The notes under the pieces: generated by a model
What the model saw: the letters and a program-made list of their open reading frames with translations, nothing else
The model's database searches: none
Told to the model about the DNA's origin: nothing
Assembly (NCBI GenBank): GCA_028716245.1
Contig: JAQUQW010000002.1
Location: 8,947 to 72,946 of the forward strand
DNA from: Candidatus Omnitrophota bacterium
GTDB taxonomy: Bacteria > Omnitrophota > Gorgyraeia > Gygaellales > Profunditerraquicolaceae
Direction of reading: 5' to 3'
DNA: 64,000 nt
Shown: one piece after another, positions 1 through 64,000 of the stretch
Layout: each line of letters opens with the position of its first letter
Position numbering within the stretch: position 1 is the first letter of the stretch
Position numbers and translations under genes: made by a program

Positions 1-460
1 CTTTATATTCCTTTAAATTATGCGGAGCGCTATTCTTATCCAGGACCCTGCCTAAGCCATGCGGAGTACCGAATAAATCAAGGATTACTGTTCCGCCGCT
101 CTCGCTGATTTTCTTAATAATTTCTTCGTAGTTATTTAATAGTTTTTCTTGCGCGGTTTTATCATTGGCCAGCTGTTGAACATCCCAAAGATTGTATTGG
201 ATACGGTAAAAATTGCTAAAACCTAAATCCGCCTGCCAAGTGTCTAAAGCCTCTTTAACGGCTACTGTCTGCGGCCAGGTTGTATCGCGATGAATACCTC
301 TGCCGCTTAAATCAATGTTGGATTTATATATTTTAGGAAGGATAACCGTCGGCGAGTTTAAGTCTAAATTGAATTCCAGTTCATCAGTGGTTTGAGCAAA
401 ACAAGGGCCGCTTAAAAAAAATGGTAAAAAAATTAAAAATAATAAAACCCGACGCAGCAT
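1..460 (-). CDS. hypothetical secreted protein, N-terminal 153 codons (CDS runs off the window start)
   Basis: Hand translation of the minus strand from ATG at 460-458 gives MLRRVLLFLIFLPFFLSGPCFAQTTDELEFNLDLNSPTVILPKIYKSNIDLSGRGIHRDTTWPQTVAVKEALDTWQADLGFSNFYRIQYNLWDVQQLANDKTAQEKLLNNYEEIIKKISESGGTVILDLFGTPHGLGRVLDKNSAPHNLKEYK. The N-terminus is hydrophobic and signal-peptide-like. I checked the frame for stops down to position 2 and found none. It is absent from the ORF track only because it is edge-truncated. Confidence 0.5.
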   Translation of the reverse strand, partial: MLRRVLLFLIFLPFFLSGPCFAQTTDELEFNLDLNSPTVILPKIYKSNIDLSGRGIHRDTTWPQTVAVKEALDTWQADLGFSNFYRIQYNLWDVQQLANDKTAQEKLLNNYEEIIKKISESGGTVILDLFGTPHGLGRVLDKNSAPHNLKEYK

Positions 461-482
461 AATCGGCTTCCTTTTTATTCAG

Positions 483-1262
483 CTAAAGTTTTTTCTGCAC
501 TCTTAAGATCGAAATCGCCTTGCCGGTCTTTTCATCTATTTGAACCAGGGCCCCGTGCAGCTGAATATTTTCCTGGGCAACCTCAAACCTGACCGGGATA
601 GAGCTTAAGAAGCGGGTAAGCACATCCTCTACTCTTCTGCCAATCACTGAATCATAGGGCCCGGTCATGCCCGCATCAGTTAGGTATGCCGTGCCTTTGG
701 GCAGGATTTTTTCATCGGCGGTCTGGATATGCGTATGCGTGCCCAAAACCGCCGAAACCTTGCCATCCAGATACCAGCCCAAAGCAACCTTCTCAGAAGT
801 TGCCTCCGCGTGAATATCCACGATAATGATTTTGGTTTCTTTTGCCAGTTCTTCGCTGGCAGCAAGTGTAGTTTTAAAAGGACACTCCAATGCCTCCATA
901 AAAACCCGGCCATTTACATTAATCACTCCGACCTTAACCCCGTTTTTGGCTTTAAATACTGCTGCCCCCCGTCCGGGCGCACCAAGGGGAAAGTTCAACG
1001 GCCGCAAAATTCTTTCCTCGCGGTTAATCAACTCAAAGATCTCGCTTTTCTTCCAGATATGATCTCCGGAAGTAAGCACATCCACCCCGTAGGAAAAAAA
1101 TTCATCGGCCACCTTGGAGGTAATTCCCGAACCACCGGAGGCATTTTCCGCGTTAGCAATCACAAAATCTATCTCTAAATCCTGCCTTAAGGGGCCAATT
1201 AATTTTTTAATTGCCTCTCTTCCCGGGCTGCCGACGATATCTCCGATAAAAAGTATTTTCAT
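483..1262 (-). CDS. ymdB: YmdB-family metallophosphoesterase (2',3'-cyclic-nucleotide 2'-phosphodiesterase, TIGR00282-like)
   Basis: 259 aa. N-terminal MKILFIGDIVGSPGR and internal GDH...NAEN-type calcineurin-like phosphoesterase motifs. Lies immediately downstream of rny, the conserved rny-ymdB pairing known from Bacillus. Confidence 0.8.
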   Translation of the reverse strand: MKILFIGDIVGSPGREAIKKLIGPLRQDLEIDFVIANAENASGGSGITSKVADEFFSYGVDVLTSGDHIWKKSEIFELINREERILRPLNFPLGAPGRGAAVFKAKNGVKVGVINVNGRVFMEALECPFKTTLAASEELAKETKIIIVDIHAEATSEKVALGWYLDGKVSAVLGTHTHIQTADEKILPKGTAYLTDAGMTGPYDSVIGRRVEDVLTRFLSSIPVRFEVAQENIQLHGALVQIDEKTGKAISILRVQKKL

Positions 1263-1265
1263 GGT

Positions 1266-2822
1266 TTATTTGGCATATTCAATAGTGCGCGTCTCGCGAA
1301 TTACTGTAACTTTTATTTGACCAGGGTATTCCATACCCTCCTCGATCTTTTTGCGTATATCCCGGCATAAAGTAACTGCTTCATTGTCGCTTATTTTTTC
1401 CGGCTGCACAATTACGCGGATTTCCCGGCCGGCCTGAATGGCAAAAGACTTTTCTACTCCTTTAAACAGGTTGGCAATTGATTCTAATTTATCCAGGCGC
1501 TTGACATATATCTCCAGAGTTTCCCTTCTGGCTCCGGGCCGGGCGGCACTTACCGCATCGGCGGCTACGGCCAAAACTCCATACATACTTTGCGGCTGCG
1601 CTTCTTCATGGTGGGACTCAATCGCTGAAACAACCTCCGGGCTTTCATTATATTTCTTGGCCAACTCCGCCCCTAATTTCGCGTGTGTACCTTCAACCTG
1701 GTGATCTACTGCTTTGCCGATATCATGCAAAAGCCCGATCCTGCGGCCCAGTTTGAAATCAAGCCCCAGCTCTGAAGCCATTATTCCTAATAAAAAGGAA
1801 ACCTCTTTTGAATGCTGCAAAGCGTTCTGGCCGTAACTGGTGCGGTACTTAAGCCGGCCTAAAAGCTTGATTATTTCCGGATGCAAGCCGTTGATCCCGG
1901 ACTCAAAAGCAGCCCGCTCCCCTTCCTCCTTGATTTTCTCATCCATCTCCTTCTTGGTCTTTTCAACAAGTTCCTCAATGCGGCCGGGATGGATTCTGCC
2001 GTCGGAAATAAGCTTTTCTAAACTTAAACGGGCGATCTCGCGGCGCACCGCGTCAAAACCGGACAAGGTCACCGCTCCGGGCGTATCGTCGATAATTACA
2101 TCCACCCCGGTAGCCATTTCTAAGGCGCGGATATTCCTTCCTTCACGGCCGATGATCCGGCCCTTCATTTCATCATTAGGTAAATTTACCACGCTGACGG
2201 TTGATTCCACGGTATGTTCTGCCGCGCAACGCTGGATCGCCAGGCTTAAAATCTCGCGGGCCTTTTTATCGGCGATACTGCGCACTTCTTCTTCCTGGCG
2301 TTTGATGAATATCGCCTTTTCATTATTTAATTCTTCGTTAAGGCGGTTAAGCAGGATTTGTTTTGCTTCCTCGGCGGATAAAGAAGAAATCTTCTGCAGC
2401 CTTTCCTTTTCTTCGGCAACTAAAGCGTGCAATTGGCCATCTTTTAATTTTAAAGATTCCTCCTGCTTCTTAAGATTATCATTGCGCCCATCGATCTCTT
2501 TTTCTTTTTTCTCTAAAAGGTCCAGCCGGCGGTCAATATTCTCTTCTTTCTGCGTTAACCTCTTTTCAAGATTTACGATCTCAAGCTTGCGGTCTTTAAT
2601 CTCCCGTTCAAAATCCTGGCGCATGAGGTATAAAAGATCTTTGGCTTCCAGTTCCGCTTCCCGGCGCTTATCCAGCACCTCTTTCTTGGCTGCCTCCAGG
2701 ATATGTTCGGCTTCCAGTTCTGCGCTTTTTAGTTTTTTTTCGGCGATATGTTTTCTTAGGAAATAACCGGAATACGCGGCAACTAGAGAAATAAATATGA
2801 GCGCTACTATGTTAAAAATCAT
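1266..2822 (-). CDS. rny: ribonuclease Y
   Basis: 518 aa. N-terminal TM helix, long K/E-rich coiled coil, KH domain (GRIIGREGRNIRALE), HD domain (LLHDIGK). Confidence 0.9.
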   Translation of the reverse strand: MIFNIVALIFISLVAAYSGYFLRKHIAEKKLKSAELEAEHILEAAKKEVLDKRREAELEAKDLLYLMRQDFEREIKDRKLEIVNLEKRLTQKEENIDRRLDLLEKKEKEIDGRNDNLKKQEESLKLKDGQLHALVAEEKERLQKISSLSAEEAKQILLNRLNEELNNEKAIFIKRQEEEVRSIADKKAREILSLAIQRCAAEHTVESTVSVVNLPNDEMKGRIIGREGRNIRALEMATGVDVIIDDTPGAVTLSGFDAVRREIARLSLEKLISDGRIHPGRIEELVEKTKKEMDEKIKEEGERAAFESGINGLHPEIIKLLGRLKYRTSYGQNALQHSKEVSFLLGIMASELGLDFKLGRRIGLLHDIGKAVDHQVEGTHAKLGAELAKKYNESPEVVSAIESHHEEAQPQSMYGVLAVAADAVSAARPGARRETLEIYVKRLDKLESIANLFKGVEKSFAIQAGREIRVIVQPEKISDNEAVTLCRDIRKKIEEGMEYPGQIKVTVIRETRTIEYAK

Positions 2823-2869
2823 TTCGATCCTCCCTGTTAACCTTGCTGATCAGAGTTTTTTAGGAGTTT

Positions 2870-3415
2870 TTAGGAAAAGATGATTTTTTTAACGCTTACA
2901 TCGTGCTTGGTGGTGGGGATTAGGGGTAAGATTTGGAAATCAAAAGCTAAACCTATGGAAGGCAGATCATCAGAAAGTATGCTTAAGAAACGGTCATAGC
3001 AACCTTTGCCGCGGCCCAGCCGATTTCCCTTTTTATCAAAGGCTACTCCGGGCACGATAACCAGATCCAGGTCTTCTGGTTTAACCAGGGCCTCTGCTAC
3101 AGGTTCTAAAACACCATAAGGGCCTTTTTTTAATTTAGCGTGATCAACGAACATGGCTGGCTGCATAGTTTCTTTATCTTTTCTGCAAATTGGCACGCAG
3201 ATAAGCTTGCCTATTTTTTTAGCTTCCCTAATCATCTCTTCAGTATTTACCTCTCCACCGAAAGCGATGTAAAACATAATTATCTTCGCCTTTTTAAAAA
3301 CCTTATTCCTTAAAAGTTTATCTTTAATGAATTTACTTTTTCGGTTTCGGTCTTCCTCCTTCTGTATTTTTAATCTCAAAAGAATTTTACTACGTATTTG
3401 GGCTTTTGTCAACAT
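2870..3415 (-). CDS. 5-formyltetrahydrofolate cyclo-ligase
   Basis: 181 aa. C-terminal GVAFDKKGNRLGRGKGCYDRFL matches the 5-FTHF cyclo-ligase (MTHFS) signature. Confidence 0.7.
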   Translation of the reverse strand: MLTKAQIRSKILLRLKIQKEEDRNRKSKFIKDKLLRNKVFKKAKIIMFYIAFGGEVNTEEMIREAKKIGKLICVPICRKDKETMQPAMFVDHAKLKKGPYGVLEPVAEALVKPEDLDLVIVPGVAFDKKGNRLGRGKGCYDRFLSILSDDLPSIGLAFDFQILPLIPTTKHDVSVKKIIFS

Positions 3416-3424
3416 AGCTCTAGA

Positions 3425-3862
3425 TTATAAAGGGTGTTCCCCTTCATCGGCATGGCCCTTGTCCTCAAACGGGACCTCTTTGCCTTGTTTTACATAATAA
3501 TCTTTTAAAGCCGAACGCAGGGCCTCCTCCGCTAAAACCGAACAATGCATTTTAATCGCGGGCAGTCCCCCCAAGGCTTCGGCCACCGCCTTATTGGTAA
3601 TCTTCAATGCCTCATCGATACTTTTGCCTTTGACCATCTCGGTAACCATGGAACTTGTGGCTACAGCTGCCCCGCATCCAAAAGTCTTGAACTTTACATC
3701 CGTGATTATTTGGCCTTCTATTTTTAAATACATCTTCATAATGTCGCCGCAAACCGGGTTCCCGACGGTGCCGATACCGCTGGCATCGGCAATCTCGCCG
3801 ACATTGCGGGGATTCATAAAATGATCCATGACTTTTTCGCTGTAAGGAAGCTGTTCGGCCAT
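3425..3862 (-). CDS. NifU/IscU-type Fe-S cluster scaffold protein
   Basis: 145 aa. Three conserved Cys in IscU spacing (NPVCGD ... FGCGAA ... MHCSVLAEEAL). Confidence 0.8.
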   Translation of the reverse strand: MAEQLPYSEKVMDHFMNPRNVGEIADASGIGTVGNPVCGDIMKMYLKIEGQIITDVKFKTFGCGAAVATSSMVTEMVKGKSIDEALKITNKAVAEALGGLPAIKMHCSVLAEEALRSALKDYYVKQGKEVPFEDKGHADEGEHPL

Positions 3863-3863
3863 A

Positions 3864-4514
3864 TTATTTCATGATCAGTTTATGCGGCTTCATCGATTTC
3901 TCAAAGTCTTTGGGGCCGCGTATTTCTTTTAATGATTCTAATTTTTTGTTTTTCTCCAGCTCTTTATATATCAATACCCAGGCGCAGTCTCTTTCGTTAT
4001 CTACTTCACATTTACCTTTATTCATCCCGCCGCAGGGGCCGTTAAGCAGGCCTTTGGGGCAGAGTGTAATCGGGCAAATCCCGGCGGTTTCATCCAAAAT
4101 GCAATCGGCGCACATTGAACATTTCTCAAAGAAGTTTCCCTGTGCGTCCATCACCGCGCCAAAAATAGTGTCGCAGCCAGGAAAAACCGCCAGGCCCATC
4201 CGGTCATTGTCCTTAAATGACTGGACGCCTAAACCGCAGGCTAAAACCAGAACCGCCTCGGACTGGCGCAAGGTTTTTAAATTCTTGGCCAATTCGGTTT
4301 TAAGCTTGGCCGCTACGCAGGGGGCCGAAGGAATGCAGGAGCCGGTGATAATTTTACCGGCCCCCTCCAAATCCTTCTTCATTTTGAGAACTTCTTCTTC
4401 CCCGCCGCTCTTACAAGTGGTTGCGCACTCTCCGCAGCCGATTAAAAATATTTTGTTATATCCTTTCAGGCTGGATAACAGCTTATCCAGCGGCTTCTGC
4501 CGGCTAATAATCAT
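3864..4514 (-). CDS. Cys-rich protein resembling the methylene-THF reductase C-terminal domain (MetV-like, PF12225-like)
   Basis: 216 aa. CGECATTCK, multiple CxxC pairs, and LCPKGLLNGPCGG. The assignment is from memory of the family signature. It is adjacent to a folate enzyme. Confidence 0.45.
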   Translation of the reverse strand: MIISRQKPLDKLLSSLKGYNKIFLIGCGECATTCKSGGEEEVLKMKKDLEGAGKIITGSCIPSAPCVAAKLKTELAKNLKTLRQSEAVLVLACGLGVQSFKDNDRMGLAVFPGCDTIFGAVMDAQGNFFEKCSMCADCILDETAGICPITLCPKGLLNGPCGGMNKGKCEVDNERDCAWVLIYKELEKNKKLESLKEIRGPKDFEKSMKPHKLIMK

Positions 4515-4588
4515 ATTAAAATTTTAACATAATTTTACACCTATCTCAAGACAAAATAAAAGGCTTAAGTCTTGGCAGCCACCCGCCA

Positions 4589-6616
4589 TTACTCATCACG
4601 AAAGTATTCTTCTATACTTTCAAAAAAAACTTTATTCCTATTTCTTTTTTCGCCGATAATATCCTCTAACTCCAGATCATCCAGTTCATCTGAGTTGCCC
4701 GCGCTTTGCACATCGACAAACTTATCCAGCAGGTTCCCCTGCTCTAAAAACCGGGAAACCTGAGTAAACACTGAGCCGCCTCCATCCATAAAACTTCTGG
4801 GTGAGCGGTCGATGTGGGGTTTTAACAAAAATAAATTTACTTTAGCCCGGGTAGAGGCAACATAAAACAGCCGGCGTTCTTCCTCAATTTCATCCTCGGT
4901 TTCTAATGACCGATAGGAGGGCAGATGCCCTTCGGCAACATAAATTAGAAACACCGTATGCCATTCCAGGCCTTTGGCCGAATGTATTGTCGATAAGCTA
5001 AGCGGATAATCGGATTTATCCTTTTTTGCCGCTTCCACCAAAGCCCTCTCCGGAGGCTCTAAGGCCATATCCACCAGAAACTGTTCGACTGTCTTATAGC
5101 GGTCGGAAATTCTCAATAATGAATCCAGGTCATTTAAGCGCTTATTAAAATCATCGTATTTAATTTTTAATAGCGGCTGATAATAACCGAGAAATTTCTC
5201 AATAATCTTAGCCGGCCCCTCAACTTGACAATCCATGTTTTTTAATAACTCAAATAATTTCTTAAGTTCTTCGTTTTTTGGCAACACCTCTTCCGGCTTG
5301 TCTTTATCCACAATCGCCTGAATAATTTTTGCCGCGGTTTTCGGGCCGATTTTAGGGATTAATAACAAGGCGCGTAACCAGCTGACCTGATCGGCCGGAT
5401 TGTAGGCAACGCGCAAATAGCTCATCAAATCTTTTATGTGGGAGGCCTCCACAAATTTCTGGCCGCCGTATTTTGCAAAAGGGATGTTTCGAGCGGCAAG
5501 TTCGACCTCTAAATCATTAGAGTGCCAGCCTGAACGAAAAAGAACGGCAATATCTTTTAAGGCCACCCCTTCCTCCCTTAATTCCAGGATTTTATCCGCC
5601 ACAAAAACAGATTGCGCGTTCTCGTCGGGGCAATCAACAAAAACCGGGATATTTCCATCCTTTTTCCGGGTATAAAGGTTCTTTTCAAATTTTTCTTTAG
5701 CCTGGGCGATAACCGCGTTAGTTAAATTTAAAATCGGCTGGGTGGAACGGTAATTTTCCTCAAGGGTAATAATTTTGGTGCCTTTGAATATCCCGGGAAA
5801 ATCGATAATGTTTTTAAAATTCGCCCCGCGGAAAGAATAAATACTCTGGGCATCATCCCCGACTACCATAATATTGGCATGGTCTGCTGCCAAGAGGCAG
5901 GCAATATGCGCCTGGAGCTTATTGGTGTCCTGGTACTCATCAACCATAATATATTTGTACTTGGAAGCAAGGCTTGAGCGCACGTCTTCGTGTTTGGTTA
6001 ACAGGTTTTTTAAGTAGACCAGCAGGTCATCGTAATCCAAAAGCGCTTTTTGGTGTTTGTATTTATTATATTCATTGCGGATTTTTTTAATCTCTTCGGT
6101 AAATTCCATAAACTGCGGGTATTCATCATAGAGGACCTCGCCGATATCCTCGGACTTATTTACACTTTTAGAAATAGCCTCTAAAATAGCGTGTTTGCGC
6201 GGAAAACGTTTCTCGGATTTATGAAAACCCAGCTGTGTGCGCACCAAATTCACCGCGTCCTCGGCATCCGCCTGGTCAAGTATTGTAAAATTATTGTTTA
6301 AATCCAAAAGCTTGGCGTATTTTCTTAAAATCATATTGGCAAAGGAATGAAATGTGCCTCCAGAAACATTTTTACAGCGTTCATCCAAAAGTATGCTTGC
6401 CCGGCGCAGCATCTCTTCGGCTGCCCGGCGCGTAAAGGTAAGCAATAAAATATGTTCCGGCCTTATTCCCTGCTCAACCAGATAAGCAACCCGGTGCACT
6501 AAAACCCGGGTTTTGCCGCTGCCTGCTCCGGCAATAACTAAATGCGGGCCGTTGATTGATTCCACTGCTTTAAGCTGCGCGGGGTTTAATTCTTGGTGAT
6601 AATCTATTTTTTTCAT
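4589..6616 (-). CDS. uvrD: ATP-dependent DNA helicase, UvrD/PcrA family
   Basis: 675 aa. Walker A GAGSGKTRVL, UvrD helicase motifs (TFT, VDEYQDTN), C-terminal acidic tail. Confidence 0.85.
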   Translation of the reverse strand: MKKIDYHQELNPAQLKAVESINGPHLVIAGAGSGKTRVLVHRVAYLVEQGIRPEHILLLTFTRRAAEEMLRRASILLDERCKNVSGGTFHSFANMILRKYAKLLDLNNNFTILDQADAEDAVNLVRTQLGFHKSEKRFPRKHAILEAISKSVNKSEDIGEVLYDEYPQFMEFTEEIKKIRNEYNKYKHQKALLDYDDLLVYLKNLLTKHEDVRSSLASKYKYIMVDEYQDTNKLQAHIACLLAADHANIMVVGDDAQSIYSFRGANFKNIIDFPGIFKGTKIITLEENYRSTQPILNLTNAVIAQAKEKFEKNLYTRKKDGNIPVFVDCPDENAQSVFVADKILELREEGVALKDIAVLFRSGWHSNDLEVELAARNIPFAKYGGQKFVEASHIKDLMSYLRVAYNPADQVSWLRALLLIPKIGPKTAAKIIQAIVDKDKPEEVLPKNEELKKLFELLKNMDCQVEGPAKIIEKFLGYYQPLLKIKYDDFNKRLNDLDSLLRISDRYKTVEQFLVDMALEPPERALVEAAKKDKSDYPLSLSTIHSAKGLEWHTVFLIYVAEGHLPSYRSLETEDEIEEERRLFYVASTRAKVNLFLLKPHIDRSPRSFMDGGGSVFTQVSRFLEQGNLLDKFVDVQSAGNSDELDDLELEDIIGEKRNRNKVFFESIEEYFRDE

Positions 6617-6751
6617 TTTTAAGAAAGCGTTTTCGTAAAACCCTCAAAACACCCTTGATTTTTGTCTGGTATATGGCATGCTTGGGTTACCTTTTTTTGT
6701 TAACTGAAACGGAGGATAAAGATAGCGCAAGCCATCGAGGATTATCCCCTC

Positions 6752-6786
6752 CAAAAAGAGCCCTAAAAATTAGGGCCCTTTTTGTT
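6752..6786 (-). terminator. rho-independent terminator downstream of ppiB (palindromic, could act bidirectionally)
   Basis: AAAAAGAGCCCTAAAAATTAGGGCCCTTTTTG. GCCCTAA/TTAGGGC stem flanked by A-run and T-run, 13 nt after the ppiB stop. Confidence 0.6.
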
Positions 6787-6798
6787 TACGGTAATACT

Positions 6799-7344
6799 TT
6801 AAGGCTGGTTTTTTAGGTATGCCCGGATAATCTTTTGTTCGGCGATCGGCCGGTCCTCCGCGCCAACCGGGGTATTTTCAATTTTCTGCACTACATCCAA
6901 ACCCGAAACCACTTCTCCGAATATGGTGTGGCGCAGATTTAACCAGGGGGTTTTAGCGCAAGTAATAAAAAACTGGCTTCCGTTGGTATTCGGGCCGGCA
7001 TTGGCCATGGCCAAAATTCCCGGGCCGTCAAATTTTGCTACCGGAGTTACTTCGTCGGCAAATGGTTTACCCCAGATTGATTCTCCCCCCATTCCGGTCC
7101 CGGTAGGGTCCCCTCCCTGAATCATAAAACCTTTAATCACCCGATGAAAAATCAAGCCGTTGTAATAACCCTTTTCCACTAATTTAGTAAAATTTTCACA
7201 GGTTTTAGGCGCGATATCAGGCATAAGCTTAAACTCGATGTTTCCCTGGTTGGTTTCTAAAACTACAGTCGTTTCAGCCATAGCAAAAATCCCTCCGCAG
7301 CAAAATGTTAAACAGATAGTTAACATGAACACCGATATTCTCAT
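6799..7344 (-). CDS. ppiB: peptidyl-prolyl cis-trans isomerase, cyclophilin type, with signal peptide
   Basis: 181 aa. Cyclophilin motifs ([20 protein letters not shown]). N-terminal hydrophobic signal sequence. Confidence 0.85.
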
Positions 7345-8222
7345 GGCAAATTACCCTCCTCTTCTTTTTGTTTATTTCCTTCAGCTGGCTTCTCTATTTT
7401 TTCTTCCGTGGGCACAACCTCTTCCGGTTTAACTTCTTCTAAAGGCTTGGCCTCTTGCGCTGGCTTAGATTCCTCTATTTGCTTAATCTCTTCCGCAGGC
7501 TTAGCTTCTTTACGCAGGCGCGCGATTTCTTCGGCAAAACTTTTTAACCGGCTTTGAACCTCTTCCAGTTCCTTTTCTAATGCGGAATACTCCTCATTTA
7601 ATTTATTAAACTCCGCTTTAGGCACCCACTCGCTGATTTTTTCTTTACGGTTAAATTCGGTAATCTTAGCCAAGTGTTCATCAATATTCTTGAGCTGGCT
7701 TTCAATTTGATGTTTCTGCGCCTGGATCTGGTCTTCTTTAAGCCGGCAGGCCATTTCTTTTGTCTCAAGGGATGTTTTTAACTGCTGGATCTCCCGGGAA
7801 AAATTTACGTTTTTGGCGAATTCCCCCTCCAATTCTTTTTCTTTGGCCATGAACTTATTGCTTAAATCCGCGTTCTCCGCCTTAATCTTAACTACTTCTG
7901 CTTCTGCCTTGGCTACCCAATCCTCCCTGCGTTTTAATTCATCGGAAAACTTGCCTTCATTTTCTTTTGCCGTCGAAATTTGGGCCTTTTCCTGCGCGCA
8001 TTGGTCTTTATTTTTCACCAGTTCATTTTCCAACTCAACGACCTTACGCTGCAAGCGTTGGATCCTTTGTTCTTTATTGGAATCTTCGGCGGGGACTAGC
8101 CGGTCTTGGCTTTTTTTCTTCTTGGGCAGCTGATCTTCTTGAGGCCTAAATATTTCAAAGATCGCGTAAATAACTATCACTACCCCTAAAACAACCGATA
8201 CCTGCATTACTAACATCGCCAT
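7341..8222 (-). CDS. membrane-anchored coiled-coil protein (unknown function)
   Basis: 293 aa. One N-terminal TM helix, then about 250 aa of heptad-like E/K/Q-rich sequence. ATGA-type overlap with ppiB start and 3 nt from rarA, so probably co-transcribed. Confidence 0.5.
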
Positions 8223-8225
8223 AAT

Positions 8226-9533
8226 TTATCCTTTGCGTAATTTTTCTAACCGCTCTTTGATTTTGGCTTCATGGCCGATATCCGTCGGTTCATAGTAGCG
8301 CACTTTTTTACGCGTATATTTCTGTTTTACAAAGTGCCCGGGGTAATCGTGGCTGTATTTATACCCTAGACCATGCCCCAGCTCCTGGGCGCCACGGTAA
8401 GAAGCATCCTTGAGATAATCCGGGACCTCCTGCACTTTATTTTCTTTGATATCCGCAGTGGCTTTTTCAATCGCCAGATAACTGGCGTTTGATTTGACGG
8501 CAGAAGCAACATAAATTACCGCCTGGGCCAAAGGGATCCTGGCTTCAGGCATGCCCACAAACTCGGAGATTTGTAAAGCCGCGTTAGCCAACACTAAAGC
8601 CAGCGGGTCGGCATTGCCCACATCTTCTGCGGCTAAAATACAAACTCTGCGGGCAATAAACCTGGGGTCCTCTCCGGCATAAAGCATTTTGGCCATCCAA
8701 TAGATTGCCGCGTCGGGATCGCAGCCGCGCATGGATTTAATAAATGCCGAAGCGGTATCATAATGACCGTCTTCGTCATGGTCATAAACTACCGCTTTTT
8801 TCTGTATGGATTCCTGGGCAATCTCTAAACTAAAATTAATATATCCGTCTTTGCCTGCCGGGGTAGTTAAAACTCCCAATTCCAGGGCGGCCAGGCAGCG
8901 CCGGCCATCGCCTTCGCAGCTTTTGGCTAAAAAATCAAGCGCTTTTTTATCGGCCTTGACCTTAAATTTACCCAGGCCCCTTTCCTTGTCTTTTAAGGCA
9001 TTATTAATTATGTTTAATAAGTCCGCCTCCTGGAGCGCTTTTAATTCGCAGACGATCGAACGGGAAAGCAGGGCGCTGGTGAGGGAAAAATACGGATTGT
9101 GCACGGTGGCCCCGATCAATATCAGCGTCCCGTCTTCGACATCAGGCAGCAAAACATCCTGCTGCGCTTTATTAAAACGGTGGATCTCGTCGATAAAAAG
9201 GATGGTCTTCTTTTTATCTTCCCTGGCCGCTAATTTAGATGCGGCGATAACTTTTCTTAGCTCTTCGACATTAGAAGTCGTGGCGTTGATGGCCGCATAA
9301 TTTGCCCGGCTGATATTAGCGATACACCAGGCCAAAGAGGTCTTTCCCGACCCCGGCGGCCCAAAAAGAATAAGCGAGCTTAGGCGGTCTGCTTCAATAG
9401 CCCGGCGCAGCAATTTATTTTTACCCAGTATATGCTCCTGGCCCAACAGCTCATCCAGGTTTGCCGGCCGCATGCGCACGGCCAGCGGCAGATTTTTATT
9501 CTGGGTATCGGTTTTGGGGGAAAATAGGTCCAT
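8226..9533 (-). CDS. rarA: replication-associated recombination protein A (AAA+ ATPase RarA/MgsA)
   Basis: Walker A GPPGSGKTSLA, AAA+ box, MgsA C-terminal domain. The ORF-track start at 9665 adds about 44 non-conserved residues. ATG at 9533 (MDLFSPK...) is the likelier start. Confidence 0.8.
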   Translation of the reverse strand: MDLFSPKTDTQNKNLPLAVRMRPANLDELLGQEHILGKNKLLRRAIEADRLSSLILFGPPGSGKTSLAWCIANISRANYAAINATTSNVEELRKVIAASKLAAREDKKKTILFIDEIHRFNKAQQDVLLPDVEDGTLILIGATVHNPYFSLTSALLSRSIVCELKALQEADLLNIINNALKDKERGLGKFKVKADKKALDFLAKSCEGDGRRCLAALELGVLTTPAGKDGYINFSLEIAQESIQKKAVVYDHDEDGHYDTASAFIKSMRGCDPDAAIYWMAKMLYAGEDPRFIARRVCILAAEDVGNADPLALVLANAALQISEFVGMPEARIPLAQAVIYVASAVKSNASYLAIEKATADIKENKVQEVPDYLKDASYRGAQELGHGLGYKYSHDYPGHFVKQKYTRKKVRYYEPTDIGHEAKIKERLEKLRKG

Positions 9534-9557
9534 AAAAAAGAATCCCCGCAAATGTGC

Positions 9558-9682
9558 CGTTGGAAAGATATTCTGAACCGATTTGGTTTCAGGTGGGTAC
9601 CCTCTCTTCAGGCACGTATGCCTGAAGAATTGCGGGTTCCCTTGAAGATATTGTTGGTTCAACAATTATCAGTTTTCCAACG
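9558..9682 (-). other. highly structured intergenic element (candidate cis-regulatory RNA or small ncRNA) between pheT and rarA
   Basis: Closing helix CGTTGGAAA (9558-9566) / TTTCCAACG (9674-9682). Internal hairpins CTGAACC..GGTTTCAG, CTTCAGGCAcgtaTGCCTGAAG (9601-9622) and TTGTTGgtTCAACAA. Strand is uncertain. Confidence 0.35.
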
Positions 9683-9772
9683 CGCACCGCAGGGATATCT
9701 AAAAGAACTCTTTATTTCTAGATGAAGTATAGCACATATTTATAACAGAATCAACCCAGCCTCCAAGACTTT

Positions 9773-11803
9773 CTAGCGCAATGTCAGGCCAAAACGCTCT
9801 TTCAATAAAGAGCAGATCTGGCCGTGTAAAGGATTGACCTCTTCTTCGGTCAGCGTGCGGTCATCCAGGCGGTAAATACAGGATACGGTCAGTCCTTTAA
9901 AACCTTGCGGTATTTGTTTGCCTTGATAATAATCCGTAACCTTGGCCTGCCGTAACAACGGGGCGCCTTTTGCCTCGATTGCCGAAAGCAGGGCCGCGAC
10001 CGAGATTTCATTTTTAATCACAAAACTGATGTCCCTGGTAATTGCCGGGAATTTGGGAATATTGGAAAATTTTTTTTCTAAATTTATATGGCCGAATAAT
10101 TTTTCTAAACTAAGCTCGGCCAAAATAACCCGCCTGTTTTTAATGTCAAAAGCATCCAGGGCTTGCCGGCTTAGCTCCAGCATAAAACCCGCAACTTCTG
10201 AACCAAGGACAATATTTATTTTATGCTCATCCTGGCGGATAAAATCAAAATTCCTGACTCCCAGCCGGTTAAACAAGGCCTCTAATATGCCTTTTAAATG
10301 CAAAAGGGTTAGCTCATCTTTAATCAATCCCTGTTTAATCAGGAAGGAATTAATTCCGCATAAGGCTATACCCAAACAAGGTTCTTCCCGGACGGAATCA
10401 GCTTCCGCGGAAAATACATCGGCTGTCTCAAAAATTTTTATAATCTCCTGCTGCTGGTCTAAATTATGCGCCAGGCAGCGGATAAGGCTGGGTAAAAGAG
10501 TCAAACGCAGGACTTCCTGCTCTTTGCTTAAAGGGTTTAAAATTTCAAGCAAATTTCTGCCGGTATTGATTCCGGATTTGCTAAGCAGGGCCCGGTCAAC
10601 CAGGCTGTAAGTAATTACTTCGCGTAAACCCAAACCGCTTAATATATTCTTTACTGCGCAGGAAACATCTCTTTTATCGGTAATATTCTGGCCCGGCCTG
10701 ATCGCCGGAATGGTCTGGGGAATTTTTGCATATCCATAAATCCGGGCAATCTCCTCAACCAAATCTACCGGCTCCTTAAGGTCCTGGCGAAAACCGGGGA
10801 TCTTTACAATCAGGATATTTTTGGTTTTGGCTTTTACCTCCAACCCTAACCGGCTTAAGATTTGCTTAATCTTAATCACGGGGATAGCCGGGCCCAACAC
10901 TTTATTGACATAAGCCGCATCCAGGCTAATTACGCGATTGGGCAACTTAAGCGCCCCTATGCTTTTGTAGGTACAAGGCTTACCAAAGGCTAGTTTTAAG
11001 ATTAACTCTTGCGCGGCTAAAGAAGCAGTTTTGGCAGTTTCTAAATCCACTCCTCTTTCAAATCGATAAGCGGATTCGGACTGTAAACCCAGTTTTTGTT
11101 TTCCCCGGCGCACAAGTATAGGGTTAAATACCGCAGATTCAAGTAAGATATTGCGCGTCTTAAAAGTTACTTCGGTTTCTTTGCCTCCCATAATCCCGGC
11201 GATAGCCACCGGCTTATCTTTATCGGCAATCACTAAAATTTCCGGGCCCAATATTTTTTGTTGTCCATCGATCGTAACAATTTTTTCACCGGTTTTCCCC
11301 CGACGCACATTAATCTCTTTTTGGTTTAGAACATCCAAGTCAAAAGCATGCAGGGGATGCCCGGTTTCAAATAAAATGTAATTGGTAATATCCACAATAT
11401 TGTTGACGCTGCGGCAGCCAAGAGATTCTAATCTTTGCTTAAGCCAGGCAGGAGACGACCCGACTTTAACATCGCAAATTACTCTGGCGCTGTAAAACGG
11501 GCAGTCTTTTTTATCACTAACCGAAATTTTTACCGGCAGGCAATCCTTAGCCTTTATTTTTGTCTCTTTTAGTTTGACTGTCTTAAGTTTTAAGCCGCAA
11601 ATCGCGCCAACCTCCCGGGCAATCCCTAAAACGCTGAGCCAGTCCGGACGGTTTGAGGTTATTTCAATTTCAAAGATTCTATCTTTGCCCGCCTCTTCCA
11701 GGGAAACTACTTCTAAGCCTGCCATGGTCAGCTTCTCCGCCAACTGAACAGGCGCAATTTTTAAATCCACAAAATCTTTTAGCCAGCTATAAGTAACTTT
11801 CAT
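9773..11803 (-). CDS. pheT: phenylalanine--tRNA ligase beta subunit (short form)
   Basis: 676 aa. MKVTYSWLKDFV start, B3/B4 NRPDWLS motif, B5 and catalytic-like and C-terminal domains. The NRPD motif arrives about 45 residues after the N-terminus, so the OB-fold tRNA_bind domain appears absent. Confidence 0.85.
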   Translation of the reverse strand: MKVTYSWLKDFVDLKIAPVQLAEKLTMAGLEVVSLEEAGKDRIFEIEITSNRPDWLSVLGIAREVGAICGLKLKTVKLKETKIKAKDCLPVKISVSDKKDCPFYSARVICDVKVGSSPAWLKQRLESLGCRSVNNIVDITNYILFETGHPLHAFDLDVLNQKEINVRRGKTGEKIVTIDGQQKILGPEILVIADKDKPVAIAGIMGGKETEVTFKTRNILLESAVFNPILVRRGKQKLGLQSESAYRFERGVDLETAKTASLAAQELILKLAFGKPCTYKSIGALKLPNRVISLDAAYVNKVLGPAIPVIKIKQILSRLGLEVKAKTKNILIVKIPGFRQDLKEPVDLVEEIARIYGYAKIPQTIPAIRPGQNITDKRDVSCAVKNILSGLGLREVITYSLVDRALLSKSGINTGRNLLEILNPLSKEQEVLRLTLLPSLIRCLAHNLDQQQEIIKIFETADVFSAEADSVREEPCLGIALCGINSFLIKQGLIKDELTLLHLKGILEALFNRLGVRNFDFIRQDEHKINIVLGSEVAGFMLELSRQALDAFDIKNRRVILAELSLEKLFGHINLEKKFSNIPKFPAITRDISFVIKNEISVAALLSAIEAKGAPLLRQAKVTDYYQGKQIPQGFKGLTVSCIYRLDDRTLTEEEVNPLHGQICSLLKERFGLTLR

Positions 11804-11806
11804 CGT

Positions 11807-12841
11807 TTAAAATTGCTTTAAGAACCTTAAATCGTTTTCAAAAAATAACCTTATATCATTGATACCGTATTTTAACATGGCGATTCTTTCCACTCCCATA
11901 CCAAAAGCAAACCCCGTATATTTTTTGGGATTATAGCCCACCTGCTTAAAGACATTCGGATGGATCATACCTGCTCCCAAAATCTCCAGCCACCCTTTCC
12001 TGCCGCAGACAGAACACCCCTTGCCCTTACAGATAATACAAGAGATGTCTACCTCTGCCGAGGGTTCGGTAAAAGGGAAAAAGTGGGGCCGAAAGCGCAT
12101 TTTGATATCCGGCCCAAAAACGCTCTTTACAAAAAGTCCCAAAATCCCTTTTAAATCGGAAAACTTTATATTTTCATCAACCAGAAACCCTTCGATCTGA
12201 TGGAACATAAAAAGGTGGCTGGCATCCACCGCGTCCGGCCGGTAGACTCTTCCGGGGACAATGACGGCTAACGGCGGTCTATGCGCCTTCATCACGCGTA
12301 CCTGCACCGGAGAGGTATGGCTGCGCAAGAGAAGCTTGGAATAATTTTTCAGGTAAAAAGTGTCAAAAGCGTCGCGTGAAGGATGTTCTAATGGGATGTT
12401 TAATCCGGTAAAATTATTATATTCGGTTTCAATTTCCGGGCCCTGGACAACCGAAAAACCCATACGGGTAAATATAGAGCAAATTTCATCGATAATCCGG
12501 GTAATCGGGTGGATACCGCCCAACTCCTGGGCAATCCCGGGCATCCCCAGGTCTAAATTTTCTTTGTTTAAAACACTACCGCTATTTTTTAAAACCTTTT
12601 CTCTTTCTTCAATAAGGTTTGAGAGTTTGTTTTTTAAAGCGTTGACCTCTTTACCAAAAGCTCCGCGTTGTTCAACCGGAAGGCTGGGTATTGAACCAGT
12701 CAGCTCTGCCAACAACCCCTTCCTGCCCAGGTATTTGACCCGTACCTCTTCTAAGGCAGAGGCGGTAGTAATGGCGGCTAAATCACTTTCTATTTGCGTT
12801 TGAATAAGGTTAATATCCATATTAAAAATAGCGCTCCGCAT
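11807..12841 (-). CDS. pheS: phenylalanine--tRNA ligase alpha subunit
   Basis: 344 aa. Class II aaRS motifs (FRPHFFPFTEPS, GFAFGMGVERIAM). Start may be the internal Met at 12820. Confidence 0.9.
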   Translation of the reverse strand: MRSAIFNMDINLIQTQIESDLAAITTASALEEVRVKYLGRKGLLAELTGSIPSLPVEQRGAFGKEVNALKNKLSNLIEEREKVLKNSGSVLNKENLDLGMPGIAQELGGIHPITRIIDEICSIFTRMGFSVVQGPEIETEYNNFTGLNIPLEHPSRDAFDTFYLKNYSKLLLRSHTSPVQVRVMKAHRPPLAVIVPGRVYRPDAVDASHLFMFHQIEGFLVDENIKFSDLKGILGLFVKSVFGPDIKMRFRPHFFPFTEPSAEVDISCIICKGKGCSVCGRKGWLEILGAGMIHPNVFKQVGYNPKKYTGFAFGMGVERIAMLKYGINDIRLFFENDLRFLKQF

Positions 12842-13278
12842 AAAATAAGAATTAATTTTACTTTAAGAAAATCAGTTTTCTGATTAACCATCTTGCCGCC
12901 GGCCAGCTTACGTAATGTTTGAACATGGATATCCAAATCTCCGCCGTGTTCAAGGCAAGCGCGATGGAATATGCCGGTCACCTCCAAAGTATCTCCCCGG
13001 GATTTGTAGGTGCCCGTAAAGTTTATTTCTTTTGCTAAAATCCCGCTCATCCAGGCGCCGATGGCATTGTCGCCGTCATTTATATTTACCCAGGCAAATT
13101 CACCGCGGAACATTACATCGCCAATTACTTCACCGGAATAGGTAATTAACTTTCCATCATACTGCTTGGCATTTTTAAGCAGTTCACTGCTGCTTAAACC
13201 TTGGGAAAAAGCGGCCTGCGGGCCAAAAATCAAAATAAAAAGCAGGATTATTAAGAATGGCTTGAACTTGTTTTTCAT
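12790..13278 (-). CDS. small exported protein with C-terminal membrane anchor (unknown function)
   Basis: Signal peptide MKNKFKPFLIILLFILIFGPQAAFSQG, about 110-aa body, C-terminal hydrophobic helix LILILCGALFLIWILTL. Start chosen at the Met that gives a 4-nt overlap with the trkH stop. Confidence 0.45.
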   Translation of the reverse strand: MKNKFKPFLIILLFILIFGPQAAFSQGLSSSELLKNAKQYDGKLITYSGEVIGDVMFRGEFAWVNINDGDNAIGAWMSGILAKEINFTGTYKSRGDTLEVTGIFHRACLEHGGDLDIHVQTLRKLAGGKMVNQKTDFLKVKLILILCGALFLIWILTLFKRK

Positions 13279-14777
13279 TTTCCTTTTACTGCCGCTACCA
13301 GAAATCCAATTATGGCAAATACCGACATAAACTCCAAACGGCCTGCCCACATTTGTATAATATAAGTAATTTTTAGCGCTGCAGGCATAGTCGGGCTGGT
13401 AATCCCGCAGGATAATCCGACATTGGCTGCCGCCGATGTAGATTCAAAAAGTGATTCTAAAAAAGGGTAACCGTAACACATGCCTACCAGCGCTCCTAAG
13501 CCGTACAAAACAATGTAGGCCAAAGTAATCGTTAAGGCGCTCCTGACAATCTTGTCTTCCAAAAATATCTCTTTTATATGATGAAACTTTTCAATAACTA
13601 TCGCCTTCTCCGGCATAATGATCCTTTTTAAATCTTCTTTCAGGGCTTTACAAATAATTCCTACGCGTAACATTTTTATACCGCCGGCAGTAGAACAAAT
13701 ACAGCCTCCCAAAGCCATAGCGCAGATCAAACCGAATAAAGCCAGGTTCCCCCAGTCAGTAATAAACTGTTGGGCGTAGACCGTCATATAACCGGTGGTG
13801 GTATGGGCGGAAATCAACTGAAAAAATCCTTTACGGAATAAAGCAATTGCTTGAGGGTATACTCCCAACTGATTCAAACCAATAGCTACAATAAAGAATG
13901 TCAGCATGATGCTGATAAAAAATGTCCGGCTTTCAATATTCTTGAATGTCTCTTTGCGGTTGCCCATCCACAATTGATAATGAAAATTGAAGTTTAGCGA
14001 ACCGACAATCATGATGACGATGGTTATTATTTCAAAGATTAAACTGTGATAATAAAGTATATTCTGGGATTGCGGGGCAAAACCGGCGGTATCAAAACCT
14101 GCCATAAAAATACAGGCTCCATGGAAAAATGCATTTACCGGTCTTAGCCCGATGCAGATACCGGCTATGCCCAAAGCAAGGGTGCCAATGATCAAATAGG
14201 TTATGCTGATTAACCAGATAAACCGGGCAGTATGTACAACGTTGGGGAGTAACCGCTCATCCCTACCCTCGCCTACATACATCTTAAAGGCGCCACTTGT
14301 TCCTTTTAGTAAAAACGAAAGGGCGATAATGGCAATCCCCTGGCCTCCGATAAACGGCCCCAAGTGCCTCCAGAGATTATGCGCGTAAGAAAGATGGTCT
14401 AGGTTTTGCGCTAAGCTCAAGCCCGTGGTAGTAAAACCGGACATGGTCTCAAAACAGGCATCGAGAAATGATTTATAATGGCCGCTTAGATAAAGGGGGA
14501 CCGCACTTAGAATCATGGCGGCAATCCAGGAAAGGCTGACCACAATCATCCCCTGCATCCAATTTAAATCCTTGTCCGTGCGGCATAATCTAGTAAACAG
14601 CAGGCCGATGATAACGGTAACCTCAACAGCAATGGCAAAATCTAAAGTGGGGTTTATCTCTCCAAAAGATAATCCGATTAAGATCGGAATAAACATGGTT
14701 ATCGCCAGGCCTAAAATGATTTTGCCAAGATAAAAACCGATAATCTTTAGATCTTCCAGACGGGGTTTAAGAATCAT
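13275..14777 (-). CDS. trkH: TrkH/KtrB-family potassium uptake transporter
   Basis: 500 aa, polytopic. Repeated selectivity-filter-like GFTTTG / TTTGY / GGxxxSTAGG segments. Confidence 0.85.
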   Translation of the reverse strand: MILKPRLEDLKIIGFYLGKIILGLAITMFIPILIGLSFGEINPTLDFAIAVEVTVIIGLLFTRLCRTDKDLNWMQGMIVVSLSWIAAMILSAVPLYLSGHYKSFLDACFETMSGFTTTGLSLAQNLDHLSYAHNLWRHLGPFIGGQGIAIIALSFLLKGTSGAFKMYVGEGRDERLLPNVVHTARFIWLISITYLIIGTLALGIAGICIGLRPVNAFFHGACIFMAGFDTAGFAPQSQNILYYHSLIFEIITIVIMIVGSLNFNFHYQLWMGNRKETFKNIESRTFFISIMLTFFIVAIGLNQLGVYPQAIALFRKGFFQLISAHTTTGYMTVYAQQFITDWGNLALFGLICAMALGGCICSTAGGIKMLRVGIICKALKEDLKRIIMPEKAIVIEKFHHIKEIFLEDKIVRSALTITLAYIVLYGLGALVGMCYGYPFLESLFESTSAAANVGLSCGITSPTMPAALKITYIIQMWAGRLEFMSVFAIIGFLVAAVKGK

Positions 14778-14894
14778 AGCTTAACCAGAAATATTAAACA
14801 AAACAAAAAAGCTGTTAAGGTTATAAACAGGGAGTATAAAATTTCCGTAGTTATGCCGAACATAATATTTAAGGCGGGCTTAAATCTCATTGTT

Positions 14895-15557
14895 TTAAAG
14901 CTTCCCGGCTAAAAGATTTAAAAGCTGCGGTTCGTTGCCGATCAAAGTCAGGGCGATAACATCATCCCCGGCTTTAAGCACAGTATCTCCTTTTGGAAGG
15001 ATTACCTCTTCTCCCCTGACAATAGAAACCAATACCGCGTCCTTGGGTAAATTAATATCTTTTAGCTGCTGATTAATAACCGGGGCGTCACTGGGAAGGT
15101 CAACGCGCACAATCGCCAGCTTGCCGCGTTTAAAACTCATTAGATTTACAAAGTCAGAGAAGGAGACTTCTTCTTCAATAATCTTGGCGATAATTTTGGT
15201 TGAGTCAACCGGAACATCAATGCCTAACTCGCTAAAAGTATGTTCATTATCGGGATTATTCACCCGGCCGACCGTACGCTGGATGCTAAATTTTTCTTTG
15301 GCCAACTGGCAAATAACCAGATTATCTTCATCATCGCCGGTCACTGCGGCCACCACATCAGCGCGTTGAATTCCGGCCTCCTCCAGTATTTTTGGGTCGC
15401 ACCCGTCGCCATTAACTACCAATATTTCAAGCTCTTTGGCGATCTCTTCGCAGATCTGACGGTCTTTGTCAATAATACTCACCGTGTGTTTGCCCTGATA
15501 AAGCCTCTTTGCCAAAAAATAACCTACTTTACCTGCCCCGACAATCAAAATATACAT
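14895..15557 (-). CDS. trkA: TrkA-family K+ transport regulatory protein (RCK N + C domains)
   Basis: 220 aa. Rossmann GxGxxG (IVGAGKVG) plus TrkA-C domain. Confidence 0.8.
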   Translation of the reverse strand: MYILIVGAGKVGYFLAKRLYQGKHTVSIIDKDRQICEEIAKELEILVVNGDGCDPKILEEAGIQRADVVAAVTGDDEDNLVICQLAKEKFSIQRTVGRVNNPDNEHTFSELGIDVPVDSTKIIAKIIEEEVSFSDFVNLMSFKRGKLAIVRVDLPSDAPVINQQLKDINLPKDAVLVSIVRGEEVILPKGDTVLKAGDDVIALTLIGNEPQLLNLLAGKL

Positions 15558-15559
15558 AA

Positions 15560-16213
15560 CTATTTTCCCTTCAGGTGAAACTTTTCCCGGACTTCTTTAA
15601 GGCTGGAGACCTTGACTACACCCATTAAGACATCTTTATCTTTTAAAACAGTTTTTGGCTCAGGGATAATAACCCCCTGCATCCTGCGCAGGGCAACCAC
15701 GATAAAATCTCCCGGGATATTTATATCTTGAATGGTTTTACCTACCAAACTATCCTTTACCTCAATTTCAATAACCCCTAAATCCTTGGATTCGATTAAA
15801 TAGCTGGAAAACCTGCTTTCAATAATCTTATCCCTAAGCATGGCGGAAAATAACATTGTTCCGCTGATAATATCCAAACCGAGGGCCGCGTAAATATGCG
15901 CGCGCTGCGGGTCATAAATGCGGGCAAAAACCTTGGGCACGCGGAAGATCTTTTTCGCTACCTGAGCGCTGATTAAATTAGTATTATCTCCGTTGGCTAC
16001 CGCGCAAAAAGCATCCGCCTTCTCAATCCCGACCTGCCTTAAAAGGGCTAAGTCAAAACCGTTGCCGACCATGGTCAGGCCATTAAAAGTATCCCCGAGG
16101 CGGTTAAAAGATTCCCGCGATTTATCGATAATCACCACGTCGTGGCCTTCCCCGGACAAAAGTTTAGCCAGCTCTGAGCCTACCCTGCCGCAGCCCACAA
16201 TGATTACATGCAT
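15560..16213 (-). CDS. trkA: second TrkA-family regulatory protein (RCK N + C)
   Basis: 217 aa. IIVGCGRVG Rossmann motif. Tandem paralogue of the preceding gene. Confidence 0.8.
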   Translation of the reverse strand: MHVIIVGCGRVGSELAKLLSGEGHDVVIIDKSRESFNRLGDTFNGLTMVGNGFDLALLRQVGIEKADAFCAVANGDNTNLISAQVAKKIFRVPKVFARIYDPQRAHIYAALGLDIISGTMLFSAMLRDKIIESRFSSYLIESKDLGVIEIEVKDSLVGKTIQDINIPGDFIVVALRRMQGVIIPEPKTVLKDKDVLMGVVKVSSLKEVREKFHLKGK

Positions 16214-16221
16214 AAGAACCT

Positions 16222-16569
16222 CTATTTCTTAACTATATCCACCAGCTTTTTAAAAGCGTGGTTATCCCTTACCGCTAAATCCGCCAGGATCTTACGATCC
16301 AGGTTAATTTTGGATTTCTTTAGCCCGCTCATAAATACGCTATAAGTAATCCCAACCTCCCTGCAAGCCGCGTTAATCCGCGCGATCCAGAGACTGCGAA
16401 TTTCCCGTTTTTTATTCCGGCGGTCCCGGTAAGCATATTTAAGCGCGTGCATCAGGACTCTTTTTGCCTGCTGATATTGTTTGCTGCGATCGCCCCAGAA
16501 TCCCTTAGCTTGCTTTAGAACCTTCTTTTTTCTTTTACGCGTTGCTACACTGTGTTTAGCCTTTGCCAT
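16222..16569 (-). CDS. rplT: 50S ribosomal protein L20
   Basis: 115 aa. [16 protein letters not shown]... canonical L20. Confidence 0.95.
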
Positions 16570-16587
16570 TATTTTCTCCTTTAAAAT

Positions 16588-16788
16588 CTATCCATACGGT
16601 AACATGGATTTAATAAACCTAACCTCTTTTTTACCGCTCAGCGTCCTGCGCCTCTTTAAATTCCTGATCTTTTTTGTTTTTTTAGATGAAGCCAGATGGC
16701 TTTTACCACCGGCTGAATATCTAACTTTGCCTCTCTTGCTAAGTTTAAAGCGTTTGGCTACTCCTCTTTTTGTTTTTAATTTTCCCAT
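16588..16788 (-). CDS. rpmI: 50S ribosomal protein L35
   Basis: 66 aa. MGKLKTKRGVAKRFKL... canonical L35. Confidence 0.9.
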   Translation of the reverse strand: MGKLKTKRGVAKRFKLSKRGKVRYSAGGKSHLASSKKTKKIRNLKRRRTLSGKKEVRFIKSMLPYG

Positions 16789-16808
16789 TTTATCTCCCTT
16801 ATTATACC

Positions 16809-17315
16809 TTATTTCGGGGCAATCACAAAAGACATAATTCTGCCTTCCAGTGATGGCGCCTTCTCTACCTGTCCATCGCCCTGTGTTGCTGCGATAAATT
16901 TATCTAAAACATTCCTTCCCAGATCCACATGCTCCATCTGCCTGCCGCGGAAGAAAAGGTTGACTCTGACTTTATCTTTTTTCTTCAAAAAACTTACCAC
17001 CTGCTTAACCTTGGTTTCGAAATCATGCTCATCGATATTGGGCTTAAGCCGGATTTCTTTTAAACGCCCCTGTTTTTGATGCTTTTTGGACTCGCGTTCC
17101 TTCTTCTCAAGGTCATATTTAAATTTACTGAATTCAATAATCCGGCAAACCGGCGGAGTAGCCGCGGGGGCAACCTCGACTAAATCCAGTTCGTGTTGAT
17201 TGGCAATCTCGATTGCCCTCTGCACCGACATTACTCCTAATTGGCCCCCATCATGGCCGATGACCCTGACCTGCGGGGAACTAATCCTGTCATTAATCCG
17301 AATGAACTTTTTTAT
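16809..17315 (-). CDS. infC: translation initiation factor IF-3, starting at a non-AUG (ATA) codon
   Basis: The ORF-track Met at 17231 is internal. Hand translation upstream gives IKKFIRINDRISSPQVRVIGHDGGQLGV-MSVQRAIEIA..., a typical IF3 N-domain. First plausible start is ATA at 17315-17313, preceded 5 nt upstream by AGAGAGG (SD-like) inside the thrS 3' end. Confidence 0.8.
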   Translation of the reverse strand: MKKFIRINDRISSPQVRVIGHDGGQLGVMSVQRAIEIANQHELDLVEVAPAATPPVCRIIEFSKFKYDLEKKERESKKHQKQGRLKEIRLKPNIDEHDFETKVKQVVSFLKKKDKVRVNLFFRGRQMEHVDLGRNVLDKFIAATQGDGQVEKAPSLEGRIMSFVIAPK

Positions 17316-17329
17316 AGCGTCCTCTCTTT

Positions 17330-19048
17330 CTATTTATGTTCCTGAATCCGGTTAATTAATTCCTCGATAAATTTATCTACTGCAACCGCTCCTTGCTGGC
17401 CGCTTCCTTTTTTGCGCACGCTTACCTGCTCCTGTTTTGCTTCACGCTCGCCGATAATTAAACAATAGGGAATTTTATTTAGTTCGGCTTCGCGGATTTT
17501 TTTATCCAGAGTTTCATTACGCGTATCCAGTTCAACGCGCAGATTATTGCCTTCCAGTTTGCTCTTTACCGTCTGGGTATAAGGAAGAACGGTTTCTTTA
17601 AGCGGAATTAATAAAACCTGGCAAGGGCTTAACCATAAAGGAAGCTCCCCCTTGTAATGTTCGATAAGGGCGCCGATAAAACGCTCTAAGCTGCCCAATA
17701 GAACACGGTGGAGCATGATCGGTTGTTTTTCTTTACCGTCGCTATCAATATAAGCTAAATCAAATCTTTTAGGCAGCGCAAAGTCGCATTGGATAGTCGC
17801 GCACTGCCAGGTCCTTTTCAATGCGTCTTTTAATTTTATATCAATCTTCGGGCCGTAAAACGCGCCGTCCCCCTGATTAATCTCATAAGCTATGCCTTTT
17901 TCTTTTAAAGCATCCTTTAAGGCTGCGGTGGCCTTCTGCCAGTCATCGTCTGAGCCAATATATTTTTCCGGCTGCGTGCTTAACTCCACACCCCACTCCT
18001 GGAAACCAAACACCTTCATTGTTTCAAAAACAAAATCGATAATCTTTTTAATCTCATCTCGAAGCTGCTCCGGCAAACAAAATATATGCGCGTCATCTTG
18101 AGTAAATCCGCGTACCCGCAATAGTCCGTGTAAAACTCCCGCTTTTTCCCGGCGATAAACCGTGCCCAATTCGAATAAACGGACGGGTAAATCTTTATAG
18201 CTCCTAGTTTTTGATTTATAAATCAAAATATGACCCGGACAATTCATCGGTTTTAAAACAAATTCTTTGCCTTCGGTAATAAAAGAATACATGTTTTCTT
18301 TGTAATACTCATAATGACCGCTGGTTTTCCAGAGGGCGGCATCCATAATATGCGGAGTAATTACTATCTGGTATCCGCGTTTTAAATGCTCTTTTTGCTC
18401 ATAATCCTCGATGATCGTACGCAAAAGTGCTCCCTTGGGATGATAAAAAACCAGGCCCGCCCCGGCCTGCTCGTGATAAATATCAAAGAACCCTAGCTGC
18501 GGCCCCAGTTTCCGGTGGTCGCGCAGTTTCGCTTCCTCTAAATTTTTTAAATACTCATCCAGCTCTTTTTGCGAATTAAAACAAGTGCCGTAAATCCTCT
18601 GCAGCATAGGATTGGTTTCAATCCCGTGCCAATAAGCCCCGGCTACCGAGAGCAGCTTAAAAGCCTTGATCTCTCCGGTAGATTTTAGATGCGGCCCGCG
18701 GCAAAGATCCAAAAAAGCTTGGCCGGTTTTATAAATAGAAACCGTCTGGCCCGCTAAATCCTGAATAAGCTGGACCTTATAATCTTCTTTTAGCTGTTTA
18801 AATAATTTGATTGCCTGGGCCTTATTTAATTCTTCGCGTAAAAAAGGGTCATTTTTTGCGATAATCTGGCGCATCTTCTTTTCAATCGCCAACAGATCCT
18901 CGTCGCTAAAAGGCTCCTGCTTATCAAAATCATAATAAAATCCGTCTTCAATTGCCGGGCCAATGGCTAATTTTACCTCTGGCCAAAGCTCCTTTACCGC
19001 CTGCGCCAGAACATGGGAACACGAATGCCTTAAAGTAGATAGATCCAT
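17330..19048 (-). CDS. thrS: threonine--tRNA ligase (lacks N-terminal TGS domain)
   Basis: 572 aa. Begins at the editing-domain HSCSHVLAQAV zinc motif. Class II catalytic core and C-terminal anticodon-binding domain present. Confidence 0.9.
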   Translation of the reverse strand: MDLSTLRHSCSHVLAQAVKELWPEVKLAIGPAIEDGFYYDFDKQEPFSDEDLLAIEKKMRQIIAKNDPFLREELNKAQAIKLFKQLKEDYKVQLIQDLAGQTVSIYKTGQAFLDLCRGPHLKSTGEIKAFKLLSVAGAYWHGIETNPMLQRIYGTCFNSQKELDEYLKNLEEAKLRDHRKLGPQLGFFDIYHEQAGAGLVFYHPKGALLRTIIEDYEQKEHLKRGYQIVITPHIMDAALWKTSGHYEYYKENMYSFITEGKEFVLKPMNCPGHILIYKSKTRSYKDLPVRLFELGTVYRREKAGVLHGLLRVRGFTQDDAHIFCLPEQLRDEIKKIIDFVFETMKVFGFQEWGVELSTQPEKYIGSDDDWQKATAALKDALKEKGIAYEINQGDGAFYGPKIDIKLKDALKRTWQCATIQCDFALPKRFDLAYIDSDGKEKQPIMLHRVLLGSLERFIGALIEHYKGELPLWLSPCQVLLIPLKETVLPYTQTVKSKLEGNNLRVELDTRNETLDKKIREAELNKIPYCLIIGEREAKQEQVSVRKKGSGQQGAVAVDKFIEELINRIQEHK

Positions 19049-19075
19049 ATTTTATACTTTATAAAAAAGTTTAAT

Positions 19076-19149
19076 TGGGCCCAAGTGGACTTGAACCACT
19101 GACCTTTGCGATGTCAACGCAACGCTCTAACCAACTGAGCTATGAGCCC
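19076..19149 (-). tRNA. tRNA-Val (anticodon GAC)
   Basis: Minus-strand read GGGCTCATAGCTCAGTTGGTTAGAGCGTTGCGTTGACATCGCAAAGGTCAGTGGTTCAAGTCCACTTGGGCCCA. Cloverleaf with 7-bp acceptor and anticodon loop TTGACAT. CCA not encoded. Confidence 0.85.
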
Positions 19150-19172
19150 CGGCACAATAATATTTTATTTAG

Positions 19173-19255
19173 TGGGCAAGAAGGGAGTCGGACCCTTACG
19201 ACCTTGCGGCCAACAGATTTTAAGTCTGTCGTGTATGCCATTCCACCACTTGCCC
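19173..19255 (-). tRNA. tRNA-Leu (anticodon TAA), long variable arm
   Basis: Minus-strand read GGGCAAGTGGTGGAATGGCATACACGACAGACTTAAAATCTGTTGGCCGCAAGGTCGTAAGGGTCCGACTCCCTTCTTGCCCA. Anticodon loop CTTAAAA, GNRA-capped variable arm. T-loop reads TCCGACT, i.e. C at position 55. Confidence 0.75.
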
Positions 19256-19263
19256 GAAATATT

Positions 19264-19335
19264 AGGCGACGAGCGGAATTGAACCGCTGAATAGTTGTTT
19301 TGCAGACAACTGCCTTACCACTTGGCTACGTCGCC
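19264..19335 (-). tRNA. tRNA-Cys (anticodon GCA)
   Basis: Minus-strand read GGCGACGTAGCCAAGTGGTAAGGCAGTTGTCTGCAAAACAACTATTCAGCGGTTCAATTCCGCTCGTCGCCT. Anticodon loop CTGCAAA. Confidence 0.85.
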
Positions 19336-19340
19336 AAAAA

Positions 19341-19886
19341 TTATAATATTTTTTTCACCTGTTTGACAATCTCTTCAGTATCCGCTAAACAGCCTATCCC
19401 CGCCGCCCCGCAGGCAAGCAGGCCGCTAGCCGGGGCAATAAATTTATAGTCGCAGGATTTTAATTTCGCGATATTGCTTTGGGTAACTTTATTTTTGTAC
19501 ATATTCTCATTCATTGCCGGAGCAATTAAAACCTTGGCTTTGCTCGCGCAGACCGTGCAGGTTAAAAGATCGTCGCAGATGCCGCAGGCAAGCTTGGCGA
19601 TGATATTGGCGGTTGCCGGAGCAATCAAAATTAAATCCGCTTTTTCCGCCAAGGATATATGCTCAATCTCCCAGGCATCCTGCTCTTCAAATATCGCCCC
19701 CCGATAAACCCGGTTACCGCTCAAGGCTTGAAAAACAATCGGTTTAATCAATTCTTCCGCTTCTTTAGTCATAACCACATTGACGATAAAACCGCGTTTT
19801 TTGAGCATCCGGACCAGCTCGCAGGCTTTATAAATAGCAATGCTGGCAGTTACGCCTAAAATAATATTCTTTCCCGATTTGGTCAT
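19341..19886 (-). CDS. coaC: phosphopantothenoylcysteine decarboxylase-type flavoprotein (CoaC domain only)
   Basis: 181 aa. Flavoprotein family (LGVTASIAIYKACELVRML ... PAMNENMY). No CoaB ligase domain is fused. Confidence 0.75.
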   Translation of the reverse strand: MTKSGKNIILGVTASIAIYKACELVRMLKKRGFIVNVVMTKEAEELIKPIVFQALSGNRVYRGAIFEEQDAWEIEHISLAEKADLILIAPATANIIAKLACGICDDLLTCTVCASKAKVLIAPAMNENMYKNKVTQSNIAKLKSCDYKFIAPASGLLACGAAGIGCLADTEEIVKQVKKIL

Positions 19887-20095
19887 TATTCTTTTGCTTT
19901 TAGTTTTCTGGCTTCAATCTTGCCCGCCCCAATTTCATGTAAAGCCACGCTGGAGGGCTTGACTGAAGCATCATCGGCAACTAATTTTGGCTGGCCTTCG
20001 GCAATCTCTAAAGCCCTTTTAGAGGCTAAAATTACCAGTTTATAAATTGACCCCATACTCTTGTCTAATAATTGCTCCCTGCCCTGATAATCCAT
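19886..20095 (-). CDS. rpoZ: DNA-directed RNA polymerase subunit omega
   Basis: 69 aa. SIYKLVILASKRALEI matches RpoZ. Canonical gmk-rpoZ neighbourhood. Confidence 0.8.
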   Translation of the reverse strand: MDYQGREQLLDKSMGSIYKLVILASKRALEIAEGQPKLVADDASVKPSSVALHEIGAGKIEARKLKAKE

Positions 20096-20117
20096 CTCTA
20101 CCCCCGAAAGTAAAATG

Positions 20118-20717
20118 TTAAGCGTTGATCTCTTGTAAAAATATATCTTTTATCTCTTTGAGTGCAATTTGCAGATTTTGATTCAGGACGCAGTAGTCAA
20201 AACCAGAAGCTGCCAATAACTCCCTGCGCGCCAGGCGGATGCGCTGGGCTACCTCTTTTTTATTAGTCTTACTGCAGCGGTTTTCGATCCTGGCCTTAAG
20301 CACATTAAGCGAAGGCGGCAAAACAAAAACCGTTACCGTGTTTTTAGGATATATTTTTTTAAGAATCCTGGCGCCCTTAAGATCTAAACATAAACCAAGG
20401 TTTCTGCCGCTTTTAAGCCGGCTCTCCAGCGGCTCCCTGAGCGTTCCGTAATAATAGCCCAAATACCTGGTCCATTCAAGAATTTTTTTTGTTTTTAAGA
20501 GCCGGCGAAACTCTGCTGTGGTAACAAAAAAATAGTCCTTACCCTGCCTTTCTCCTGAACGCTTGGGGCGGGTGGTAACCGAGCACGACTTTGCAAGCAG
20601 CTTGCCTATTTTTTTATCTTGGATTAAGCTGGTCAGAAGGGTGGTTTTGCCGGAGCCTGATGGCCCGCAGATAACAAAAATTTTTCCCGGCTCATTTTGT
20701 CTTTTATCGGCTTTCAC
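20118..20717 (-). CDS. gmk: guanylate kinase
   Basis: 199 aa. P-loop GPSGSGKTTL plus guanylate kinase fold motifs. Confidence 0.9.
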   Translation of the reverse strand: MKADKRQNEPGKIFVICGPSGSGKTTLLTSLIQDKKIGKLLAKSCSVTTRPKRSGERQGKDYFFVTTAEFRRLLKTKKILEWTRYLGYYYGTLREPLESRLKSGRNLGLCLDLKGARILKKIYPKNTVTVFVLPPSLNVLKARIENRCSKTNKKEVAQRIRLARRELLAASGFDYCVLNQNLQIALKEIKDIFLQEINA

Positions 20718-21565
20718 TACTCTATATTCTGTACCTGTTCGCGGATCTTCTCAATCTGGCTTTTCATCTGTACGGCCCGCCCCGAAATAACCAGGTCAAA
20801 TGATTTTGCCGCCAAGGTGTTGGCCTCCCGCTGCATCTCCTGAGTGATAAAATCTAACTCTTTGCCAACCACGCCGCCCTTGATAATCTTTTGCTGAAAA
20901 TTCTTGATGTGAAAATTCAGGCGGTCGATCTCTTCGGCGATATCCGCCCCTTTTAAAAAAGCCAGGCGCTCTTCTTGGAGTGAGATCTTATTAAGCCTGT
21001 TTTTTATCGCCACTGTAAAACGCTGCTTAATAAAAACTAAATCTTTCTTTAACCGCTGGCTTCTGCTTTTTAATAAACAGGCCAGGGCGCTGCCTTCCTT
21101 ATGCCGGGCGCTCAACAATCCTGTAAGTGCTTGCAAAAATATGGGTTTAAGCTGTTCCCAAATATGCCCGCCTGCGGACTTATTTTCTTTTAGCGACAAA
21201 ATCCCCGGCAGCCGGATTAAAGAATCCAGGCTTAGGCTGTCGTTAATCTTGAATTCTTTCTTGATGCTATTCAGCTGGTGCAAATAATTTTTAAGCAGCT
21301 TGCGGTTTACAAATATCCCCTGGGCCAGCTGCTCTCTTATGTTGATGGCGCAATAAATCCTGCCCCGGCTGATTCTACCCTCGATTTCTTTTTTGAGCTT
21401 GTCTTCCAAAGAAATCCATCCGTCGGGTAAATTAAAAACACTTTCCAAAAATTTATGGTTGGTGCATCTTAATTCCACGCTGATCCTGCCGACGGAATTA
21501 ATCTCAATCTCGTGGCTGCCAAAACCGGTCATACTGCTGATCGTTTTTCCCATTTTTAAGCCCAA
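20717..21565 (-). CDS. yicC: YicC-family stress-induced protein (YicC N-domain plus DUF1732)
   Basis: 282 aa. MTGFGSHEI N-terminus is typical of the YicC family. Conserved yicC-gmk-rpoZ arrangement. Confidence 0.75.
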   Translation of the reverse strand: MGLKMGKTISSMTGFGSHEIEINSVGRISVELRCTNHKFLESVFNLPDGWISLEDKLKKEIEGRISRGRIYCAINIREQLAQGIFVNRKLLKNYLHQLNSIKKEFKINDSLSLDSLIRLPGILSLKENKSAGGHIWEQLKPIFLQALTGLLSARHKEGSALACLLKSRSQRLKKDLVFIKQRFTVAIKNRLNKISLQEERLAFLKGADIAEEIDRLNFHIKNFQQKIIKGGVVGKELDFITQEMQREANTLAAKSFDLVISGRAVQMKSQIEKIREQVQNIE

Positions 21566-22059
21566 ACCCTGTGCTTAAATTCTTTCTGCACTATATTTTT
21601 TGTGGTATAAAGATCGACGATAATCTCGTCGGGCCTAAACCAGAGCTTGATTTCTCTTTCGGCTTCGGAATCATTGGATGAAACATGGATTACGTTTTCA
21701 TAAACTCCGCTGGTGGTAATCCTGCCGTAAGAACCGCGGATGGAAGTTGACTCCGCTTCTTCGGGGTTGGTCGAGCCGGCTAAATCCCGGCATTTCTTTA
21801 TCGCATCATTACCCCAATAAACCAAGGCCATAACTTTCTTGCGGTCATGCAGCTCTCCCTGTAAATATTTAATAATCTCGCCAAAGAAAGGCTTATCTTT
21901 TAAGTGCTGGTAATGATCCTCGGCCAGCGCTTTTGATACGCGCACCATTTTTGCGGCCACAATTTCAAGTTTAGTTTCGGATAACCGCGTAAGAATATTA
22001 CCGGTCAAAGATTTCTTCAGCCCGTCGGGTTTAATTAAAATTAAGACTGCCTGGCCCAT
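21556..22059 (-). CDS. ndk: nucleoside diphosphate kinase-like protein
   Basis: 167 aa. LILIKPDG N-terminus and NxxHxS active-site His region (NVIHVSSN). Longer than canonical Ndk. Confidence 0.7.
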   Translation of the reverse strand: MGQAVLILIKPDGLKKSLTGNILTRLSETKLEIVAAKMVRVSKALAEDHYQHLKDKPFFGEIIKYLQGELHDRKKVMALVYWGNDAIKKCRDLAGSTNPEEAESTSIRGSYGRITTSGVYENVIHVSSNDSEAEREIKLWFRPDEIIVDLYTTKNIVQKEFKHRVWA

Positions 22060-22074
22060 TATCTATTTTCCTCC

Positions 22075-22090
22075 TTGTCTACGAAGACAA
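22075..22090. promoter_or_regulatory. perfect 6-4-6 palindrome TTGTCT-ACGA-AGACAA just upstream of the ndk RBS (candidate operator)
   Basis: Seen directly. Lies between the parB stop and the AGGAGG RBS of ndk. Confidence 0.3.
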
Positions 22091-22120
22091 CACCCGCGCA
22101 ATATCGCTAAGCGCGGGGTG
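22091..22120. repeat. GC-rich palindromic element (REP-like), copy A
   Basis: CACCCGCGCAATATCGCTAAGCGCGGGGTG. 9-bp stem CACCCGCGC/GCGCGGGTG. Related copy B lies between parA and parB. Confidence 0.5.
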
Positions 22121-22970
22121 CCCCTTTAATTACATTGACTATGCGTTGTAAATCTTCCTGTGAATAAAATTCGATATTAATGTGCCCGCGTTTTTTTCGC
22201 TTACTGATTCTGACTTTAGTGGCCAAGGCATGCTGCAGTTGCTCTTCCAGGACCGCCACTATCGGTTCACGCTGGCCTAGTCCAATATTTCTTTTTATTG
22301 ATTTGGGCCGCTTACTTTTAATCAAGTTCTCCAACTCTCGTACTGAAAGCCCCTTAGAAATAATATCCTGGGTGAGCCTGCGCTGATCGTTAGCATCTTC
22401 AATCTCAAGCAGGGCGCGGCCATGGGCAAAACTAATCCGGCCTTTTTTCATCTCCTCCTGAATTTCATGCGGGAGTTTGAGTAAACGCAGGGTATTGGTA
22501 ATCGAAACCCTGGCCTTCCCTAAAACCTCACTGATTTTCTCCTGGCTAACCTGAAATTTATCAATCAGGTGTTGATAGGCATGCGCTTCTTCAATGGGAT
22601 TCAATCCTTCTCTTTGGATATTTTCAATTAAAGCCAATTCCAGAGAGTCCTGATCATTTACATCACGGACAATAATTGGTATATCTTTGAGCCCCAATGA
22701 GTTAGCTGCACGTAACCTTCTTTCTCCGGCAATTAATTCATAATTGTCGCCTTTGCACCTGACTAAAAGCGGCTGGATAACACCTTTCTCTTTGATTGAC
22801 TGAGCCAGCTCTTCAATACTCTGTGGATCAAAGTCTTCGCGCGGTTGAAATGGATTTGGTTTTATTTGTCCAGACTGGACATAAATAACTTCTTCTTTAT
22901 GCACTGTGTTATCAACTACTTTCTCGGGAATTAACGCTGCCAAGCCTTTTCCTAAAGCTCTTCTCTCCAT
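22107..22970 (-). CDS. parB: chromosome partitioning protein ParB
   Basis: 287 aa. ParB box GERRLRAA, HTH, C-terminal dimerisation region. Confidence 0.85.
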   Translation of the reverse strand: MERRALGKGLAALIPEKVVDNTVHKEEVIYVQSGQIKPNPFQPREDFDPQSIEELAQSIKEKGVIQPLLVRCKGDNYELIAGERRLRAANSLGLKDIPIIVRDVNDQDSLELALIENIQREGLNPIEEAHAYQHLIDKFQVSQEKISEVLGKARVSITNTLRLLKLPHEIQEEMKKGRISFAHGRALLEIEDANDQRRLTQDIISKGLSVRELENLIKSKRPKSIKRNIGLGQREPIVAVLEEQLQHALATKVRISKRKKRGHINIEFYSQEDLQRIVNVIKGAPRA

Positions 22971-22997
22971 AAACCGCTCCTTTTGCCCACAAGGGCA

Positions 22998-23076
22998 TAC
23001 CCGCGCAATTTGCGCTACCTAGCGCACACCGACGCAATACTTATTAGCGTCGGGTGCCAATGCTAAGTGCGGGGTG
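22998..23076. repeat. GC-rich palindromic element (REP-like), copy B, compound/nested
   Basis: ACCCGCGCAATTTGCGCTA...CACCGACGCAATACTTATTAGCGTCGGGTG...CTAAGTGCGGGGTG. Shares ACCCGCGCAAT and CTAAG(C/T)GCGGGGTG with copy A. Fills the unusual 92-bp parA-parB spacer and overlaps the parA stop. Confidence 0.45.
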
Positions 23077-23854
23077 TTGGAATTTGTGAATTTACCGGTA
23101 AACCTAAAATTTCTTTACTCAGCTCTTCGTACTTCTGAGCCCCCAGAGAATCCTTATCATACAAAGCAATGGGCTTACCAAAACTTGGTGCCTCAGTTAG
23201 GCGGATGTTTCTAGGGATTACTGTATTATAAACTTTATCTTTAAAATGATTGCGTGCCTCTTGAATAACTTCTTTGGTAAGGTTGGTGCGAAAATCTGCC
23301 ATGGTTAAAAGCACTCCTTCGACACTTAGAGCAGGATTAAGATTTTCTTTCACAAGCCTAATAGTGTTATGTAGTTGCGTTAATCCTTCTAAAGCATAAT
23401 ATTCACATTGGACCGGAATGATTACGGAGTCAGCAGCGCATAATCCATTAATTGTTAGCAACCCTAAAGAAGGCGGGGAATCGATAATCATAAAATCATA
23501 ATTATTTTTTTCAATTTGCAGGGCCCTCTTTAATCTATATTCCCGACCCAATGCCCCGACTAGTTCTACTTCTGCGCCGGTTAAATCTAAATTCGAAGGG
23601 GCCAATACTAGATTATCAATTGCGGTTTTTTGTAAAATATCGGCGAGTCTTGCTTCTTCGAGTAAAATATGGTAGGTACTTTTTTTAATGTCATGCTTGT
23701 TTATGCCAATACCGCTGGTAGCATTGGCCTGAGGATCCAAATCAATGAGCATAACCTTCTTGCCGGCCATCGCCAGATAGGCTGTGAGGTTAATTGAAGT
23801 AGTGGTTTTTCCTACCCCGCCTTTTTGATTGCAGATTGCGATTATTTTACCCAT
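23063..23854 (-). CDS. parA: chromosome partitioning ATPase ParA/Soj
   Basis: 263 aa. Deviant Walker A KGGVGKTT. Confidence 0.9.
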   Translation of the reverse strand: MGKIIAICNQKGGVGKTTTSINLTAYLAMAGKKVMLIDLDPQANATSGIGINKHDIKKSTYHILLEEARLADILQKTAIDNLVLAPSNLDLTGAEVELVGALGREYRLKRALQIEKNNYDFMIIDSPPSLGLLTINGLCAADSVIIPVQCEYYALEGLTQLHNTIRLVKENLNPALSVEGVLLTMADFRTNLTKEVIQEARNHFKDKVYNTVIPRNIRLTEAPSFGKPIALYDKDSLGAQKYEELSKEILGLPVNSQIPTPRT

Positions 23855-23935
23855 TGATATTATTATAGTTACGTTTAGTTCCCCGAGGAACCCCGTCTTT
23901 TAACTAAATAAATTATCTCAGAACTAAAATAGTTG

Positions 23936-24136
23936 TCAAGTGTTTTCTTGGCCCGGAATCACGCTTACGCGTACCTTCGCCGGCTTAGCTCCGGCCATGC
24001 CAAAAAGGCCTTTTTTCTCCTCGGACAAGCTCTCAATCTTAACCTGGCTGCGTGGTAGTTTTAATTCTTTCAGGGCTTTTTCAATCGCCTCTTCCACGGT
24101 TTTGCCTTCAGATTCTACATATTTCACTTTTTTCAT
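23936..24136 (-). CDS. Jag/KhpB N-terminal-domain-only protein (KH and R3H domains absent)
   Basis: MKKVKYVESEGKTVEEAIEKALKELKLPRSQVKIESLSEEKKGLFGMAGAKPAKVRV matches the Jag_N domain. The ORF ends after about 66 aa. Start chosen at the ATGA overlap with the yidC stop. Confidence 0.5.
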   Translation of the reverse strand: MKKVKYVESEGKTVEEAIEKALKELKLPRSQVKIESLSEEKKGLFGMAGAKPAKVRVSVIPGQENT

Positions 24137-25662
24137 TTTTGAATATTGATACGAAATTGGTAGCCCAGCATCAATATACTGTTTACAAACCAATAAAGCA
24201 CTAACCCTGATGGCATTTGATAGAAAATCACACCAAACATGATTGGCATAATAATGGACATCATCTTCTGCTGCTGAGCAGCTTCTCCAGATACTTTCCC
24301 CATAGATATCTTCTGCTGTACAAACATACCGATAGCCATTAGAATTGGCAGGATATTCAATTGATTACCCAAGAAAGGTATTGAATTTTTAAAGACAAAA
24401 AGCTTATCCGGTGAAGATAAATCCTTAATCCACCAGAAATGCGCTCCTCTTAAAGCTACTGAACGGATCAATGCTTGATAAAGGGCAAAGAATATGGGCA
24501 TTTGCAATAAAAGCGGCAGACAACCACTTAGAGGGTTAACCTTGTGCTCTTTATAAAGTTGCATTATTTCTTTATTTAATCTTTGTGGGTTATCTTTAAA
24601 CTCTTTACGCAAAGCTTCAATTTTAGGTTGTAAAACCTGCATCTCTTTCATCGAACGCATTTGCTTAATGGACAAAGGGAATAACAGAAGATAAACCGCA
24701 ATACTTAAAATAATTATGGCCCAACCCCAATTGTGCACCAAGCCATAGAAGAATCCAAGTAACTGCAATAGCAGTTGGGCAATAAAATCAAAGGTGCCAA
24801 AATAAATAATCGCTGTCCATTCTGGATTAATACTGTTTAATATGTTCAAATCTTGAGGGCCCAAATAAATACGATACGAATGTCCAATCTGAGCTCCAGG
24901 CTTTAAAGTTATCTCATTTATAAATAATCCAATTTCGGATTCCTGAGGATTGATTTTCTTAATATAAGCACTGGCTACCGCATCAACAGGTTCAACAATG
25001 GCGCAAAAATACTGATCGCGCAATCCCATAAATTGTACATTCTGGCTGCTGGAATCTTTTCCAGCCGAAAGATGGACAGTCTTTTCCTTTCCTCCGAGAA
25101 CGACATCTTGATAGCGCGCCTGAGGATTTTTGGCGGATAAATCCAAGCGACCTAAAACTAATTGTGAATTTAACACCAAAGGAAAAGGGGATAAATTTTG
25201 AATCTTAATTACTAACTCTATGGTATAACTATTGTTAGGAATAATAAATTTCTTAATAACCCGCTTGTCTTGATCTTCATGGATAAAAGTAATGCTGTCT
25301 TTGGTTATGCTTTGTTGTCTAAAAATAAGGTTGCTATCGCTAAGAAAACCGACCTTAAGCGGCAGCCGGTGCTCGAGATTATTCTTAAAAATTACCTCTA
25401 AAATAGCGGCTCTCTCCGGATTAAAAATGATTTCGCGTCTATCTTGAGTGAATTTTACGGTTTCTTTTATCGACTCCGTAAAGGGGAGGGTGGCAACTGC
25501 AGGCTGAAGAGTAGAAGAATGACCTTGCGGCAATGCTTGTAACTGCGCGCTAGATGCGGTAACTCCTTTATTATCAACTGGTTGCGGTTTGGGCATTAAA
25601 GCTGACCAACTCAATAAAACTAAAAGCGACAAAGCAATAGCTAAAACTAAACGTTTTTCCAT
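24133..25662 (-). CDS. yidC: membrane protein insertase YidC (long, diderm-type with periplasmic domain)
   Basis: 509 aa. N-terminal TM, large periplasmic domain, conserved C-terminal 5-TM core (PLSGCLPLLLQMPIFFALY). Confidence 0.9.
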   Translation of the reverse strand: MEKRLVLAIALSLLVLLSWSALMPKPQPVDNKGVTASSAQLQALPQGHSSTLQPAVATLPFTESIKETVKFTQDRREIIFNPERAAILEVIFKNNLEHRLPLKVGFLSDSNLIFRQQSITKDSITFIHEDQDKRVIKKFIIPNNSYTIELVIKIQNLSPFPLVLNSQLVLGRLDLSAKNPQARYQDVVLGGKEKTVHLSAGKDSSSQNVQFMGLRDQYFCAIVEPVDAVASAYIKKINPQESEIGLFINEITLKPGAQIGHSYRIYLGPQDLNILNSINPEWTAIIYFGTFDFIAQLLLQLLGFFYGLVHNWGWAIIILSIAVYLLLFPLSIKQMRSMKEMQVLQPKIEALRKEFKDNPQRLNKEIMQLYKEHKVNPLSGCLPLLLQMPIFFALYQALIRSVALRGAHFWWIKDLSSPDKLFVFKNSIPFLGNQLNILPILMAIGMFVQQKISMGKVSGEAAQQQKMMSIIMPIMFGVIFYQMPSGLVLYWFVNSILMLGYQFRINIQK

Positions 25663-25667
25663 AAATT

Positions 25668-25868
25668 TTATATTAAGGGATCATAACCTGACCGCCCAGA
25701 AAAAGGATGGCAGTGCAATATTCTGATTAGCCCCTTTAATACTCCTTTAATTAATCCGTATTTTAAAATTGCCTGCTTTGTATATTCAGAACAGCTGGGT
25801 TCAAAACGGCAACAGACCGGAATAGCCGGCCTTAAATATTTCTGGTATAGCGCTATTAACGCAAGCAT
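25668..25868 (-). CDS. yidD: membrane protein insertion efficiency factor YidD
   Basis: CRFEPSCSEY motif. The ORF-track start (25892) would overlap rpmH. The internal Met at 25868 is the likelier start. Confidence 0.8.
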   Translation of the reverse strand: MLALIALYQKYLRPAIPVCCRFEPSCSEYTKQAILKYGLIKGVLKGLIRILHCHPFSGRSGYDPLI

Positions 25869-25882
25869 CGGGCGGTTTAGCT

Positions 25883-26020
25883 TCAGACGCAAAGGCGTTG
25901 TCTGCCCTTGCTCCGTCGACGAGCCAAAAGCTTGCGTCCGGATTTAGAGGCCATTTTACTGCGGAACCCGTGGCGTTTTTTACCGACAATATTTGTGGGT
26001 GTCTTTAAATTCTTTTTCAT
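25883..26020 (-). CDS. rpmH: 50S ribosomal protein L34
   Basis: Not in the ORF track (45 aa). Hand translation: [45 protein letters not shown], stop TGA. Confidence 0.9.
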
Positions 26021-26092
26021 TTGGAATCTCCCTTTTTATGAAATTGATTTTGTGAATTGTAACACACATTTATTCGCAGGTCAAGTTTTTTA

Positions 26093-26120
26093 TTGACGCT
26101 TCAACATATTACTGTATAAT
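26093..26120 (+). promoter_or_regulatory. candidate sigma70-type dnaA promoter (TTGACG-16-TATAAT)
   Basis: TTGACG at 26093-26098 and TATAAT at 26115-26120. A second extended -10 (TGTTATAAT, 26162-26170) with TTGCAA 17 nt upstream lies closer to dnaA. Confidence 0.45.
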
Positions 26121-26202
26121 AACTCACGTTTATCTTTTTTGCTTGCAAGGATTTTGCGCTCTGTTATAATAGCGGTGTTTAAAGAAAATTTGGTCGCCTG
26201 TT

Positions 26203-26233
26203 TTATCCACAGATTTATGCAAGTTGTGCATAA
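26203..26233. promoter_or_regulatory. DnaA boxes: perfect TTATCCACA (26203-26211) and inverted one-mismatch TGTGCATAA (26225-26233)
   Basis: Seen directly. Matches the canonical DnaA box TTATCCACA, about 55 bp upstream of the dnaA start codon. Plausibly autoregulatory and/or oriC-associated. Confidence 0.6.
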
Positions 26234-26265
26234 ACTGTTAACTCTGTAGATTCCGTCAGAAAATC

Positions 26266-27603
26266 ATGCTCGAGCTTACTAAAAACTGGGAAGAAACGCA
26301 AGAAACTTTAAAGGCTAAGTTAGGGGAAACGATCTTTGCTACCTGGATAGCGCCGTTGAAATTTTCGGTCCAAGATAGCCAAAGTATCAATCTTGAGGCG
26401 CCGGATCAATTTTTTAAAGATTGGGTGGAGAAACACTACTTCGACCTTATCCGGGAAACCTTGAAACATAAAGGCCTGGATAATCTGTTAGTAAGGCTGG
26501 TTGTCAGCAGCAGGCAGGAGGATTTAAGCGTCATTAATGCTTCTGTCGAAACCAATATTAAAAGCGCTCCTGCCACAGGCTTTATTAATCTTAATTCGCG
26601 TTATACATTTGAAAACTTTGTGGTGGGGCCGTCAAACCGGCATGCGCACGCTTATTCACTAGCGGTGGCCAATTCGCCGGCTAAAACATATAATCCGTTA
26701 TTCATTTATGGAGGGGTGGGGCTGGGCAAAACCCACCTGATCCAGGCGATCTGCCATCAAATAAAAAATAATAATCCCTCGGGAGTAAAAATATGCTACG
26801 TCTCAAGCGAAAAATTTACCAACGAACTAATTGACGCCATCGTCCACCGTTCCACCACGGCCTTCCGCCAAAAATACCGAAATCTGGATGTTTTGGTTAT
26901 CGACGATATCCACTTTATCGCCGGAAAAGAATCCACTCAGGAAGAGTTTTTCCACACCTTTAACACTTTATACGATGCGCATAAACAGATTGTGTTTTCT
27001 TCAGACCGCCCCCCCAAAGAAATTACCAATTTACAGGAAAGGCTGGTTTCACGGTTTGGCTGGGGGCTGGCTACGGATATTCAGCCTCCGGATTTAGAAA
27101 CCCGGGTGGCGATCCTCAAGAAAAAAATTGAACGGGAACCGGTTAATGTCCCTGATGAAGTAATTTTTTTTATCGCCCAACTAATTAAAACTAATATTCG
27201 TGAATTGGAGGGGGCTTTGATTAGAACCATCGCCTATTCTTTGCTAGAGGAGGCCCCGGTTACCCTGCAACTAACTAAAGAGGTGTTAAAGGACCTGCTC
27301 AAAGAACCGACAAAGCTAATCACAGTAGATTTTATCCAGCGTTGCGTAGTTGAAGAGTTCGGGATTTCCCTGCAGGATCTTAAAACCAAACGGCGCAATA
27401 AACAAGTTGTGTTCCCAAGGCAAATTGCCATGTATCTAAGCAGGGAGTTAACTGACTTGTCTCTGCCGGAAATTGGGGAGCTTTTTGGCGGCAAAGATCA
27501 TACAACAGTTTTGCACTCTTACAATAAGATTAAAGAAGATATTCACCGTAACCCGGAATTAAAAGAACGGGTTGAAAAAGTTGTTCAAGTTATAAAACAG
27601 TAA
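26266..27603 (+). CDS. dnaA: chromosomal replication initiator protein DnaA
   Basis: 445 aa. AAA+ Walker A GGVGLGKTHL, sensor motifs, C-terminal DnaA-box-binding domain (VVFPRQIAMYL...HTTV). Confidence 0.95.
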   Translation: MLELTKNWEETQETLKAKLGETIFATWIAPLKFSVQDSQSINLEAPDQFFKDWVEKHYFDLIRETLKHKGLDNLLVRLVVSSRQEDLSVINASVETNIKSAPATGFINLNSRYTFENFVVGPSNRHAHAYSLAVANSPAKTYNPLFIYGGVGLGKTHLIQAICHQIKNNNPSGVKICYVSSEKFTNELIDAIVHRSTTAFRQKYRNLDVLVIDDIHFIAGKESTQEEFFHTFNTLYDAHKQIVFSSDRPPKEITNLQERLVSRFGWGLATDIQPPDLETRVAILKKKIEREPVNVPDEVIFFIAQLIKTNIRELEGALIRTIAYSLLEEAPVTLQLTKEVLKDLLKEPTKLITVDFIQRCVVEEFGISLQDLKTKRRNKQVVFPRQIAMYLSRELTDLSLPEIGELFGGKDHTTVLHSYNKIKEDIHRNPELKERVEKVVQVIKQ

Positions 27604-27627
27604 TTCCCAGGTTATTAGAATGGACTA

Positions 27628-27653
27628 TTTGTCATAATTACTCTTATGACAAA
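27628..27653. promoter_or_regulatory. perfect 10-bp inverted repeat TTTGTCATAA-ttactc-TTATGACAAA in the dnaA-dnaN spacer, followed by an AT-rich stretch (possible oriC DUE module)
   Basis: Seen directly. Downstream 27690-27740 is about 85% AT (TTAAGTTATTAAATATATATAAATAG). Confidence 0.35.
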
Positions 27654-27744
27654 GGATTGGGCTCTTGTTAACAAATATGAGGTTGTATTACGGTTACTAT
27701 GATTTTAAGTTATTAAATATATATAAATAGAAGGGGAATCTAAG

Positions 27745-28839
27745 ATGAAATTTAAAGTCGAAAAAACAAACCTAGTTAACGCGATTCAGACCGTACAAAA
27801 CATAATTACCACAAAATCCGCCCTGCCAATCCTTTCCAATGTCTTAATTGAGGTTCAATCCGGGGTTCTGAAATTAACGGCAACCGATTTAGATATTGGA
27901 ATAACCTGTGTAATTCCTGTGGATATGCAGGAGCCTGGAGCAATTACTATCCCGGCTAAAAGATTTAGCGATATAGTTAAAGAGTTTCCTTTAGATATTA
28001 TTAGTGTTACTACTAAAAAAAATAATCAGGTCCTTATTGATTCGGATATGTGTCAATTTAAAATTATGGGGTTGGCCAAAGAAGAGTTTCCTAAGTTACC
28101 CGAATTTAAAGACAAGAAAGTTATTAAAATTAATCAGGGAGTTTTAAAACAAATATTAGCATTAACCGCGTTTGCGGTATCTTTCGATGAAACCCGTTAT
28201 GTTTTAAATGGCATTCTTTTTAAGATTAGTAAGGGGATCTTAACCCTGGTGGCTACTGACGGCAAGCGGTTGGCGATTACCGAGAGAAAAATAACCATGG
28301 CCGAGTCTGATGTCGAGGTGAGTATGATTATTCCGATCAAAACAATTCAGGAATTAAACCGGAACCTGAAAGATGAAGGGGAGCTGTCTTTAGTGGTTAG
28401 TAGTAATCAGGCTCTTTTTGATTTGGGTAGTGTTGCGGTTGTATCGCGTTTAATTGAGGGTGAATTTCCCGACTACAAACAAGTTATCCCTGCGGCATCC
28501 GAAAACAAAATGAAAGTTGAACGCCAACAGTTTTTATTGGCAGTCAAAAGAGCCGCGCTTTTAGCCACGCCGGATTATCAGGCGGTAAAGTTGGAAGTTT
28601 TTAAGAATAAGCTGGTAATTTCAAAATCTACTCCTGATGTGGGAGAGTTTCATGAAGAGTTGGCGGTAGAATATCAAGGTAAGGAGTTGGTGATTGGCTT
28701 TAACCCGGTCTATTTAATGGATGTTTTAAAGAATTTAAATGAAGAGACAGTTAGTTTAGAGTTGACGGACGCGGAAAAACCCGGGGTTATTCGGATTAGC
28801 GGTTATGTTTATATAGTTTTACCTATGCGCCTTAACTAG
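27745..28839 (+). CDS. dnaN: DNA polymerase III beta sliding clamp
   Basis: 364 aa. Three-domain clamp with conserved C-terminal VLPMRLN-type ending. Confidence 0.9.
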   Translation: MKFKVEKTNLVNAIQTVQNIITTKSALPILSNVLIEVQSGVLKLTATDLDIGITCVIPVDMQEPGAITIPAKRFSDIVKEFPLDIISVTTKKNNQVLIDSDMCQFKIMGLAKEEFPKLPEFKDKKVIKINQGVLKQILALTAFAVSFDETRYVLNGILFKISKGILTLVATDGKRLAITERKITMAESDVEVSMIIPIKTIQELNRNLKDEGELSLVVSSNQALFDLGSVAVVSRLIEGEFPDYKQVIPAASENKMKVERQQFLLAVKRAALLATPDYQAVKLEVFKNKLVISKSTPDVGEFHEELAVEYQGKELVIGFNPVYLMDVLKNLNEETVSLELTDAEKPGVIRISGYVYIVLPMRLN

Positions 28840-28842
28840 GAA

Positions 28843-29127
28843 ATGGAACTTTTAAAAAATACACTGGATGAAGTTATGCGGGGCTTAAACGCCAAAAAGG
28901 GTGTTTCCGCGAATGCCCAGCCGCAGCAGTGGTTAAAAAAAGCCTTGACAAAGAAAGAGTTGGGGCATATAAAAGTTAAATATTTCAGCAAGGGCGTCCT
29001 GGGTTTAAGCGTGGATTCTTCCGCCTGGCTGTATATTTTAAGCCTTAAGAAGGAAGAATTGCTGGGTAAGCTAAAAAAAGAAAACCCCGGATTAAAAAAT
29101 ATAAGTTTTCGTATCGGAGAAATTTAA
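28843..29127 (+). CDS. DUF721-domain protein (DciA-like), in the position usually held by recF
   Basis: 94 aa, basic. Sits between dnaN and gyrB. DUF721 is the defining domain of DciA helicase-operator proteins. Assignment from context and composition. Confidence 0.5.
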   Translation: MELLKNTLDEVMRGLNAKKGVSANAQPQQWLKKALTKKELGHIKVKYFSKGVLGLSVDSSAWLYILSLKKEELLGKLKKENPGLKNISFRIGEI

Positions 29128-31569
<2,442 letters not shown>

Positions 31570-31571
31570 TT

Positions 31572-34004
31572 ATGTACACGCGTAACGATAAAATAATTCA
31601 GGTTTATATCGAGGATGAGGTTAAGGACTCCTATTTAAATTACGCCATGAGCGTAATTGTCGGCCGGGCCCTGCCCGATGTGCGCGATGGCTTAAAGCCT
31701 GTGCACCGGCGTATTCTTTACGCCATGCGCGAACTTAACCTGGAACATTCCAAACCCTACAAGAAATGCGCCCGTATCGTCGGTGAAACCATGGGTAAAT
31801 ACCATCCGCATGGAGACGTGGCTATTTACGACACGCTGGTCAGAATGGCCCAGGATTTTTCTTTGCGCTATCCTTTAGTCGATGGCCAGGGTAACTTTGG
31901 ATCAGTGGATGGTGATGCCGCCGCGGCGATGCGTTATACCGAGGCCCGCCTGGCCGCGGTTAGCGATGAAATGTTAGATGATATTGAAAAAGAAACTGTA
32001 AATTTTGGGCCCAACTTCGATTCTTCTTTAAAAGAGCCTTTGCTGTTACCGGCAACTCTGCCTAATCTTTTGGTGAACGGCTCAAGCGGTATTGCCGTGG
32101 GCATGGCTACCAATATTCCGCCCCATAATTTAAACGAAGTTTGCGACGCGATCATTTATATCCTGGAACACCCGGAAGCAGAGATTAAAGATTTAATGCG
32201 TTATATCAAAGGGCCGGATTTTCCTACCGGCGGTTTGATTTGCGGCAAGGGTGGAATTAAGGATGCATATCAGACCGGTAGAGGTAAGCTCATAGTGCGG
32301 GCTAAGGCTACTGTGGAGCACCAGAAGAACGGCAAAGACCTGATTATCTTTACCGAGATTCCATATCAGGTGCAAAAGTCCGCTCTGATTGAGTCAATTG
32401 CCGGTTTAGTTGATGAGAAAAAAATCGAAGGTATTTCCGATATCCGCGATGAATCCGATAAAGAAGGTATGCGCATTGTCGTTGAGCTTAAGCGCGACAC
32501 TAAATCCCAGATTGTTTTAAACCAGCTTTTTAAACACACCCAGCTTGAAAACACCTTTGGGATTATTATGCTGGCCCTGGTCGATAACCGCCCGAAAGTT
32601 TTAAATTTACGCCAGGTACTGGATTGTTATATTGAGCATCGCAAAGTAGTCATCCGCAGGCGCACGCAGTTTGAATTAGATAAGGCTTTAAAACGCGCGC
32701 ATATTTTAGAAGGCTTAAAAATTGCGCTTAAATTTATCGACCGGATTATCAAGGTTATCAAGACCTCCAAGAGCGTCGAAAGCGCCAAATTAAATTTAAT
32801 GAAGGAGTTTGAGCTCTCCGAGATTCAATCCCAGGCGATCCTGGAGATGCAGCTGCAGCGGTTAACCGCCCTTGAGCGCGATAAAATTGACGCCGAGTAC
32901 GCGGAACTTTTAAAGAAAATCGAAGAATGCCGGGCAATCCTGGGCTCGCTTAAAAAGATCGAAGCCATCATTAAAGAAGAGCTGGAGGAATTAAAGAAAA
33001 AATATGGTGATAGCCGGCGCACGGATATTGTCGGGGAAGCGGAAGAGTTGGAGGTTGAGGATTTAATTGCCGAGGAGGATGTGGTGGTAACGATCAGCCA
33101 TGGCGGTTATATCAAGCGCCTGCCGGTAAGCTCGTATCGTAAACAAAAGCGCGGAGGTACCGGGTCAATGGGGGCGGAATTAAAAGAAGAAGATTTTAGC
33201 GAGCATCTTTTTGTGGCCTCTACTAAAGATTACTTGCTTATTTTTACGGATAAAGGACAGGTGCATTGGCTGAAGGTTTATGAAATTCCTCAGGCTAGTC
33301 GCATATCTAAGGGCAAAGCCATTGTTAATCTGGTGCAAATGGAACAGTCGGCTAAGGTGAGTTCGACCATTCCGGTCAAAGAGTTTTCGGCGGATAAATA
33401 TTTGGTTATGGTCACTAAGTTAGGCCAAATCAAAAAGACTAAGCTTGAGGCCTACGGTAATCCGCGCAAAGGCGGGATTATCGGGATCACTTTAGATAAG
33501 GATGATGTTTTGATTGGCGTGGAGATGACCGACGGAAAACAGGAGTTGCTTATCGGAACCAGGCAGGGCAAGGCAATCAGATTTTCCGAGGAAAAAGTAC
33601 GTGAAATGGGCAGGGGCGCCCATGGCGTACGGGCAATATCTTTGGCCAAAAAAGATGAAGTTATTGATATGGTGGTTCCGCAAAAGGCTTCGACGATCTT
33701 AACGGTTACGGAGTTAGGTTTTGCAAAACGCACCACCATTGATGAATACCGCCTAACCAGCCGCGGCGGCAAAGGGGTAATTAATATCAAAGTTACCGAT
33801 AAGAATGGCCAGGCGGTAAATTTAAAAACCGTGAATGATAAAGATGAGCTGATGGTCATTACTCAGAACGGGATATTTTTACGCTGCGCGATAAAAGATA
33901 TCCGGGAAACCGGCCGCTCATCCCAAGGGGTGCGCTTAATTAAGTTGCAGGATAAAGACCGGGTTTCCTGCGTTGCCCCGGTCATTGCCGAAGAAAATGA
34001 ATAA
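31572..34004 (+). CDS. gyrA: DNA gyrase subunit A
   Basis: 810 aa. Active-site region [11 protein letters not shown], GyrA-box and C-terminal beta-pinwheel repeats. Confidence 0.95.
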
Positions 34005-34013
34005 GGCTAAAGA

Positions 34014-34088
34014 GACCCTGTCGTCTAGCCTGGTCCAGGACAAGAGCTTTTCAAGCTCTCGACACGGGTTCAAATCCCGTCAGGGTCA
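34014..34088 (+). tRNA. tRNA-Glu (anticodon TTC)
   Basis: GACCCTGTCGTCTAGCCTGGTCCAGGACAAGAGCTTTTCAAGCTCTCGACACGGGTTCAAATCCCGTCAGGGTCA. Closely parallels bacterial tRNA-Glu. Anticodon loop TTTTCAA. Confidence 0.85.
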
Positions 34089-34106
34089 ATAAATTTAAGG
34101 TGCTCA

Positions 34107-35945
34107 ATGTGTGGAATAGTCGGATACATTGGTGAAAAAGAAGCCCAGCCTATTCTTTTAACCGGATTAAAACGTTTAGAGTACCGTGGCTACGATTCCA
34201 GCGGCATAGCTTTAATCCTTCCCAAACAAAATAGCATCGGAATCAGAAAATCCCCCGGAAAAATCAGCGCATTGGAAAAATTAGTTAAAAACAAGCCGCT
34301 TAACGGCACAGTTGGTATTGCTCATACGCGTTGGGCAACTCACGGTGCTCCGACACAGGTTAATGCCCATCCGCATCATGACTGTTCCGGACAGATCGCT
34401 ATTGTGCATAACGGAATTATTGAAAATTATGAATCCCTGAAAGCCCAGCTGATTAAAGAAGGGCACACCTTTACCAGCCAGACGGACACCGAAGTAATCG
34501 TGCACTTAATCGAAAAATTTTATAAGAATATTCCGCTTGAGGAGGCGGTATCTAAGGCGCTCAAACTCTTGGTAGGTTCTTTTGCTATCGGAGTAGTTTC
34601 GGCCAGAGAACCGGATAAATTAGTGGGGGCCCGCTTGGGCAGCCCTTTAATCGTCGGAGTAGGCAAAGGGGAGAATTTTCTGGCCTCCGATGTCCCGGCA
34701 GTCTTAGGTTTTACCAAAGAGGTTGTTTTTCTTGATGAAAATGAGATTGTGGTTTTAGATAAGGATAATTTTAAGGTGAGTAATCTTGAGGGCAAAACTA
34801 TTTTTAAAGAAACCACGCATATTAATTGGGATATTGACCAGGCGGAAAAATCCGGGTTTGATCATTTTATGCTCAAAGAAATTAATGAGCAGCCCAGGAT
34901 CCTGGAAAGTTTAATTAATTCCCGCATCGATAAAGAAACCGGTAAGCTGTTTTTTAAAGAGCAGAATATTCCGGAAACCAAGCTCAAGGATGTAAAAAAC
35001 ATTTTTATCGTTGCCTGCGGCACAGCCTATCATGCCGGGATGGTCGCCAAATATGTGCTGGAGTCGGTTTGCGGAATTTCTACGCAAATTGATGTTTCCA
35101 GCGAGTTTCGCTACCGGGATCTTTTGATCGGGCCGCAGACGCTGGTTATTGCGATCAGCCAGTCCGGAGAGACAGCGGATACTTTGGCCGGGGTAAGAGA
35201 GGCAAAGCGCCGCGGCTCAAGTGTAATTTCCATATGCAATGTCTTGGGTTCAACCTTAACCCGGGAATCCGACGGCATAATTTACACCCATGCCGGACCG
35301 GAGATTGGCGTTGCCTCGACCAAGGCTTACACCGCGCAGCTTGCCGCGCTTTATTTGTTTGCTTTTTATTTGGCGCAAATAAGGGATGTTTTGCCTGCCG
35401 CTAAAATTAAAAAATTGCTGGATGAACTGCGCAAGGTTCCCAAACACCAGGTTGAGATTTTGAAATGGCAGAAAAGCATTGCCACCCTTGCCCGCCGGCA
35501 TTCGCATTTAGGGTCATTTTTATATTTAGGCCGGAATGTGAATTATCCTTCGGCTTTAGAAGGGGCTTTGAAATTAAAAGAAATCTCTTATATTCCGGCT
35601 GAAGGATACGCGGCTGGAGAGATGAAACACGGGCCGATTGCTTTAATTGATGAATATCGGGCGGTGGTTTGTATCGCGCCTAACTCCAAGGTTTATGAAA
35701 AGATGGTTTCCAATATCCAGGAGATCCGTTCCCGTAAAGGAAGAATTATTGCCATTGCCACTGAAGGGGACAAAGAGATTAAAGAATTAACCCGCGAAGT
35801 AATTTATGTTCCCAGGATCGATGAAATATTCTCTCCGCTTTTAGTAGTCCTGCCGCTGCAGTTGCTGGCATATCATATCGCTGTCAAGCGCGGCTGCGAC
35901 GTGGATCAACCGCGCAATTTAGCCAAGTCCGTAACCGTAGAATAA
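34107..35945 (+). CDS. glmS: glutamine--fructose-6-phosphate aminotransferase
   Basis: 612 aa. N-terminal MCGIVGY (Cys2 nucleophile), two SIS domains, C-terminal KSVTVE. Confidence 0.95.
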   Translation: MCGIVGYIGEKEAQPILLTGLKRLEYRGYDSSGIALILPKQNSIGIRKSPGKISALEKLVKNKPLNGTVGIAHTRWATHGAPTQVNAHPHHDCSGQIAIVHNGIIENYESLKAQLIKEGHTFTSQTDTEVIVHLIEKFYKNIPLEEAVSKALKLLVGSFAIGVVSAREPDKLVGARLGSPLIVGVGKGENFLASDVPAVLGFTKEVVFLDENEIVVLDKDNFKVSNLEGKTIFKETTHINWDIDQAEKSGFDHFMLKEINEQPRILESLINSRIDKETGKLFFKEQNIPETKLKDVKNIFIVACGTAYHAGMVAKYVLESVCGISTQIDVSSEFRYRDLLIGPQTLVIAISQSGETADTLAGVREAKRRGSSVISICNVLGSTLTRESDGIIYTHAGPEIGVASTKAYTAQLAALYLFAFYLAQIRDVLPAAKIKKLLDELRKVPKHQVEILKWQKSIATLARRHSHLGSFLYLGRNVNYPSALEGALKLKEISYIPAEGYAAGEMKHGPIALIDEYRAVVCIAPNSKVYEKMVSNIQEIRSRKGRIIAIATEGDKEIKELTREVIYVPRIDEIFSPLLVVLPLQLLAYHIAVKRGCDVDQPRNLAKSVTVE

Positions 35946-36598
35946 TGCTTTATATCGTTGCTACTCCAATCGGCAACTTAAAAGATTTCACCCAAAGGGC
36001 AATCGAGGTTTTAAAAAGCGCGGATTTAATTGCCTGTGAAGACACACGGCACACCAAAATTTTACTGGCGCATTACGAAATTAAAACTCCCACAACAAGT
36101 TTTTTCCAGCACAACCGATTTAGTAAAGGTGATTATTTAATCGGCTTGCTCAAAGCGGGGAAAAATATTGCTTTGGTTTCCGATGCCGGCACCCCGGGAA
36201 TTCTTGACCCCGGCTATAATTTAATCAATCTGGCGATCAAAAATAACCTGGAGATGACTTTTATTTCCGGGCCAACGGCTTTTGTCAATGCCCTCGTGCT
36301 TTCCGGAAAGCCAGCCCATGAATTTTATTTCGCTGGGTTCCTGCCTAACCGCGGCGGCGCGCGCAAAAACCAACTTGAGAAATTAAAGCAACTCGGTTGT
36401 ACCCTGGTTTTTTATGAATCCTGCCATAGGATTCTGGCCAGCCTTGAAGATATAAATACGGTTTTCGGCGATAAAGAAATTACGGTGGCCAGGGAATTAA
36501 CCAAGAAATTCGAAGAAGTCTTGCGCGCCAGCCCCAAAATTATTCAAGAAAAGCTTTCCCAAAGCAAGCCCCGCGGCGAGTTCGTAGTTGTAATTTAG
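35945..36598 (+). CDS. rsmI: tetrapyrrole-methylase-fold 16S rRNA 2'-O-methyltransferase RsmI-like protein (short)
   Basis: 217 aa. MLYIVATPIGNLKDFTQRAIEVLKSADLIACEDTRHT is the RsmI N-terminal signature. Confidence 0.7.
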   Translation: MLYIVATPIGNLKDFTQRAIEVLKSADLIACEDTRHTKILLAHYEIKTPTTSFFQHNRFSKGDYLIGLLKAGKNIALVSDAGTPGILDPGYNLINLAIKNNLEMTFISGPTAFVNALVLSGKPAHEFYFAGFLPNRGGARKNQLEKLKQLGCTLVFYESCHRILASLEDINTVFGDKEITVARELTKKFEEVLRASPKIIQEKLSQSKPRGEFVVVI

Positions 36599-36600
36599 CC

Positions 36601-36628
36601 TTGACAATGAGGCAGCTAGTGGTATACT
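36601..36628 (+). promoter_or_regulatory. near-consensus sigma70 promoter TTGACA-16-TATACT for the pyr operon
   Basis: TTGACA 36601-36606 and TATACT 36623-36628. Confidence 0.55.
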
Positions 36629-36649
36629 TAAAACAATAAACGGACCTTT

Positions 36650-37291
<642 letters not shown>

Positions 37292-37292
<1 letters not shown>

Positions 37293-38230
37293 TGAGTTGG
37301 ACCAAGAAGGACCTTTTGGGCCTGGAATATTTAACGCCGGAGGAGATCGAACTTATTTTAGAGACCGCCGAATCTTTTAAGGAAGTTTCCACGCGGGAGA
37401 TCAAAAAAGTTCCCGCTCTTCGCGGTAAAACCGCGGTAAATCTTTTTTATGAACCATCCACGCGCACCCGGGTATCTTTTGAGGTCGCCGCTAAAAGGCT
37501 TTCTGCCGACGTGATCAATATCGCCACAGAAACTTCCAGCGTGCGCAAAGGCGAAACTTTAATTGATACAGGCAAAAACATCCAGGCGCTAAAAGCCGAC
37601 ATAATTATTATGCGGCATAATTATTCCGGCGCGGCCAATATGCTCGCCCGGGCTTTGGATATCAGCGTGGTTAATGCCGGAGATGGTTGGCATGAGCATC
37701 CTACCCAGGCGCTGCTGGATATTTTTACCTTAAAAGAAAAATTGGGAAAAATAAAAGGTTTAAATGTTGCCATTGTCGGCGACATCGCCCATTCCCGGGT
37801 TGCCCGTTCAAATATCTGGGGGCTGACTAAATTAGGGGCTAATGTTACGCTTTGCGCGCCGGAGATGTTGCTTCCCGTGGGAATTGAGCTAACCGGAGCA
37901 AAAACCTCCAGTAATCTCGATGAAGTTCTAAAAAAAGCCGACGCGGTGAATGTCTTAAGAATGCAGTTTGAGCGCGATGAAGACGCGGCATTTCCCGAGC
38001 AGTTGGATTATTTTAAAAAGTTTGGGATTACCGAAGAAAGATTGGCTAAAGCCAAGAAAGATATTGTGGTGATGCATCCGGGCCCGATTAACCGCGGGAT
38101 TGAGATGTCCAGCGAAGTGGCCGATGGGAAAAATTCCGTGATCTTGGAGCAGGTAACTAACGGTATTGCCGTAAGAATGGCGGTTTTATTTTTAGTCAGC
38201 CAGGCGAAAGAAAAAATGTGTAATGTGTAA
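37292..38230 (+). CDS. pyrB: aspartate carbamoyltransferase catalytic subunit
   Basis: 312 aa. STRTR and HPTQ motifs, HPGP C-terminal motif. Confidence 0.9.
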
Positions 38231-38252
38231 TGCCTTGGGGGTACAATAAGTT

Positions 38253-39527
38253 ATGAGTATTTTGATTAGGGGCGGCAGAGTAATTGACCCGGAAAATAAA
38301 ATTGACGCAAAACTGGATATCCTGATCGAGGGAAATAAAATATCCAAAGTCGCCAAAAATATTCAAGTCCAGGACGCCGTGATAATCAATGCCGATAATA
38401 AAATTGTCGCCCCGGGTATTATCGATATGCATGTGCATTTACGTGAACCCGGCAGGGAAGACAAGGAGACAGTGGCAACTGCCACGCTGGCTGCTGCCAA
38501 AGGCGGAGTAACTACGGTGTTGGCCATGCCTAATACCCAGCCGGCGATGGATTGCCCGGAGAGCGTCAGGTTGTTGAAGGAGATAATCAATAAAGACGCG
38601 AAGGTGAATGTGCTTATTTGCGGAACAATCACTAAAGGCCGTTTAGGTAAAGAGTTAAGCGATATTACCGCGTTAAAGAAAAGCGGTGTTTACGCTATAT
38701 CCGATGACGGATGCTCGGTGGATAGCGACGCGTTGATGTTTGAGGCGCTCAAAAAAGCAAAACAAGCCGGCCTTTTGACTATCTGCCATTCCGAAGATAA
38801 AAAACTTTCCGGCAAAGGGGTAATCAATTTAGGTTTTAATTCTACGCGCTTAGGGTTACGCGGCATATCTAATGAATCTGAATATAAGCGGGTCCGCAGG
38901 GATATCGAGTTAGCCAACAATGCCGCCTCCGCGGTGCATATCGCCCATGTGAGTTGCCGGGAGTCAGTGGAGATAATTACCCGGGCTAAAAAAACGGGTG
39001 TTCAGGTAACCTGTGAAACAGCCCCGCACTATTTTACGCTTACTGAAGACGCGCTTTTAGGATACGACACGAATATGAAAATGAATCCGCCCCTAAGAAG
39101 TAAAGAGGACCTTATCGCGATAAAACAGGGATTAAAGGACGGCACGATTGATGTGATTGCCTCGGATCACGCCCCGCACACTGAGAATGAAAAAGATATT
39201 GAGTTTGAACGCGCTGAATTCGGGGTGGTGGGATTAGAGACCGAGCTTTCCGCCGGCATCAATGAATTGTTAGCCAAAGGGGTTTTGGATTGGCCGGGAT
39301 TGGTTGAAAAGTTCTGCTTAAATCCCGCTAAAATTCTGGGTTTAGACACAGGTAAATTGTCAAAAGGGTCTCCCGCGGATATAATTATAGTTTCGGATCA
39401 AGAGCCCTGGGTGGTTGACAAGCAAAGCCTGGCCTCTAAATCCAAGAATTCCGCCTTTCTTGGCTATTCTCTAAAAGGCCGGCTAGATTACACAATTTGT
39501 AATGGCCAGCTAATTTATCAAAGGTAA
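38253..39527 (+). CDS. pyrC: dihydroorotase (multifunctional-complex type)
   Basis: 424 aa. Metal-binding HVHLREPG, amidohydrolase fold, DHAPH motif. Confidence 0.85.
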   Translation: MSILIRGGRVIDPENKIDAKLDILIEGNKISKVAKNIQVQDAVIINADNKIVAPGIIDMHVHLREPGREDKETVATATLAAAKGGVTTVLAMPNTQPAMDCPESVRLLKEIINKDAKVNVLICGTITKGRLGKELSDITALKKSGVYAISDDGCSVDSDALMFEALKKAKQAGLLTICHSEDKKLSGKGVINLGFNSTRLGLRGISNESEYKRVRRDIELANNAASAVHIAHVSCRESVEIITRAKKTGVQVTCETAPHYFTLTEDALLGYDTNMKMNPPLRSKEDLIAIKQGLKDGTIDVIASDHAPHTENEKDIEFERAEFGVVGLETELSAGINELLAKGVLDWPGLVEKFCLNPAKILGLDTGKLSKGSPADIIIVSDQEPWVVDKQSLASKSKNSAFLGYSLKGRLDYTICNGQLIYQR

Positions 39528-39529
39528 AT

Positions 39530-40771
39530 ATGGAATTTATCGCCGATTTTCACATTCACTCCAAATACTCACGGGCAACCAGCCGCGATATGGATATCAA
39601 GCATCTGGCGGAGTGGGCAAAATTAAAAGGGATCACCTTAATGGGCACAGGTGATTTTACGCACCATTTATGGCTGGAGGAATTAAAACACACATTGGAA
39701 GATTGCGGAAATGGATTATTCAAATATGCCGGCGTGGATTTTATGCTTACCTCCGAAATTAGCAGTATTTATTCTAAGGGAGGTAAAGGATATCGTATTC
39801 ATAATTTAATTTTTGCTCCTTCTTTCGCGGTCGTTGATAAAATTAATAACGCGCTTAGCCGCCGCGGAGCGAATTTATCCAGCGACGGCAGGCCAATTGT
39901 CGGAATTGCCGCCGATGAACTGGCGCGGATTGTCTTTGATATCGATGAGAACTGCATGATCGTCCCGGGCCATATTTGGACCCCCTGGTTTAGCGTGTTT
40001 GGATCGATGTCCGGTTTCGATAAGATCGAAGATTGTTTTGAAAAAGAAACTCCCAAAATATTTGCCCTGGAGACCGGTTTATCCAGCGATCCGGCGATGA
40101 ACTGGCGTTTAAGCGCGCTGGATAGATTTACGCTGATCTCTAACAGCGATTCACATTCGCCGCAGAAGATTGGCAGAGAAGCCAATGTGTTTAACTGCGA
40201 ATTAGATTATAAAACTATTCGTGAGGTTTTAAAAACCAAAGATAAAAGCAGATTTTTATATACCATTGAATTTTTCCCTGAGGAAGGTAAATACCATTTT
40301 GACGGGCACCGCCTCTGCGGTATCCGCTGGTCGCCGAAAGAAACCAGGGAGCACAATGGGAAATGTCCTAAGTGCGGCAAGCCGGTTACTGTTGGCGTGG
40401 TTAACCGGGTTGAAAAATTAGCTGACCGGCCGGAAGGATTTAAGCCTGAAAACGCCGTTCCTTTTAAAAACCTGATTCCTTTCTCCGAAATAATCGCTGA
40501 AGCAAAAGGAGTAGGGAATGCTTCTGTGGCCGTAGAGAGGGATTACCGAATTTATCTGGCTAAATTTGGCACTGAGTTTAATATTTTACTTAAGGCTTCA
40601 AAGGATGAACTGCTGAAAAGCCTGCCGCCTAAAGTTGTGGAGGGTATTTTACGCGTGCGCGCAGGTAAAGTGAATATCAAAGCAGGTTTTGACGGCGAAT
40701 ATGGCATAATTTCCATCTTTGATGATCATGATCAACAGGAGAAAAGCGAACAACAATTAAGTTTATTTTAA
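39530..40771 (+). CDS. PHP-domain protein with C-terminal zinc finger, endonuclease Q-like (TIGR00375-type)
   Basis: 413 aa. N-terminal MEFIADFHIHSKYSRATS PHP metal-binding motif and GTGDFTHH. C-terminal CGIRW...CPKCGKP zinc ribbon. Resembles the archaeal/Bacillus EndoQ architecture. Coupled 2 nt after pyrC. Confidence 0.5.
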   Translation: MEFIADFHIHSKYSRATSRDMDIKHLAEWAKLKGITLMGTGDFTHHLWLEELKHTLEDCGNGLFKYAGVDFMLTSEISSIYSKGGKGYRIHNLIFAPSFAVVDKINNALSRRGANLSSDGRPIVGIAADELARIVFDIDENCMIVPGHIWTPWFSVFGSMSGFDKIEDCFEKETPKIFALETGLSSDPAMNWRLSALDRFTLISNSDSHSPQKIGREANVFNCELDYKTIREVLKTKDKSRFLYTIEFFPEEGKYHFDGHRLCGIRWSPKETREHNGKCPKCGKPVTVGVVNRVEKLADRPEGFKPENAVPFKNLIPFSEIIAEAKGVGNASVAVERDYRIYLAKFGTEFNILLKASKDELLKSLPPKVVEGILRVRAGKVNIKAGFDGEYGIISIFDDHDQQEKSEQQLSLF

Positions 40772-40772
40772 C

Positions 40773-40844
40773 GCGCCTGTAGCGCAACGGATAGCGCACT
40801 AGCCTCCGAAGCTAGTGGTGACAGTTCAATTCTGTCCAGGCGCA
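40773..40844 (+). tRNA. tRNA-Arg (anticodon CCG)
   Basis: GCGCCTGTAGCGCAACGGATAGCGCACTAGCCTCCGAAGCTAGTGGTGACAGTTCAATTCTGTCCAGGCGCA. Anticodon loop CTCCGAA. Confidence 0.8.
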
Positions 40845-40916
40845 AAAAAGACTGTAATGTAGAAGTGGAGTAATTAGCCCATAAATTAGGCAAGAAATTA
40901 AAGAAAGTGGAGTAAT

Positions 40917-42485
40917 ATGCGAAAAAAAGTCATTATTTTGGGTGGCGGGCCCAATCGTATTGGTCAAGGGATTGAATTTGATTATTGTTGCTGCCATGCG
41001 GCGTATGCCTTAAGAGAGGAAGGCATAGAAAGTATTATGGTTAACTGTAATCCTGAAACAGTATCCACTGATTATGATACCTCTGACCGGCTTTATTTTG
41101 AGCCGCTTACCTTTGAAGATATTATGAATATCATCGAAAAAGAAAAACCAATGGGGGTAATTGTGCAGTTTGGCGGACAGACTCCGTTAAACCTGGCGGT
41201 TCCTTTACTTAAAGCCGGGATTAGGCTTTTAGGGACAAGCGCTGATAGCATTGATATTGCCGAAGACCGCAAACGTTTTAAACAGATGCTCGATAAACTT
41301 GGCCTTTTGCAGCCGGTTAATGGCACGGCATTTACCTTTGAGCAGGCAAAGGAGGTGGTCAATCGAATCGGTTATCCGGTATTGGTGCGGCCTTCGTATG
41401 TGTTGGGCGGCAGGGCGATGGAGATTGCCTACGATGAGCAGGTTTTAGAAAAGTTTATTCAAGAAGCGTCGGCGGTTTCCGGAGAGCATCCGATCTTGGT
41501 TGACAAATTTTTGGAGGATGCCATAGAAATTGATGTGGACTTAGCCGGAGACGGCAAGGATTTTATAATCGGCGGGATTATGGAGCATATTGAGCAGGCC
41601 GGGGTGCATTCCGGCGACGCGGCGATGTCCCTGCCGACCTACACATTATCTACTGAAATATTAAAACAAATCCGTTTGGCGACGGTGCATATGGCCAAAG
41701 AATTACATGTGATCGGGCTGATGAATGTGCAGTACGCGGTAAAGGATGGTAAGGTTTATATTTTGGAGGTTAACCCCCGCGCTTCGCGCACCGTGCCCTT
41801 TGTTTCCAAGGTGATCGGAGTGCCTTTAGCAAAATTGGCAACCAAAGTGATGTTGGGAAAGAAACTAAAAGAATTAGGTTTTACCAAAGAAATTATTCCA
41901 AAGCACGTGGCAATCAAAGAATCGGTATTTCCTTTTAATCGTTTTCCGGGAGTAGATATAATTCTCGGGCCCGAGATGAAATCTACCGGAGAGGTAATGG
42001 GAATTGACGCGGATTTCGGCCAGGCCTATATCAAAAGCCAGTTAGCCGCCGGGCAAAAACTGCCCAAAAAAGGCAATGTCTTTATTTCCGTTAATGACCG
42101 GGATAAAAGGAATATTATTTTAATTGCCAAAAAGTTAAAGGATTTAGGTTTTAAGATCTATGCTTCAGAGGGGACGGCTGCGGCACTAGCCAAAAGCAAG
42201 ATTGCGGCTAAGGTTTTACCTAAAATATCGGAAGGCAAACCCAATGTTTTGGATTTGATGAAGGAGGGCAAGATCCAGCTGGTAATTAATACTCCTTCGG
42301 GGAGGATCCCGCGGCTGGATGAGGTAAAAATACGTTCGCAGGTTATTTTGTGCGGCATACCTTATACCACGACCATCTTTGGGGCCCAGGCCACCGTAAG
42401 CGGGATCGAGGTGCTGTTAAAGAAAAAACTCAAAGTTAAACCGCTGCAGGAATATTATAAGATAAAAGGCAGGAGAATAAAATAG
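40917..42485 (+). CDS. carB: carbamoyl-phosphate synthase large subunit, C-terminal half only (split carB: second ATP-grasp plus MGS-like domain)
   Basis: 522 aa. CPSase large-chain C-half signatures (IEFDYCCCHAAYAL, MNVQYAVKDGKVYILEVNPRASRTVPFVSK) and C-terminal MGS-like allosteric domain. No N-terminal half or carA in the window. Confidence 0.8.
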   Translation: MRKKVIILGGGPNRIGQGIEFDYCCCHAAYALREEGIESIMVNCNPETVSTDYDTSDRLYFEPLTFEDIMNIIEKEKPMGVIVQFGGQTPLNLAVPLLKAGIRLLGTSADSIDIAEDRKRFKQMLDKLGLLQPVNGTAFTFEQAKEVVNRIGYPVLVRPSYVLGGRAMEIAYDEQVLEKFIQEASAVSGEHPILVDKFLEDAIEIDVDLAGDGKDFIIGGIMEHIEQAGVHSGDAAMSLPTYTLSTEILKQIRLATVHMAKELHVIGLMNVQYAVKDGKVYILEVNPRASRTVPFVSKVIGVPLAKLATKVMLGKKLKELGFTKEIIPKHVAIKESVFPFNRFPGVDIILGPEMKSTGEVMGIDADFGQAYIKSQLAAGQKLPKKGNVFISVNDRDKRNIILIAKKLKDLGFKIYASEGTAAALAKSKIAAKVLPKISEGKPNVLDLMKEGKIQLVINTPSGRIPRLDEVKIRSQVILCGIPYTTTIFGAQATVSGIEVLLKKKLKVKPLQEYYKIKGRRIK

Positions 42486-42486
42486 C

Positions 42487-43287
42487 ATGCCGGAATTACC
42501 GGAAGTAGAGACAATTAAGCGTGATCTTCGGAAGATAATTACAGGTAAGAAGATTATCAGGATTGATATAAATAATCCCAAAGTCATAAGAGAGCCTGCG
42601 CCTTCGGCCTTTAAGAAGTCTTTAGAGGGGCAAGCCATAAAGAATATCTTGCGCCGGGCAAAACTACTGATTTTTAAATTATCTAATGGTCTGGATCTGG
42701 CTGTACACCTGAAAATGACTGGTCAACTAGTCTATCCCGGAGGCAGCAGCAAGAGCAGGTTAGCCATCCGTTTTTCAGATGGCACAATCTTAGATTTCAA
42801 TGATCAGCGTTTATTCGGAGAATTGCGCCTCGTTGGCAATTGGAAAAAATTAAAATTTGTCCAGGGGCTGGGGCCTGAACCATTTGATTTGACTTTCGCC
42901 GGTTTTAAGGATATGCTCTCCAAGAGAAAAACTAAAATCAAGCCGCTGCTTATGGACCAGTCATTTGTCTCCGGGATCGGCAATATTTATGCCGCCGAGA
43001 TTTTATTCCGGGCAAAGATTGATCCGCGCAGAACCGCATTGAGTTTAACCGAAAAAGAAAAACAAACTTTATATAGAGAAATAAAAGATGTATTAAACAG
43101 CGCGATCAGGCACGGCGGCTCCTCGGTGGATGATTATGTCCGCCTTTCCGGAAAACCGGGGGATTACCGGCGTTTTCATCGGGTTTATGACCGGGTGGGT
43201 AAGTCCTGTTTTGTTTGCCGCAGCCCGATCAAAAAAATTACGCAAGGAGGAAGGGGCACTTATTTTTGCGGTAGGTGCCAAAAATAA
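42487..43287 (+). CDS. mutM: formamidopyrimidine-DNA glycosylase
   Basis: 266 aa. MPELPEVE N-terminus (Pro2 nucleophile), H2TH, C-terminal CxxC...CxxC zinc finger. Confidence 0.85.
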   Translation: MPELPEVETIKRDLRKIITGKKIIRIDINNPKVIREPAPSAFKKSLEGQAIKNILRRAKLLIFKLSNGLDLAVHLKMTGQLVYPGGSSKSRLAIRFSDGTILDFNDQRLFGELRLVGNWKKLKFVQGLGPEPFDLTFAGFKDMLSKRKTKIKPLLMDQSFVSGIGNIYAAEILFRAKIDPRRTALSLTEKEKQTLYREIKDVLNSAIRHGGSSVDDYVRLSGKPGDYRRFHRVYDRVGKSCFVCRSPIKKITQGGRGTYFCGRCQK

Positions 43288-43290
43288 TCC

Positions 43291-43998
43291 ATGAAAAAAC
43301 GCCTGAAGATTAACGGAATAATTATGGGTTGTGCCGGTATTTTGATTGTATTGTTTCCCGGTGTTTTTCTCCGCGGATACTCAGGGGCTGCCGGAGATGG
43401 CTGGATCAGGCTTTTGGGTTTTGCCCTTATTTTCTTAGGCCAGATCATCCGGGTTTCGGCCCGAGGCTATAAAGCTGAGCATTCCGATCAAAGCCAGGCA
43501 TTAATCCAGGGCGGGCCGTATCAGCTCGTGCGTAATCCCATGTATCTGGGGATATTTTTAATCGGCCTGGGCGTGGTCCTGGCGGTATTCCGATGGTGGG
43601 CGGTAGCAATTTTTGTTACTGTTTTTATTATCCGCTATTTACTGCTGATCTATAAAGAGGAAAAAAAACTTTTAACAATATTCCCGGTAACCTATCAAGA
43701 GTATTGCCGAAAAGTCCCGCGGATTTTTCCTTCATTATCCGGCCTGATAAAATTAGACATCGGAGATTATTTACCAATAAAGATAATCTGGTTTCAGAAA
43801 GAGATCGGCTCGATTGTGGCGCTCCTTTTGCTTACTCTGCTGGTAGCATCTTGGGAGGAAATCTCCGGGAAAGGATTTAACGCCTATCTTCAGCAGCTGC
43901 TCTGGTTATTTTTAACTCTTACTTTATTTGTATTTTTAGTGATTTTACTTAGCCGGTGGACTAAGAAAATAGATGAAAACAGCGCAAATAAAAGCTAA
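43291..43998 (+). CDS. membrane methyltransferase of the isoprenylcysteine carboxyl methyltransferase / phospholipid methyltransferase family
   Basis: 235 aa, polytopic. GGPYQLVRNPMYLG and EEKKLLTIF...YQEYCRKVP are ICMT/PEMT-family hallmarks. Extra C-terminal TM segments. Confidence 0.55.
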   Translation: MKKRLKINGIIMGCAGILIVLFPGVFLRGYSGAAGDGWIRLLGFALIFLGQIIRVSARGYKAEHSDQSQALIQGGPYQLVRNPMYLGIFLIGLGVVLAVFRWWAVAIFVTVFIIRYLLLIYKEEKKLLTIFPVTYQEYCRKVPRIFPSLSGLIKLDIGDYLPIKIIWFQKEIGSIVALLLLTLLVASWEEISGKGFNAYLQQLLWLFLTLTLFVFLVILLSRWTKKIDENSANKS

Positions 43999-44749
43999 GT
44001 TAATTTCCAATCACAGATTCAGCGGTAATTATTGGCATTTGGAATTTGAGTCGGGGGTAATTGCCAAAAACGCCCAACCAGGGCAGTTTGTGAATATCAG
44101 GGTTAGCGACGGACTTGAGCCGTTATTAAGAAGGCCGGTTAGTATTCACAGGGTAAAGGGGGCAAAGGTTAAACTTTTTTATGAGGTTGTCGGAGCAGGC
44201 ACGCAGGTTTTATCCCAAAGAAAACCCGGCGAGCTTCTGGATATGATCGGCCCGCTGGGTAATGGGTTTGATTACCGGGGAGCAATTAAAGCAAAAGCAG
44301 GAAAAAATATTTTAATTGCCGGAGGCATGGGGGTTGCCCCGCTTGTTTTTCTGGCTGAAAAGATAAAATTAAGCAAGCCTTTAGTTTTAATCGGAGCCAG
44401 GACAAAAAAACAGATTCTTTGCGCGCGGGAATTTAAGGCTTTAGGATGCGGTGTGGAGTTAGCTACCGATGACGGTTCAGCCGGGTTTAAGGGCAAGGCC
44501 ACGGATTTATTAAAAATTGTTTTAGTGCAAGCCAAGCCGTTGGGATTATTTTCTTGCGGCCCGCGTCCGATGTTAAAAGCGGTGAGTGAAATTGCCCGGG
44601 AAAATAAAATCCCTGCGCAACTTTCTTTAGAAGAGCATTTGGCCTGTGGTATCGGTGCTTGTTTAGGCTGCGTTGTTTCTACTAAAATCGGTTATAAACG
44701 GGTTTGTAAAGACGGCCCGGTTTTTTCAAGCCAGGAGTTAACATGGTAA
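43973..44749 (+). CDS. pyrK: dihydroorotate dehydrogenase electron-transfer subunit
   Basis: 258 aa. FAD/NAD-binding ferredoxin-reductase fold and C-terminal Cys cluster CGIGACLGCVV for 2Fe-2S. Confidence 0.8.
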   Translation: MKTAQIKAKLISNHRFSGNYWHLEFESGVIAKNAQPGQFVNIRVSDGLEPLLRRPVSIHRVKGAKVKLFYEVVGAGTQVLSQRKPGELLDMIGPLGNGFDYRGAIKAKAGKNILIAGGMGVAPLVFLAEKIKLSKPLVLIGARTKKQILCAREFKALGCGVELATDDGSAGFKGKATDLLKIVLVQAKPLGLFSCGPRPMLKAVSEIARENKIPAQLSLEEHLACGIGACLGCVVSTKIGYKRVCKDGPVFSSQELTW

Positions 44750-45678
44750 AACAGGCCAAGCCCGATTTAAGCGTAAGCATAGGCAAACTTAAACTGAAAA
44801 ATCCGGTAATGGTGGCCAGCGGGACATTCGGCTATGCCGAAGAATTCAGGGATTTTGTCGACCTGAAAAAACTGGGAGCCATTGTTACCAAAACCATTAC
44901 GATTAAGGCCCGCTACGGGAACTTTCCTCCCCGAACCTGCGAAACTCCTGCCGGCATGCTTAATTCTATCGGCCTGGAAAATCCCGGAATTAATAAATTT
45001 ATCAAAGAGAAGCTTCCTTTCTTAAAAAAGCTAACTATCCCGATTATTGTCAGTATTGCCGCCGAAGAAAGCCCGGATGAGTTTGCTATTTTGGCCAAAC
45101 AACTGGACAGTATTGATGAAGTTTCCGCAATTGAACTAAATATATCCTGTCCCAACCTGCATAAGGATAAATTGATTTCCCAAGATGCCAAGGACACCTT
45201 TGAATTAGTCAGCTCAGTACGTAAGCTTACGCGGAAATGCTTAATCACCAAGCTGTCGCCCAATGTAATCTCCATCAGCGAAATCGCTTTGGCGGCCCAA
45301 GACGCCGGCAGCGATGCGGTAGCCTTAATCAATACCCTTGGCGGCATGAGTATAGATGTAAATAAGCGTGTTCCTAAATTAGGTTCTTGGGCAGGAGGCT
45401 TAAGCGGCCCGGCAATCCGGCCCGTAGCCGTTAAGATGGTCTGGGAGGCTTATAATAAGATTAAGATTCCCATTATCGGTATGGGTGGTATAATGGATAC
45501 AGCAAGCGCTTTGGAATTTTTGATTGCCGGCTCTAGCGCAATCAGCATCGGGACAGCAAACTTTATTAATCCCAAAGCCAGTTTGGAGATTATCTGCGGA
45601 TTGGAACAATATATGGCGGACAATAATATTCAGGATTTAAGCAAGCTTACGGGAAAATTAAAAGCGTGCCAAGATTAA
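44743..45678 (+). CDS. pyrD: dihydroorotate dehydrogenase (class 1B) catalytic subunit
   Basis: 311 aa. NPVMVASGTFGY, LNISCPN, IIGMGGI motifs. Confidence 0.85.
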   Translation: MVKQAKPDLSVSIGKLKLKNPVMVASGTFGYAEEFRDFVDLKKLGAIVTKTITIKARYGNFPPRTCETPAGMLNSIGLENPGINKFIKEKLPFLKKLTIPIIVSIAAEESPDEFAILAKQLDSIDEVSAIELNISCPNLHKDKLISQDAKDTFELVSSVRKLTRKCLITKLSPNVISISEIALAAQDAGSDAVALINTLGGMSIDVNKRVPKLGSWAGGLSGPAIRPVAVKMVWEAYNKIKIPIIGMGGIMDTASALEFLIAGSSAISIGTANFINPKASLEIICGLEQYMADNNIQDLSKLTGKLKACQD

Positions 45679-46361
45679 ATAAGCCTCAAATCATACTTGC
45701 TTTAGATGTGGATACGATAAAAGAGGCTAAGAGTTTTGTAGATAAGCTTTATCCCAGAATAAAAATCTTTAAGGTTGGCAGCCAGCTTTTTACTGCTTAC
45801 GGGCCAAAGATTATTGAGTTAATACATAAAAAAGGCGCCGAGGTTTTTTTGGATCTTAAATACTTTGATATTCCTAATACCGTTGCTCAGGCTACAGCCG
45901 CGGCAGGACGTCTTAAAGTAAAGATGTTTACTTTGCATATTTCCGGAGGCAAAGAAATGATTGAGGCTGCCGTAGCATCAGCCAGGCATCAGGCAAAAGT
46001 ATCCGGATTAAGAAGGCCGCTGTTAATCGGAGTTACGGTTTTAACCAGCCAAAAAGCTCACCCCGCAGAAGTTTTAAAATTAGCGCGACAGGGATTAGCC
46101 TCCGGACTAGACGGAGTTGTTTGTTCGGTGCGCGAGGCAGCTGCCCTACGGAAAAAAATAAAAAATAAATTTGTAATGATTACTCCGGGGATAAGGCTTA
46201 ATGGTTCTCTTCAAGACGACCAGAAGAGGACGGCTACGGTAAAGGAAGCGGTAAAAGCCGGGAGCGATTTTTTAGTTATCGGCAGGCCGATTTTAAAAGC
46301 AGCGGACCCGCTTAAAAAGGCAAAAGAACTTTTGGGAGACTTACATGGCGCAGGAAATTAA
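45666..46361 (+). CDS. pyrF: orotidine 5'-phosphate decarboxylase
   Basis: 231 aa. ILALDV...FKVGSQLF and DLKYFDIPNT motifs. Confidence 0.8.
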   Translation: MPRLNKPQIILALDVDTIKEAKSFVDKLYPRIKIFKVGSQLFTAYGPKIIELIHKKGAEVFLDLKYFDIPNTVAQATAAAGRLKVKMFTLHISGGKEMIEAAVASARHQAKVSGLRRPLLIGVTVLTSQKAHPAEVLKLARQGLASGLDGVVCSVREAAALRKKIKNKFVMITPGIRLNGSLQDDQKRTATVKEAVKAGSDFLVIGRPILKAADPLKKAKELLGDLHGAGN

Positions 46362-46947
46362 AGATTTGATCGCAAAGATCCAGCAGGAAGGGGTAAAGGC
46401 AGCCCAAGAGCAGGCAGCCCAAATTAAAGCCCAAGCGGATTTGCAGGCCAAAGAAATAATTAGCGTGGCAAAAATTGAGGCCAAGCGGATTATTGAAAAC
46501 GCGGATGCCCAGGCAAAAAAACTTGATGCTTCCACCAACGCCTCTTTACAACAGGCCGGCCGGGATTTACTGATCAGTTTAAGGAAAGAAATCAATTCCG
46601 TCTTGGGTAACTTGATTAAGGCAGAACTTGGCCGGGCCCTGACTGCGGAAGAATTGGCCGGAATTATCGGCTCCCTGATTAAAAGCGCGCCGCTTTCTTT
46701 AAACTCCGAAATCGTTGTTTCTTTAAATGAAAAAGATAAAGAAAAATTAGAGAAGGGGTTTTTCAAACATTTAGCGCAGGAAACCAAGAAACAAATAATT
46801 TTAAAATCTACCGACGGCATTGATCGCGGATTTGTGATCAGCTTTGACGCGGGAAAATCCATCTTTGATTTTAGCGATACTGCCCTGACAGAGTATATAA
46901 CCGGTTCCTTAAAACCCGAATTGGATAAAATTTTAAAATCCGGATAA
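46345..46947 (+). CDS. atpE: V-type ATP synthase subunit E
   Basis: 200 aa. Alanine/lysine/glutamine-rich helical stalk protein at the head of the V-ATPase operon. Confidence 0.7.
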   Translation: MAQEIKDLIAKIQQEGVKAAQEQAAQIKAQADLQAKEIISVAKIEAKRIIENADAQAKKLDASTNASLQQAGRDLLISLRKEINSVLGNLIKAELGRALTAEELAGIIGSLIKSAPLSLNSEIVVSLNEKDKEKLEKGFFKHLAQETKKQIILKSTDGIDRGFVISFDAGKSIFDFSDTALTEYITGSLKPELDKILKSG

Positions 46948-47481
46948 ATGGCCTCTTATTATACATATTTGATTTCCAGCCTGCCGATACTTAATTTTTC
47001 TATAAAGATGCCTTTTAGTTTAAAGGTTTTTTTTGCTAAGTGTAAGGGTTTAATTCCGGAAACAGAAATTGAAATTTTACATAACGCCTGTTATCAAGAC
47101 ATCGATTTTTTAAATACAACAGCAGGGGGGTGTTTAAAGAAATGGGTAAATTTTGAAGTAACCCTGAGAAATGAGCTGGCTCGCGTTAGAGCCAGGGGTA
47201 AAAAGATCGATCCCGCAAAATTTATCCGGTTTCCTGACCACCCGCAATTCCATATCAGCCACGTGGCAATGGCCGCGCACCGGCACAGCGCCAATGTATT
47301 GGAAGCGGAAAAGATCCTGGACCAGGAGAGGTGGGATTTTTTAGAACAGCTGTCTTTTGGGCATTATTTTGATTTTGATTTCTTATTGATTTACGCGTTA
47401 AAGCTTAAAATCCTGGAGCGCTGGGATAAGGCCGCTAATGCGGATAAAGGGCATTTATTTGACGCGGTATTTTTAGATTAA
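46948..47481 (+). CDS. V-ATPase-operon-associated hypothetical protein (DUF2764-like; occupies the slot of subunit C/F/G in other V/A-ATPase operons)
   Basis: 177 aa. No recognisable catalytic motif. Position between E and A mirrors the Chlamydia/spirochaete operon layout as I recall it. Confidence 0.4.
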   Translation: MASYYTYLISSLPILNFSIKMPFSLKVFFAKCKGLIPETEIEILHNACYQDIDFLNTTAGGCLKKWVNFEVTLRNELARVRARGKKIDPAKFIRFPDHPQFHISHVAMAAHRHSANVLEAEKILDQERWDFLEQLSFGHYFDFDFLLIYALKLKILERWDKAANADKGHLFDAVFLD

Positions 47482-47488
47482 ATTCATT

Positions 47489-49228
47489 ATGGAAAAAAAG
47501 AGAACCGGCAGCGTTGTTAAGGTTAACGCCAACATGGTTACCGCCCAGGTTGACGGCAATATCATCCAAAATGAGGTTGCCTATATTATTCACGGGCAGG
47601 AGCGCTTAAAAGCGGAAGTTATCCGCGTACGCGCCAATCAGGCGGAGATGCAAGTTTATGAAAGTACGCAGGGTTTAAAAGTCGGCGATCTTGTAGAGTT
47701 TAGCAATGAACTTCTCTCTGTAGAGCTTGGCCCCGGTTTATTGGGCCAAATCTTTGATGGGCTGCAGAATCCCCTGCCCGCGCTGGCTCAAAAATGCGGA
47801 TTTTTCTTAAAACGCGGCGTCTATCTTGAGGCTCTCAGCGACCAGGCGCAATGGGATTTTACCCCTTTGGTAAAACCAAAAGATAAGGTCTTAGCCGGCA
47901 GCTGGCTGGGTTTTGTCCCTGAGAAATTTTTTAAACATTATATTATGGCTCCGTTTATGCTTACCGGTTCCCTGGAGGTGGTAAGCATTGCTCCGGCCGG
48001 TAAATATAATTTAAAACAGCCGATTGCCCAGCTTAGAGATTCTACCGGGCACATCCACGATGTTTTTTTACAACAGAGCTGGCCGGTAAAAATACCGATT
48101 CGTGCCTACGCGGAAAAAATAAGGCCGCATGAACCGCTGGTAACCAAAATGCGCCTGATCGATTCGCTTTTTCCGGTCAGCCGCGGAGGCACATATTGTA
48201 TTCCCGGCCCCTTTGGCGCCGGGAAAACCGTCTTACAACAGTTGACCAGCCGCCACGCGGAAGTGGACATCGTCATTATTGCCGCCTGCGGAGAACGCGC
48301 CGGAGAAGTTGTCGAAACATTAAAAACTTTTCCCGAGTTAATCGATCCGCGCACGGATAAACCGCTGATTGACCGCACGGTAATTATCTGTAATACCAGC
48401 TCGATGCCGGTTGCCGCCCGCGAATCCAGCGTCTATACCGCGGTGACCATCGCGGAATACTACCGCCAGATGGGCCTGAATGTTTTATTGCTTGCCGATT
48501 CTACTTCCCGGTGGGCCCAGGCGATGCGCGAGATGAGCGGACGCCTCGAGGAGATTCCGGGGGAAGAAGCGTTTCCGGCATACCTGGAGTCGCGGATTGC
48601 CTCTTTTTATGAACGGGCCGGGGTCGTCAGGCTTTACGGCGGCGCAACCGGTTCGGTAACCATAGGCGGCACGGTCAGCCCTGCCGGAGGAAATTTTGAG
48701 GAACCGGTTACCCAGGCAACGCTAAAAGTAGTCGGCGCTTTTCACGGGCTTTCGCGCGAACGTTCCGATGCCCGAAAATATCCGGCCATCGACCCGTTAA
48801 TCAGCTGGAGTAAATATAAGAGTATCGTTGACCCCCGGCATCAGGAAAAAGGCCGCTCGATTTTACAGCGCAGCCACGAAATCGCGCAAATGATGAAAGT
48901 TATCGGCGAAGAAGGCACTTCGTTAAATGATTATATCGAGTATTTAAAGGGGGAGTTTTTTGATTTTATTTATCTGCAGCAGAATGCCTTTGATCCGGTT
49001 GATGAGGCCACATCCCAAGAGCGGCAGATTTATTTATTCGCCTTTATTTGCGATATCCTGGACTCAGAGTATAAATTGGAAAATAAAGAAAGCGCCCTGC
49101 ATTTTTTTCAAGCCTTGCGCCAGCTTTTCCGCGGCTGGAACTCCACTGAATATAACAGCAAGGAATTTGAAGAGATCGAGGAAAAAATAGCCATATTTTT
49201 GGAAGAGAAAATAATTAAAGCCGTATAA
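47489..49228 (+). CDS. atpA: V-type ATP synthase catalytic subunit A
   Basis: 579 aa. Walker A GPFGAGKT, non-homologous insert region, DSTSRWAQA motif. Confidence 0.9.
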
Positions 49229-49230
49229 AT

Positions 49231-50526
49231 ATGCAAAAAGCCTACACTAATATTATTCAAATAGCCGGGGATGTTATTACCGTCCAGGCCCAGGGCGTGG
49301 GGTACCTGGATATCGCCCAGATTACCTGCGGCCGGAGCGTTTCTTTGGCCCAGGTTATCCGCATCGATTCGACAAAAGTATCTTTGCAGGTTTTTGCCGG
49401 CAGCCGCGGAATATCGACGCAGGATAAGGTAAGGTTCTTGGGCCATCCGATGCGCGTGGCCACCGGAGAAAATCTATTGGGCCGCATCTTTAACGGCAGC
49501 GGCCTGCCCCTGGATCGCGGGCCAGTGCTTTCTGAAAACTTAACGGCAATCGGGGCGCCTTCCGTAAACCCGGTCAGGAGAATTATTCCCAATAAAATTA
49601 TCCGCACCGGTATTCCAATGATCGATGTTTTTAATTCACTGGTAGAATCACAAAAGCTTCCGGTTTTTTCAATTGCCGGGGAGCCTTATAATGAGCTTCT
49701 GGCGCGCATTGCCATCCAGGCAGAAATAGATACGATTATTTTAGGCGGGATGGGTTTAAAATATGACGATTTTCTTTTCTTTCGGGAAACATTAAACGCC
49801 CACGGCGCCCTTTCGCGTTGCGTATTTTTTATCCACACCGCGGCTGACCCTACCGTTGAGTGTTTACTTGTGCCGGATATCAGCTTAGCCGTGGCCGAAG
49901 ATTTCGCTTTAAAAGGCAAGCGGGTATTGGTTTTATTAACCGATATGACTAACTTCGCCGATTCTTTGAAAGAAATTTCGATTACCATGGAGCAGGTTCC
50001 TTCTAACCGCGGCTATCCCGGGGATCTTTACAGCCAGCTTGCCGCCCGGTATGAAAAAGCGGTTGATTTCGAAGGGGCAGGTTCAATTACCATCCTGGCT
50101 GCCACGACAATGCCCGGAGATGATGTGACGCATCCGGTCCCGGATAATACCGGCTATATCACCGAAGGCCAATTCTACTTGAAGTCCGCGGTTATTGAGC
50201 CGTTTGGGTCATTAAGCCGCTTAAAGCAGCAGGTAAACGGTAAAACCCGCCCGGACCATCGCACGATTATGGATACGATGATCCAGCTCTTTGCCAATTA
50301 CCGGGAAACCCTGGAGAAACAAGCAATGGGGTTCCAGATGAGCGCCTGGGATAAGAAATTACTTAAATACGGTTTGCTTTTTGAAGAGAATATGATGTCG
50401 CTTAAGGTAAATATCCCTTTGGAAAAAGCCCTGGATTTAGGCTGGCAGATTTTAGCGGATTGTTTTTCTCCCGAGGAAACCGGGATAAAGCTTTCGATTA
50501 TTGAGCAGTTTTGGCCGAAAGACTAA
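49231..50526 (+). CDS. atpB: V-type ATP synthase subunit B
   Basis: 431 aa. A/B-family fold without a complete P-loop. [18 protein letters not shown] motif. Confidence 0.9.
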
Positions 50527-51143
50527 TGGCAAAAATAAAATTTACCAAAGGCGAATTAAAAAGGCAGCGCGACGCCCTAAAACAATTTCAGCGCTACCTG
50601 CCCACCTTGCAGTTAAAGAAACAGCAGTTACAGCTGGAGATCCTGCAGCAGAATTCCGTCCTGGAAGCAAAGAAACAGGCTTTGTCCAAAAAAAGGCAGG
50701 CAATTGATCTTTGGTCCGGTTTGCTTGCAGACCCGCTGGTAGATTTGAAAACATATTTAAAGCCGGAAAAAATCATTACCCACCCTAAAAATATCGCTGG
50801 TACGGATATCCCCGTATTTGACGGGGTGGAATTTGCCGCGCCGGATTACGATTTATTTCTTATGCCTCTGTGGCTTGATTTTGCGGTTGAGGCCTTCAGG
50901 GAAATTTTTATTTTAAATAAAGAGGTAGCGCTAGCTGAGGAAAGCATTGCTATCCTAAGGCATGATCTGCGCATCACTACGCAAAGAGTCAATCTTTTTG
51001 AGAAAGTAAAGATTCCACTTGCCGAGGAAAATATCCGCCTGATTAAGATTTATATCGGGGACCAGATGGCTAACGCCGTAGGCCGCAGTAAAATTGCCAA
51101 GAAAAAGATCGAAGAAGCGGTTTTTGCGGGAGGACTAGTATGA
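50511..51143 (+). CDS. atpD: V-type ATP synthase subunit D
   Basis: 210 aa. Coiled-coil central stalk ([33 protein letters not shown]). Confidence 0.8.
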
Positions 51144-52906
51144 TTGTCCCGATGAAAAAAGCGACCGTAGTTACCCAGGCTAAAGACAGCCTGAGCGGGT
51201 TAAGTAAATTACGTTCTTTGGGAGTTTTACATGTTGAACATACGCAAATTCCCAAGGGCAAGGATATTGTTATCTTAACTGAAGAGATTTCCTTGATCGA
51301 TCAGGCTTTAAGTATTTTGTCCGGAGTAAAAATTCAACCCCAATATGTTCCCAAAGATCAAGAGGCAGCTGACGGGCAATTTACCATCCGCCATATCATC
51401 GATTTATATAAACGTAAAGACCAGTTAGCCGAGTATTTGACCTCCCTTTCTGTGCACATAAAGCAGTATGAAGAATGGGGTGATTTTGACCCGCAGGATT
51501 TTGCGGATTTAGCCAAAAATAATATCTTCGCCGGGCTTTATCAGGTACCACTCAAACAATTAAGGCAAATACCAAACGATATCGTCGTCAATAAATTATC
51601 GATTAAAGGGGGAATTGCCAATTGCCTGATTATTTCGGATAAGAAAATAGATCTTGGCTTTAAAGAAATTCCCCTACCTGCGACGAGCTTAGCGCAGATG
51701 TATGCGCGCAGAGCGCATGATCTTCAGGCAATCCAGCATATTGAAAAGCAATTGGCCGAACAGTTTAGCTACCGGCTGAGTTTAAATAAAATCAGGAGCA
51801 GTTTACAGAAAAAATTAGAGTTTCAGGAAGCCCTTGCCGGAATGGGCCAGGCAGAGGAGCTGGTTTTTATCAGCGGTTATATTCCTTTTGATAGCCTGGA
51901 GAGGTTAGTGCATCAGGCAAAACAAGAACAATGGGCTCTGCTTGTTGAGGAACCGGCAGATGAAGACAATGTCCCGGTTCTGCTGCGTAATCCGGCCTGG
52001 ATTACCATCATCAGCCCGGTATTTAAGTTTCTTGAAATATTGCCCGGTTACCGTGAGCTGGATATTAGTTTGTGCTTCCTCATTTTTTTTAGTATTTTCT
52101 TTGGCATGTTGATTGGCGATGCCGGATACGGCCTGGCCTATTTTCTGATCACCTTCTTTTTGCACCGGCAGGCCAGAAAAAATAAGAAAAATACCGGCAG
52201 TTTTTTTCTCTTTTACATCCTTAGTTTTTGCGCTATCATATGGGGGGTCTGCACGGGCACGTTCTTTGGACATGAATGGGTTTTAAAAGCAGGGTATAAA
52301 CCCTTGATCCCTTCGCTTAACGATGAAAAAACACTGCAGAGATTTTGTTTTTTTCTCGGAGCCACGCATCTGTCGATTGCCCACATCTGGCGCGCAATAC
52401 TTAAAGCTCCGGCTTTAGGCTTGATCGCGGATCTTGGCTGGGCCTGTATCTTATGGGCCTGTTTTTTTATCGCCAAGGTGCTTATCCTGGGAGATAGTTT
52501 TCCGTTTTTTGGCAACTGGTTGCTGATTACCGGGATTATGCTGGTTATAATATTCACCAATCCGCAGAAAAATATCCTAAAAGGCATTGGTTCAGGCTTA
52601 GGCACATTGGCGTTAAGCTTGATGAATAATTTTACCGACGTGGTTTCATATATCCGTCTTTTTGCGGTAGGTTTGGCTGGGGTAGCTATTGCCGATGCTT
52701 TTAACGCTATGGCTTCTTCTGTGGGAAACGCAAGCGCAGTTTCTTTAATTTTGGCGGCTTTTATTGTTTTGGTTGGCCATAGCCTCGGTATTATGTTGGG
52801 CCCGGTGGGAGTATTAGTGCACGGAGTAAGGTTGAATGTGCTGGAATTTTCAGGCCATGCCAATATTTCCTGGAGCGGCCGAAATTATAAACCTTTAAGA
52901 GAATAG
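51140..52906 (+). CDS. atpI: V-type ATP synthase subunit I (a)
   Basis: 588 aa. Soluble N-terminal half, polytopic C-terminal half with the conserved Arg-containing helix (VSYIRLFAVGLAG). Confidence 0.75.
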   Translation: MIVPMKKATVVTQAKDSLSGLSKLRSLGVLHVEHTQIPKGKDIVILTEEISLIDQALSILSGVKIQPQYVPKDQEAADGQFTIRHIIDLYKRKDQLAEYLTSLSVHIKQYEEWGDFDPQDFADLAKNNIFAGLYQVPLKQLRQIPNDIVVNKLSIKGGIANCLIISDKKIDLGFKEIPLPATSLAQMYARRAHDLQAIQHIEKQLAEQFSYRLSLNKIRSSLQKKLEFQEALAGMGQAEELVFISGYIPFDSLERLVHQAKQEQWALLVEEPADEDNVPVLLRNPAWITIISPVFKFLEILPGYRELDISLCFLIFFSIFFGMLIGDAGYGLAYFLITFFLHRQARKNKKNTGSFFLFYILSFCAIIWGVCTGTFFGHEWVLKAGYKPLIPSLNDEKTLQRFCFFLGATHLSIAHIWRAILKAPALGLIADLGWACILWACFFIAKVLILGDSFPFFGNWLLITGIMLVIIFTNPQKNILKGIGSGLGTLALSLMNNFTDVVSYIRLFAVGLAGVAIADAFNAMASSVGNASAVSLILAAFIVLVGHSLGIMLGPVGVLVHGVRLNVLEFSGHANISWSGRNYKPLRE

Positions 52907-52921
52907 AGGGGGAGTGTATTT

Positions 52922-53380
52922 ATGGAAAACAACATGTTAATGCAGTTTAAGGATTTGGGCGCGATTCTGGTGCTTGCGCTTTCCGCGGTGGGTTCCGGAT
53001 GGGGGGCAGGGATTGCCGGAATGGCGGCCATCGGCGCCTGGAAAAAGAACTTCGCGCAGAATAAAGCCGCTTCGTTTATGCTGGTAGTTTTTGTGGCCGC
53101 TCCGCTTACCCAGACGGTTTACGGGATGATTGTTATGCGCCAATTAATGGCAATTGCCAACAAAGGGCAATACCTTTGGAGCATCGGGGCATTTGCCGGT
53201 TTAGCTATCGGACTTTCCGCTTTATGGCAGGGTAAATGCGCGGCCTGCGCCTGCGACGCCATGGGTGAGACAGACAAGGGTTTTGGCAATTATCTGGTTG
53301 TCCTGGGAATGACTGAAACCGTGGCTTTACTGGTTATGGCATTTACCTTAATGCTTTTGGGTATAGTTTCCGGAGCCTAA
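52922..53380 (+). CDS. atpK: V-type ATP synthase proteolipid subunit K (c)
   Basis: 152 aa. Four-helix proteolipid, Gly/Ala-rich helices, conserved acidic residue (MTETVAL). Confidence 0.8.
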   Translation: MENNMLMQFKDLGAILVLALSAVGSGWGAGIAGMAAIGAWKKNFAQNKAASFMLVVFVAAPLTQTVYGMIVMRQLMAIANKGQYLWSIGAFAGLAIGLSALWQGKCAACACDAMGETDKGFGNYLVVLGMTETVALLVMAFTLMLLGIVSGA

Positions 53381-53386
53381 ATTTAC

Positions 53387-53465
53387 GGGCGATTAGCTCA
53401 GTTGGTTAGAGCATCTGCTTTACACGCAGAGGGTCAGGGGTTCAAGTCCTCTATCGCCCACCATT
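53387..53465 (+). tRNA. tRNA-Val (anticodon TAC), CCA encoded
   Basis: GGGCGATTAGCTCAGTTGGTTAGAGCATCTGCTTTACACGCAGAGGGTCAGGGGTTCAAGTCCTCTATCGCCCACCA. Confidence 0.85.
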
Positions 53466-53526
53466 TATAATTAAAAACCTGTTGCAAACTACAGTATTAT
53501 AGGTTAGAATTTAGCCTCTTATATTT

Positions 53527-53605
53527 GGGGTCGTAGCTTAGCCTGGCTTAAAGCGCCTCCCTGTCACGGAGGAGATCGCGAGTCCGAATCTCGTCGGCCC
53601 CGCCA
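53527..53605 (+). tRNA. tRNA-Asp (anticodon GTC), CCA encoded
   Basis: GGGGTCGTAGCTTAGCCTGGCTTAAAGCGCCTCCCTGTCACGGAGGAGATCGCGAGTCCGAATCTCGTCGGCCCCGCCA. T-loop reads TCCGAAT (C at position 55). Confidence 0.8.
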
Positions 53606-53609
53606 GTCG

Positions 53610-53660
53610 ACAAGACCCTGTTTCCCGCTTGAATAGGAAACAGGGTCTTGTTTTTCTTTA
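53610..53660 (+). terminator. strong rho-independent terminator after the tRNA pair
   Basis: ACAAGACCCTGTTTCC-cgcttgaata-GGAAACAGGGTCTTGT followed by TTTTTCTTT. Confidence 0.75.
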
Positions 53661-53736
53661 TCTTGAGTTTTTCTGCCGGCAATGATATTATAGCCTTAAG
53701 TTTTTAGCAGATAGAGTGTTGTAAAATTTTAGGTAA

Positions 53737-55251
53737 ATGTTGAAGAAACTATACCTTGCGTTAATTTTAGCCTCAAGTTTTATTTCTTACGCCTACGGTT
53801 ATGAGCTGCTTGATACCGAGCAGTTAGGGCTGGCATTAAATACTTATCTGCGTACGGATTTAGTAAGTTTGAGAAATGTAGTGAACCTGGATAGCCATAA
53901 TCAGGATGACCGGACTACTTATTTAGGTATTGATTACAGTTTTGCTCTTAGTGCGGATTTTAAGGACTCCGGTAACAAGTTTTATCTTAAGCTTGAACGT
54001 AACGGGCCATATGATTACAGCGCCCCGCTTTTTATTCATAATACGCTGATTAACTCCGGCGGCAGAGTAGAGAAGTATCGTAATGCGGAATTGCTCCCGC
54101 AGATTGAGGAACTTTGGGTTGATTCCAAACTCTTTGATAGCTTTGGGGTTAAGGCAGGTCTATATATTTATGAAGTAGGCAATGGTTTTAGCCTTAATGG
54201 TAGCTATGAAAATTACGGGCTGACCTTATATAAACAAACACAAGATATTTTTTGGCGCCTTTACTATTGCCGGCCGGATTCAGTTTACAAATATCGCCTA
54301 GGCCCGCATATTAAACAGGAAAAAGAGCAGGGCCAGAAATATGAACCCAATGCGGCTAATTTTTTTGCTACCGATGCCAAGATTACAGCAGGTAAGCAGA
54401 CATTTTGGCCATATGTGGGGATGTTGGCAGATTATACCTCGAGCGCAAAAAGGGATAATTTATTTGCCGCTTCCATAAAAAAGGATTTGTTGGGGACCTT
54501 TGGCACTGCCTGGGAATATAGGGCCGAAGATTTCACTCTAAAATTAGAAGCCGCGCATAATTTCGGGTATGCCCAAAGCCAGGATGATGCCTATAAAGAT
54601 ATTGCTCATGCCGGATACATGTTTTACTCCGGTTTAGATTATGTCCTGGGAAAATTTGTTCCGGAAGTGCAATTTTTGGTTTGTTCCGGGAATAAGGCTA
54701 CCCCGGAAATGGCAGAGAACGGTGATACCAAATACGTCGGAGGGAAAAACCGCGCCTTTAGTTATTTTTCTCCCACAAATTTTAATTTAGGGGATACGAT
54801 AAGCAGCAGCAATGTGGATATGCTTCCCATTGTGGCTATGGGCGGAGGTTATGGTCTAAATTACGGAGTGCCGCGGCCAAAGACGTTTTCCTCGGGAGAT
54901 TTTGAAAATTTGATTATGCCTTCGGTAGGTTTTGATTATAATTTTACCGAGAAGCTCTGCACGAGTTTATATGGGTATTATTTGATGGCTTTTAACCGTC
55001 CCGTGGGGACTTTAGATAACCAGGGAAAATATCTCTCCCGAGATTTAGGGTATGAAGCAGATTTATTTATTGATTATAAAGCCAGCCAACATTTGACCGT
55101 GGGTTTTTTAGGCGGCTATTTTGTCCCGGGCAAGTTTTATAAAGAAAGGCGCGATGATCTGGACGGCAGTTTATTCAGCCCTTTTCTGCGCGGGGACGGC
55201 CAGGCTAATAATGCTTATCAGATTAAATTTTACGCGGAGCTAAGATTTTAA
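53737..55251 (+). CDS. putative outer-membrane beta-barrel protein (porin/exporter-like)
   Basis: 504 aa. Signal peptide. Alternating amphipathic Tyr/Gly-rich segments. C-terminus ...YAELRF ends in Phe as in OMP85-targeted beta-barrels. Confidence 0.45.
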   Translation: MLKKLYLALILASSFISYAYGYELLDTEQLGLALNTYLRTDLVSLRNVVNLDSHNQDDRTTYLGIDYSFALSADFKDSGNKFYLKLERNGPYDYSAPLFIHNTLINSGGRVEKYRNAELLPQIEELWVDSKLFDSFGVKAGLYIYEVGNGFSLNGSYENYGLTLYKQTQDIFWRLYYCRPDSVYKYRLGPHIKQEKEQGQKYEPNAANFFATDAKITAGKQTFWPYVGMLADYTSSAKRDNLFAASIKKDLLGTFGTAWEYRAEDFTLKLEAAHNFGYAQSQDDAYKDIAHAGYMFYSGLDYVLGKFVPEVQFLVCSGNKATPEMAENGDTKYVGGKNRAFSYFSPTNFNLGDTISSSNVDMLPIVAMGGGYGLNYGVPRPKTFSSGDFENLIMPSVGFDYNFTEKLCTSLYGYYLMAFNRPVGTLDNQGKYLSRDLGYEADLFIDYKASQHLTVGFLGGYFVPGKFYKERRDDLDGSLFSPFLRGDGQANNAYQIKFYAELRF

Positions 55252-55263
55252 AAAGGAGTTAAG

Positions 55264-55584
55264 ATGGCGACAATCGATGATTTTAGAAAGTTAGAATTAA
55301 GGATAGCGGAAATAAAAGAGGTTAATGACCATCCGAACGCGGACAAATTATTGATTTTAACCGTGGATTTAGGTGACAGGCAAAAGCAGGTGGTTGCCGG
55401 GATCAAGGCTTACTATTCAAAAGAAGAGTTAATCGGTAAGCAGGTAGTCTTAGTTGATAATTTGGATCCGGTAGTTTTACGCGGAGTAGAAAGCCAGGGG
55501 ATGATTTTGGCCGGTTCAGATGAAAACACGCTGGCAGTAGTTAACCCGGATAAAAAATTGAAGCTGGGAAGTATTGTAAAATGA
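55264..55584 (+). CDS. standalone tRNA-binding OB-fold protein (tRNA_bind / EMAP-like; CsaA/Trbp111 family)
   Basis: 106 aa. LELRIAEIKEVNDHPNADKLLILTVDLGD...QVVAGIKAYY...GKQVVLVDNLDPVVLRGVESQGMILA matches the tRNA_bind domain consensus seen in MetRS/PheT C- or N-terminal appendages. Confidence 0.75.
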   Translation: MATIDDFRKLELRIAEIKEVNDHPNADKLLILTVDLGDRQKQVVAGIKAYYSKEELIGKQVVLVDNLDPVVLRGVESQGMILAGSDENTLAVVNPDKKLKLGSIVK

Positions 55585-56090
55585 TCAAACAGTTCGTTCC
55601 GCAGGAGTTTTGTATCAAATGCCGGGGGTGCTGCCGGTTTAAAGAAGCAAATTCCGTATGGAGCCCCTGCCTTCTGGACGAGGAGATCCAGGAGCTGTTG
55701 GATAAAAGAGGAATTCCCGCCGCCTCTATTTCTATTGACCGCCGCTTGCATCTTATCGCCAATCCTGATGGCGCGGATTTTATCTGCCCGTTTTTAGGCA
55801 GCGCGGATAACAAATGCAAAATCTACGATATCCGGCCGTTTGAATGCCAGCTTTATCCCTTTTTGATTAATTTACGCAGAGGAAAAGTACTCTTGACCGT
55901 GGATTTAAATTGCCCGTATGTTTATGAAAAGATAAATAGCCGGGAGGCCAAAGACTATATTATTTATCTGACCAGTTATCTTAATTCTCCGCAAATGCTA
56001 AAAATGCTCAAAGATAACCCTCAGATTATCCAGGCCTATGAAGAGGTAAGAGAGGTTGCCGAAATAAACTTACCCCATGAAACTAAATAA
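55581..56090 (+). CDS. YkgJ-family Cys-cluster (putative zinc/iron-chelating, UPF0153) protein
   Basis: 169 aa. CIKCRGCC (CxxCxxCC) near the N-terminus plus downstream Cys (CPFL...CKIY...CQLYPF...CPY). 4-nt overlap with the upstream gene. Confidence 0.6.
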   Translation: MIKQFVPQEFCIKCRGCCRFKEANSVWSPCLLDEEIQELLDKRGIPAASISIDRRLHLIANPDGADFICPFLGSADNKCKIYDIRPFECQLYPFLINLRRGKVLLTVDLNCPYVYEKINSREAKDYIIYLTSYLNSPQMLKMLKDNPQIIQAYEEVREVAEINLPHETK

Positions 56091-56973
56091 ACTAACTTTA
56101 AAAAATCATAAGCTGTTCAGCCAATACCTTGCTTTGGAGCCGCATGAGCTGGCAGCTTACTCTTTTGCCAATATCTACATTTGGCGTTCTCTCTATGATA
56201 TCGGCTGGGCAGTGATTGAAAATAGCCTCTGCGTATTTTTTCGCGATCAGATCGGCTGTTTTATGTATTTGGGGCCGCTGGCAAAAGAAAAGAGGCCGCG
56301 CGCCATAAAAGAGAGTTTTGCAATCATGGATAGTATTAATAAAAACAAAGATATCAGCCGCATTGAAAATATTGAAGAGAGGAATTTAGAGTATTATCGG
56401 GCCTTAGGATATCTTTGCCACGAGAAATATCCGGACTACCTTTGTTTAAAGAACGATTTGGCGTTTCTGCGGGGGAATAAATTTAAATCCCAGCGCGCCT
56501 CGTATAATTTTTTCATCAAACACTATCATTTCGAATGGGCAAAGTTGAAATTGATGGATAGGGATGATTGCTTAAGCTTGTTTAATTCCTGGGCGGAATT
56601 GCGCAAAACACAATCTTGCGACGATCTTTATTGCGGCATGCTTGAGGATAACCGTAAGGTAATCAAAGAGGCGTTTGCTAATTATAAACCGCTGGGTTTA
56701 GAAGGCATCTGCGTAAGGATAGATAAAAAAATCAAAGCCTTTAGTTTTGGCTACCGGTTGAATAATGAGACATTTTGCGTGCTTTATGAAATAACCGACC
56801 TTTCCATTAAAGGATTGGCGCAGTTTATTTTTCGCCAATTTTGCCGGGAATTAAAAGATTATAAGTATATTAATATCATGGACGATTCAGGTTTAGAGAA
56901 TTTACGTAAAACGAAGTTATCTTATAAACCTAAGTGTTTAATTCCAGCCTATATTGTAACTGGCGATGCCTGA
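56077..56973 (+). CDS. DUF2156-like protein (lysyl-phosphatidylglycerol synthase C-terminal-domain-like, aminoacyl-tRNA-dependent transferase fold)
   Basis: 298 aa. Soluble. The segment YSFANIYIWRSLYDIGWAVIENSLCVF and overall size/composition resemble standalone DUF2156 proteins. Assignment from memory, not from a search. Confidence 0.4.
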   Translation: MKLNKLTLKNHKLFSQYLALEPHELAAYSFANIYIWRSLYDIGWAVIENSLCVFFRDQIGCFMYLGPLAKEKRPRAIKESFAIMDSINKNKDISRIENIEERNLEYYRALGYLCHEKYPDYLCLKNDLAFLRGNKFKSQRASYNFFIKHYHFEWAKLKLMDRDDCLSLFNSWAELRKTQSCDDLYCGMLEDNRKVIKEAFANYKPLGLEGICVRIDKKIKAFSFGYRLNNETFCVLYEITDLSIKGLAQFIFRQFCRELKDYKYINIMDDSGLENLRKTKLSYKPKCLIPAYIVTGDA

Positions 56974-57553
56974 AGATATCGATCAAGTGGAATTTACCAT
57001 ATTTGATACTGAGACTACCGGTTTATATCCTGATGCCGGAGACCGCATTGTCGAGCTGGCGGCCTTACGGGTCAAAGGCAAACAGAGATTAGCCGTATTC
57101 GATTCTTTAGTTAACCCCGGCCGGCCGATTTCTCCGGGTGCTTTTGCCGTAAATAAAATAACTCCGGAGATGTTAAAAGACGCTTTGTCCATTGAGACAG
57201 TCATGCCTAAGTTTTTAGATTTTATTGCCGGCAGCTGTCTTTGCTCCTACAATGCGGGATTTGATCTAAGTTTCTTAAATAATGAGCTTAAGTTGATCGG
57301 CTCCGGCGCGATCAATAATATCGTTGTTTTTGACGTGCTGACCATGGCTAAAAGGCTTATGCCGGCTTTACCCCGCTACGCGCTTTGGTTTGTGGCAAAG
57401 GAACTGGGGATAGAATCAAAACAAGAGCACCGGGCCTTTTCCGACGTGGAGATGACCTGGGAGGTTTTTACCAAGCTTAAAATTATTTGCGCGCAAAAAG
57501 GTATTACTAGTTTTGCCGGCCTCTTTAAATTAGGGACAGCGACTATTTTTTAG
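56966..57553 (+). CDS. DEDDh 3'-5' exonuclease (DnaQ/RNase T-like epsilon-type domain)
   Basis: 195 aa. Exo I FDTETTG, Exo II, Exo III HRAFSDVEMT motifs. 8-nt overlap with the upstream gene. Confidence 0.75.
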   Translation: MPEDIDQVEFTIFDTETTGLYPDAGDRIVELAALRVKGKQRLAVFDSLVNPGRPISPGAFAVNKITPEMLKDALSIETVMPKFLDFIAGSCLCSYNAGFDLSFLNNELKLIGSGAINNIVVFDVLTMAKRLMPALPRYALWFVAKELGIESKQEHRAFSDVEMTWEVFTKLKIICAQKGITSFAGLFKLGTATIF

Positions 57554-57590
57554 GTAACCTACCCGGTAAAAAATAGTCGCTGTCCCTATT
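57532..57590. terminator. 21-bp perfect-stem hairpin terminator closing the four-gene operon (potentially bidirectional)
   Basis: AGGGACAGCGACTATTTTTTA-ggtaacctacccgg-TAAAAAATAGTCGCTGTCCCT then ATTT. Overlaps the last codons of the exonuclease gene. Confidence 0.7.
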
Positions 57591-57675
57591 TAATACATTG
57601 CATTAGCCACCATTTGTTATAAAATATGATTCGCGAGTTTTTTAAAGGACGATCTTCCTGGTTTAGGAGAGCCAA

Positions 57676-59616
57676 ATGTTGTTTAAAAACAAAGTAAAGC
57701 CGGCCATAGAGCAGCGTAAATACCTGCGTTTGGATACGGTGTTTCCGGTGCAGTTCCGCCTGGAGGGCCTGGAAGGCGAAACTTTTCTTTCCAGCTGGCT
57801 GCAGGGTTTTACCAATAATATCAGCCGCGGCGGCCTTTGCCTTTTCATCAATAATATCGGCCCTGACCTGCTTAAGCTGGTTAAAGAAAAGAAATGTAAA
57901 TTATCGTTAGAGATCGATATCCCCATCAGCAAAAAACCAATTCCCGCCCAAGCCAGCATTGTTTGGTTCAAAGAAACCTCCGAAGGTAAGCGCAAATGCC
58001 AGATCGGGTTAAATTATGACCGGATATCGGCCAAGCAGAATAATGAATTAATGCGCTATGCCTGGTTAAAGAAGCTTTTTATCCCGGTAGCTTTATCGGC
58101 AATGGTGGTGATTACCTTAATTTTAGGTATCAATAGCTATTTAAATTTTAACTTAACCCGTAGCAATAAGCTGCTGGTTGAAAAGCTGTCCAGCGTATTA
58201 AAAGATTCCCGCCTGGCCGAACAAAAAATAGGGGAAATCGTTGCGCAGCGGCAGGATCTTCAGGTAAAACTGAAAGCTTTAGAAGAGCGGATTAAATCTG
58301 TTGAGTCGCAAAAAGCCCAAACCGAAGCAAGCAATCTAGGTCAGATTAAACAACTTAATGAATCGATTGCCGCCTTAACCGCAGAAAAACTTGTTTTAGA
58401 AACCAAATTAACCGCTGCCCAGCGCACTGAGAATGTCGCGGTTAAAGAATTATCCCGGTTAGATGAAAAGAAAATAGTACTGGAGAAAGCTAATTTTGAC
58501 AAGATGTACCAGTGGCTTAAGGTACATCAAAATAACCGCACCGGTTTGGTCTCGAGTTTTGAAGGAGATCAGGATATTGCTAACTGGTCATTTACTTATG
58601 ACTTGGCCCTGCTCATCCAGGCCTATACGTATTTTGGAGATTTTGACCGCGCCAAGAAAATTCTGGAATTTTTTGCGCATAAAGCCAAAAGAGAAAATGG
58701 CTGGTTTCTCAATGCTTATTATGTCAACGACGGCGGCCCGGCGGAATTTATCATGCACAGCGGGCCCAATCTCTGGGTAGGCCTTGCTATTATGCAATAT
58801 ATGCAAGGCAGCAAAGATAAGAGTTATCTGGGCTTAGCCGAGAGTATCGCCCAAACGATTATTGACCTGCAGAATGCGGATGCTGACGGCGGTATCCGCG
58901 GCGGCCCGGAGGTAGAGTGGTATTCTACGGAACATAATCTTGATGCTTACGCGTTTTTTAATATGCTGGCTAAGGTTACCGGGAGGGAAAAATATGCGCA
59001 AGCCAGCCAAAAGACGATAACTTGGCTTCTTGAGCATACTTATGACCGGCCGGATTTACCGGTTAAGCGCGGTAAAGGAGATTCTACCATTGCTACAGAT
59101 ACCTATGCCTGGTCGATCGCCGCGATCGGCCCGCAAAAACTTCAAGAGCTGGGAATGGATCCGGACAAGATCATGGAGTTTGTCGAAGAGAACTGCGGGG
59201 TTGAGGCTAATTTCCTGCGGTTAAATGGCCAGAGCGTAAAGATAAAAGGATTTGATTTTGCTCCGCAGCTGCATACAGCCCGCGGCGGCGTGGTTTCTTC
59301 GGAGTGGACTGCCCAGATGGTGGTGTCTTATAAAATCATGGAAGATTTTTATTCTAAAGGCGGCGCCGGTATGCCTAAAGCGGCTGATTATGGGAAAAAA
59401 GCGCAGATGTATCTAAATGAATTAGGCAACATGGTTATCTCCAGTTCTTCTCCCTCCGGCCAAGGGGAAGGCTGTTTGCCTTATGCTACTCAAGAGCATG
59501 TTGATACCGGGCACGGCTGGATGACGCCTAAAGGCAGCCATACCGGATCAGTTTCCGGTACGGCATACACTCTTTTTGCCTATTACGGTTTTAACCCTTT
59601 AGAGCTTAAAGAATGA
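57676..59616 (+). CDS. PilZ-domain (c-di-GMP receptor) - TM - coiled-coil - (alpha/alpha)6-toroid glycoside-hydrolase-like fusion protein
   Basis: 646 aa. N-terminal PilZ motifs RKYLR and N-I-S-R-G-G. One TM helix (LFIPVALSAMVVITLILGI). About 130 aa heptad coiled coil. C-terminal ~350 aa with six-hairpin-glycosidase-like repeats (TGLVSSFEG...WSFTYDLALLIQAY; NLWVGLAIMQY; TDTYAWSIAAIG). Confidence 0.55.
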   Translation: MLFKNKVKPAIEQRKYLRLDTVFPVQFRLEGLEGETFLSSWLQGFTNNISRGGLCLFINNIGPDLLKLVKEKKCKLSLEIDIPISKKPIPAQASIVWFKETSEGKRKCQIGLNYDRISAKQNNELMRYAWLKKLFIPVALSAMVVITLILGINSYLNFNLTRSNKLLVEKLSSVLKDSRLAEQKIGEIVAQRQDLQVKLKALEERIKSVESQKAQTEASNLGQIKQLNESIAALTAEKLVLETKLTAAQRTENVAVKELSRLDEKKIVLEKANFDKMYQWLKVHQNNRTGLVSSFEGDQDIANWSFTYDLALLIQAYTYFGDFDRAKKILEFFAHKAKRENGWFLNAYYVNDGGPAEFIMHSGPNLWVGLAIMQYMQGSKDKSYLGLAESIAQTIIDLQNADADGGIRGGPEVEWYSTEHNLDAYAFFNMLAKVTGREKYAQASQKTITWLLEHTYDRPDLPVKRGKGDSTIATDTYAWSIAAIGPQKLQELGMDPDKIMEFVEENCGVEANFLRLNGQSVKIKGFDFAPQLHTARGGVVSSEWTAQMVVSYKIMEDFYSKGGAGMPKAADYGKKAQMYLNELGNMVISSSSPSGQGEGCLPYATQEHVDTGHGWMTPKGSHTGSVSGTAYTLFAYYGFNPLELKE

Positions 59617-60251
59617 AGCATGAGCTAAACCGGATATTTAGCCGGCTTTATTCCGCCTTTGGAGAGCAGCATTGGTGGCCTGCCGATACTGCTTTTGAAG
59701 TTATGGTGGGAGCAATTCTTACTCAGAATACCAATTGGTCCAATGTTGAAAAGGCAATCGCGGCCCTTAAAGAAAAAAAATTATTAAACCCCCGGAAACT
59801 TTATCAGCTTAAGCCAAAAAAGCTTGCCGGTCTGATTAGGAGCGCCGGGTATCATAATGTTAAAGCCGCCCGGCTTAAAAGTTTCTTGGAATTTTTCTTG
59901 GATAACTACGCGGCAAAAATTAAATCCATGGCCGCCCGGGATTTAATGCAATTGCGCAAGCAACTACTGGCAGTAAACGGTATTGGCCCTGAGACAGCCG
60001 ATTCCATATTGCTCTATGCTTTAAATAAACCCATATTTGTCGTCGATGCCTATACCAAAAGGATATTTTTGCGGCACGGGTTAATTAAAGAAGGAGCCGG
60101 CTATTCTCAAGTGCAGGATATTTTCATGCGCAATCTTAAGAAAGACACGAAACTGTTTAATGAATACCACGCTCTTTTAGTAAAATTAGCCAAGGATTAC
60201 TGCCGCAAGCAGAATCCTAAATGCGAAATTTGTCCTCTCTATGGTCAATAA
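59613..60251 (+). CDS. HhH-GPD superfamily base-excision repair protein (endonuclease III-related, COG2231-like)
   Basis: 212 aa. HhH-GPD motif LLAVNGIGPETADSILLYA with catalytic Asp (VVDAYTKRIF). C-terminal CRKQNPKCEICPL has three Cys rather than the full four-Cys EndoIII cluster. Confidence 0.7.
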   Translation: MKHELNRIFSRLYSAFGEQHWWPADTAFEVMVGAILTQNTNWSNVEKAIAALKEKKLLNPRKLYQLKPKKLAGLIRSAGYHNVKAARLKSFLEFFLDNYAAKIKSMAARDLMQLRKQLLAVNGIGPETADSILLYALNKPIFVVDAYTKRIFLRHGLIKEGAGYSQVQDIFMRNLKKDTKLFNEYHALLVKLAKDYCRKQNPKCEICPLYGQ

Positions 60252-61368
60252 AAAACGCCTGGTTAGAACCATTCAAAAATTAATTTCCCTGGATTCCCAG
60301 AACCCTCCCGGGGATGAAAGCAGGGTTGCCGGTTTTGTCGGCGCGTATTTAAAGGCCTTGGGCCTAAAAGTCAAAACCTATACCTTTAGCCGCAAAAGAG
60401 TAAATGTCCTGGCTACCCTTGAAGGCAAAAACCGCGTAAAGTCACTTTTGCTTACTCCGCATCTGGATACCGTTCCGGCAGGCAAGAGCTGGAAGAAATC
60501 CCCGTTTTGCGCTAAAATTATCGGAAATAAAATTTATGGCCTGGGGACAACGGATTGCAAAGGGAATTTAGCCAGTTTACTGGAAGCAATTAACGCGCTG
60601 GTTGAAGACGGCATCAGGCTGGATTATAATTTAATTTTTGCCGCCACCGCCGATGAAGAAAGCGGCTCAGGCTTAGGTTTAATCCCCCTGCTTAAGCGCA
60701 AGATTTTAAAAGCCGACGCGGCGGTTGTTTTAGACGCCGATGACTTTGAAATCGTGATTACCCAGAAGGGGCTGATGCATCTTAAGGTGCGCATTGGCGG
60801 GAAAAAAGCGCACGGTGCCTATCCCTGGTTAGGGGTAAATGCCATAGATATAGCGGCTAAAATAATCATCGACCTTAAAAAACAAAATAATAAAATTTAT
60901 CCTAAAAATAGATACCTGCATCAACCGACAATAAATACCGGTACGATTAAGGGCGGAGATAAGGTGAACGTGGTCAGCGACTGGTGCGAATTTGAGCTTG
61001 ATTTCAGGTTTCTCCCCGGCTCCTCGGCCAAAGAGCTCCTAAGTTCTTTAAGAAGAACAATTATCAAATACACTAAAAATTTTAAAATTGAAATCCAGGG
61101 GATTCAAAATCCTTATTATATCGACCCGTGCCATCCTCTGGTTGGCAGTTTAGTTTCAGCGATGAAAAGTTTAAAGATCAAGCCGCGGATTAGTGGCTCG
61201 GAAGGAGCAACCGTAATAACTTTTTTTAAAGAAAGGAATATTCCGGCAATTGCCACCGGCTTTGGCACAGAAGGCTGCGCGCATATTGCCGATGAGTATG
61301 CCTATCCGGATAATCTTTATAACGGCGCAAGAGTCTTGGTGGAATTTTTAAAAAGATATAAATTTTAG
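60241..61368 (+). CDS. M20-family metallopeptidase (ArgE/DapE-type deacylase)
   Basis: 375 aa. HLDTVP, GTTDCKG and ATADEESG metal-ligand motifs. Confidence 0.8.
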   Translation: MVNKKRLVRTIQKLISLDSQNPPGDESRVAGFVGAYLKALGLKVKTYTFSRKRVNVLATLEGKNRVKSLLLTPHLDTVPAGKSWKKSPFCAKIIGNKIYGLGTTDCKGNLASLLEAINALVEDGIRLDYNLIFAATADEESGSGLGLIPLLKRKILKADAAVVLDADDFEIVITQKGLMHLKVRIGGKKAHGAYPWLGVNAIDIAAKIIIDLKKQNNKIYPKNRYLHQPTINTGTIKGGDKVNVVSDWCEFELDFRFLPGSSAKELLSSLRRTIIKYTKNFKIEIQGIQNPYYIDPCHPLVGSLVSAMKSLKIKPRISGSEGATVITFFKERNIPAIATGFGTEGCAHIADEYAYPDNLYNGARVLVEFLKRYKF

Positions 61369-61438
61369 CATTTTTAAGATCTGATCTAGTGAGACCAAGG
61401 TTCTAGAGCGCTTTCTAGTAAAATACCCGGCACAAGAT

Positions 61439-62803
61439 ATGGACAAAAGAATAATAATTGTACTTATTATAATAATTTTTTTTGCGGCATTATTCGCCTA
61501 CACTAGACAAAACATTACCAAAATAGGTAGTTTAAACAATATGCAAAATTTTACATATATCGGGCCAAATGGAAATCTTTCTAGTGTTAAAGTTGCCACT
61601 TTGTATGAAAAAGTGACGGACAAAGAATTTATCGGCGGGAGAAGCTTGAACGAAACAGTCAAAGTGCTGAAAGAAACGCGCGCGGATATGATTTTCCGCG
61701 GGTTTTGGATTTGGAATGCTCCTGTACCGGAATCTTCGGATAATATTCCTCCGGAAATAATTGATTTGGCAGCTAAGCGCTTGAATATAAAACCGGAGCA
61801 AGTTCCGGAATTTATCGAAAAAAGCGGTCTTTCTTATAAAGAGCTTGAAAATACCATATCCGCAATAAAAAAAGAAATGCCCGGAATTATTTTCGTAGGC
61901 GCACTCCCCGCCCAGTCTGTCGGAAGGATCGAAATTGATCCGATAACCGGCAAGGTTTATAACAATGAAGATACCTGGGACATGGCTTTTGATCCGCAAA
62001 AGTGGAATATAAACTATACATACAAAGGCAAGCTATTAACCAAGGATGAATTTCAGAAATTAGAAGCGACAAATAATCAGGAAACATTCAAAAACGGCTA
62101 TGATTATCGCCAAGCATATGGTTATTTTCCCGATATTACAAATCCGGATTTTCAGGAGCTTTTCTTGAGCTGGGCAAAAAAGCAGATAGATTCAGGTGCT
62201 GACGCTATATGGATTGATTTGTTGTATTCGCAGGCGAATGTCCTCAAAGGCATGACCGGTGACCTAAACCATCATGCAGTCAGAGAATCCTATGACGAGG
62301 CATCAAAAATGGTAGACCAGATACATAAATATGGAGAATCAAAAGGAAAGCATGTCTATGTTGGAACATGGTCTGAACCCGTCATTGATTATCAGGGAGT
62401 TTTGCCAAAACTTGATTTTGTGACCACAACGCCTTCATCCGAAGAAATATATTATGGAAAATTTGACGAAGCAAGATGGAGCCGGATAAATATGGGCGTG
62501 AAAAATAAATTCGGCAATATCCCCCATTTCGCTTTTATTGATTGGGGCGGAAGACCCGATGCACCGATAGATGTTTTTAGCCAGCGCCTAAGCGTAAACG
62601 AACAAAAAGAATTCCTAAAAAAAGCGGATGAATTTTTTTCGAACAAAAACATAATTTTTATCTATCCGGTCCATGGCGCCGACTTCTGGGGTGGCGTAAA
62701 AACGCGCGCTTTTGGAAAATTTACCAAATATGATTCGCTTGCGCCGGAATTTGATACTTATGATATAATTAAAAAGCTTGCGAATAAAAAAGCATTAAAA
62801 TAA
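61439..62803 (+). CDS. hypothetical N-terminally anchored extracytoplasmic protein (possible TIM-barrel glycosidase-like)
   Basis: 454 aa. N-terminal TM/signal anchor IIIVLIIIIFFAALFAY. No motif I can name. Segment GADAIWIDLLYSQ is reminiscent of glycoside hydrolase barrels. Confidence 0.4.
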   Translation: MDKRIIIVLIIIIFFAALFAYTRQNITKIGSLNNMQNFTYIGPNGNLSSVKVATLYEKVTDKEFIGGRSLNETVKVLKETRADMIFRGFWIWNAPVPESSDNIPPEIIDLAAKRLNIKPEQVPEFIEKSGLSYKELENTISAIKKEMPGIIFVGALPAQSVGRIEIDPITGKVYNNEDTWDMAFDPQKWNINYTYKGKLLTKDEFQKLEATNNQETFKNGYDYRQAYGYFPDITNPDFQELFLSWAKKQIDSGADAIWIDLLYSQANVLKGMTGDLNHHAVRESYDEASKMVDQIHKYGESKGKHVYVGTWSEPVIDYQGVLPKLDFVTTTPSSEEIYYGKFDEARWSRINMGVKNKFGNIPHFAFIDWGGRPDAPIDVFSQRLSVNEQKEFLKKADEFFSNKNIIFIYPVHGADFWGGVKTRAFGKFTKYDSLAPEFDTYDIIKKLANKKALK

Positions 62804-62947
62804 ATATCATGAATAAAAAATATTAATTGCGATGATAGCCTTGGAAACCGAGGCTATCAAATAGCTTTGTTCCGTCAAGGAGTTCAGGCGCCGGAGGTTG
62901 ACTTAAGCGTCAATCCCTAGGGGGCAGCTAATATTAAACATAGTAGC

Positions 62948-63976
62948 GTGAAGAATCATTTGCGCTACATTACTATGGGAGAAGATATGGAACCTTTAAT
63001 GATTTCTAAAAAACCCCGGCTTAGAAAACCTTATCTTATTGCCGCCTGGCCGGGCATGGGAGAGGTGGCGTTTAAGGCCGCCAATTACCTGATCCAGGAG
63101 CTAAAGGCGGTTGAATTCGCCAGTATTGCCCCGGAGGAATTTTTTTATTTAACCGGAAGCGTAATCTCCCGGGGGGTATTAGATGTTCCGCCGCTGCCGC
63201 AGGGTAAATTTTATTATTGGAAAAATCCCGCCGCAAAACGCGGCGGGCCCGGCAAAAATGACCTGGTTATTTTTTTAAGTAATGCCCAGCCGGATTTATC
63301 CAAGGCGGATGGCTACGCCAAGATAATTATCGGCCTGGCAAAAAGCCTGGGGGTCGAATCAATCGTCAGTTTTGCCTCGATGCCCCAGGCAACCGATCAC
63401 ACGCAGGATTCGCATGTCTGGTTTGCGGCTACGGATCAAAAAACCAAAGAGGATTTAAAGAAACATAATTTTAACGAGTTAATTGACGGCCAGATCAGCG
63501 GAATGAACGGTTTATTTTTAGGGATAGCCAAAAAGGCAGGCTTAAAAGGCTTTTGCCTGCTCGGAGATATCCCTCTTTATACTATCCAGATTGAAAACCC
63601 CAAGGCTTCGGCTGCGGTGCTTCAAGGGTTGGGAAAAATATTGAATATACAGATAAACGTGCAACCGCTAAAAGAGCAGGCACAAAGCATGGAGAATGAA
63701 ATTAATAAACTGCTTGATTATTTGAATTTAGGCTCAGCCGGCCAATCCGCTCCTATCGGTGAAGAGGAGGTAGAGTTGATCAAAAAAACCTTAAGCCAGC
63801 TCACCAAATTACCGGTTTCGGTAAAAGAGAAGATCGAGAAGCTTTTTGCGCAAAGCCGCCTGGATATTGCCAAGGCGAGTGAATTAAAAGCCGAGCTGGA
63901 TAAGTGGAATGTTTATAAGGAATATGAAGATAAGTTCCTGGATCTTTTCAGGAAGAATAATGATAAGGGCAATTAA
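62948..63976 (+). CDS. PAC2-family (proteasome-assembly-chaperone-2-like, COG1938/COG2047-type) protein
   Basis: 342 aa. KPYLIAAWPGMGEVAFKAANYLIQEL matches the PAC2 N-terminal signature. Start may be the Met at 62987. No proteasome genes nearby. Confidence 0.5.
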   Translation: MKNHLRYITMGEDMEPLMISKKPRLRKPYLIAAWPGMGEVAFKAANYLIQELKAVEFASIAPEEFFYLTGSVISRGVLDVPPLPQGKFYYWKNPAAKRGGPGKNDLVIFLSNAQPDLSKADGYAKIIIGLAKSLGVESIVSFASMPQATDHTQDSHVWFAATDQKTKEDLKKHNFNELIDGQISGMNGLFLGIAKKAGLKGFCLLGDIPLYTIQIENPKASAAVLQGLGKILNIQINVQPLKEQAQSMENEINKLLDYLNLGSAGQSAPIGEEEVELIKKTLSQLTKLPVSVKEKIEKLFAQSRLDIAKASELKAELDKWNVYKEYEDKFLDLFRKNNDKGN

Positions 63977-64000
63977 GTAAGCTTATGGCCAGTGAGATTA

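Follow-up and report, generated by a model that had tools for sequence, protein, structure and literature searches.

An endonuclease Q family gene within a predicted PyrR-attenuated pyrimidine operon: conserved linkage to pyrC within a mostly Omnitrophota-labelled clade

The question raised by this locus is whether a gene resembling that of a DNA repair nuclease truly belongs to a bacterial pyrimidine biosynthesis operon and, if so, what this association could mean. The stretch of DNA analysed, referred to below as the window, comprises 64,000 nucleotides from a Candidatus Omnitrophota genome. For Omnitrophota, uncultured bacteria of which many are ultra-small, mutation spectra and genome streamlining are easier to interpret once the repair repertoire is known. 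The gene and the parts of its product are located as follows:

39530..40771, plus strand: endoQ, endonuclease Q family protein (homology to the P. furiosus enzyme, TIGR00375, fold match)
39530..40276, plus strand: PHP catalytic domain of EndoQ (aa 1-249; residue mapping onto the P. furiosus enzyme)
40277..40477, plus strand: predicted Zn-binding domain of EndoQ (aa 250-316; H260-x2-C263 ... C279-x2-C282)
40478..40723, plus strand: C-terminal helical domain of EndoQ (aa 317-398; aligned to P. furiosus residues 304-384)
40754..40768, plus strand: QLSLF pentapeptide, predicted beta sliding-clamp binding consensus (motif match)

The ORF opens with ATG and encodes a standalone protein of 413 residues with no helicase fusion. 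It is confirmed as coding for a bacterial relative of endonuclease Q (EndoQ), whose activity would be that of the family by homology. The match to P. furiosus EndoQ (PfuEndoQ; 5zb8/7k30) pairs query residues 5-398 with chain residues 5-384 at 35% identity (E 7.2e-57), which for a 413-residue ORF and a solved structure is far beyond chance. Two tests set beforehand agreed with this assignment: in the profile search TIGR00375 was the sole NCBIfam match (E 9.8e-57, 193 bits, full length, 2-374 of 374), with no match to histidinol-phosphatase or PolX PHP models, and all the catalytic residues of PfuEndoQ were present in the alignment. The score lies below the curated equivalog cut-off of TIGR00375 (326.6 bits), which indicates that the window protein represents a more distant branch than the trusted members of the model. 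A Pfam scan of the ORF returned no match, PHP included; this is no argument against membership, because PF27218 is newer than the Pfam copy scanned, and homologues 81-97% identical carry both the name "endonuclease Q family protein" and a precomputed PF27218 (MJ0043_C) assignment. Near-identical proteins from MAGs labelled Candidatus Omnitrophica/Omnitrophota already bear the same name. An AF2 model, whose input alignment was shallow (27 sequences with identities of 82% or more) and whose confidence was moderate (pLDDT 64), served as a fold-level check and not for site geometry. Its best PDB matches were 5zb8 and 7k30 (E 7e-23, TM 0.56-0.58, 400-420 columns), generic PHP esterases trailed at E 2e-4 or worse (TM 0.3-0.4), and the helical domain at the C-terminus was its best-predicted part.

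The residues expected of an active enzyme are conserved. The metal ligands of PfuEndoQ are H8, H10, E76, H84, H139 and D193 (PMC5961232), and the PHP metal-site residues of the window protein are all kept (H8, H10, E76, H91, H148, D207 and H209, the Pfu counterparts including His195); the catalytic columns vary little or not at all across 82 aligned sequences. The sequence-only reading had placed the metal-binding signature at FIADFHIHSKYS (residues 3-14) and GTGDFTHH (residues 39-46); the N-terminal motif is indeed present, while the second stretch is conserved but falls outside the metal-ligand list of PfuEndoQ (PMC5961232). The lesion pocket of the latter involves His139, Thr142, Glu167, Leu168, Gly169, Leu170, Asn191 and Asp193 (PMC5961232). 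H148, T151, E181, G183, L184, N205 and D207 of the window protein are identical to their Pfu equivalents, as is W153 (Pfu Trp144), and the one change in the pocket, Pfu Leu168 to Thr182, affects a position whose contribution is through main-chain atoms (PMC5961232). W153 is not termed a wedge here, since PMC11354406, in its account of the EndoQ-DNA complex, describes base flipping without a side-chain wedge. The C-terminal zinc CxxC proposed earlier corresponds to C279-x2-C282 (C-P-K-C), but its partner is H260-x2-C263 and not a second CxxC. The four ligand positions of this predicted Zn site are in register with Pfu Cys249, Cys252, Cys268 and Cys271, and His replaces the first of these cysteines in all bacterial sequences compared (81/81). 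The Zn-binding and C-terminal domains were found to be unique to EndoQ in the 2018 structure paper (PMC5961232).

The last residues of the protein are QLSLF, and QL[SNKT]LF terminates nearly all of 120 close homologues. The broader pattern Q-x-x-[LM]-F is found at a fixed offset past GYDGE[YF]G in both standalone and UvrD-fused relatives; a motif of the beta-clamp type was already remarked for bacterial EndoQ (PMC4858679).

The family was also described in the sequence-only reading as barely studied in bacteria. This holds for experiments, as the Bacillus pumilus enzyme (Shiraishi et al. 2017, cited in PMC8438529) is the sole EndoQ from bacteria known to nick U/Hx/AP DNA, but not for distribution, the homologues being very widespread and already auto-annotated. 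The search of a 50%-identity library retrieved 3662 clusters at E values of 0.001 or less, and a homologue occurs in at least 572 species-representative genomes of many bacterial phyla, some being labelled Micrarchaeota. EndoQ-UvrD fusions of about 1000-1200 aa dominate the nearest 50%-identity clusters (P0124-P0128 and others; among the loci, L047, L051, L069, L071, L074-L076 and L078). Three genomic contexts recur, namely fusion to UvrD, a neighbouring PolX or UvrD-type helicase-nuclease gene, and insertion into a pyr operon, the latter in one clade. PolX adjoins endoQ in 7 loci, most of which bear labels of Patescibacteria/CPR groups, and a UvrD-PD(D/E)XK gene does so in 5 loci. The window encodes a separate PcrA/UvrD-like helicase at 4589-6616 on the minus strand.

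The pyr operon surrounding endoQ includes the following elements:

36601..36628, plus strand: sigma70-like promoter, TTGACA-16 nt-TATACT with TG extension (pattern match only)
36641..36744, plus strand: predicted PyrR-binding stem-loop/transcription attenuator (RF00515, 43.2 bits)
36753..37292, plus strand: pyrR, bifunctional regulator/uracil phosphoribosyltransferase (NF003549, 261 bits, cut-off 138)
37292..38230, plus strand: pyrB, aspartate carbamoyltransferase (NF002032, 408.5 bits, cut-off 263)
38253..39527, plus strand: pyrC, dihydroorotase (TIGR00857, 402.7 bits, cut-off 279)
40773..40844, plus strand: tRNA-Arg(CCG), embedded in the operon (71.2 bits)
40917..42485, plus strand: carB, C-terminal half only (second ATP-grasp and MGS-like domain; NCBIfam)
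42487..43287, plus strand: mutM/fpg, formamidopyrimidine-DNA glycosylase (NF002211, 279.6 bits, cut-off 212)
43291..43998, plus strand: ICMT/PEMT-like membrane methyltransferase, a passenger gene (PF04191, 42.8 bits; PF04140, 28.4 bits)
43973..44749, plus strand: pyrK, dihydroorotate dehydrogenase electron-transfer subunit (NF000798, 201.6 bits; NF000799, 198.6 bits)
44743..45678, plus strand: pyrD, dihydroorotate dehydrogenase class 1B (NF005574, 377 bits, cut-off 269)
45666..46361, plus strand: pyrF, OMP decarboxylase (NF001273, 242 bits, cut-off 193)

All genes are co-directional, with intergenic spacings of -26 to +22 nt (the tRNA spacer excepted) and a uniform GC content of 43-48% throughout. 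The pyrC TAA ends at 39527 and a 2-nt gap (AT) precedes the endoQ ATG at 39530, as had been stated from the sequence; AAAGG lies 5 nt 5' of this ATG, and the tRNA gene begins 1 nt past the endoQ stop. NCBIfam and tRNA searches also bore out the downstream order previously read (tRNA-Arg, C-terminal half of carB, mutM and pyrKDF), in which the methyltransferase gene at 43291-43998, between mutM and pyrK, had been overlooked. The truncated carB covers profile positions 551-1057 of 1058 and matches residues 554-1063 of a full-length CarB, and a search for the N-terminal half found none within the 64-kb window. pyrK matches NF000798 and NF000799 over their full length, its NF000798 score being under the cut-off of 219. 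The start of pyrR is probably at 36753 and not at 36708 as given by the ORF lister: the listed start falls within the attenuator hairpin, the NF003549 alignment begins at residue 16 of the listed ORF, and the orthologue in the related locus L001 has 179 aa.

Packing of this kind is general in the region. The wider neighbourhood is a long co-directional array of overlapping genes near oriC that includes dnaA, dnaN (27745-28839), gyrBA, glmS, rsmI, pyr and V-ATPase genes; the 3' end of pyrF and the first V-type ATPase gene share 17 nt, and glmS overlaps rsmI. With the whole region so tightly packed, little about functional logic can be read from operon membership alone.

The leader of the operon probably contains a PyrR attenuator (36641..36744), even at a sub-threshold score. 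The RF00515 hit spans the full model (1-115), with E values of 6e-5 in a 301-nt search and 0.002 in a 10-kb search, and lies below the gathering score of 54; Rfam at the gathering threshold detected no PyrR element in this search, the hit surfacing in E-value mode alone. A terminator hairpin at 36712-36735 followed by a T-run was located in the leader independently of RF00515. The rating as probable derives from positional conservation, since an RF00515 element occurs directly 5' of pyrR in L002, L008, L010 and L014 (41-51 bits, all below the gathering score of 54), that is, one site per operon, kept in position in 4/4 relatives having a leader. The candidate pyr promoter shows 11/12 matches and is the top site in the region. 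Promoter-like sites (22 against 18.9 in shuffled sequence) and terminator-like sites (20 against 16.7) are not more numerous than expected, and no internal terminator is claimed given the terminator count.

Alternatively, endoQ may be transcribed from an internal promoter of its own. A promoter-like site with 11/12 matches lies inside pyrC (39357-39385); compared across four orthologous loci, its hexamers are unconserved beyond coding need, and it probably arose by chance. The pattern scan and this four-locus comparison together revealed no conserved internal promoter. From the architecture we infer that endoQ is co-expressed with the pyr genes, most likely transcribed from the pyr promoter, subject to UMP/UTP-responsive attenuation by PyrR and translated in coupling with pyrC, as an internal cistron would be.

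The position of endoQ is not peculiar to the window. Nineteen related loci have the order pyrC-endoQ-(carB or pyrK), with identities as low as 54% for EndoQ and 43% for PyrC, and pyrC-endoQ synteny holds in every clade locus with upstream sequence (17/17). The order was found in none of about 60 loci of other phyla, where UvrD fusion or a neighbouring PolX or UvrD-type helicase gene is seen instead. The pyr-linked loci form a single clade in a neighbour-joining tree of EndoQ without bootstrap support. Most of them are labelled Omnitrophota, some TPA MAG contigs being labelled 'uncultured Planctomycetia' or 'Saccharibacteria', and in the same tree, again without bootstrap support, the pyr-linked contigs group with Omnitrophota sequences. 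The earlier claim of a placement inside a pyr operon is thus real as architecture and extends to this clade. Two layouts are distinguished: variant A contains carB/mutM, whereas in variant B endoQ lies directly between pyrC and pyrK, with no adjacent tRNA. ATGA-type pyrC/endoQ overlaps as well as endoQ/pyrK overlaps occur in L008, L010, L011, L021 and L024. In 7 relatives the pyrC-endoQ gap measures 78-1560 nt, four of them having an extra Mut7-C gene inside it, so translational coupling would be common and not universal. The tRNA-Arg following endoQ is kept in L001-L006, L009, L012 and L013. Passengers that vary among lineages include the methyltransferase, tRNA-Arg, a SLOG-cluster4 gene, a Mut7-C RNase-domain gene and mutM; endoQ is the sole passenger present in every pyr-linked locus. 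Recent horizontal transfer was considered and rejected on account of the uniform GC content and the old synteny.

Considered together, these data probably describe an EndoQ of a bacterial clade that is tethered to the sliding clamp and produced from an internal cistron of a PyrR-attenuated pyr operon, an arrangement that would have originated once and been kept. The operon would run from the promoter and the PyrR attenuator through pyrR-pyrB-pyrC-endoQ-tRNAArg-carB'-mutM-methyltransferase-pyrK-pyrD-pyrF, having arisen in the ancestor of the mostly Omnitrophota-labelled clade. By homology, the Zn-binding and C-terminal helical domains of EndoQ would bind duplex DNA, and an AP site, or a base deaminated to uracil, hypoxanthine or xanthine, would be flipped into a small pocket beside the two-metal PHP site. 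The phosphodiester immediately 5' of the lesion would then be hydrolysed, leaving a 3'-OH and a lesion-bearing 5'-phosphate. QLSLF most likely anchors the enzyme on the beta sliding clamp, in the way that archaeal EndoQ is tethered to PCNA by its C-terminal PIP box. Removal of the lesion would subsequently require nick translation or flap removal and ligation, or a UvrD-type helicase, candidates for which are the domain fused to EndoQ in many relatives and the separate PcrA/UvrD-like protein of this genome.

Other explanations differ in how much of this picture they retain. The possibility that the ORF encodes a generic PHP protein, of the histidinol-phosphatase or PolX type, similar to EndoQ at the N-terminal motif only, draws on the fact that the HxH motif is common to all PHP domains; it is refuted by the profile scans (0 matches to Pfam PHP or to the histidinol-phosphatase/PolX NCBIfam models), by the full-length PfuEndoQ alignment spanning the Zn-binding and C-terminal domains, and by the fold match, and its probability is negligible. 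The protein could instead be a PHP phosphoesterase neofunctionalised for metabolism or RNA processing, for instance as a nucleotidase or as a nuclease for the embedded tRNA, and would then not be a DNA-repair endonuclease. Among PHP domains are those of nucleotide phosphoesterases as well as of the RNase AM family, which appear as weak fold matches at ranks 5-9, and endoQ lies amid nucleotide-biosynthesis genes directly 5' of a tRNA gene. Such a role is nevertheless highly improbable: the three EndoQ domains, the lesion pocket and the clamp motif, superfluous for a small-molecule esterase, are all kept, among relatives 50-59% identical, EndoQ is joined to a UvrD helicase or adjoins PolX, endoQ of variant B has no adjacent tRNA, and the pyrimidine pathway has no step requiring such an activity.

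A frozen accident is a much more serious contender, whose likelihood falls a little short of even. The enzyme would be the same, its gene having entered the operon a single time, 3' of pyrC and 5' of the remaining pyr genes, and being held there by selection against rearranging an essential operon with tight overlaps rather than by a need for repair to follow pyrimidine status, with its level set mostly by read-through and its function unrelated to that of the pyr genes. The single phylogenetic origin of the linkage and its lack in the roughly 60 loci from other phyla agree with this, as do the coming and going of unrelated passengers and the generic packing seen at the pyrF/V-ATPase and glmS/rsmI overlaps. 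Against it, endoQ alone among the passengers is never lost, and the linkage has outlasted both the sequence divergence and the remodelling into variants A and B; there is in addition a plausible rationale, as a candidate only, in that the uracil content of DNA is a function of the pools of pyrimidine nucleotides. The further proposal that PyrR sets the level of two base-damage repair enzymes, EndoQ and, in the lineage of the window, Fpg, as a selected regulatory coupling, is a doubtful one. If it were true, nucleotide-pool sensing would be tied to DNA repair, a tie that translational coupling to pyrC and pyrK would strengthen, and uracil-repair capacity would rise when UMP/UTP is low and the dUTP:dTTP balance is most liable to disturbance.

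The window protein is a further member of a known family, encoded in an operon context that is conserved but undescribed, and its occurrence in the pyr operon constitutes a modest new observation on that family. The understanding of EndoQ itself is unchanged. The value of the locus is comparative and hypothesis-generating, as a concrete case of DNA-repair genes under a predicted nucleotide-sensing attenuator.

Among known systems, P. furiosus EndoQ (PF1551; PDB 5ZB8, 7K30-7K33) shares with the window protein the PHP/Zn-binding/C-terminal helical architecture with end-to-end 35% identity, all metal ligands, nearly all pocket residues and a clamp motif at the extreme C-terminus. The window protein differs in its predicted H-C-C-C Zn ligands, the first being His and not Cys, in a 7-residue insertion after E76, and in the beta-clamp motif QLSLF in place of the PIP box QRTLLQYI; its host is a bacterium and not an archaeal hyperthermophile, and its gene lies within a pyr operon. 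Bacillus pumilus EndoQ resembles it as a standalone bacterial family member. The N-terminal ~420 aa of the EndoQ-UvrD fusions are 46-59% identical to the window protein and have the H-C-C-C site as well as Q-x-x-L-F at the same offset, whereas the window ORF ends at residue 413 after the motif, with a tRNA gene 1 nt on and no helicase domain. The Bacillus-type pyr operon (RF00515) likewise has pyrR first, a leader stem-loop with terminator, and pyrB, pyrC, carB, pyrK, pyrD and pyrF on the same strand; in the window operon one attenuator is detected instead of three, pyrP, carA and pyrE are missing, carB is cut to its C-terminal half, and four passengers (endoQ, tRNA-Arg, mutM and the methyltransferase) are present. 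Endonuclease V (Nfi) is similar to EndoQ in being lesion-specific for deaminated bases and in starting an alternative excision repair (PMC4357722, PMC5961232), but it has an unrelated fold and cleaves 3' of the lesion at the second bond, in contrast to EndoQ, which cuts immediately 5'.

The gene for the endonuclease Q homolog (endoQ) was found where the sequence-only reading had placed it, 2 nt after the pyrC stop codon (TAA, with AT as spacer), and is preceded by AAAGG 5 nt upstream of its ATG. The motifs described for its product are present (FIADFHIHSKYS at residues 3-14, GTGDFTHH at 39-46 and CPKC at 279-282), and the downstream succession of tRNA-Arg, carB C-terminal half, mutM and pyrKDF was recovered by a tRNA scan and NCBIfam profiles; a methyltransferase gene had been overlooked.

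Genes of the pyr operon in the window, in order.
Probable start 36753, forward strand: pyrR (NCBIfam 261 bits, cut-off 138)
Forward strand: pyrB (NCBIfam 408 bits, cut-off 263)
Stop codon 39525-39527, forward strand: pyrC (TIGR00857 403 bits, cut-off 279)
39530-40771, forward strand: endoQ (413 aa, ATG start)
40773-40844, forward strand: tRNA-Arg(CCG), 1 nt past the endoQ stop and 72 nt ahead of carB
40917-42485, forward strand: carB, C-terminal half (NCBIfam profile positions 551-1057 of 1058)
Forward strand: mutM (NCBIfam 280 bits, cut-off 212)
43291-43998: ICMT/PEMT-like membrane methyltransferase (profile match)
Forward strand: pyrK, pyrD and pyrF (identified with NCBIfam)

The window protein matched a single NCBIfam family, TIGR00375, over the full profile length (positions 2-374 of 374, E 9.8e-57); its score of 193 bits does not reach the curated equivalog cut-off (326.6). 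A search of all PDB sequences gave significant matches (E 7e-57) to the entries of the Pyrococcus furiosus enzyme alone (PfuEndoQ; 5ZB8, 7K30-7K33), query residues 5-398 being aligned to chain residues 5-384 with 35% identity. In PfuEndoQ two zinc ions are bound by His8, His10, Glu76, His84, His139 and Asp193, with His195 close by, the lesion pocket comprises His139, Thr142, Glu167, Leu168, Gly169, Leu170, Asn191 and Asp193, and a C4 zinc site is made up of Cys249, Cys252, Cys268 and Cys271 (PMC5961232). Alignment mapping showed that the catalytic residues H8, H10, E76, H91, H148 and D207 and, at the same metal site, H209 are identical in the window protein, as are T151, W153, E181, G183, L184 and N205; Leu168 is replaced by Thr182. 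The four zinc-site positions hold His260, Cys263, Cys279 and Cys282, and the histidine is not peculiar to this protein: the first position is His in 81 of 81 aligned bacterial sequences and Cys in PfuEndoQ alone. AlphaFold2 modeling on a shallow alignment gave a pLDDT of only 64; the closest PDB folds to the model were 5zb8 and 7k30 (about 400 columns, E 7e-23, TM 0.56-0.58), and generic PHP esterases gave E 2e-4 or worse. Neither a better match to other PHP families nor a loss of catalytic residues, the two outcomes that the sequence-only reading had set against its assignment, was found; profile, PDB, residue and fold results point to EndoQ. Family membership and catalytic machinery are securely assigned; EndoQ activity, metal use and substrate range of the window protein are predicted from sequence.

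From pyrR to pyrF the genes are spaced by -26 to +22 nt, with the exception of the 145-nt endoQ-carB interval that contains the tRNA, and GC content is uniform over the operon. A pattern scan ranked a sigma70-like site upstream of pyrR (36601-36628, TTGACA-16-TATACT with TG) best in the region. Downstream of it lies a stretch matching the PyrR-binding attenuator RF00515 (36641-36744, 43.2 bits, E 6e-5, below the gathering score of 54), whose terminator hairpin and T-run the pattern scan picked up independently. This is the sole such element across the 10-kb operon, and an RF00515 element of 41-51 bits stands immediately upstream of pyrR in four other loci (L002, L008, L010, L014). The true pyrR start is probably the homology-supported ATG at 36753, because the start given by the ORF lister (36708) falls within the terminator hairpin. 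The claimed placement of endoQ in a pyrimidine operon holds as gene architecture, and operon membership in this sense is secure; co-transcription under PyrR control is the most economical reading. An internal promoter serving endoQ is possible, but the sole candidate, at 39357-39385 within pyrC, shows no conservation across orthologous loci.

Other features of the region were recorded. The tRNA-Arg(CCG) has a protein-coding cistron on either side, a placement shared by nine relatives, and its release would require cutting of the polycistronic RNA. The window carB corresponds to residues 554-1063 of full-length CarB, and neither carA nor the N-terminal half of carB was found within the 64-kb window; the gene is either split, its remaining half lying elsewhere, or codes for a half-size synthetase. 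At the same position carB is half-size in L001-L003, L005, L006 and L056 and full-length in L004, L009, L012 and L013. As pyrF overlaps the first V-type ATPase gene by 17 nt (46345-46361), the pyr operon runs unbroken into an unrelated operon (subunits E, A, B, D, I and others, up to about 53380). An origin-proximal gene set lies at 24133-34004 (yidC on the reverse strand; dnaA, dnaN, gyrB and gyrA on the forward strand), and the pyr operon, about 10 kb from dnaA, is on the leading strand, as GC skew is positive through it. A 6S RNA was detected at 9539-9698 on the reverse strand (RF00013, 74.5 bits, gathering score 46.4).

Conservation of the linkage was addressed by tblastn of the window proteins against 81 loci. 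The order pyrR-pyrB-pyrC-endoQ also occurs in L001-L012, L014, L021, L022, L030 and L043, and L024 and L034 show endoQ-pyrK-pyrD on contigs without upstream sequence. Identity across the pyr-linked set falls from 87% to 54% for EndoQ and from 79% to 43% for PyrC. Two variants were distinguished: pyrC-endoQ-tRNAArg-(SLOG gene)-carB-mutM-(methyltransferase)-pyrKDF, and pyrC-endoQ-pyrK-pyrD-pyrF without the tRNA. The pyrC stop and endoQ start are at most 6 nt apart or overlap in the window and in 10 of the 17 relatives that have pyrC (as ATGA in L008, L010 and L011), and an overlap of the endoQ stop with the pyrK start is seen in L010, L011, L021 and L024. A Mut7-C RNase-domain gene separates pyrC from endoQ in L006 (9065-9523), L007 (3702-4169), L012 (9549-9998) and the deep-branching L043 (9549-10004); it encodes 150 aa (PF01927, up to 153 bits) and is absent from the window. 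Also absent from it is the SLOG cluster-4 gene (PF18306, LOG-like, 167 aa), which separates tRNA-Arg from carB in seven pyr-linked loci (for example L004, 7297-7800) and adjoins endoQ in L016, L017, L054 and L073, labeled as two Saccharibacteria, one Spechtbacteria and one unclassified.

In a neighbor-joining tree without bootstrap all pyr-linked EndoQs form one clade, with L013, which keeps only endoQ-tRNA-carB...mutM, nested within. No pyr gene was detected within 10 kb of endoQ in any of the roughly 60 loci that belong to other phyla. DNA-repair neighborhoods occur instead: PolX, a PHP-domain DNA polymerase of family X, adjoins endoQ in seven loci labeled mostly Patescibacteria/CPR groups (L018, L026, L027, L028, L032, L040, L041), and a 972-aa UvrD-PD(D/E)XK helicase-nuclease in five (L035, L037, L050, L063, L079). 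In L055 (10001-15022, labeled Patescibacteria group) glmS and a mutM homolog (38% identity) come after endoQ, giving a second, independent EndoQ-Fpg neighborhood.

Whether the arrangement reflects selected coupling with a functional logic or a frozen accident is about evenly balanced. EndoQ is the only passenger kept in every pyr-linked locus, the mutM, methyltransferase, tRNA, SLOG and Mut7-C genes varying between them, and coupling has a rationale in the dependence of DNA uracil on pyrimidine pools. However, the linkage has a single origin, is absent elsewhere and lies near dnaA/dnaN/gyrBA in a region so densely packed that pyrF and a V-ATPase gene overlap, as do glmS and rsmI. Once inserted in an essential overlapping operon, a gene may be hard to move. 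The conserved embedding is a comparative-genomic observation, and its functional meaning is hypothetical. The protein belongs to a known family already named by annotation pipelines, and its H-C-C-C zinc site, clamp motif and wide bacterial distribution are clade properties, partly noted in the literature. The embedding in a PyrR-led pyr operon appears undescribed, since our literature search found no paper treating EndoQ and Omnitrophota together.

EndoQ has been described as confined to Euryarchaeota and a few bacteria, the Bacillus pumilus enzyme being the only bacterial one characterized experimentally (PMC8438529). This picture of a narrow distribution is out of date: a scan of species-representative genomes found a homolog in at least 572, labeled Omnitrophota, Patescibacteria, Thermodesulfobacteriota, Nitrospirota, WOR-3, Aminicenantes, KSB1, Chloroflexi, Bacteroidales and Micrarchaeota among others, and a 50%-identity library gave 3662 clusters at E <= 0.001 (1019 at E <= 1e-30). 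The nearest proteins (81-97% identity) come from MAGs labeled Candidatus Omnitrophica/Omnitrophota, all carry PF27218, and are named 'endonuclease Q family protein' by NCBI ('DNA helicase UvrD' in older records). LAGLIDADG inteins occur in a few homologs (P0121, P0122, P0123, P0164), and the insert of about 420 aa in P0122 and P0123 directly precedes the catalytic His148 (VPGH/IPAH motif).

The window protein ends in ...EQQLSLF, and its last five residues, QLSLF, are the consensus pentapeptide for beta-clamp binding (QL[SD]LF). Nearly all of the 120 closest homologs terminate in QL[SNKT]LF; more distant relatives carry Q-x-x-[LM]-F about 22 residues past a conserved GYDGE[YF]G, a position that is C-terminal in standalone proteins and belongs to the linker of UvrD fusions (as Q-x-x-L-F). 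Cleavage by archaeal EndoQ is stimulated when the enzyme binds PCNA through its C-terminal PIP box, and beta-clamp motifs in bacterial homologs were already remarked (PMC4858679). The motif, not new in itself, supports a DNA-bound role, and the window protein would bind the clamp.

Most of the 80 loci kept hold a standalone endoQ of about 410-440 aa, eight being fusions (L047, L051, L069, L071, L074-L076, L078). The best 150 library clusters (46-59% identity) are mostly proteins of 1000-1200 aa with an N-terminal EndoQ module followed by UvrD helicase domains (fusions among P0124-P0270), an architecture widespread in bacteria for which no mention was found in the EndoQ literature consulted. 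A separate PcrA/UvrD-like helicase gene lies at 4589-6616 on the reverse strand of the window (446 bits to TIGR01073, short of its cut-off, 911). In contrast to the fusions, which carry their own helicase, the EndoQ of the window is helicase-less, with this separate helicase as a possible partner.

Follow-up and report, generated by a model that had tools for sequence, protein, structure and literature searches.

Gene content and boundaries of the locus

The window, i.e. the whole 64-kb stretch of DNA analysed here, comes from an Omnitrophota MAG and contains four open reading frames on the forward strand that overlap successively by 4, 14 and 8 nt, as the ORF coordinates bear out. Gene 1 (55264..55584) encodes a 106-aa free-standing tRNA-binding OB-fold protein of the Trbp111 or MetRS C-terminal domain type, and gene 2 (55581..56090) a 169-aa protein with a CxxCxxCC (YkgJ-type) domain that would be one subunit of the transferase. 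Gene 3 (56077..56973) specifies a predicted 298-aa free-standing DUF2156 (tandem-GNAT) acyl- or aminoacyl-transferase, the putative catalytic core, and gene 4 (56966..57553) a 195-aa DEDDh 3′-5′ exonuclease of the DnaQ/PolC-exo type. The four domain assignments made in the initial annotation (tRNA_bind, CxxCxxCC, DUF2156 and RNase_T) were all upheld by a Pfam profile search. A search for paralogues of genes 1–4 within the window found none.

An intergenic gap had been described between this cluster and the preceding gene, which encodes a 504-aa outer-membrane beta-barrel-like protein (OMP gene; 53737..55251, forward strand) with a sub-threshold Pfam match to Alginate_exp. That gap turned out to be just 12 nt long (55252-55263) and to carry an AGGAG ribosome-binding site. 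The OMP gene is therefore probably co-transcribed with genes 1–4, which makes a five-gene transcription unit more likely in the window. The true gap lies 5′ of the OMP gene, at 53381-53736, and contains, all on the forward strand, genes for tRNA-Val(TAC) (53387..53463; ARAGORN, Rfam tRNA 71 bits) and tRNA-Asp(GTC) (53527..53605; ARAGORN and Rfam), and a promoter-like site (TTGAGT-17-TATTAT with an upstream TG; 53663..53691), which was recognized by a consensus scan only and is a weak candidate for the operon promoter. The OMP gene falls outside the conserved core: it is present in 31 of 36 close relatives versus 6 of 25 divergent ones. The tRNA-Val/tRNA-Asp pair recurs upstream of gene 1 in most relatives; tRNA-Asp is encoded on the same strand at most 2.3 kb upstream of gene 1 in 41 of 59 genome loci, and just 160-480 nt upstream in loci that have no OMP gene. 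We regard the two tRNA genes as upstream context, tRNA-Val being at most a putative part of the module. An Rfam scan of positions 52000-59000 detected these two tRNAs only, and no riboswitch or T-box that would hint at a particular amino acid.

At its 3′ end the cluster is closed by a hairpin (57528..57591, forward strand), which proved to be real, with 25-nt arms (57528-57552 and 57567-57591) that contain one mismatch and a perfect core of 22 bp, and with a loop of 14 nt. Its folding energy is -38.4 kcal/mol (z = -8.2 against shuffles), and its left arm takes in the last few codons of gene 4 together with the stop. In other loci, gene 4 is followed by hairpins that are just as strong but unrelated in sequence, which rules out a special element; the structure is therefore an ordinary, lineage-specific one, probably a terminator or 3′ stabiliser.

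Conservation of the gene set

Linkage was assessed in 80 species-level Omnitrophota genome loci, which span gene 3 identities of 84-53%, and in 80 metagenome loci with a fused form of genes 2 and 3. The association proposed from a single genome extends far beyond it, the genes staying together while their flanks change. In the split loci of Omnitrophota species, gene 2 is adjoining in all 80 cases, gene 1 lies directly upstream in 73 of 74 and gene 4 downstream in 75 of 78; the fused gene is directly preceded by gene 1 in 52 of 59 loci and directly followed by gene 4 in 42 of 58. The start/stop overlaps are kept as well (-4 nt in 56 of 70 loci, -14 nt in 49 of 80, and an overlap between genes 3 and 4 in 53 of 77). 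Of the flanking genes, by comparison, the OMP gene is present in only 6/25 loci of the divergent half, V-ATPase K in 7/23 and PilZ in 18/36. Insertions, consisting of a V-ATPase operon, the OMP gene or hypothetical genes, repeatedly part the cluster from its neighbours and rarely split genes 1–4, and the same gene order stands amid unrelated flanks in loci L086, L087, L090 and L092.

Adjacency alone is, nevertheless, weaker evidence than it appears, because the background synteny of the region is deep, with pyrD-pyrF upstream and pabB-pabC-like genes downstream even in distant relatives. Moreover, genes 1 and 4 are absent beside the fused gene in Nitrospira-type loci and beside the split pair in L093, and gene 4 is missing from about a quarter of the fused loci. 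No account of this architecture was found in the literature searched, in agreement with the earlier view that the combination is not a described system.

A DUF2156 transferase, often fused to a cysteine-cluster domain

The gene 3 product matches Pfam LPG_synthase_C/DUF2156 (PF09924) over profile positions 10-297 of 298 (E = 2e-33; 116.2 bits against 27.5), and it aligns with PDB entry 2HQY with an E-value of 9e-31 as a single sequence and 1e-48 as a profile. The double-GNAT fold expected of DUF2156 was recovered in an AF2 model of a fused relative, P0156 (pLDDT 90.7), gene 3 itself being linked to this fold by the 2HQY alignment. The closest structural match of the model was 2HQY (TM 0.85, 26% identity), followed by MprF C-domains, Sba18/Sbb17 and FemX; acetyl-CoA tandem GNATs ranked below these aminoacyl-tRNA transferases. 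The family and fold proposed for gene 3 hold, but its placement in the MprF branch does not: among solved structures, the free-standing BT_3689 (2HQY) comes closest, and MprF chains went undetected in searches of PDB chains with the gene 3 sequence or profile. The 298-aa protein consists of DUF2156 only, without the MprF flippase domain, and the long relatives carry CxxCxxCC and no membrane domain. The NCBI name 'phosphatidylglycerol lysyltransferase domain-containing protein', i.e. an MprF-type lipid synthase, was thus ruled out as a functional call by the lack of both a membrane domain and a sequence-level MprF match.

Two conserved regions bear on the chemistry of gene 3. A basic helix between the GNAT domains (G133-N-K135-F-K137-S-Q-R140-x3-N144), corresponding to helix 319-334 of the P0156 model, is invariant or nearly so, with full invariance at G133, K137, R140 and N144; such a basic inter-GNAT α(+) helix has been described as aminoacyl-tRNA-binding (PMC7334510). 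E238 and a G246-x-A248 loop are conserved where GNATs have the motif A pyrophosphate loop, and this GNAT-like G-x-A loop would suit CoA.

Gene 2 belongs to Pfam CxxCxxCC (PF03692; E = 1.7e-8, 35.5 bits against a cutoff of 23). Eight cysteines (C11, C14, C17, C18, C69, C79, C89 and C111), the first four spaced as C11-x2-C14-x2-C17-C18, are invariant in 44 sequences, in split and fused forms alike. The match to E. coli YkgJ is weak (hhalign, E = 5e-5, probability 67%), and no solved structure of a YkgJ-type domain was found for comparison. The YkgJ protein had been viewed as a loose 'metal/redox partner'; instead, many relatives carry it as a fusion with the DUF2156 domain. That is, CxxCxxCC and LPG_synthase_C occur together in 9 of 10 long relatives, a gene-2-like N-terminus (E = 1e-36 to 1e-7) is found in 58 of 149 representatives of 50%-identity clusters, and genes 2 and 3 form a single polypeptide in many Omnitrophota lineages and in some Nitrospirota MAGs. 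This fusion indicates, as far as gene architecture goes, that genes 2 and 3 are two halves of one enzyme, and it makes the case stronger than the initial annotation had guessed. FliB and DpdM, the sole characterised YkgJ-type relatives, are N-methyltransferases of primary amines (PMC8598068; bioRxiv 10.1101/2023.04.13.536721); FliB carries an oxygen-sensitive [4Fe-4S] cluster on its Cys motif and performs SAM-dependent methyl transfer (PMC8598068). With respect to a link to phage DpdM, tblastn searches of phages with gene 2 matched only unannotated faecal contigs (E about 1e-5).

The tRNA-binding protein and the exonuclease

Gene 1 matches Pfam tRNA_bind (PF01588; E = 7e-31, 106.6 bits against a cutoff of 27) and lies above the trusted cutoff of NCBIfam TIGR00399 (metG_C_term; 129.7 against 116.65 bits), which is NCBI's 'methionine--tRNA ligase subunit beta'. 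Its PDB matches include the MetRS C-domain 1MKH (2.6e-32), Trbp111 (1PYB, 5e-26) and 8VTZ (5.6e-26), and also CsaA chaperones. Judged by these alignments, gene 1 encodes a genuine Trbp111/MetRS-C domain. There is no MetRS gene within the 64-kb window. The PheT encoded in the window (9773-11803, minus strand) does lack a tRNA_bind domain, as had been pointed out, and the same is true in locus L085.

Gene 4 is a clear member of Pfam RNase_T (PF00929; E = 2.5e-36, 126 bits) and has the DEDDh motifs DTETTG at residue 14, FD at residue 100 and HxxxxD at residue 155 (D14/E16, D100, H155/D160). The suggested resemblance to the tRNA 3′-end trimmers RNase T and RNase D did not withstand comparison, the closest relatives being PolC/DnaQ DNA proofreading domains. 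NCBIfam TIGR00573 (dnaq) scores 99.5 bits against a cutoff of 71.5, and the best PDB matches are the PolC exonuclease 2P1J (5e-25), DnaQ, epsilon and Cas2-DEDDh. RNase T and RNase D were absent among the best 25 of 26 NCBIfam matches (E ≤ 1e-3) and among the PDB matches (E ≤ 1e-5); on similarity, an RNase T-like tRNA trimmer is therefore ruled out, and the analogy has no specific basis. Among 77 orthologues of gene 4, 57 are 270-304 aa long and end in a C-terminal WYL domain, whereas the copy in the window is a short form without it. A known anti-phage defence system was rejected as well: PADLOC returned nothing for genes 1–3 or the fusion, and generic DEDDh and WYL matches only for gene 4, and PHROG gave nothing for genes 1–3.

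Proposed function and alternative explanations

Building on the observed gene order, overlaps, fusion, domain and fold assignments and motif conservation, we propose an enzyme (genes 2 and 3) that is coupled to a tRNA-binding protein and performs aminoacyl-tRNA-dependent transfer to an acceptor. We hold this explanation tentatively, and give it somewhat less than an even chance. One half of the enzyme, the Cys8 domain of gene 2, would form a [4Fe-4S] or zinc site, and the other half would be the DUF2156 tandem-GNAT transferase of gene 3. In Omnitrophota, this enzyme would be translationally coupled to gene 1, whose product may join it in a physical complex and dock the tRNA body for the DUF2156 domain. 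The latter would take the aminoacyl group from aminoacyl-tRNA and pass it to an acceptor, possibly in parallel to ErdS, whose DUF2156 domain is fed by an aaRS fused to it. As for the Cys8 domain, it may bind the acceptor or product or, if it has a catalytic role, chemically tailor it. Gene 4, usually with its WYL domain (nucleic-acid or ligand-binding), would be a frequent but dispensable accessory.

As to the donor, several observations count for aminoacyl-tRNA: the best structural matches after 2HQY are all aminoacyl-tRNA transferases, the basic helix is invariant, the free-standing DUF2156 protein ErgS is able to use aminoacyl-tRNA made in trans (PMC8913301), gene 1 has a Trbp111/MetRS-C identity, and tRNA genes lie upstream in most loci. 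On the other side, the active site of 2HQY has been reported to hold acetyl-CoA, and in H. pylori the DUF2156 protein HPB8_1270 has a part in lysine acetylation of RNase J, its deletion lowering acetylation at four lysines (PMC10700544). The G-x-A loop, the missing MprF sequence match, the ability of tRNA_bind folds to bind non-tRNA ligands too, and a DNA-type exonuclease without an obvious place in aminoacyl transfer likewise count against it. Because the 2HQY branch has been reported with acetyl-CoA and is tied to protein acetylation, aminoacyl-tRNA is a plausible donor for gene 3 and not an established one.

The same acetylation reports give rise to another explanation, which we consider somewhat unlikely, namely that the gene 2/3 enzyme is an acetyl- or acyl-CoA-dependent acyltransferase, as proposed for BT_3689 and HPB8_1270. 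Its target could be a protein or, in view of the tRNA-binding partner, either a base in tRNA or the amino group on an aminoacyl-tRNA, tRNA then serving as substrate instead of donor. Among solved relatives, 2HQY is closest by a wide margin (profile E = 1e-48; TM 0.85 versus about 0.6-0.65 for MprF), the conservation of E238 and the G246-x-A248 loop would fit, and GNATs that acetylate tRNA or aminoacyl-tRNA do exist (TmcA, AtaT, ItaT). However, the H. pylori evidence is indirect and consists of a partial loss of acetylation in a mutant, the aminoacyl-tRNA transferases outscore the acetyl-CoA tandem GNATs in structure once 2HQY is set aside, and the invariant inter-GNAT helix is of the basic type typical of aminoacyl-tRNA users. 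The cooperation could also be limited to genes 2 and 3, which we judge unlikely. Gene 1 would then be a housekeeping accessory that acts on an aaRS in trans, serving as a MetRS beta-subunit (as in Aquifex) or standing in for the tRNA_bind domain missing from PheT, and gene 4 would be the DnaQ-type proofreading or repair exonuclease of the cell. Their place in the operon would be due to an ancestral gene order and to joint regulation with genes for translation, with no pathway in common. The score of gene 1 above NCBI's MetRS beta cutoff, its best PDB matches to MetRS C-domains, the PheT proteins of the window and L085, and the PolC, DnaQ and epsilon matches of gene 4 are all in line with this, as are the long-range synteny of the flanking pyr and pab genes and the occurrence of the gene 2/3 enzyme without genes 1 and 4 in Nitrospira-type loci and L093. 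Against it, insertions rarely split genes 1–4, and overlaps of 4-14 nt are found in most loci. In addition, most gene 4 orthologues bear a WYL domain, an unusual feature in a replicative epsilon subunit, and a reading of the gene 4 sequence reveals no evident clamp- or alpha-binding tail.

A more elaborate scheme, drawn by analogy and in our view very improbable, would make the four genes an aminoacyl-tRNA-dependent system for hypermodification of nucleic acid (tRNA or DNA) that is universal in the phylum. In this scheme, DUF2156 would attach an amino acid to a base, much as Mom of phage Mu uses Gly-tRNA. The amine so formed would be tailored by a FliB/DpdM-like Fe-S domain, with the Trbp111-like protein keeping hold of the tRNA and the DEDDh-WYL exonuclease acting on, or processing, the modified strand. 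There is GNAT-superfamily precedent for aminoacyl-tRNA-based DNA modification (PMC13219725), and both characterised YkgJ-type relatives are amine N-methyltransferases, one of them acting on a DNA base (PMC8598068; bioRxiv 10.1101/2023.04.13.536721). An exonuclease and a tRNA-binding protein are present in the module, and tRNA-Val/tRNA-Asp recur upstream. Yet the case is wholly by analogy, the match of gene 2 to E. coli YkgJ is weak (probability 67%) and its likeness to FliB/DpdM is putative, and genes 1–3 have no PADLOC or PHROG matches.

Significance

As far as is known, cells divert aminoacyl-tRNA from translation to lipid modification mainly through DUF2156 enzymes (bacterial MprF; fungal ErdS and ErgS). 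For the free-standing branch in bacteria, no substrate has been established. The gene set described here defines a large and well-bounded DUF2156 sub-family, conserved across the Omnitrophota and found in some Nitrospirota MAGs. Its Cys8 metal-cluster partner domain is obligatory, and in Omnitrophota it comes with a tRNA-binding protein of its own. From sequence comparisons, the set points to an undescribed enzyme that is probably tRNA-dependent. Four small soluble proteins and their natural fusions make a tractable set for reconstitution, which could decide between aminoacyl-tRNA and acyl-CoA use in this branch and clarify the role of the YkgJ-type domain. As Omnitrophota are uncultured, a phylum-wide conserved enzyme also offers a way into their unusual biology.

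Comparison with known systems

BT_3689 (2HQY) and HPB8_1270 resemble gene 3 in being soluble, free-standing tandem-GNAT proteins of ~300 aa, and they share with it G133, K137, R140, N144, E238, G246, N266 and K280. Unlike gene 3, they are not known to have a CxxCxxCC partner or fusion, or to lie beside a tRNA_bind or exonuclease gene, and they are reported as acetyl-CoA-binding or acetylation-linked rather than tRNA-dependent (PMC10700544), their own function being putative. Gene 2 has an N-terminal CxxCxxCC motif and further cysteines like YkgJ, FliB and DpdM (COG0727-type), eight in total as in FliB, but differs from them in an extra helical region of ~60 aa and a dedicated DUF2156 partner. 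Gene 1 can be aligned end to end with Trbp111, the MetRS C-domain and the Aquifex MetRS beta subunit; in contrast to these, the gene it is consistently encoded with, and overlaps, is one for a transferase rather than for an aaRS. The DEDDh motifs of gene 4 are common to DnaQ/PolC proofreading domains and Cas2-DEDDh, its best matches, whereas gene 4 stands alone, is usually fused to WYL and is translationally coupled to the transferase; it bears no RNase T-like signature. The C-domain of MprF and aaPGS belongs to the same Pfam family (PF09924) and has the double-GNAT fold and the basic connecting helix (TM about 0.6-0.65), but identity is 11-16%, gene 3 has no membrane flippase domain and nothing points to a lipid acceptor. 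In the aminoacyl-tRNA transferases ErdS (AspRS-DUF2156) and ErgS, the DUF2156 domain is likewise paired with a module that supplies or holds aminoacyl-tRNA (PMC7334510, PMC8913301). LysX, a LysRS-MprF aminoacyl-tRNA transferase, shows the same pairing. Here, the tRNA-handling part is instead a small, non-catalytic Trbp111-like protein that is encoded separately, and the transferase has an extra Cys8 domain that is found in none of those enzymes.

Gene organization and limits of the transcription unit

The cluster consists of four overlapping genes on the + strand, namely gene 1 (55264-55584, 106 aa; Pfam tRNA_bind, E 7e-31), gene 2 (55581-56090, 169 aa; CxxCxxCC at E 1.7e-8, which passes the gathering threshold), gene 3 (56077-56973, 298 aa; LPG_synthase_C/DUF2156, E 2e-33 over the entire profile) and gene 4 (56966-57553, 195 aa; RNase_T, E 2.5e-36). 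The overlaps of 4 nt (genes 1/2), 14 nt (genes 2/3) and 8 nt (genes 3/4) are those described in the initial annotation, and Pfam matched each of its four domain guesses. The hairpin thought to close the cluster is also present, as a terminal inverted repeat with 25-nt arms and one mismatch (folding -38.4 kcal/mol, z = -8.2). The intergenic gap said to follow the outer-membrane protein (OMP) gene (53737-55251, +; 504 aa, beta-barrel-like), however, is only 12 nt long, with an AGGAG motif inside, before gene 1 begins. The true intergenic region lies at 53381-53736 and contains a tRNA-Val(TAC), a tRNA-Asp(GTC) and a promoter-like site. Therefore, the transcription unit in the window probably comprises five genes, including the OMP gene.

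Genes 2 and 3 as one predicted enzyme

Gene 3 shows 100% identity to a protein from a Candidatus Omnitrophota MAG, and more than 1,200 of its close homologues bear Omnitrophota names. An exhaustive HMMER search yielded 3,537 cluster representatives, many of the best being 440-545 aa long. A CxxCxxCC-DUF2156 fusion was found in 9 of 10 long representatives scanned, and 58 of 149 representatives compared by sequence carry an N-terminal domain homologous to full-length gene 2. Eight cysteines (C11, C14, C17, C18, C69, C79, C89 and C111 in gene 2 numbering) are invariant whether the two domains are split or fused. As judged from sequence, this Rosetta-stone fusion shows the Cys protein to be an integral part of the predicted transferase, and not the occasional redox helper implied by its earlier description as a metal/redox partner.

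By sequence, the single solved relative of gene 3 is the free-standing protein BT_3689 of Bacteroides thetaiotaomicron (PDB 2HQY; E 9e-31 with the single sequence, 1e-48 with the family profile), and neither query detected any MprF chain in the PDB. An AlphaFold2 model of a fused relative (pLDDT 90.7, linker disordered) matched 2HQY best (TM 0.85), followed by MprF C-domains, the aminoacyl-tRNA-dependent peptide synthases Sba18/Sbb17 and FemX, with acetyl-CoA tandem GNATs ranking below these. The DUF2156 fold foreseen for the third gene is borne out by this model of a relative, and gene 3 belongs to the DUF2156 superfamily by sequence, fold and basic helix. It is not MprF proper, which is ruled out by the lack of a membrane domain and of a sequence-level match.

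Conservation of the gene neighbourhood

Among GTDB species genomes, 80 Omnitrophota loci of the split form were recovered, with gene 3 identities ranging from 84% to 53%. Counting only loci whose flank permits a call, gene 2 is present in 80/80, gene 1 in 73/74 and gene 4 in 75/78, whereas in the divergent half of these loci the OMP gene is found in 6/25, V-ATPase K in 7/23 and the PilZ protein in 18/36, often several kb away. The overlaps are also largely kept (4 nt in 56/70, 14 nt in 49/80; genes 3 and 4 overlap in 53/77). Among 80 metagenome loci of the fused form, gene 1 lies directly upstream in 52 of 59 and gene 4 directly downstream in 42 of 58. The genes therefore do co-occur in other genomes, and at four loci (L086, L087, L090, L092) the same gene order stands amid unrelated flanks. 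Genes 1 and 4 are absent from Nitrospira-type fusions and from one split pair, and a Wallbacteria homologue is solitary. The core is thus the gene 2/3 enzyme, with genes 1 and 4 as accessories characteristic of Omnitrophota. In two Nitrospira-type loci (L088:569-4806, L089:613-4868) the solitary fused gene is divergent from a conserved set encoding a 533-aa protein without Pfam match, a glutaredoxin-like protein, a lysine-2,3-aminomutase-like radical SAM protein and a dCTP-deaminase-like protein.

Background synteny runs deep, with pyrD-pyrF and tRNA-Val/tRNA-Asp upstream and a PabB/PabC-like pair downstream. Because these flanks recur, adjacency by itself exaggerates the functional link; better arguments are the overlaps, the fusion and the fact that insertions within the cluster are rare. 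In distant relatives (L086, L090), a few genes separate pyrD-pyrF from gene 1 on its 5' side. The window's pyrK/pyrD/pyrF genes end at 46361, with a V-type ATPase operon (46345-53380, about 46.3-53.4 kb) and then the OMP gene intervening before the cluster; both look as if they had been inserted into an older gene order in particular lineages. The window's tRNA-Val (53387-53463) and tRNA-Asp (53527-53605) form a same-strand pair 5' of the cluster. Such a pair precedes the cluster within 2.3 kb in 41 of 59 genome loci and within the fetched flank in 48 of 59 (L005-L173), as well as in about 17 fused-form metagenome loci, with tRNA-Leu(GAG) taking its place in another 5. In loci without the OMP gene, tRNA-Asp and gene 1 are only 160-480 nt apart. 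This could reflect co-transcription with the cluster or just old synteny.

In 26 of 41 fused loci and in 19 split loci (L049, L061, L068, L085, L087, L092, L094-L170), the last gene of the cluster (gene 4 or, where it is missing, the fused transferase gene) is directly followed by a chorismate-binding (PabB/TrpE-like) gene and then a class IV aminotransferase (PabC-like) gene. Instead of this pair, the window lineage has a PilZ-GH76-like gene there (57676-59616; 646 aa, with a PilZ N-terminal domain, a coiled-coil-like middle and a weak GH76-like C-terminal region). Close relatives keep this gene 3' of the cluster; in others, hypF/hypD-like genes have displaced it. Elsewhere in the window, the ORFs at 39530-40771 (413 aa) and 61439-62803 (454 aa) had no Pfam match at E <= 1e-5.

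The accessory proteins

In NCBIfam, gene 1 scores above the curated threshold of the MetRS C-terminal domain model ('MetRS subunit beta'). Among solved structures it is closest to the Pyrococcus MetRS C-domain, Trbp111 and the Aquifex MetRS beta subunit. The window's PheT does lack a tRNA_bind domain, as previously noted. PheRS beta (9773-11803, -) and its counterpart in a distant Omnitrophota relative (L085:529-2562), of 676-677 aa, carry B3_4, B5, core and FDX-ACB domains without the tRNA_bind (B2) domain, which may be a trait of the entire phylum.

The DEDDh motifs of gene 4 are intact, and it is similar to Cas2-DEDDh and to the proofreading domains of PolC/DnaQ/epsilon. Neither RNase T nor RNase D appears among the 25 NCBIfam matches listed of 26 at E <= 1e-3, among PDB hits at E <= 1e-5 or in the PADLOC and PHROG searches, so that the earlier comparison with these tRNA trimmers is not supported. 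A C-terminal WYL domain is present in 57 of 77 orthologues (270-304 aa), so that the window's 195-aa protein is a minority short form; relative to L014:8890-9711 and other loci, it lacks this extra domain, some 80 aa long and matched by Pfam at E 5.5e-9.

Possible functions of the module

Our tentative proposal, for which the case is nearly balanced, is that the cluster encodes an aminoacyl-tRNA-dependent transferase. The Trbp111-like gene 1 protein would dock the tRNA body, the DUF2156 domain of gene 3 would move the aminoacyl group onto an acceptor, and the Cys8 domain of gene 2 would bind or tailor the acceptor or product. The basic inter-GNAT helix, which binds aminoacyl-tRNA in the DUF2156 family (PMC7334510), is invariant in the gene 3 family and counts in favour of this proposal. 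Further arguments for it are that the structural neighbours of the model are aminoacyl-tRNA transferases, that the gene for a tRNA-binding protein is closely linked to those of the enzyme, and that both arrangements have precedents, ErdS for DUF2156 paired with a tRNA-handling module and ErgS for a free-standing DUF2156 protein (PMC8913301). The main rival is an acyltransferase that uses acyl-CoA and might have tRNA or aminoacyl-tRNA as its substrate, since 2HQY, the nearest relative of gene 3, reportedly contains acetyl-CoA, a homologue in H. pylori has a part in acetylating lysines of RNase J (PMC10700544), and gene 3 retains a G-x-A loop at the GNAT CoA pyrophosphate position; we consider it rather unlikely. 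The fusion and the neighbourhood counts give sharper form to the aminoacyl-tRNA-dependent module proposed in the initial annotation, with its donor made less certain by the acetyl-CoA and the loop. On the whole, that annotation was largely correct in its observations and partly so in interpretation, with exonuclease type, operon boundary and donor certainty corrected.

It is a little less probable still that genes 1 and 4 are housekeeping passengers, as a MetRS or PheRS helper and a DnaQ, respectively. The only characterised YkgJ-type relatives are amine N-methyltransferases, i.e. FliB, which has eight conserved Cys and depends on a [4Fe-4S] cluster and SAM (PMC8598068), and DpdM, which methylates preQ1 in DNA (bioRxiv 10.1101/2023.04.13.536721), and the GNAT Mom uses Gly-tRNA for DNA modification (PMC13219725). 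These analogues allow a speculative and very improbable reading of the module as a nucleic-acid hypermodification system. The exonuclease is explained by none of these models.

Genes 2 and 3 are without an NCBIfam model, and neither the CxxCxxCC-DUF2156 fusion nor such an operon is described in the full-text literature searched. The module is robust, conserved phylum-wide, undescribed and open to experiment, with a function that is inferred. What is new here is a DUF2156 transferase for which a Cys8 partner domain is obligatory and which, in Omnitrophota, has beside it a tRNA-binding protein of its own and a DEDDh(-WYL) exonuclease.

Follow-up and report, generated by a model that had tools for sequence, protein, structure and literature searches.

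A PilZ domain joined to a predicted periplasmic six-hairpin barrel in Omnitrophota: a possible c-di-GMP-controlled glycan-processing enzyme

Known c-di-GMP control of polysaccharides acts on their synthesis and export (BcsA, Alg44, PelD) or works through periplasmic proteolysis (LapD). An open reading frame in a 64,000-nucleotide stretch of Candidatus Omnitrophota bacterium DNA (the window, that is, the whole of the sequence analysed here) raises the question of whether a cytoplasmic c-di-GMP receptor might also govern, within one polypeptide, a carbohydrate-active domain on the other side of the membrane. The Omnitrophota are known mainly from metagenome-assembled genomes, and their envelope biology is poorly understood. 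Taken as a whole, our analysis predicts a c-di-GMP-controlled, membrane-tethered periplasmic glycan-processing enzyme, a reading to which we give about an even chance.

Anatomy and membrane topology of the fusion protein

The ORF list places the gene at 57676..59616 on the + strand, which also carries all features given below; it starts with ATG and encodes 646 amino acids plus a stop. A Shine-Dalgarno-like AGGAG (57665..57669), read from the sequence, precedes the ATG by 6 nt, and in a promoter/terminator scan the signal barely exceeded the shuffled expectation. The product is 100% identical to a database protein (P0001) entitled 'MAG: PilZ domain-containing protein [Candidatus Omnitrophica bacterium]'. 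The initial annotation had described a PilZ domain, one TM helix, a coiled coil and a six-hairpin domain, and all four parts were recovered.

The cytoplasmic PilZ domain (residues 12-128, 57709..58059) matches Pfam PF07238 at 34.4 bits, well above the gathering cut-off of 22.5 (E 2.8e-8; profile positions 1-99 of 102). In the AF2 model the strands at residues 17-30, 42-49, 53-59, 75-80, 89-102 and 107-116 and a helix starting at residue 119 (block pLDDT 85-92) are predicted to take the canonical PilZ form, a six-stranded beta-barrel followed by a C-terminal alpha-helix, while the pLDDT below 50 at residues 1-13 fits an N-terminal arm that is probably flexible. A phmmer search with the PilZ domain returned nothing significant among PDB sequences. 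Both c-di-GMP-binding motifs are present. The arginines of the RxxxR motif (R14-K-Y-L-R18, 57715..57729) are invariant in 42 close fused homologues as well as in 39 distant ones that are 28-57% identical to the window protein. In the (D/N)xSxxG motif (N48-I-S50-R-G-G53, 57817..57834) the same 39 distant homologues have an invariant G53, retain S50 in 77% of cases and carry N at position 48 in 54%, with D in most of the remainder. Judging from this conservation, we are fairly confident that the domain binds c-di-GMP via R14xxxR18 and N48xS50xxG53.

As to where the ligand would come from, GGDEF domains and small pilZ genes have been reported in Omnitrophota genomes (bioRxiv 10.1101/2023.11.21.568195). 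A motif-level GG[DE]EF scan of the ORFs found no diguanylate cyclase in the window. The same scan over 1.3 Mb of related loci yielded two chance matches only and is uninformative, since all of these loci represent the same syntenic region. No second copy of the PilZ domain or of the C-terminal domain was found elsewhere in the window.

Residues 134-156 (58075..58143) are the sole strongly hydrophobic segment of the protein: over 19 residues its Kyte-Doolittle hydropathy peaks at 2.66, against at most 1.4 anywhere else. Together with the AF2 model this predicts a single TM helix of the signal-anchor type, with the basic residues R127, K132 and K133 on its N-side. Homologues of the C-terminal domain that occur alone are informative about sidedness: the N-termini of these stand-alone proteins are mostly Sec or lipoprotein-type signal sequences (in 28 of the 32 inspected, a hydrophobic 12-residue window at the N-terminus reaches a mean of 1.9 or more), which implies that the domain works outside the cytoplasm. 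Two further products of the window, a YidC that has a periplasmic domain and a candidate beta-barrel OMP, are what one would expect in a diderm. In good agreement with the N-in, C-out topology proposed by the initial annotation, prediction thus shows a type-II inner-membrane protein of a diderm Omnitrophota bacterium, and the barrel is very probably extracytoplasmic.

Between the membrane and the barrel lies a predicted periplasmic helical stalk (residues 157-283, 58144..58524), which by heptad analysis and AF2 is broken near residues 216-222 and so consists of two helices. In the model, one helix runs unbroken from residue 119 to 215, out of the PilZ domain, through the membrane and into the stalk, and a second spans 221-283 (stalk block pLDDT 74-92). 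There is no proline in residues 157-286, and the only stalk glycines are G186 and G222. Hydrophobic a/d heptad periodicity stands 2.55 sd above 300 shuffles (z = 2.55) and is weakest in windows spanning 197-238; insertions and deletions in homologues fall at the stalk break, and stalk length differs by 7-21 residues among close homologues. The stalk, of approximately 125 residues, may fold back as a hairpin or form an oligomeric coiled coil.

We propose that c-di-GMP occupancy would rearrange the PilZ domain, probably by making it dimerise via its C-terminal helix in the manner of Alg44. Relayed along the continuous helix, the rearrangement would change where the periplasmic domain lies, its oligomeric state or the partners that it contacts; the net effect would be inside-out control of envelope-glycan processing. 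That regulation is transmitted across the membrane in this way is a tentative suggestion, which we place somewhat below an even chance, one consideration against it being that a protein with a single TM helix must ordinarily oligomerise to pass a signal. The same architecture would also suit a periplasmic enzyme that receives no transmembrane signal, in which the PilZ domain places, clusters or stabilises the protein or recruits a cytoplasmic partner according to the c-di-GMP level, and the stalk is a spacer setting the reach of the barrel. Consistent with this, sequence conservation is lowest in the TM helix and stalk (mean column conservation of about 0.3 across the 39 distant fused homologues, compared with 0.46 for PilZ and 0.58 for the C-terminal domain, the most constrained part), a length variation of 7-21 residues would be more tolerable for a spacer than for a precise signal-transmitting rod, and PilZ C-terminal helices are known to serve as protein-protein interaction elements (bioRxiv 10.1101/814665). 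It is opposed by the continuous helix predicted from PilZ into the membrane, and by the fact that the family strictly keeps both the fusion and the binding motifs, which argues that the two ends are functionally coupled, though in a manner that it does not indicate. We regard an enzyme without transmembrane signalling as improbable.

Distribution and gene neighbourhood

Each of the 80 best loci from a scan of one genome per species carries a full-length gene, and about 60 clusters at 50% identity keep the architecture, which marks it as a recurrent Omnitrophota gene rather than a one-off. By record title, 66 of these loci are Omnitrophota/Omnitrophica, 13 are "uncultured Planctomycetales" and one is only "bacterium". 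The C-terminal domain has a wider distribution than the fusion: in addition to occurring alone behind signal peptides, it is found by HMMER inside giant Omnitrophota proteins of 2,000-7,900 aa, in one of which (Pfam scan of three giants) Peptidase_M23 and LysM lie upstream of it.

The initial annotation had placed the gene in a locus pointing to exopolysaccharide remodelling. Pfam annotation of the neighbours and the synteny of the 80 loci led us to reject that reading, because the flanking genes are housekeeping genes near oriC: tRNA_bind, CxxCxxCC, LPG_synthase_C and an RNase_T exonuclease upstream, and a HhH-GPD glycosylase, an M20 peptidase and PAC2 downstream. Neither Pfam annotation of the window neighbours nor the synteny of related loci revealed a polysaccharide partner in the neighbourhood, and Pfam identified no glycosyltransferase or polymerase near the gene in the window; in three annotated related loci the nearest glycosyltransferases lie about 3.5 kb downstream, beyond four unrelated genes. 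None of the three partners that had been suggested was retained. The 'anchored hypothetical' (61439..62803, 454 aa) is missing from all 80 related loci; the OMP, whose Alginate_exp match is sub-threshold, sits four unrelated genes upstream and was detected in 28 of the 80; and the 'GH-like fragment' of the window start lies some 57 kb off, on the far side of yidC/dnaA/dnaN/gyrB and of a V/A-ATPase operon. Genes inserted upstream in more distant loci were likewise discarded as partners: from their ORF translations they are, as candidate identities, HypF-like, HypD-like and a transglutaminase-like lipoprotein, and not glycan genes. Given the fixed place of the gene in this housekeeping block, we favour an endogenous envelope or matrix glycan as the substrate. 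A cell-wall glycan is the second candidate, since the C-terminal domain adjoins peptidoglycan-directed modules in giant Omnitrophota proteins.

The C-terminal domain: fold, family and candidate catalytic residues

The C-terminal domain (residues 290-646, 58543..59613) is predicted to fold as an (alpha/alpha)6 barrel, a twelve-helix alpha/alpha toroid, as had been proposed, and not as a TPR/SLR-like solenoid. By sequence profile the nearest solved family is GH76 (6u4z, E 6.4e-5), and the top Foldseek matches are GH76 as well. This is the only significant sequence-profile link of the domain, and it is a distant one. The Pfam GH76 profile PF03663 scores 21.5 bits with the full protein and 24.1 with the domain alone, against a GA of 25.9, and aligns over its N-terminal half only; a GH76 match at E<=0.01 was seen in 2 of 32 family members scanned. 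No curated Pfam family passed for the domain in 32 stand-alone, 10 medium-sized and 3 giant relatives, among which there were marginal matches to several six-hairpin families.

The alignment to GH76 is instructive at one site. The 'sGPNlW' of the window protein aligns to 'yDDNiW' of 4mu9, and the family profile reads 'tGpNlWigl' where GH76 has 'D-N-V-W-I-G-L', so that an N-x-W-[IV]-G-L helix start is common to both. In GH76 this motif is preceded by the Asp-Asp pair whose role as nucleophile and acid/base is read here from PDB entry titles (inactive D125N and D136A/D137A variants). Alignment to 4mu9 and the family profile put G363-P364 (58762..58767) at that position in the window protein, and G363 is invariant across stand-alone homologues of 24-53% identity. 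With the catalytic pair replaced and the score below threshold, we rejected membership of GH76. Since other residues are invariant instead, we read the domain as belonging to an uncurated six-hairpin family distantly related to GH76.

The residues that this family does conserve are S294, Y308, D309, G363, E419, D475, E543 and Y603, which are invariant in the stand-alone homologues and all eight of which the window protein keeps. The N-termini of inner helices form the active-site pocket in six-hairpin enzymes, and in the AF2 model conserved residues occupy the first turns of the helices starting at 307, 362, 418, 475, 542 and 626, which are the alternate and presumably inner ones. D309, E419, D475 and E543 are thus candidates for a shared pocket, placed there by secondary-structure position rather than by coordinates. 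The barrel would then be a glycan-active enzyme, most probably a hydrolase using carboxylates from among these four. As for the 'glycosidase' label of the initial annotation, fold and conservation favour it, whereas the nearest family lends it less than it might, its catalytic Asp-Asp pair being missing here; on fold and conservation we consider a catalytic glycosidase slightly better than an even bet.

The domain could also be a non-catalytic glycan-binding or scaffold pseudo-enzyme, which would make the protein, like Alg44, a c-di-GMP-dependent co-factor of an envelope machine. The four carboxylates are, however, invariant down to 24% identity, even in secreted stand-alone proteins that have neither PilZ nor stalk, which speaks more for catalysis than for binding, and the window neighbourhood described above offers neither glycosyltransferase nor polymerase for such a co-factor to serve, the nearest glycosyltransferases in the three related loci being some 3.5 kb downstream. 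We consider a pseudo-enzyme unlikely. A non-hydrolytic six-hairpin enzyme (for example an AGE-type sugar epimerase/isomerase, a lyase, or a cyclase whose lipid-linked or isoprenoid substrate would be met on the outer face of the inner membrane) is very unlikely: H420 and H613, which would parallel the histidines of AGE catalysis, are not invariant in the wider family while the carboxylates are, the one significant profile link is to GH76 hydrolases, and free-sugar epimerases have no obvious role in the periplasm.

Comparison with known systems and implications

With a glycan-active, probably hydrolytic barrel as the preferred reading, the closest precedent in logic is Alg44, the alginate co-polymerase of Pseudomonas aeruginosa, to which the initial annotation had likened the protein. 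The comparison stands: both have an N-terminal PilZ domain with both motifs, a C-terminal helix that continues into the sole TM helix, and an output domain in the periplasm, and in both c-di-GMP acts, or in the window protein is proposed to act, on an envelope-polysaccharide process. They differ in that the periplasmic part of Alg44 is HlyD/membrane-fusion-protein-like, whereas the window protein has a six-hairpin barrel and no HlyD-family match in Pfam, and in that Alg44 has the glycosyltransferase Alg8 as its partner in an operon of their own, whereas the window gene sits among housekeeping genes with no polymerase/export operon. At the level of prediction, the proposed logic is upheld: a receptor for c-di-GMP in the cytoplasm is tethered to a six-hairpin domain, resembling carbohydrate enzymes, outside it. 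LapD of Pseudomonas fluorescens (PMC3032553) is similar in concept, in that cytoplasmic c-di-GMP binding controls its own periplasmic domain, but its degenerate GGDEF-EAL module, two TM helices, HAMP and protease-sequestering periplasmic domain are all absent from the window protein.

On the side of the barrel, the GH76 alpha-1,6-mannanases (BcGH76/Aman6, BT3792, BT2949) share the (alpha/alpha)6 barrel and the N-x-W-[IV]-G-L helix start; they have the catalytic Asp-Asp where the window protein has G363-P364, its conserved carboxylates lying elsewhere. MmpH, an endo-alpha-1,4-mannosidase of mycobacterial methylmannose polysaccharide (PDB 7QSJ; PMC9883506) whose catalytic residues are Asp47/Asp50 and Glu262, shows 12% identity with no sequence-level match, and is a soluble actinobacterial enzyme while the window protein is membrane-tethered. 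Within the same phylum, a GH76-like fold has been reported in the giant protein 'Archaeovorin' (bioRxiv 10.1101/2023.11.21.568195) and may be the C-terminal domain described here. Giants of that type are huge multidomain surface proteins proposed to attack the cell walls of prey; the window protein is syntenic, has 646 aa and carries its own c-di-GMP receptor.

Like the initial annotation, we came across no characterised PilZ-glycosidase fusion, here in the literature searched. If the six-hairpin barrel fused to the PilZ domain is a periplasmic enzyme, c-di-GMP signalling would gain an output that degrades or remodels, together with a very simple inside-out signalling device. The C-terminal domain defines an uncurated carbohydrate-active-like family that recurs in Omnitrophota giant proteins. 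Because each half is amenable to expression by itself, binding and activity are testable without cultivating the organism. It is conceivable, albeit on the unlikely side, that this is the first periplasmic glycoside hydrolase to be gated directly by a cytoplasmic second messenger through a single polypeptide, and that its barrel founds a new GH family with catalytic carboxylates of its own, a family that the Omnitrophota have carried over into secreted enzymes and giant surface proteins. In that case, what c-di-GMP controls in these bacteria, which are ultra-small and perhaps dependent on a host, would be how an envelope or cell-wall glycan is broken down or remodelled, and not how it is made.

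Domain architecture and topology of the PilZ protein

The open reading frame at 57676..59616 (+), the exact position proposed in the initial annotation, starts with ATG in our ORF list and encodes a 646-aa protein; by sequence reading an AGGAG lies 6 nt 5′ of the ATG, and the stop codon shares an ATGA overlap with the start of the next gene. A 100% identical database protein (P0001), called "PilZ domain-containing protein", originates from a Candidatus Omnitrophica MAG. Residues 12-128 match Pfam PilZ at 34.4 bits (E 2.8e-8), above the gathering cut-off of 22.5 bits, which bears out the earlier PilZ call. The RxxxR motif reads R14-K-Y-L-R18 and the (D/N)xSxxG motif N48-I-S50-R-G-G53. In good agreement with the canonical motifs initially claimed, R14, R18 and G53 are invariant across 39 fused homologues drawn from 50%-identity cluster representatives (28-57% identity to the target); S50 is kept in 77% of them, and position 48 is mostly N or D. 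The AF2 model (mean pLDDT 81.8, pTM 0.70) contains a PilZ beta-barrel whose six strands fall within residues 17-116; a helix starts after it at residue 119, and the disordered residues 1-13 fit the arm expected to close over the ligand. Judged by its sequence, the PilZ domain is predicted to bind c-di-GMP.

Only one segment, residues 134-156, is hydrophobic enough for membrane spanning (19-residue Kyte-Doolittle maximum of 2.66), as expected from the single TM helix proposed earlier, with basic residues R127, K132 and K133 on its N-side. The coiled coil that had been placed after this helix is likewise recognisable: residues 157-286 are free of proline, and their heptad a/d hydrophobic periodicity is 2.55 sd above shuffles, being weaker in windows spanning 197-238. 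In the AF2 model a single continuous helix (119-215) comprises the PilZ C-terminal helix, the membrane segment and a periplasmic part; after a turn, the second stalk helix runs from 221 to 283, and homologue insertions of 7-21 residues are located at this turn. The single-chain model is compatible both with a hairpin stalk and with one that extends as a coiled coil between the chains of an oligomer. The C-terminal domain should lie outside the cytoplasm, since PilZ must be cytoplasmic to meet c-di-GMP and since in 28 of the 32 stand-alone or multidomain relatives inspected the domain follows immediately on a hydrophobic leader of Sec or lipoprotein-like type. YidC encoded in the window has a periplasmic domain, as in diderms.

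Fold and conserved residues of the C-terminal domain

Since the top Foldseek matches to the PDB are exclusively (alpha/alpha)6 barrels—led by GH76 (E 9e-8) and continuing with AGE epimerases, GH15, GH126 and GH105—the (alpha/alpha)6 fold assignment of the modelled domain is secure, in keeping with the six-hairpin-glycosidase-like domain recognised initially. Most barrel helices have a pLDDT of 85-97, and some loops fall below 60. Which reaction the domain would carry out does not follow from its fold.

The sole Pfam match of the domain is GH76, at sub-threshold scores (full protein 21.5 bits, domain on its own 24.1 bits; GA 25.9 bits), and when a profile built from 32 diverse members of the family was searched against the PDB, only GH76 structures came up as significant relatives (6u4z, E 6.4e-5). 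Membership of GH76 in catalytic terms is ruled out: the catalytic Asp-Asp pair, which adjoins the N-x-W helix start on its N-terminal side and whose role is confirmed by PDB entries of the inactive variants D125N and D136A/D137A, aligns to target G363-P364, with G363 invariant in the C-domain family.

A different set of residues, S294, Y308, D309, G363, E419, D475, E543 and Y603, is invariant in stand-alone homologues (24-53% identity). D309, G363, E419, D475 and E543 occupy the first turns of alternate helices in the AF2 model (beginning at 307, 362, 418, 475 and 542), and near-invariant S625 stands just ahead of the helix that begins at 626. In six-hairpin enzymes the active site forms at the barrel end holding these first turns. 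Catalysis by MmpH relies on Asp47 or Asp50 together with Glu262 (PMC9883506); D309 and E543 are positions 25 and 259 of the C-domain, a parallel in position numbers that is suggestive only.

Family distribution and genomic context

An exhaustive HMMER search with the C-domain over 1.84 billion cluster representatives yielded 869 clusters at E<=1e-3, of which 105 reach E<=1e-30. With local HMMs of the individual parts, we detected the full PilZ-TM-stalk-barrel architecture in ~60 of the best 150 representatives; the others include secreted proteins of 370-450 aa and proteins of 1,000-7,900 aa. Fused and stand-alone members with an organism name are all from Omnitrophota, as are the named giants except P0198, which is labelled Deltaproteobacteria. 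Scanning one genome per GTDB species, we found 535 loci encoding a relative; the best 80 of these all encode full-length relatives, and their record titles read Omnitrophota/Omnitrophica (66), "uncultured Planctomycetales" (13) and "bacterium" (1).

The Omnitrophota giant P0233 (3128 aa) carries Peptidase_M23 (1345-1433) and LysM (1647-1698) a few hundred residues upstream of a six-hairpin copy (1975-2305), and by its sequence the domain family is linked to peptidoglycan-directed modules in at least this one giant protein. Together with the giant P0268, to which NCBI gives the name L,D-transpeptidase family protein, these modules give weak hints that some family members may act on cell walls.

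The replication origin region falls inside the window: yidC (-) and then dnaA, dnaN and gyrB (+, from 26.2 kb) mark a probable chromosomal origin at 24136..31566, with a gene orientation flip and a cumulative GC-skew minimum at about 24-26 kb. The target lies ~31 kb downstream, co-oriented with the surrounding genes. [quoted passage not shown] This protein has a sub-threshold Alginate_exp match over about 45 residues (22.1 bits vs 25.2), and its gene holds its position after the ATPase operon in closer relatives. Next comes a tight triad with overlapping start and stop codons (55264..56973 (+)), namely tRNA_bind (106 aa), CxxCxxCC/YkgJ-like (169 aa) and LPG_synthase_C/DUF2156 (298 aa); it is kept in 56-63 of 80 loci and may form a module for aminoacyl-tRNA-dependent modification of lipids or the envelope. 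The RNase_T exonuclease gene (56966..57553 (+)) encodes 195 aa, and relatives at about 60% identity (e.g. 7097..7918 of related locus L001) have 273-277 aa with an extra C-terminal WYL domain, which appears from sequence comparison to have been lost in the target's lineage. Downstream are HhH-GPD glycosylase, M20 peptidase and PAC2 genes.

This gene order is conserved in relatives down to 55% identity. Among the 80 loci, where many contigs end early, the neighbours kept are M20 (70), HhH-GPD (68), PAC2 (67), LPG_synthase_C (63), RNase_T (62) and the OMP (28); genes inserted upstream of the target in some loci have HypF-like, HypD-like or transglutaminase-like lipoprotein translations in appearance. 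The exopolysaccharide locus suggested initially finds no supporting neighbour around the target in the window annotation or the 80 loci. One of its proposed partners, the ORF at 61439..62803 (+), encodes 454 aa with a hydrophobic anchor at the N-terminus and has no match in Pfam or NCBIfam. It lies between M20 peptidase and PAC2 in this genome only and looks like a lineage-specific insertion, since none of the 80 syntenic Omnitrophota loci contains it. Another, the 'secreted GH-like fragment', is presumably the partial ORF at 1..~455 (-), which is cut off by the window start. Its translation opens with MLRRVLLFLIFLPFFLSGPCFAQ, a clear signal peptide; the C-domain HMM does not match it, and about 57 kb separate it from the target. 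The target behaves as a conserved gene of a housekeeping block.

A possible route for c-di-GMP signalling across the membrane

With the four domains and their order, the conserved binding motifs, the distinct conserved carboxylates and the extracytoplasmic setting of the barrel family established, we propose that c-di-GMP would bind the PilZ domain, whose C-terminal helix runs on into the TM helix and stalk and could thereby relay a packing change to the periplasmic enzyme. In Alg44 and other PilZ proteins, the C-terminal helix is known to serve in dimerisation and interaction (10.1101/814665). The relayed change might alter the enzyme's position, oligomeric state or partner contacts, and the barrel would cleave or remodel an envelope or matrix glycan. 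The target shares the PilZ-TM-periplasmic domain plan with Alg44 and the logic of inside-out c-di-GMP signalling with LapD (PMC3032553), but its output domain differs from both. Alternatively, the barrel could bind glycans without catalysis, as an Alg44-like scaffold, or PilZ might act only to localise the protein or to recruit a partner, without signalling across the membrane. The barrel could also be a non-hydrolytic six-hairpin enzyme; parallels to the AGE-type catalytic His are not invariant among stand-alone homologues (24-53% identity).

As anticipated initially, neither full-text literature searches nor a review of PilZ architectures yielded a description of a PilZ-glycosidase fusion. 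Some members do carry automated labels, namely "PilZ domain-containing protein", "glycoside hydrolase family 76 protein" or "Glycosyl hydrolase family 76/PilZ domain", and the combination is therefore already visible in databases, though uncharacterised. A preprint on Omnitrophota giant genes, which does not mention the fusion, describes one giant protein with a GH76-like fold, as well as GGDEF in many giant proteins with small pilZ genes adjoining (10.1101/2023.11.21.568195); c-di-GMP signalling therefore exists in Omnitrophota. Both halves of the target are amenable to in vitro testing.
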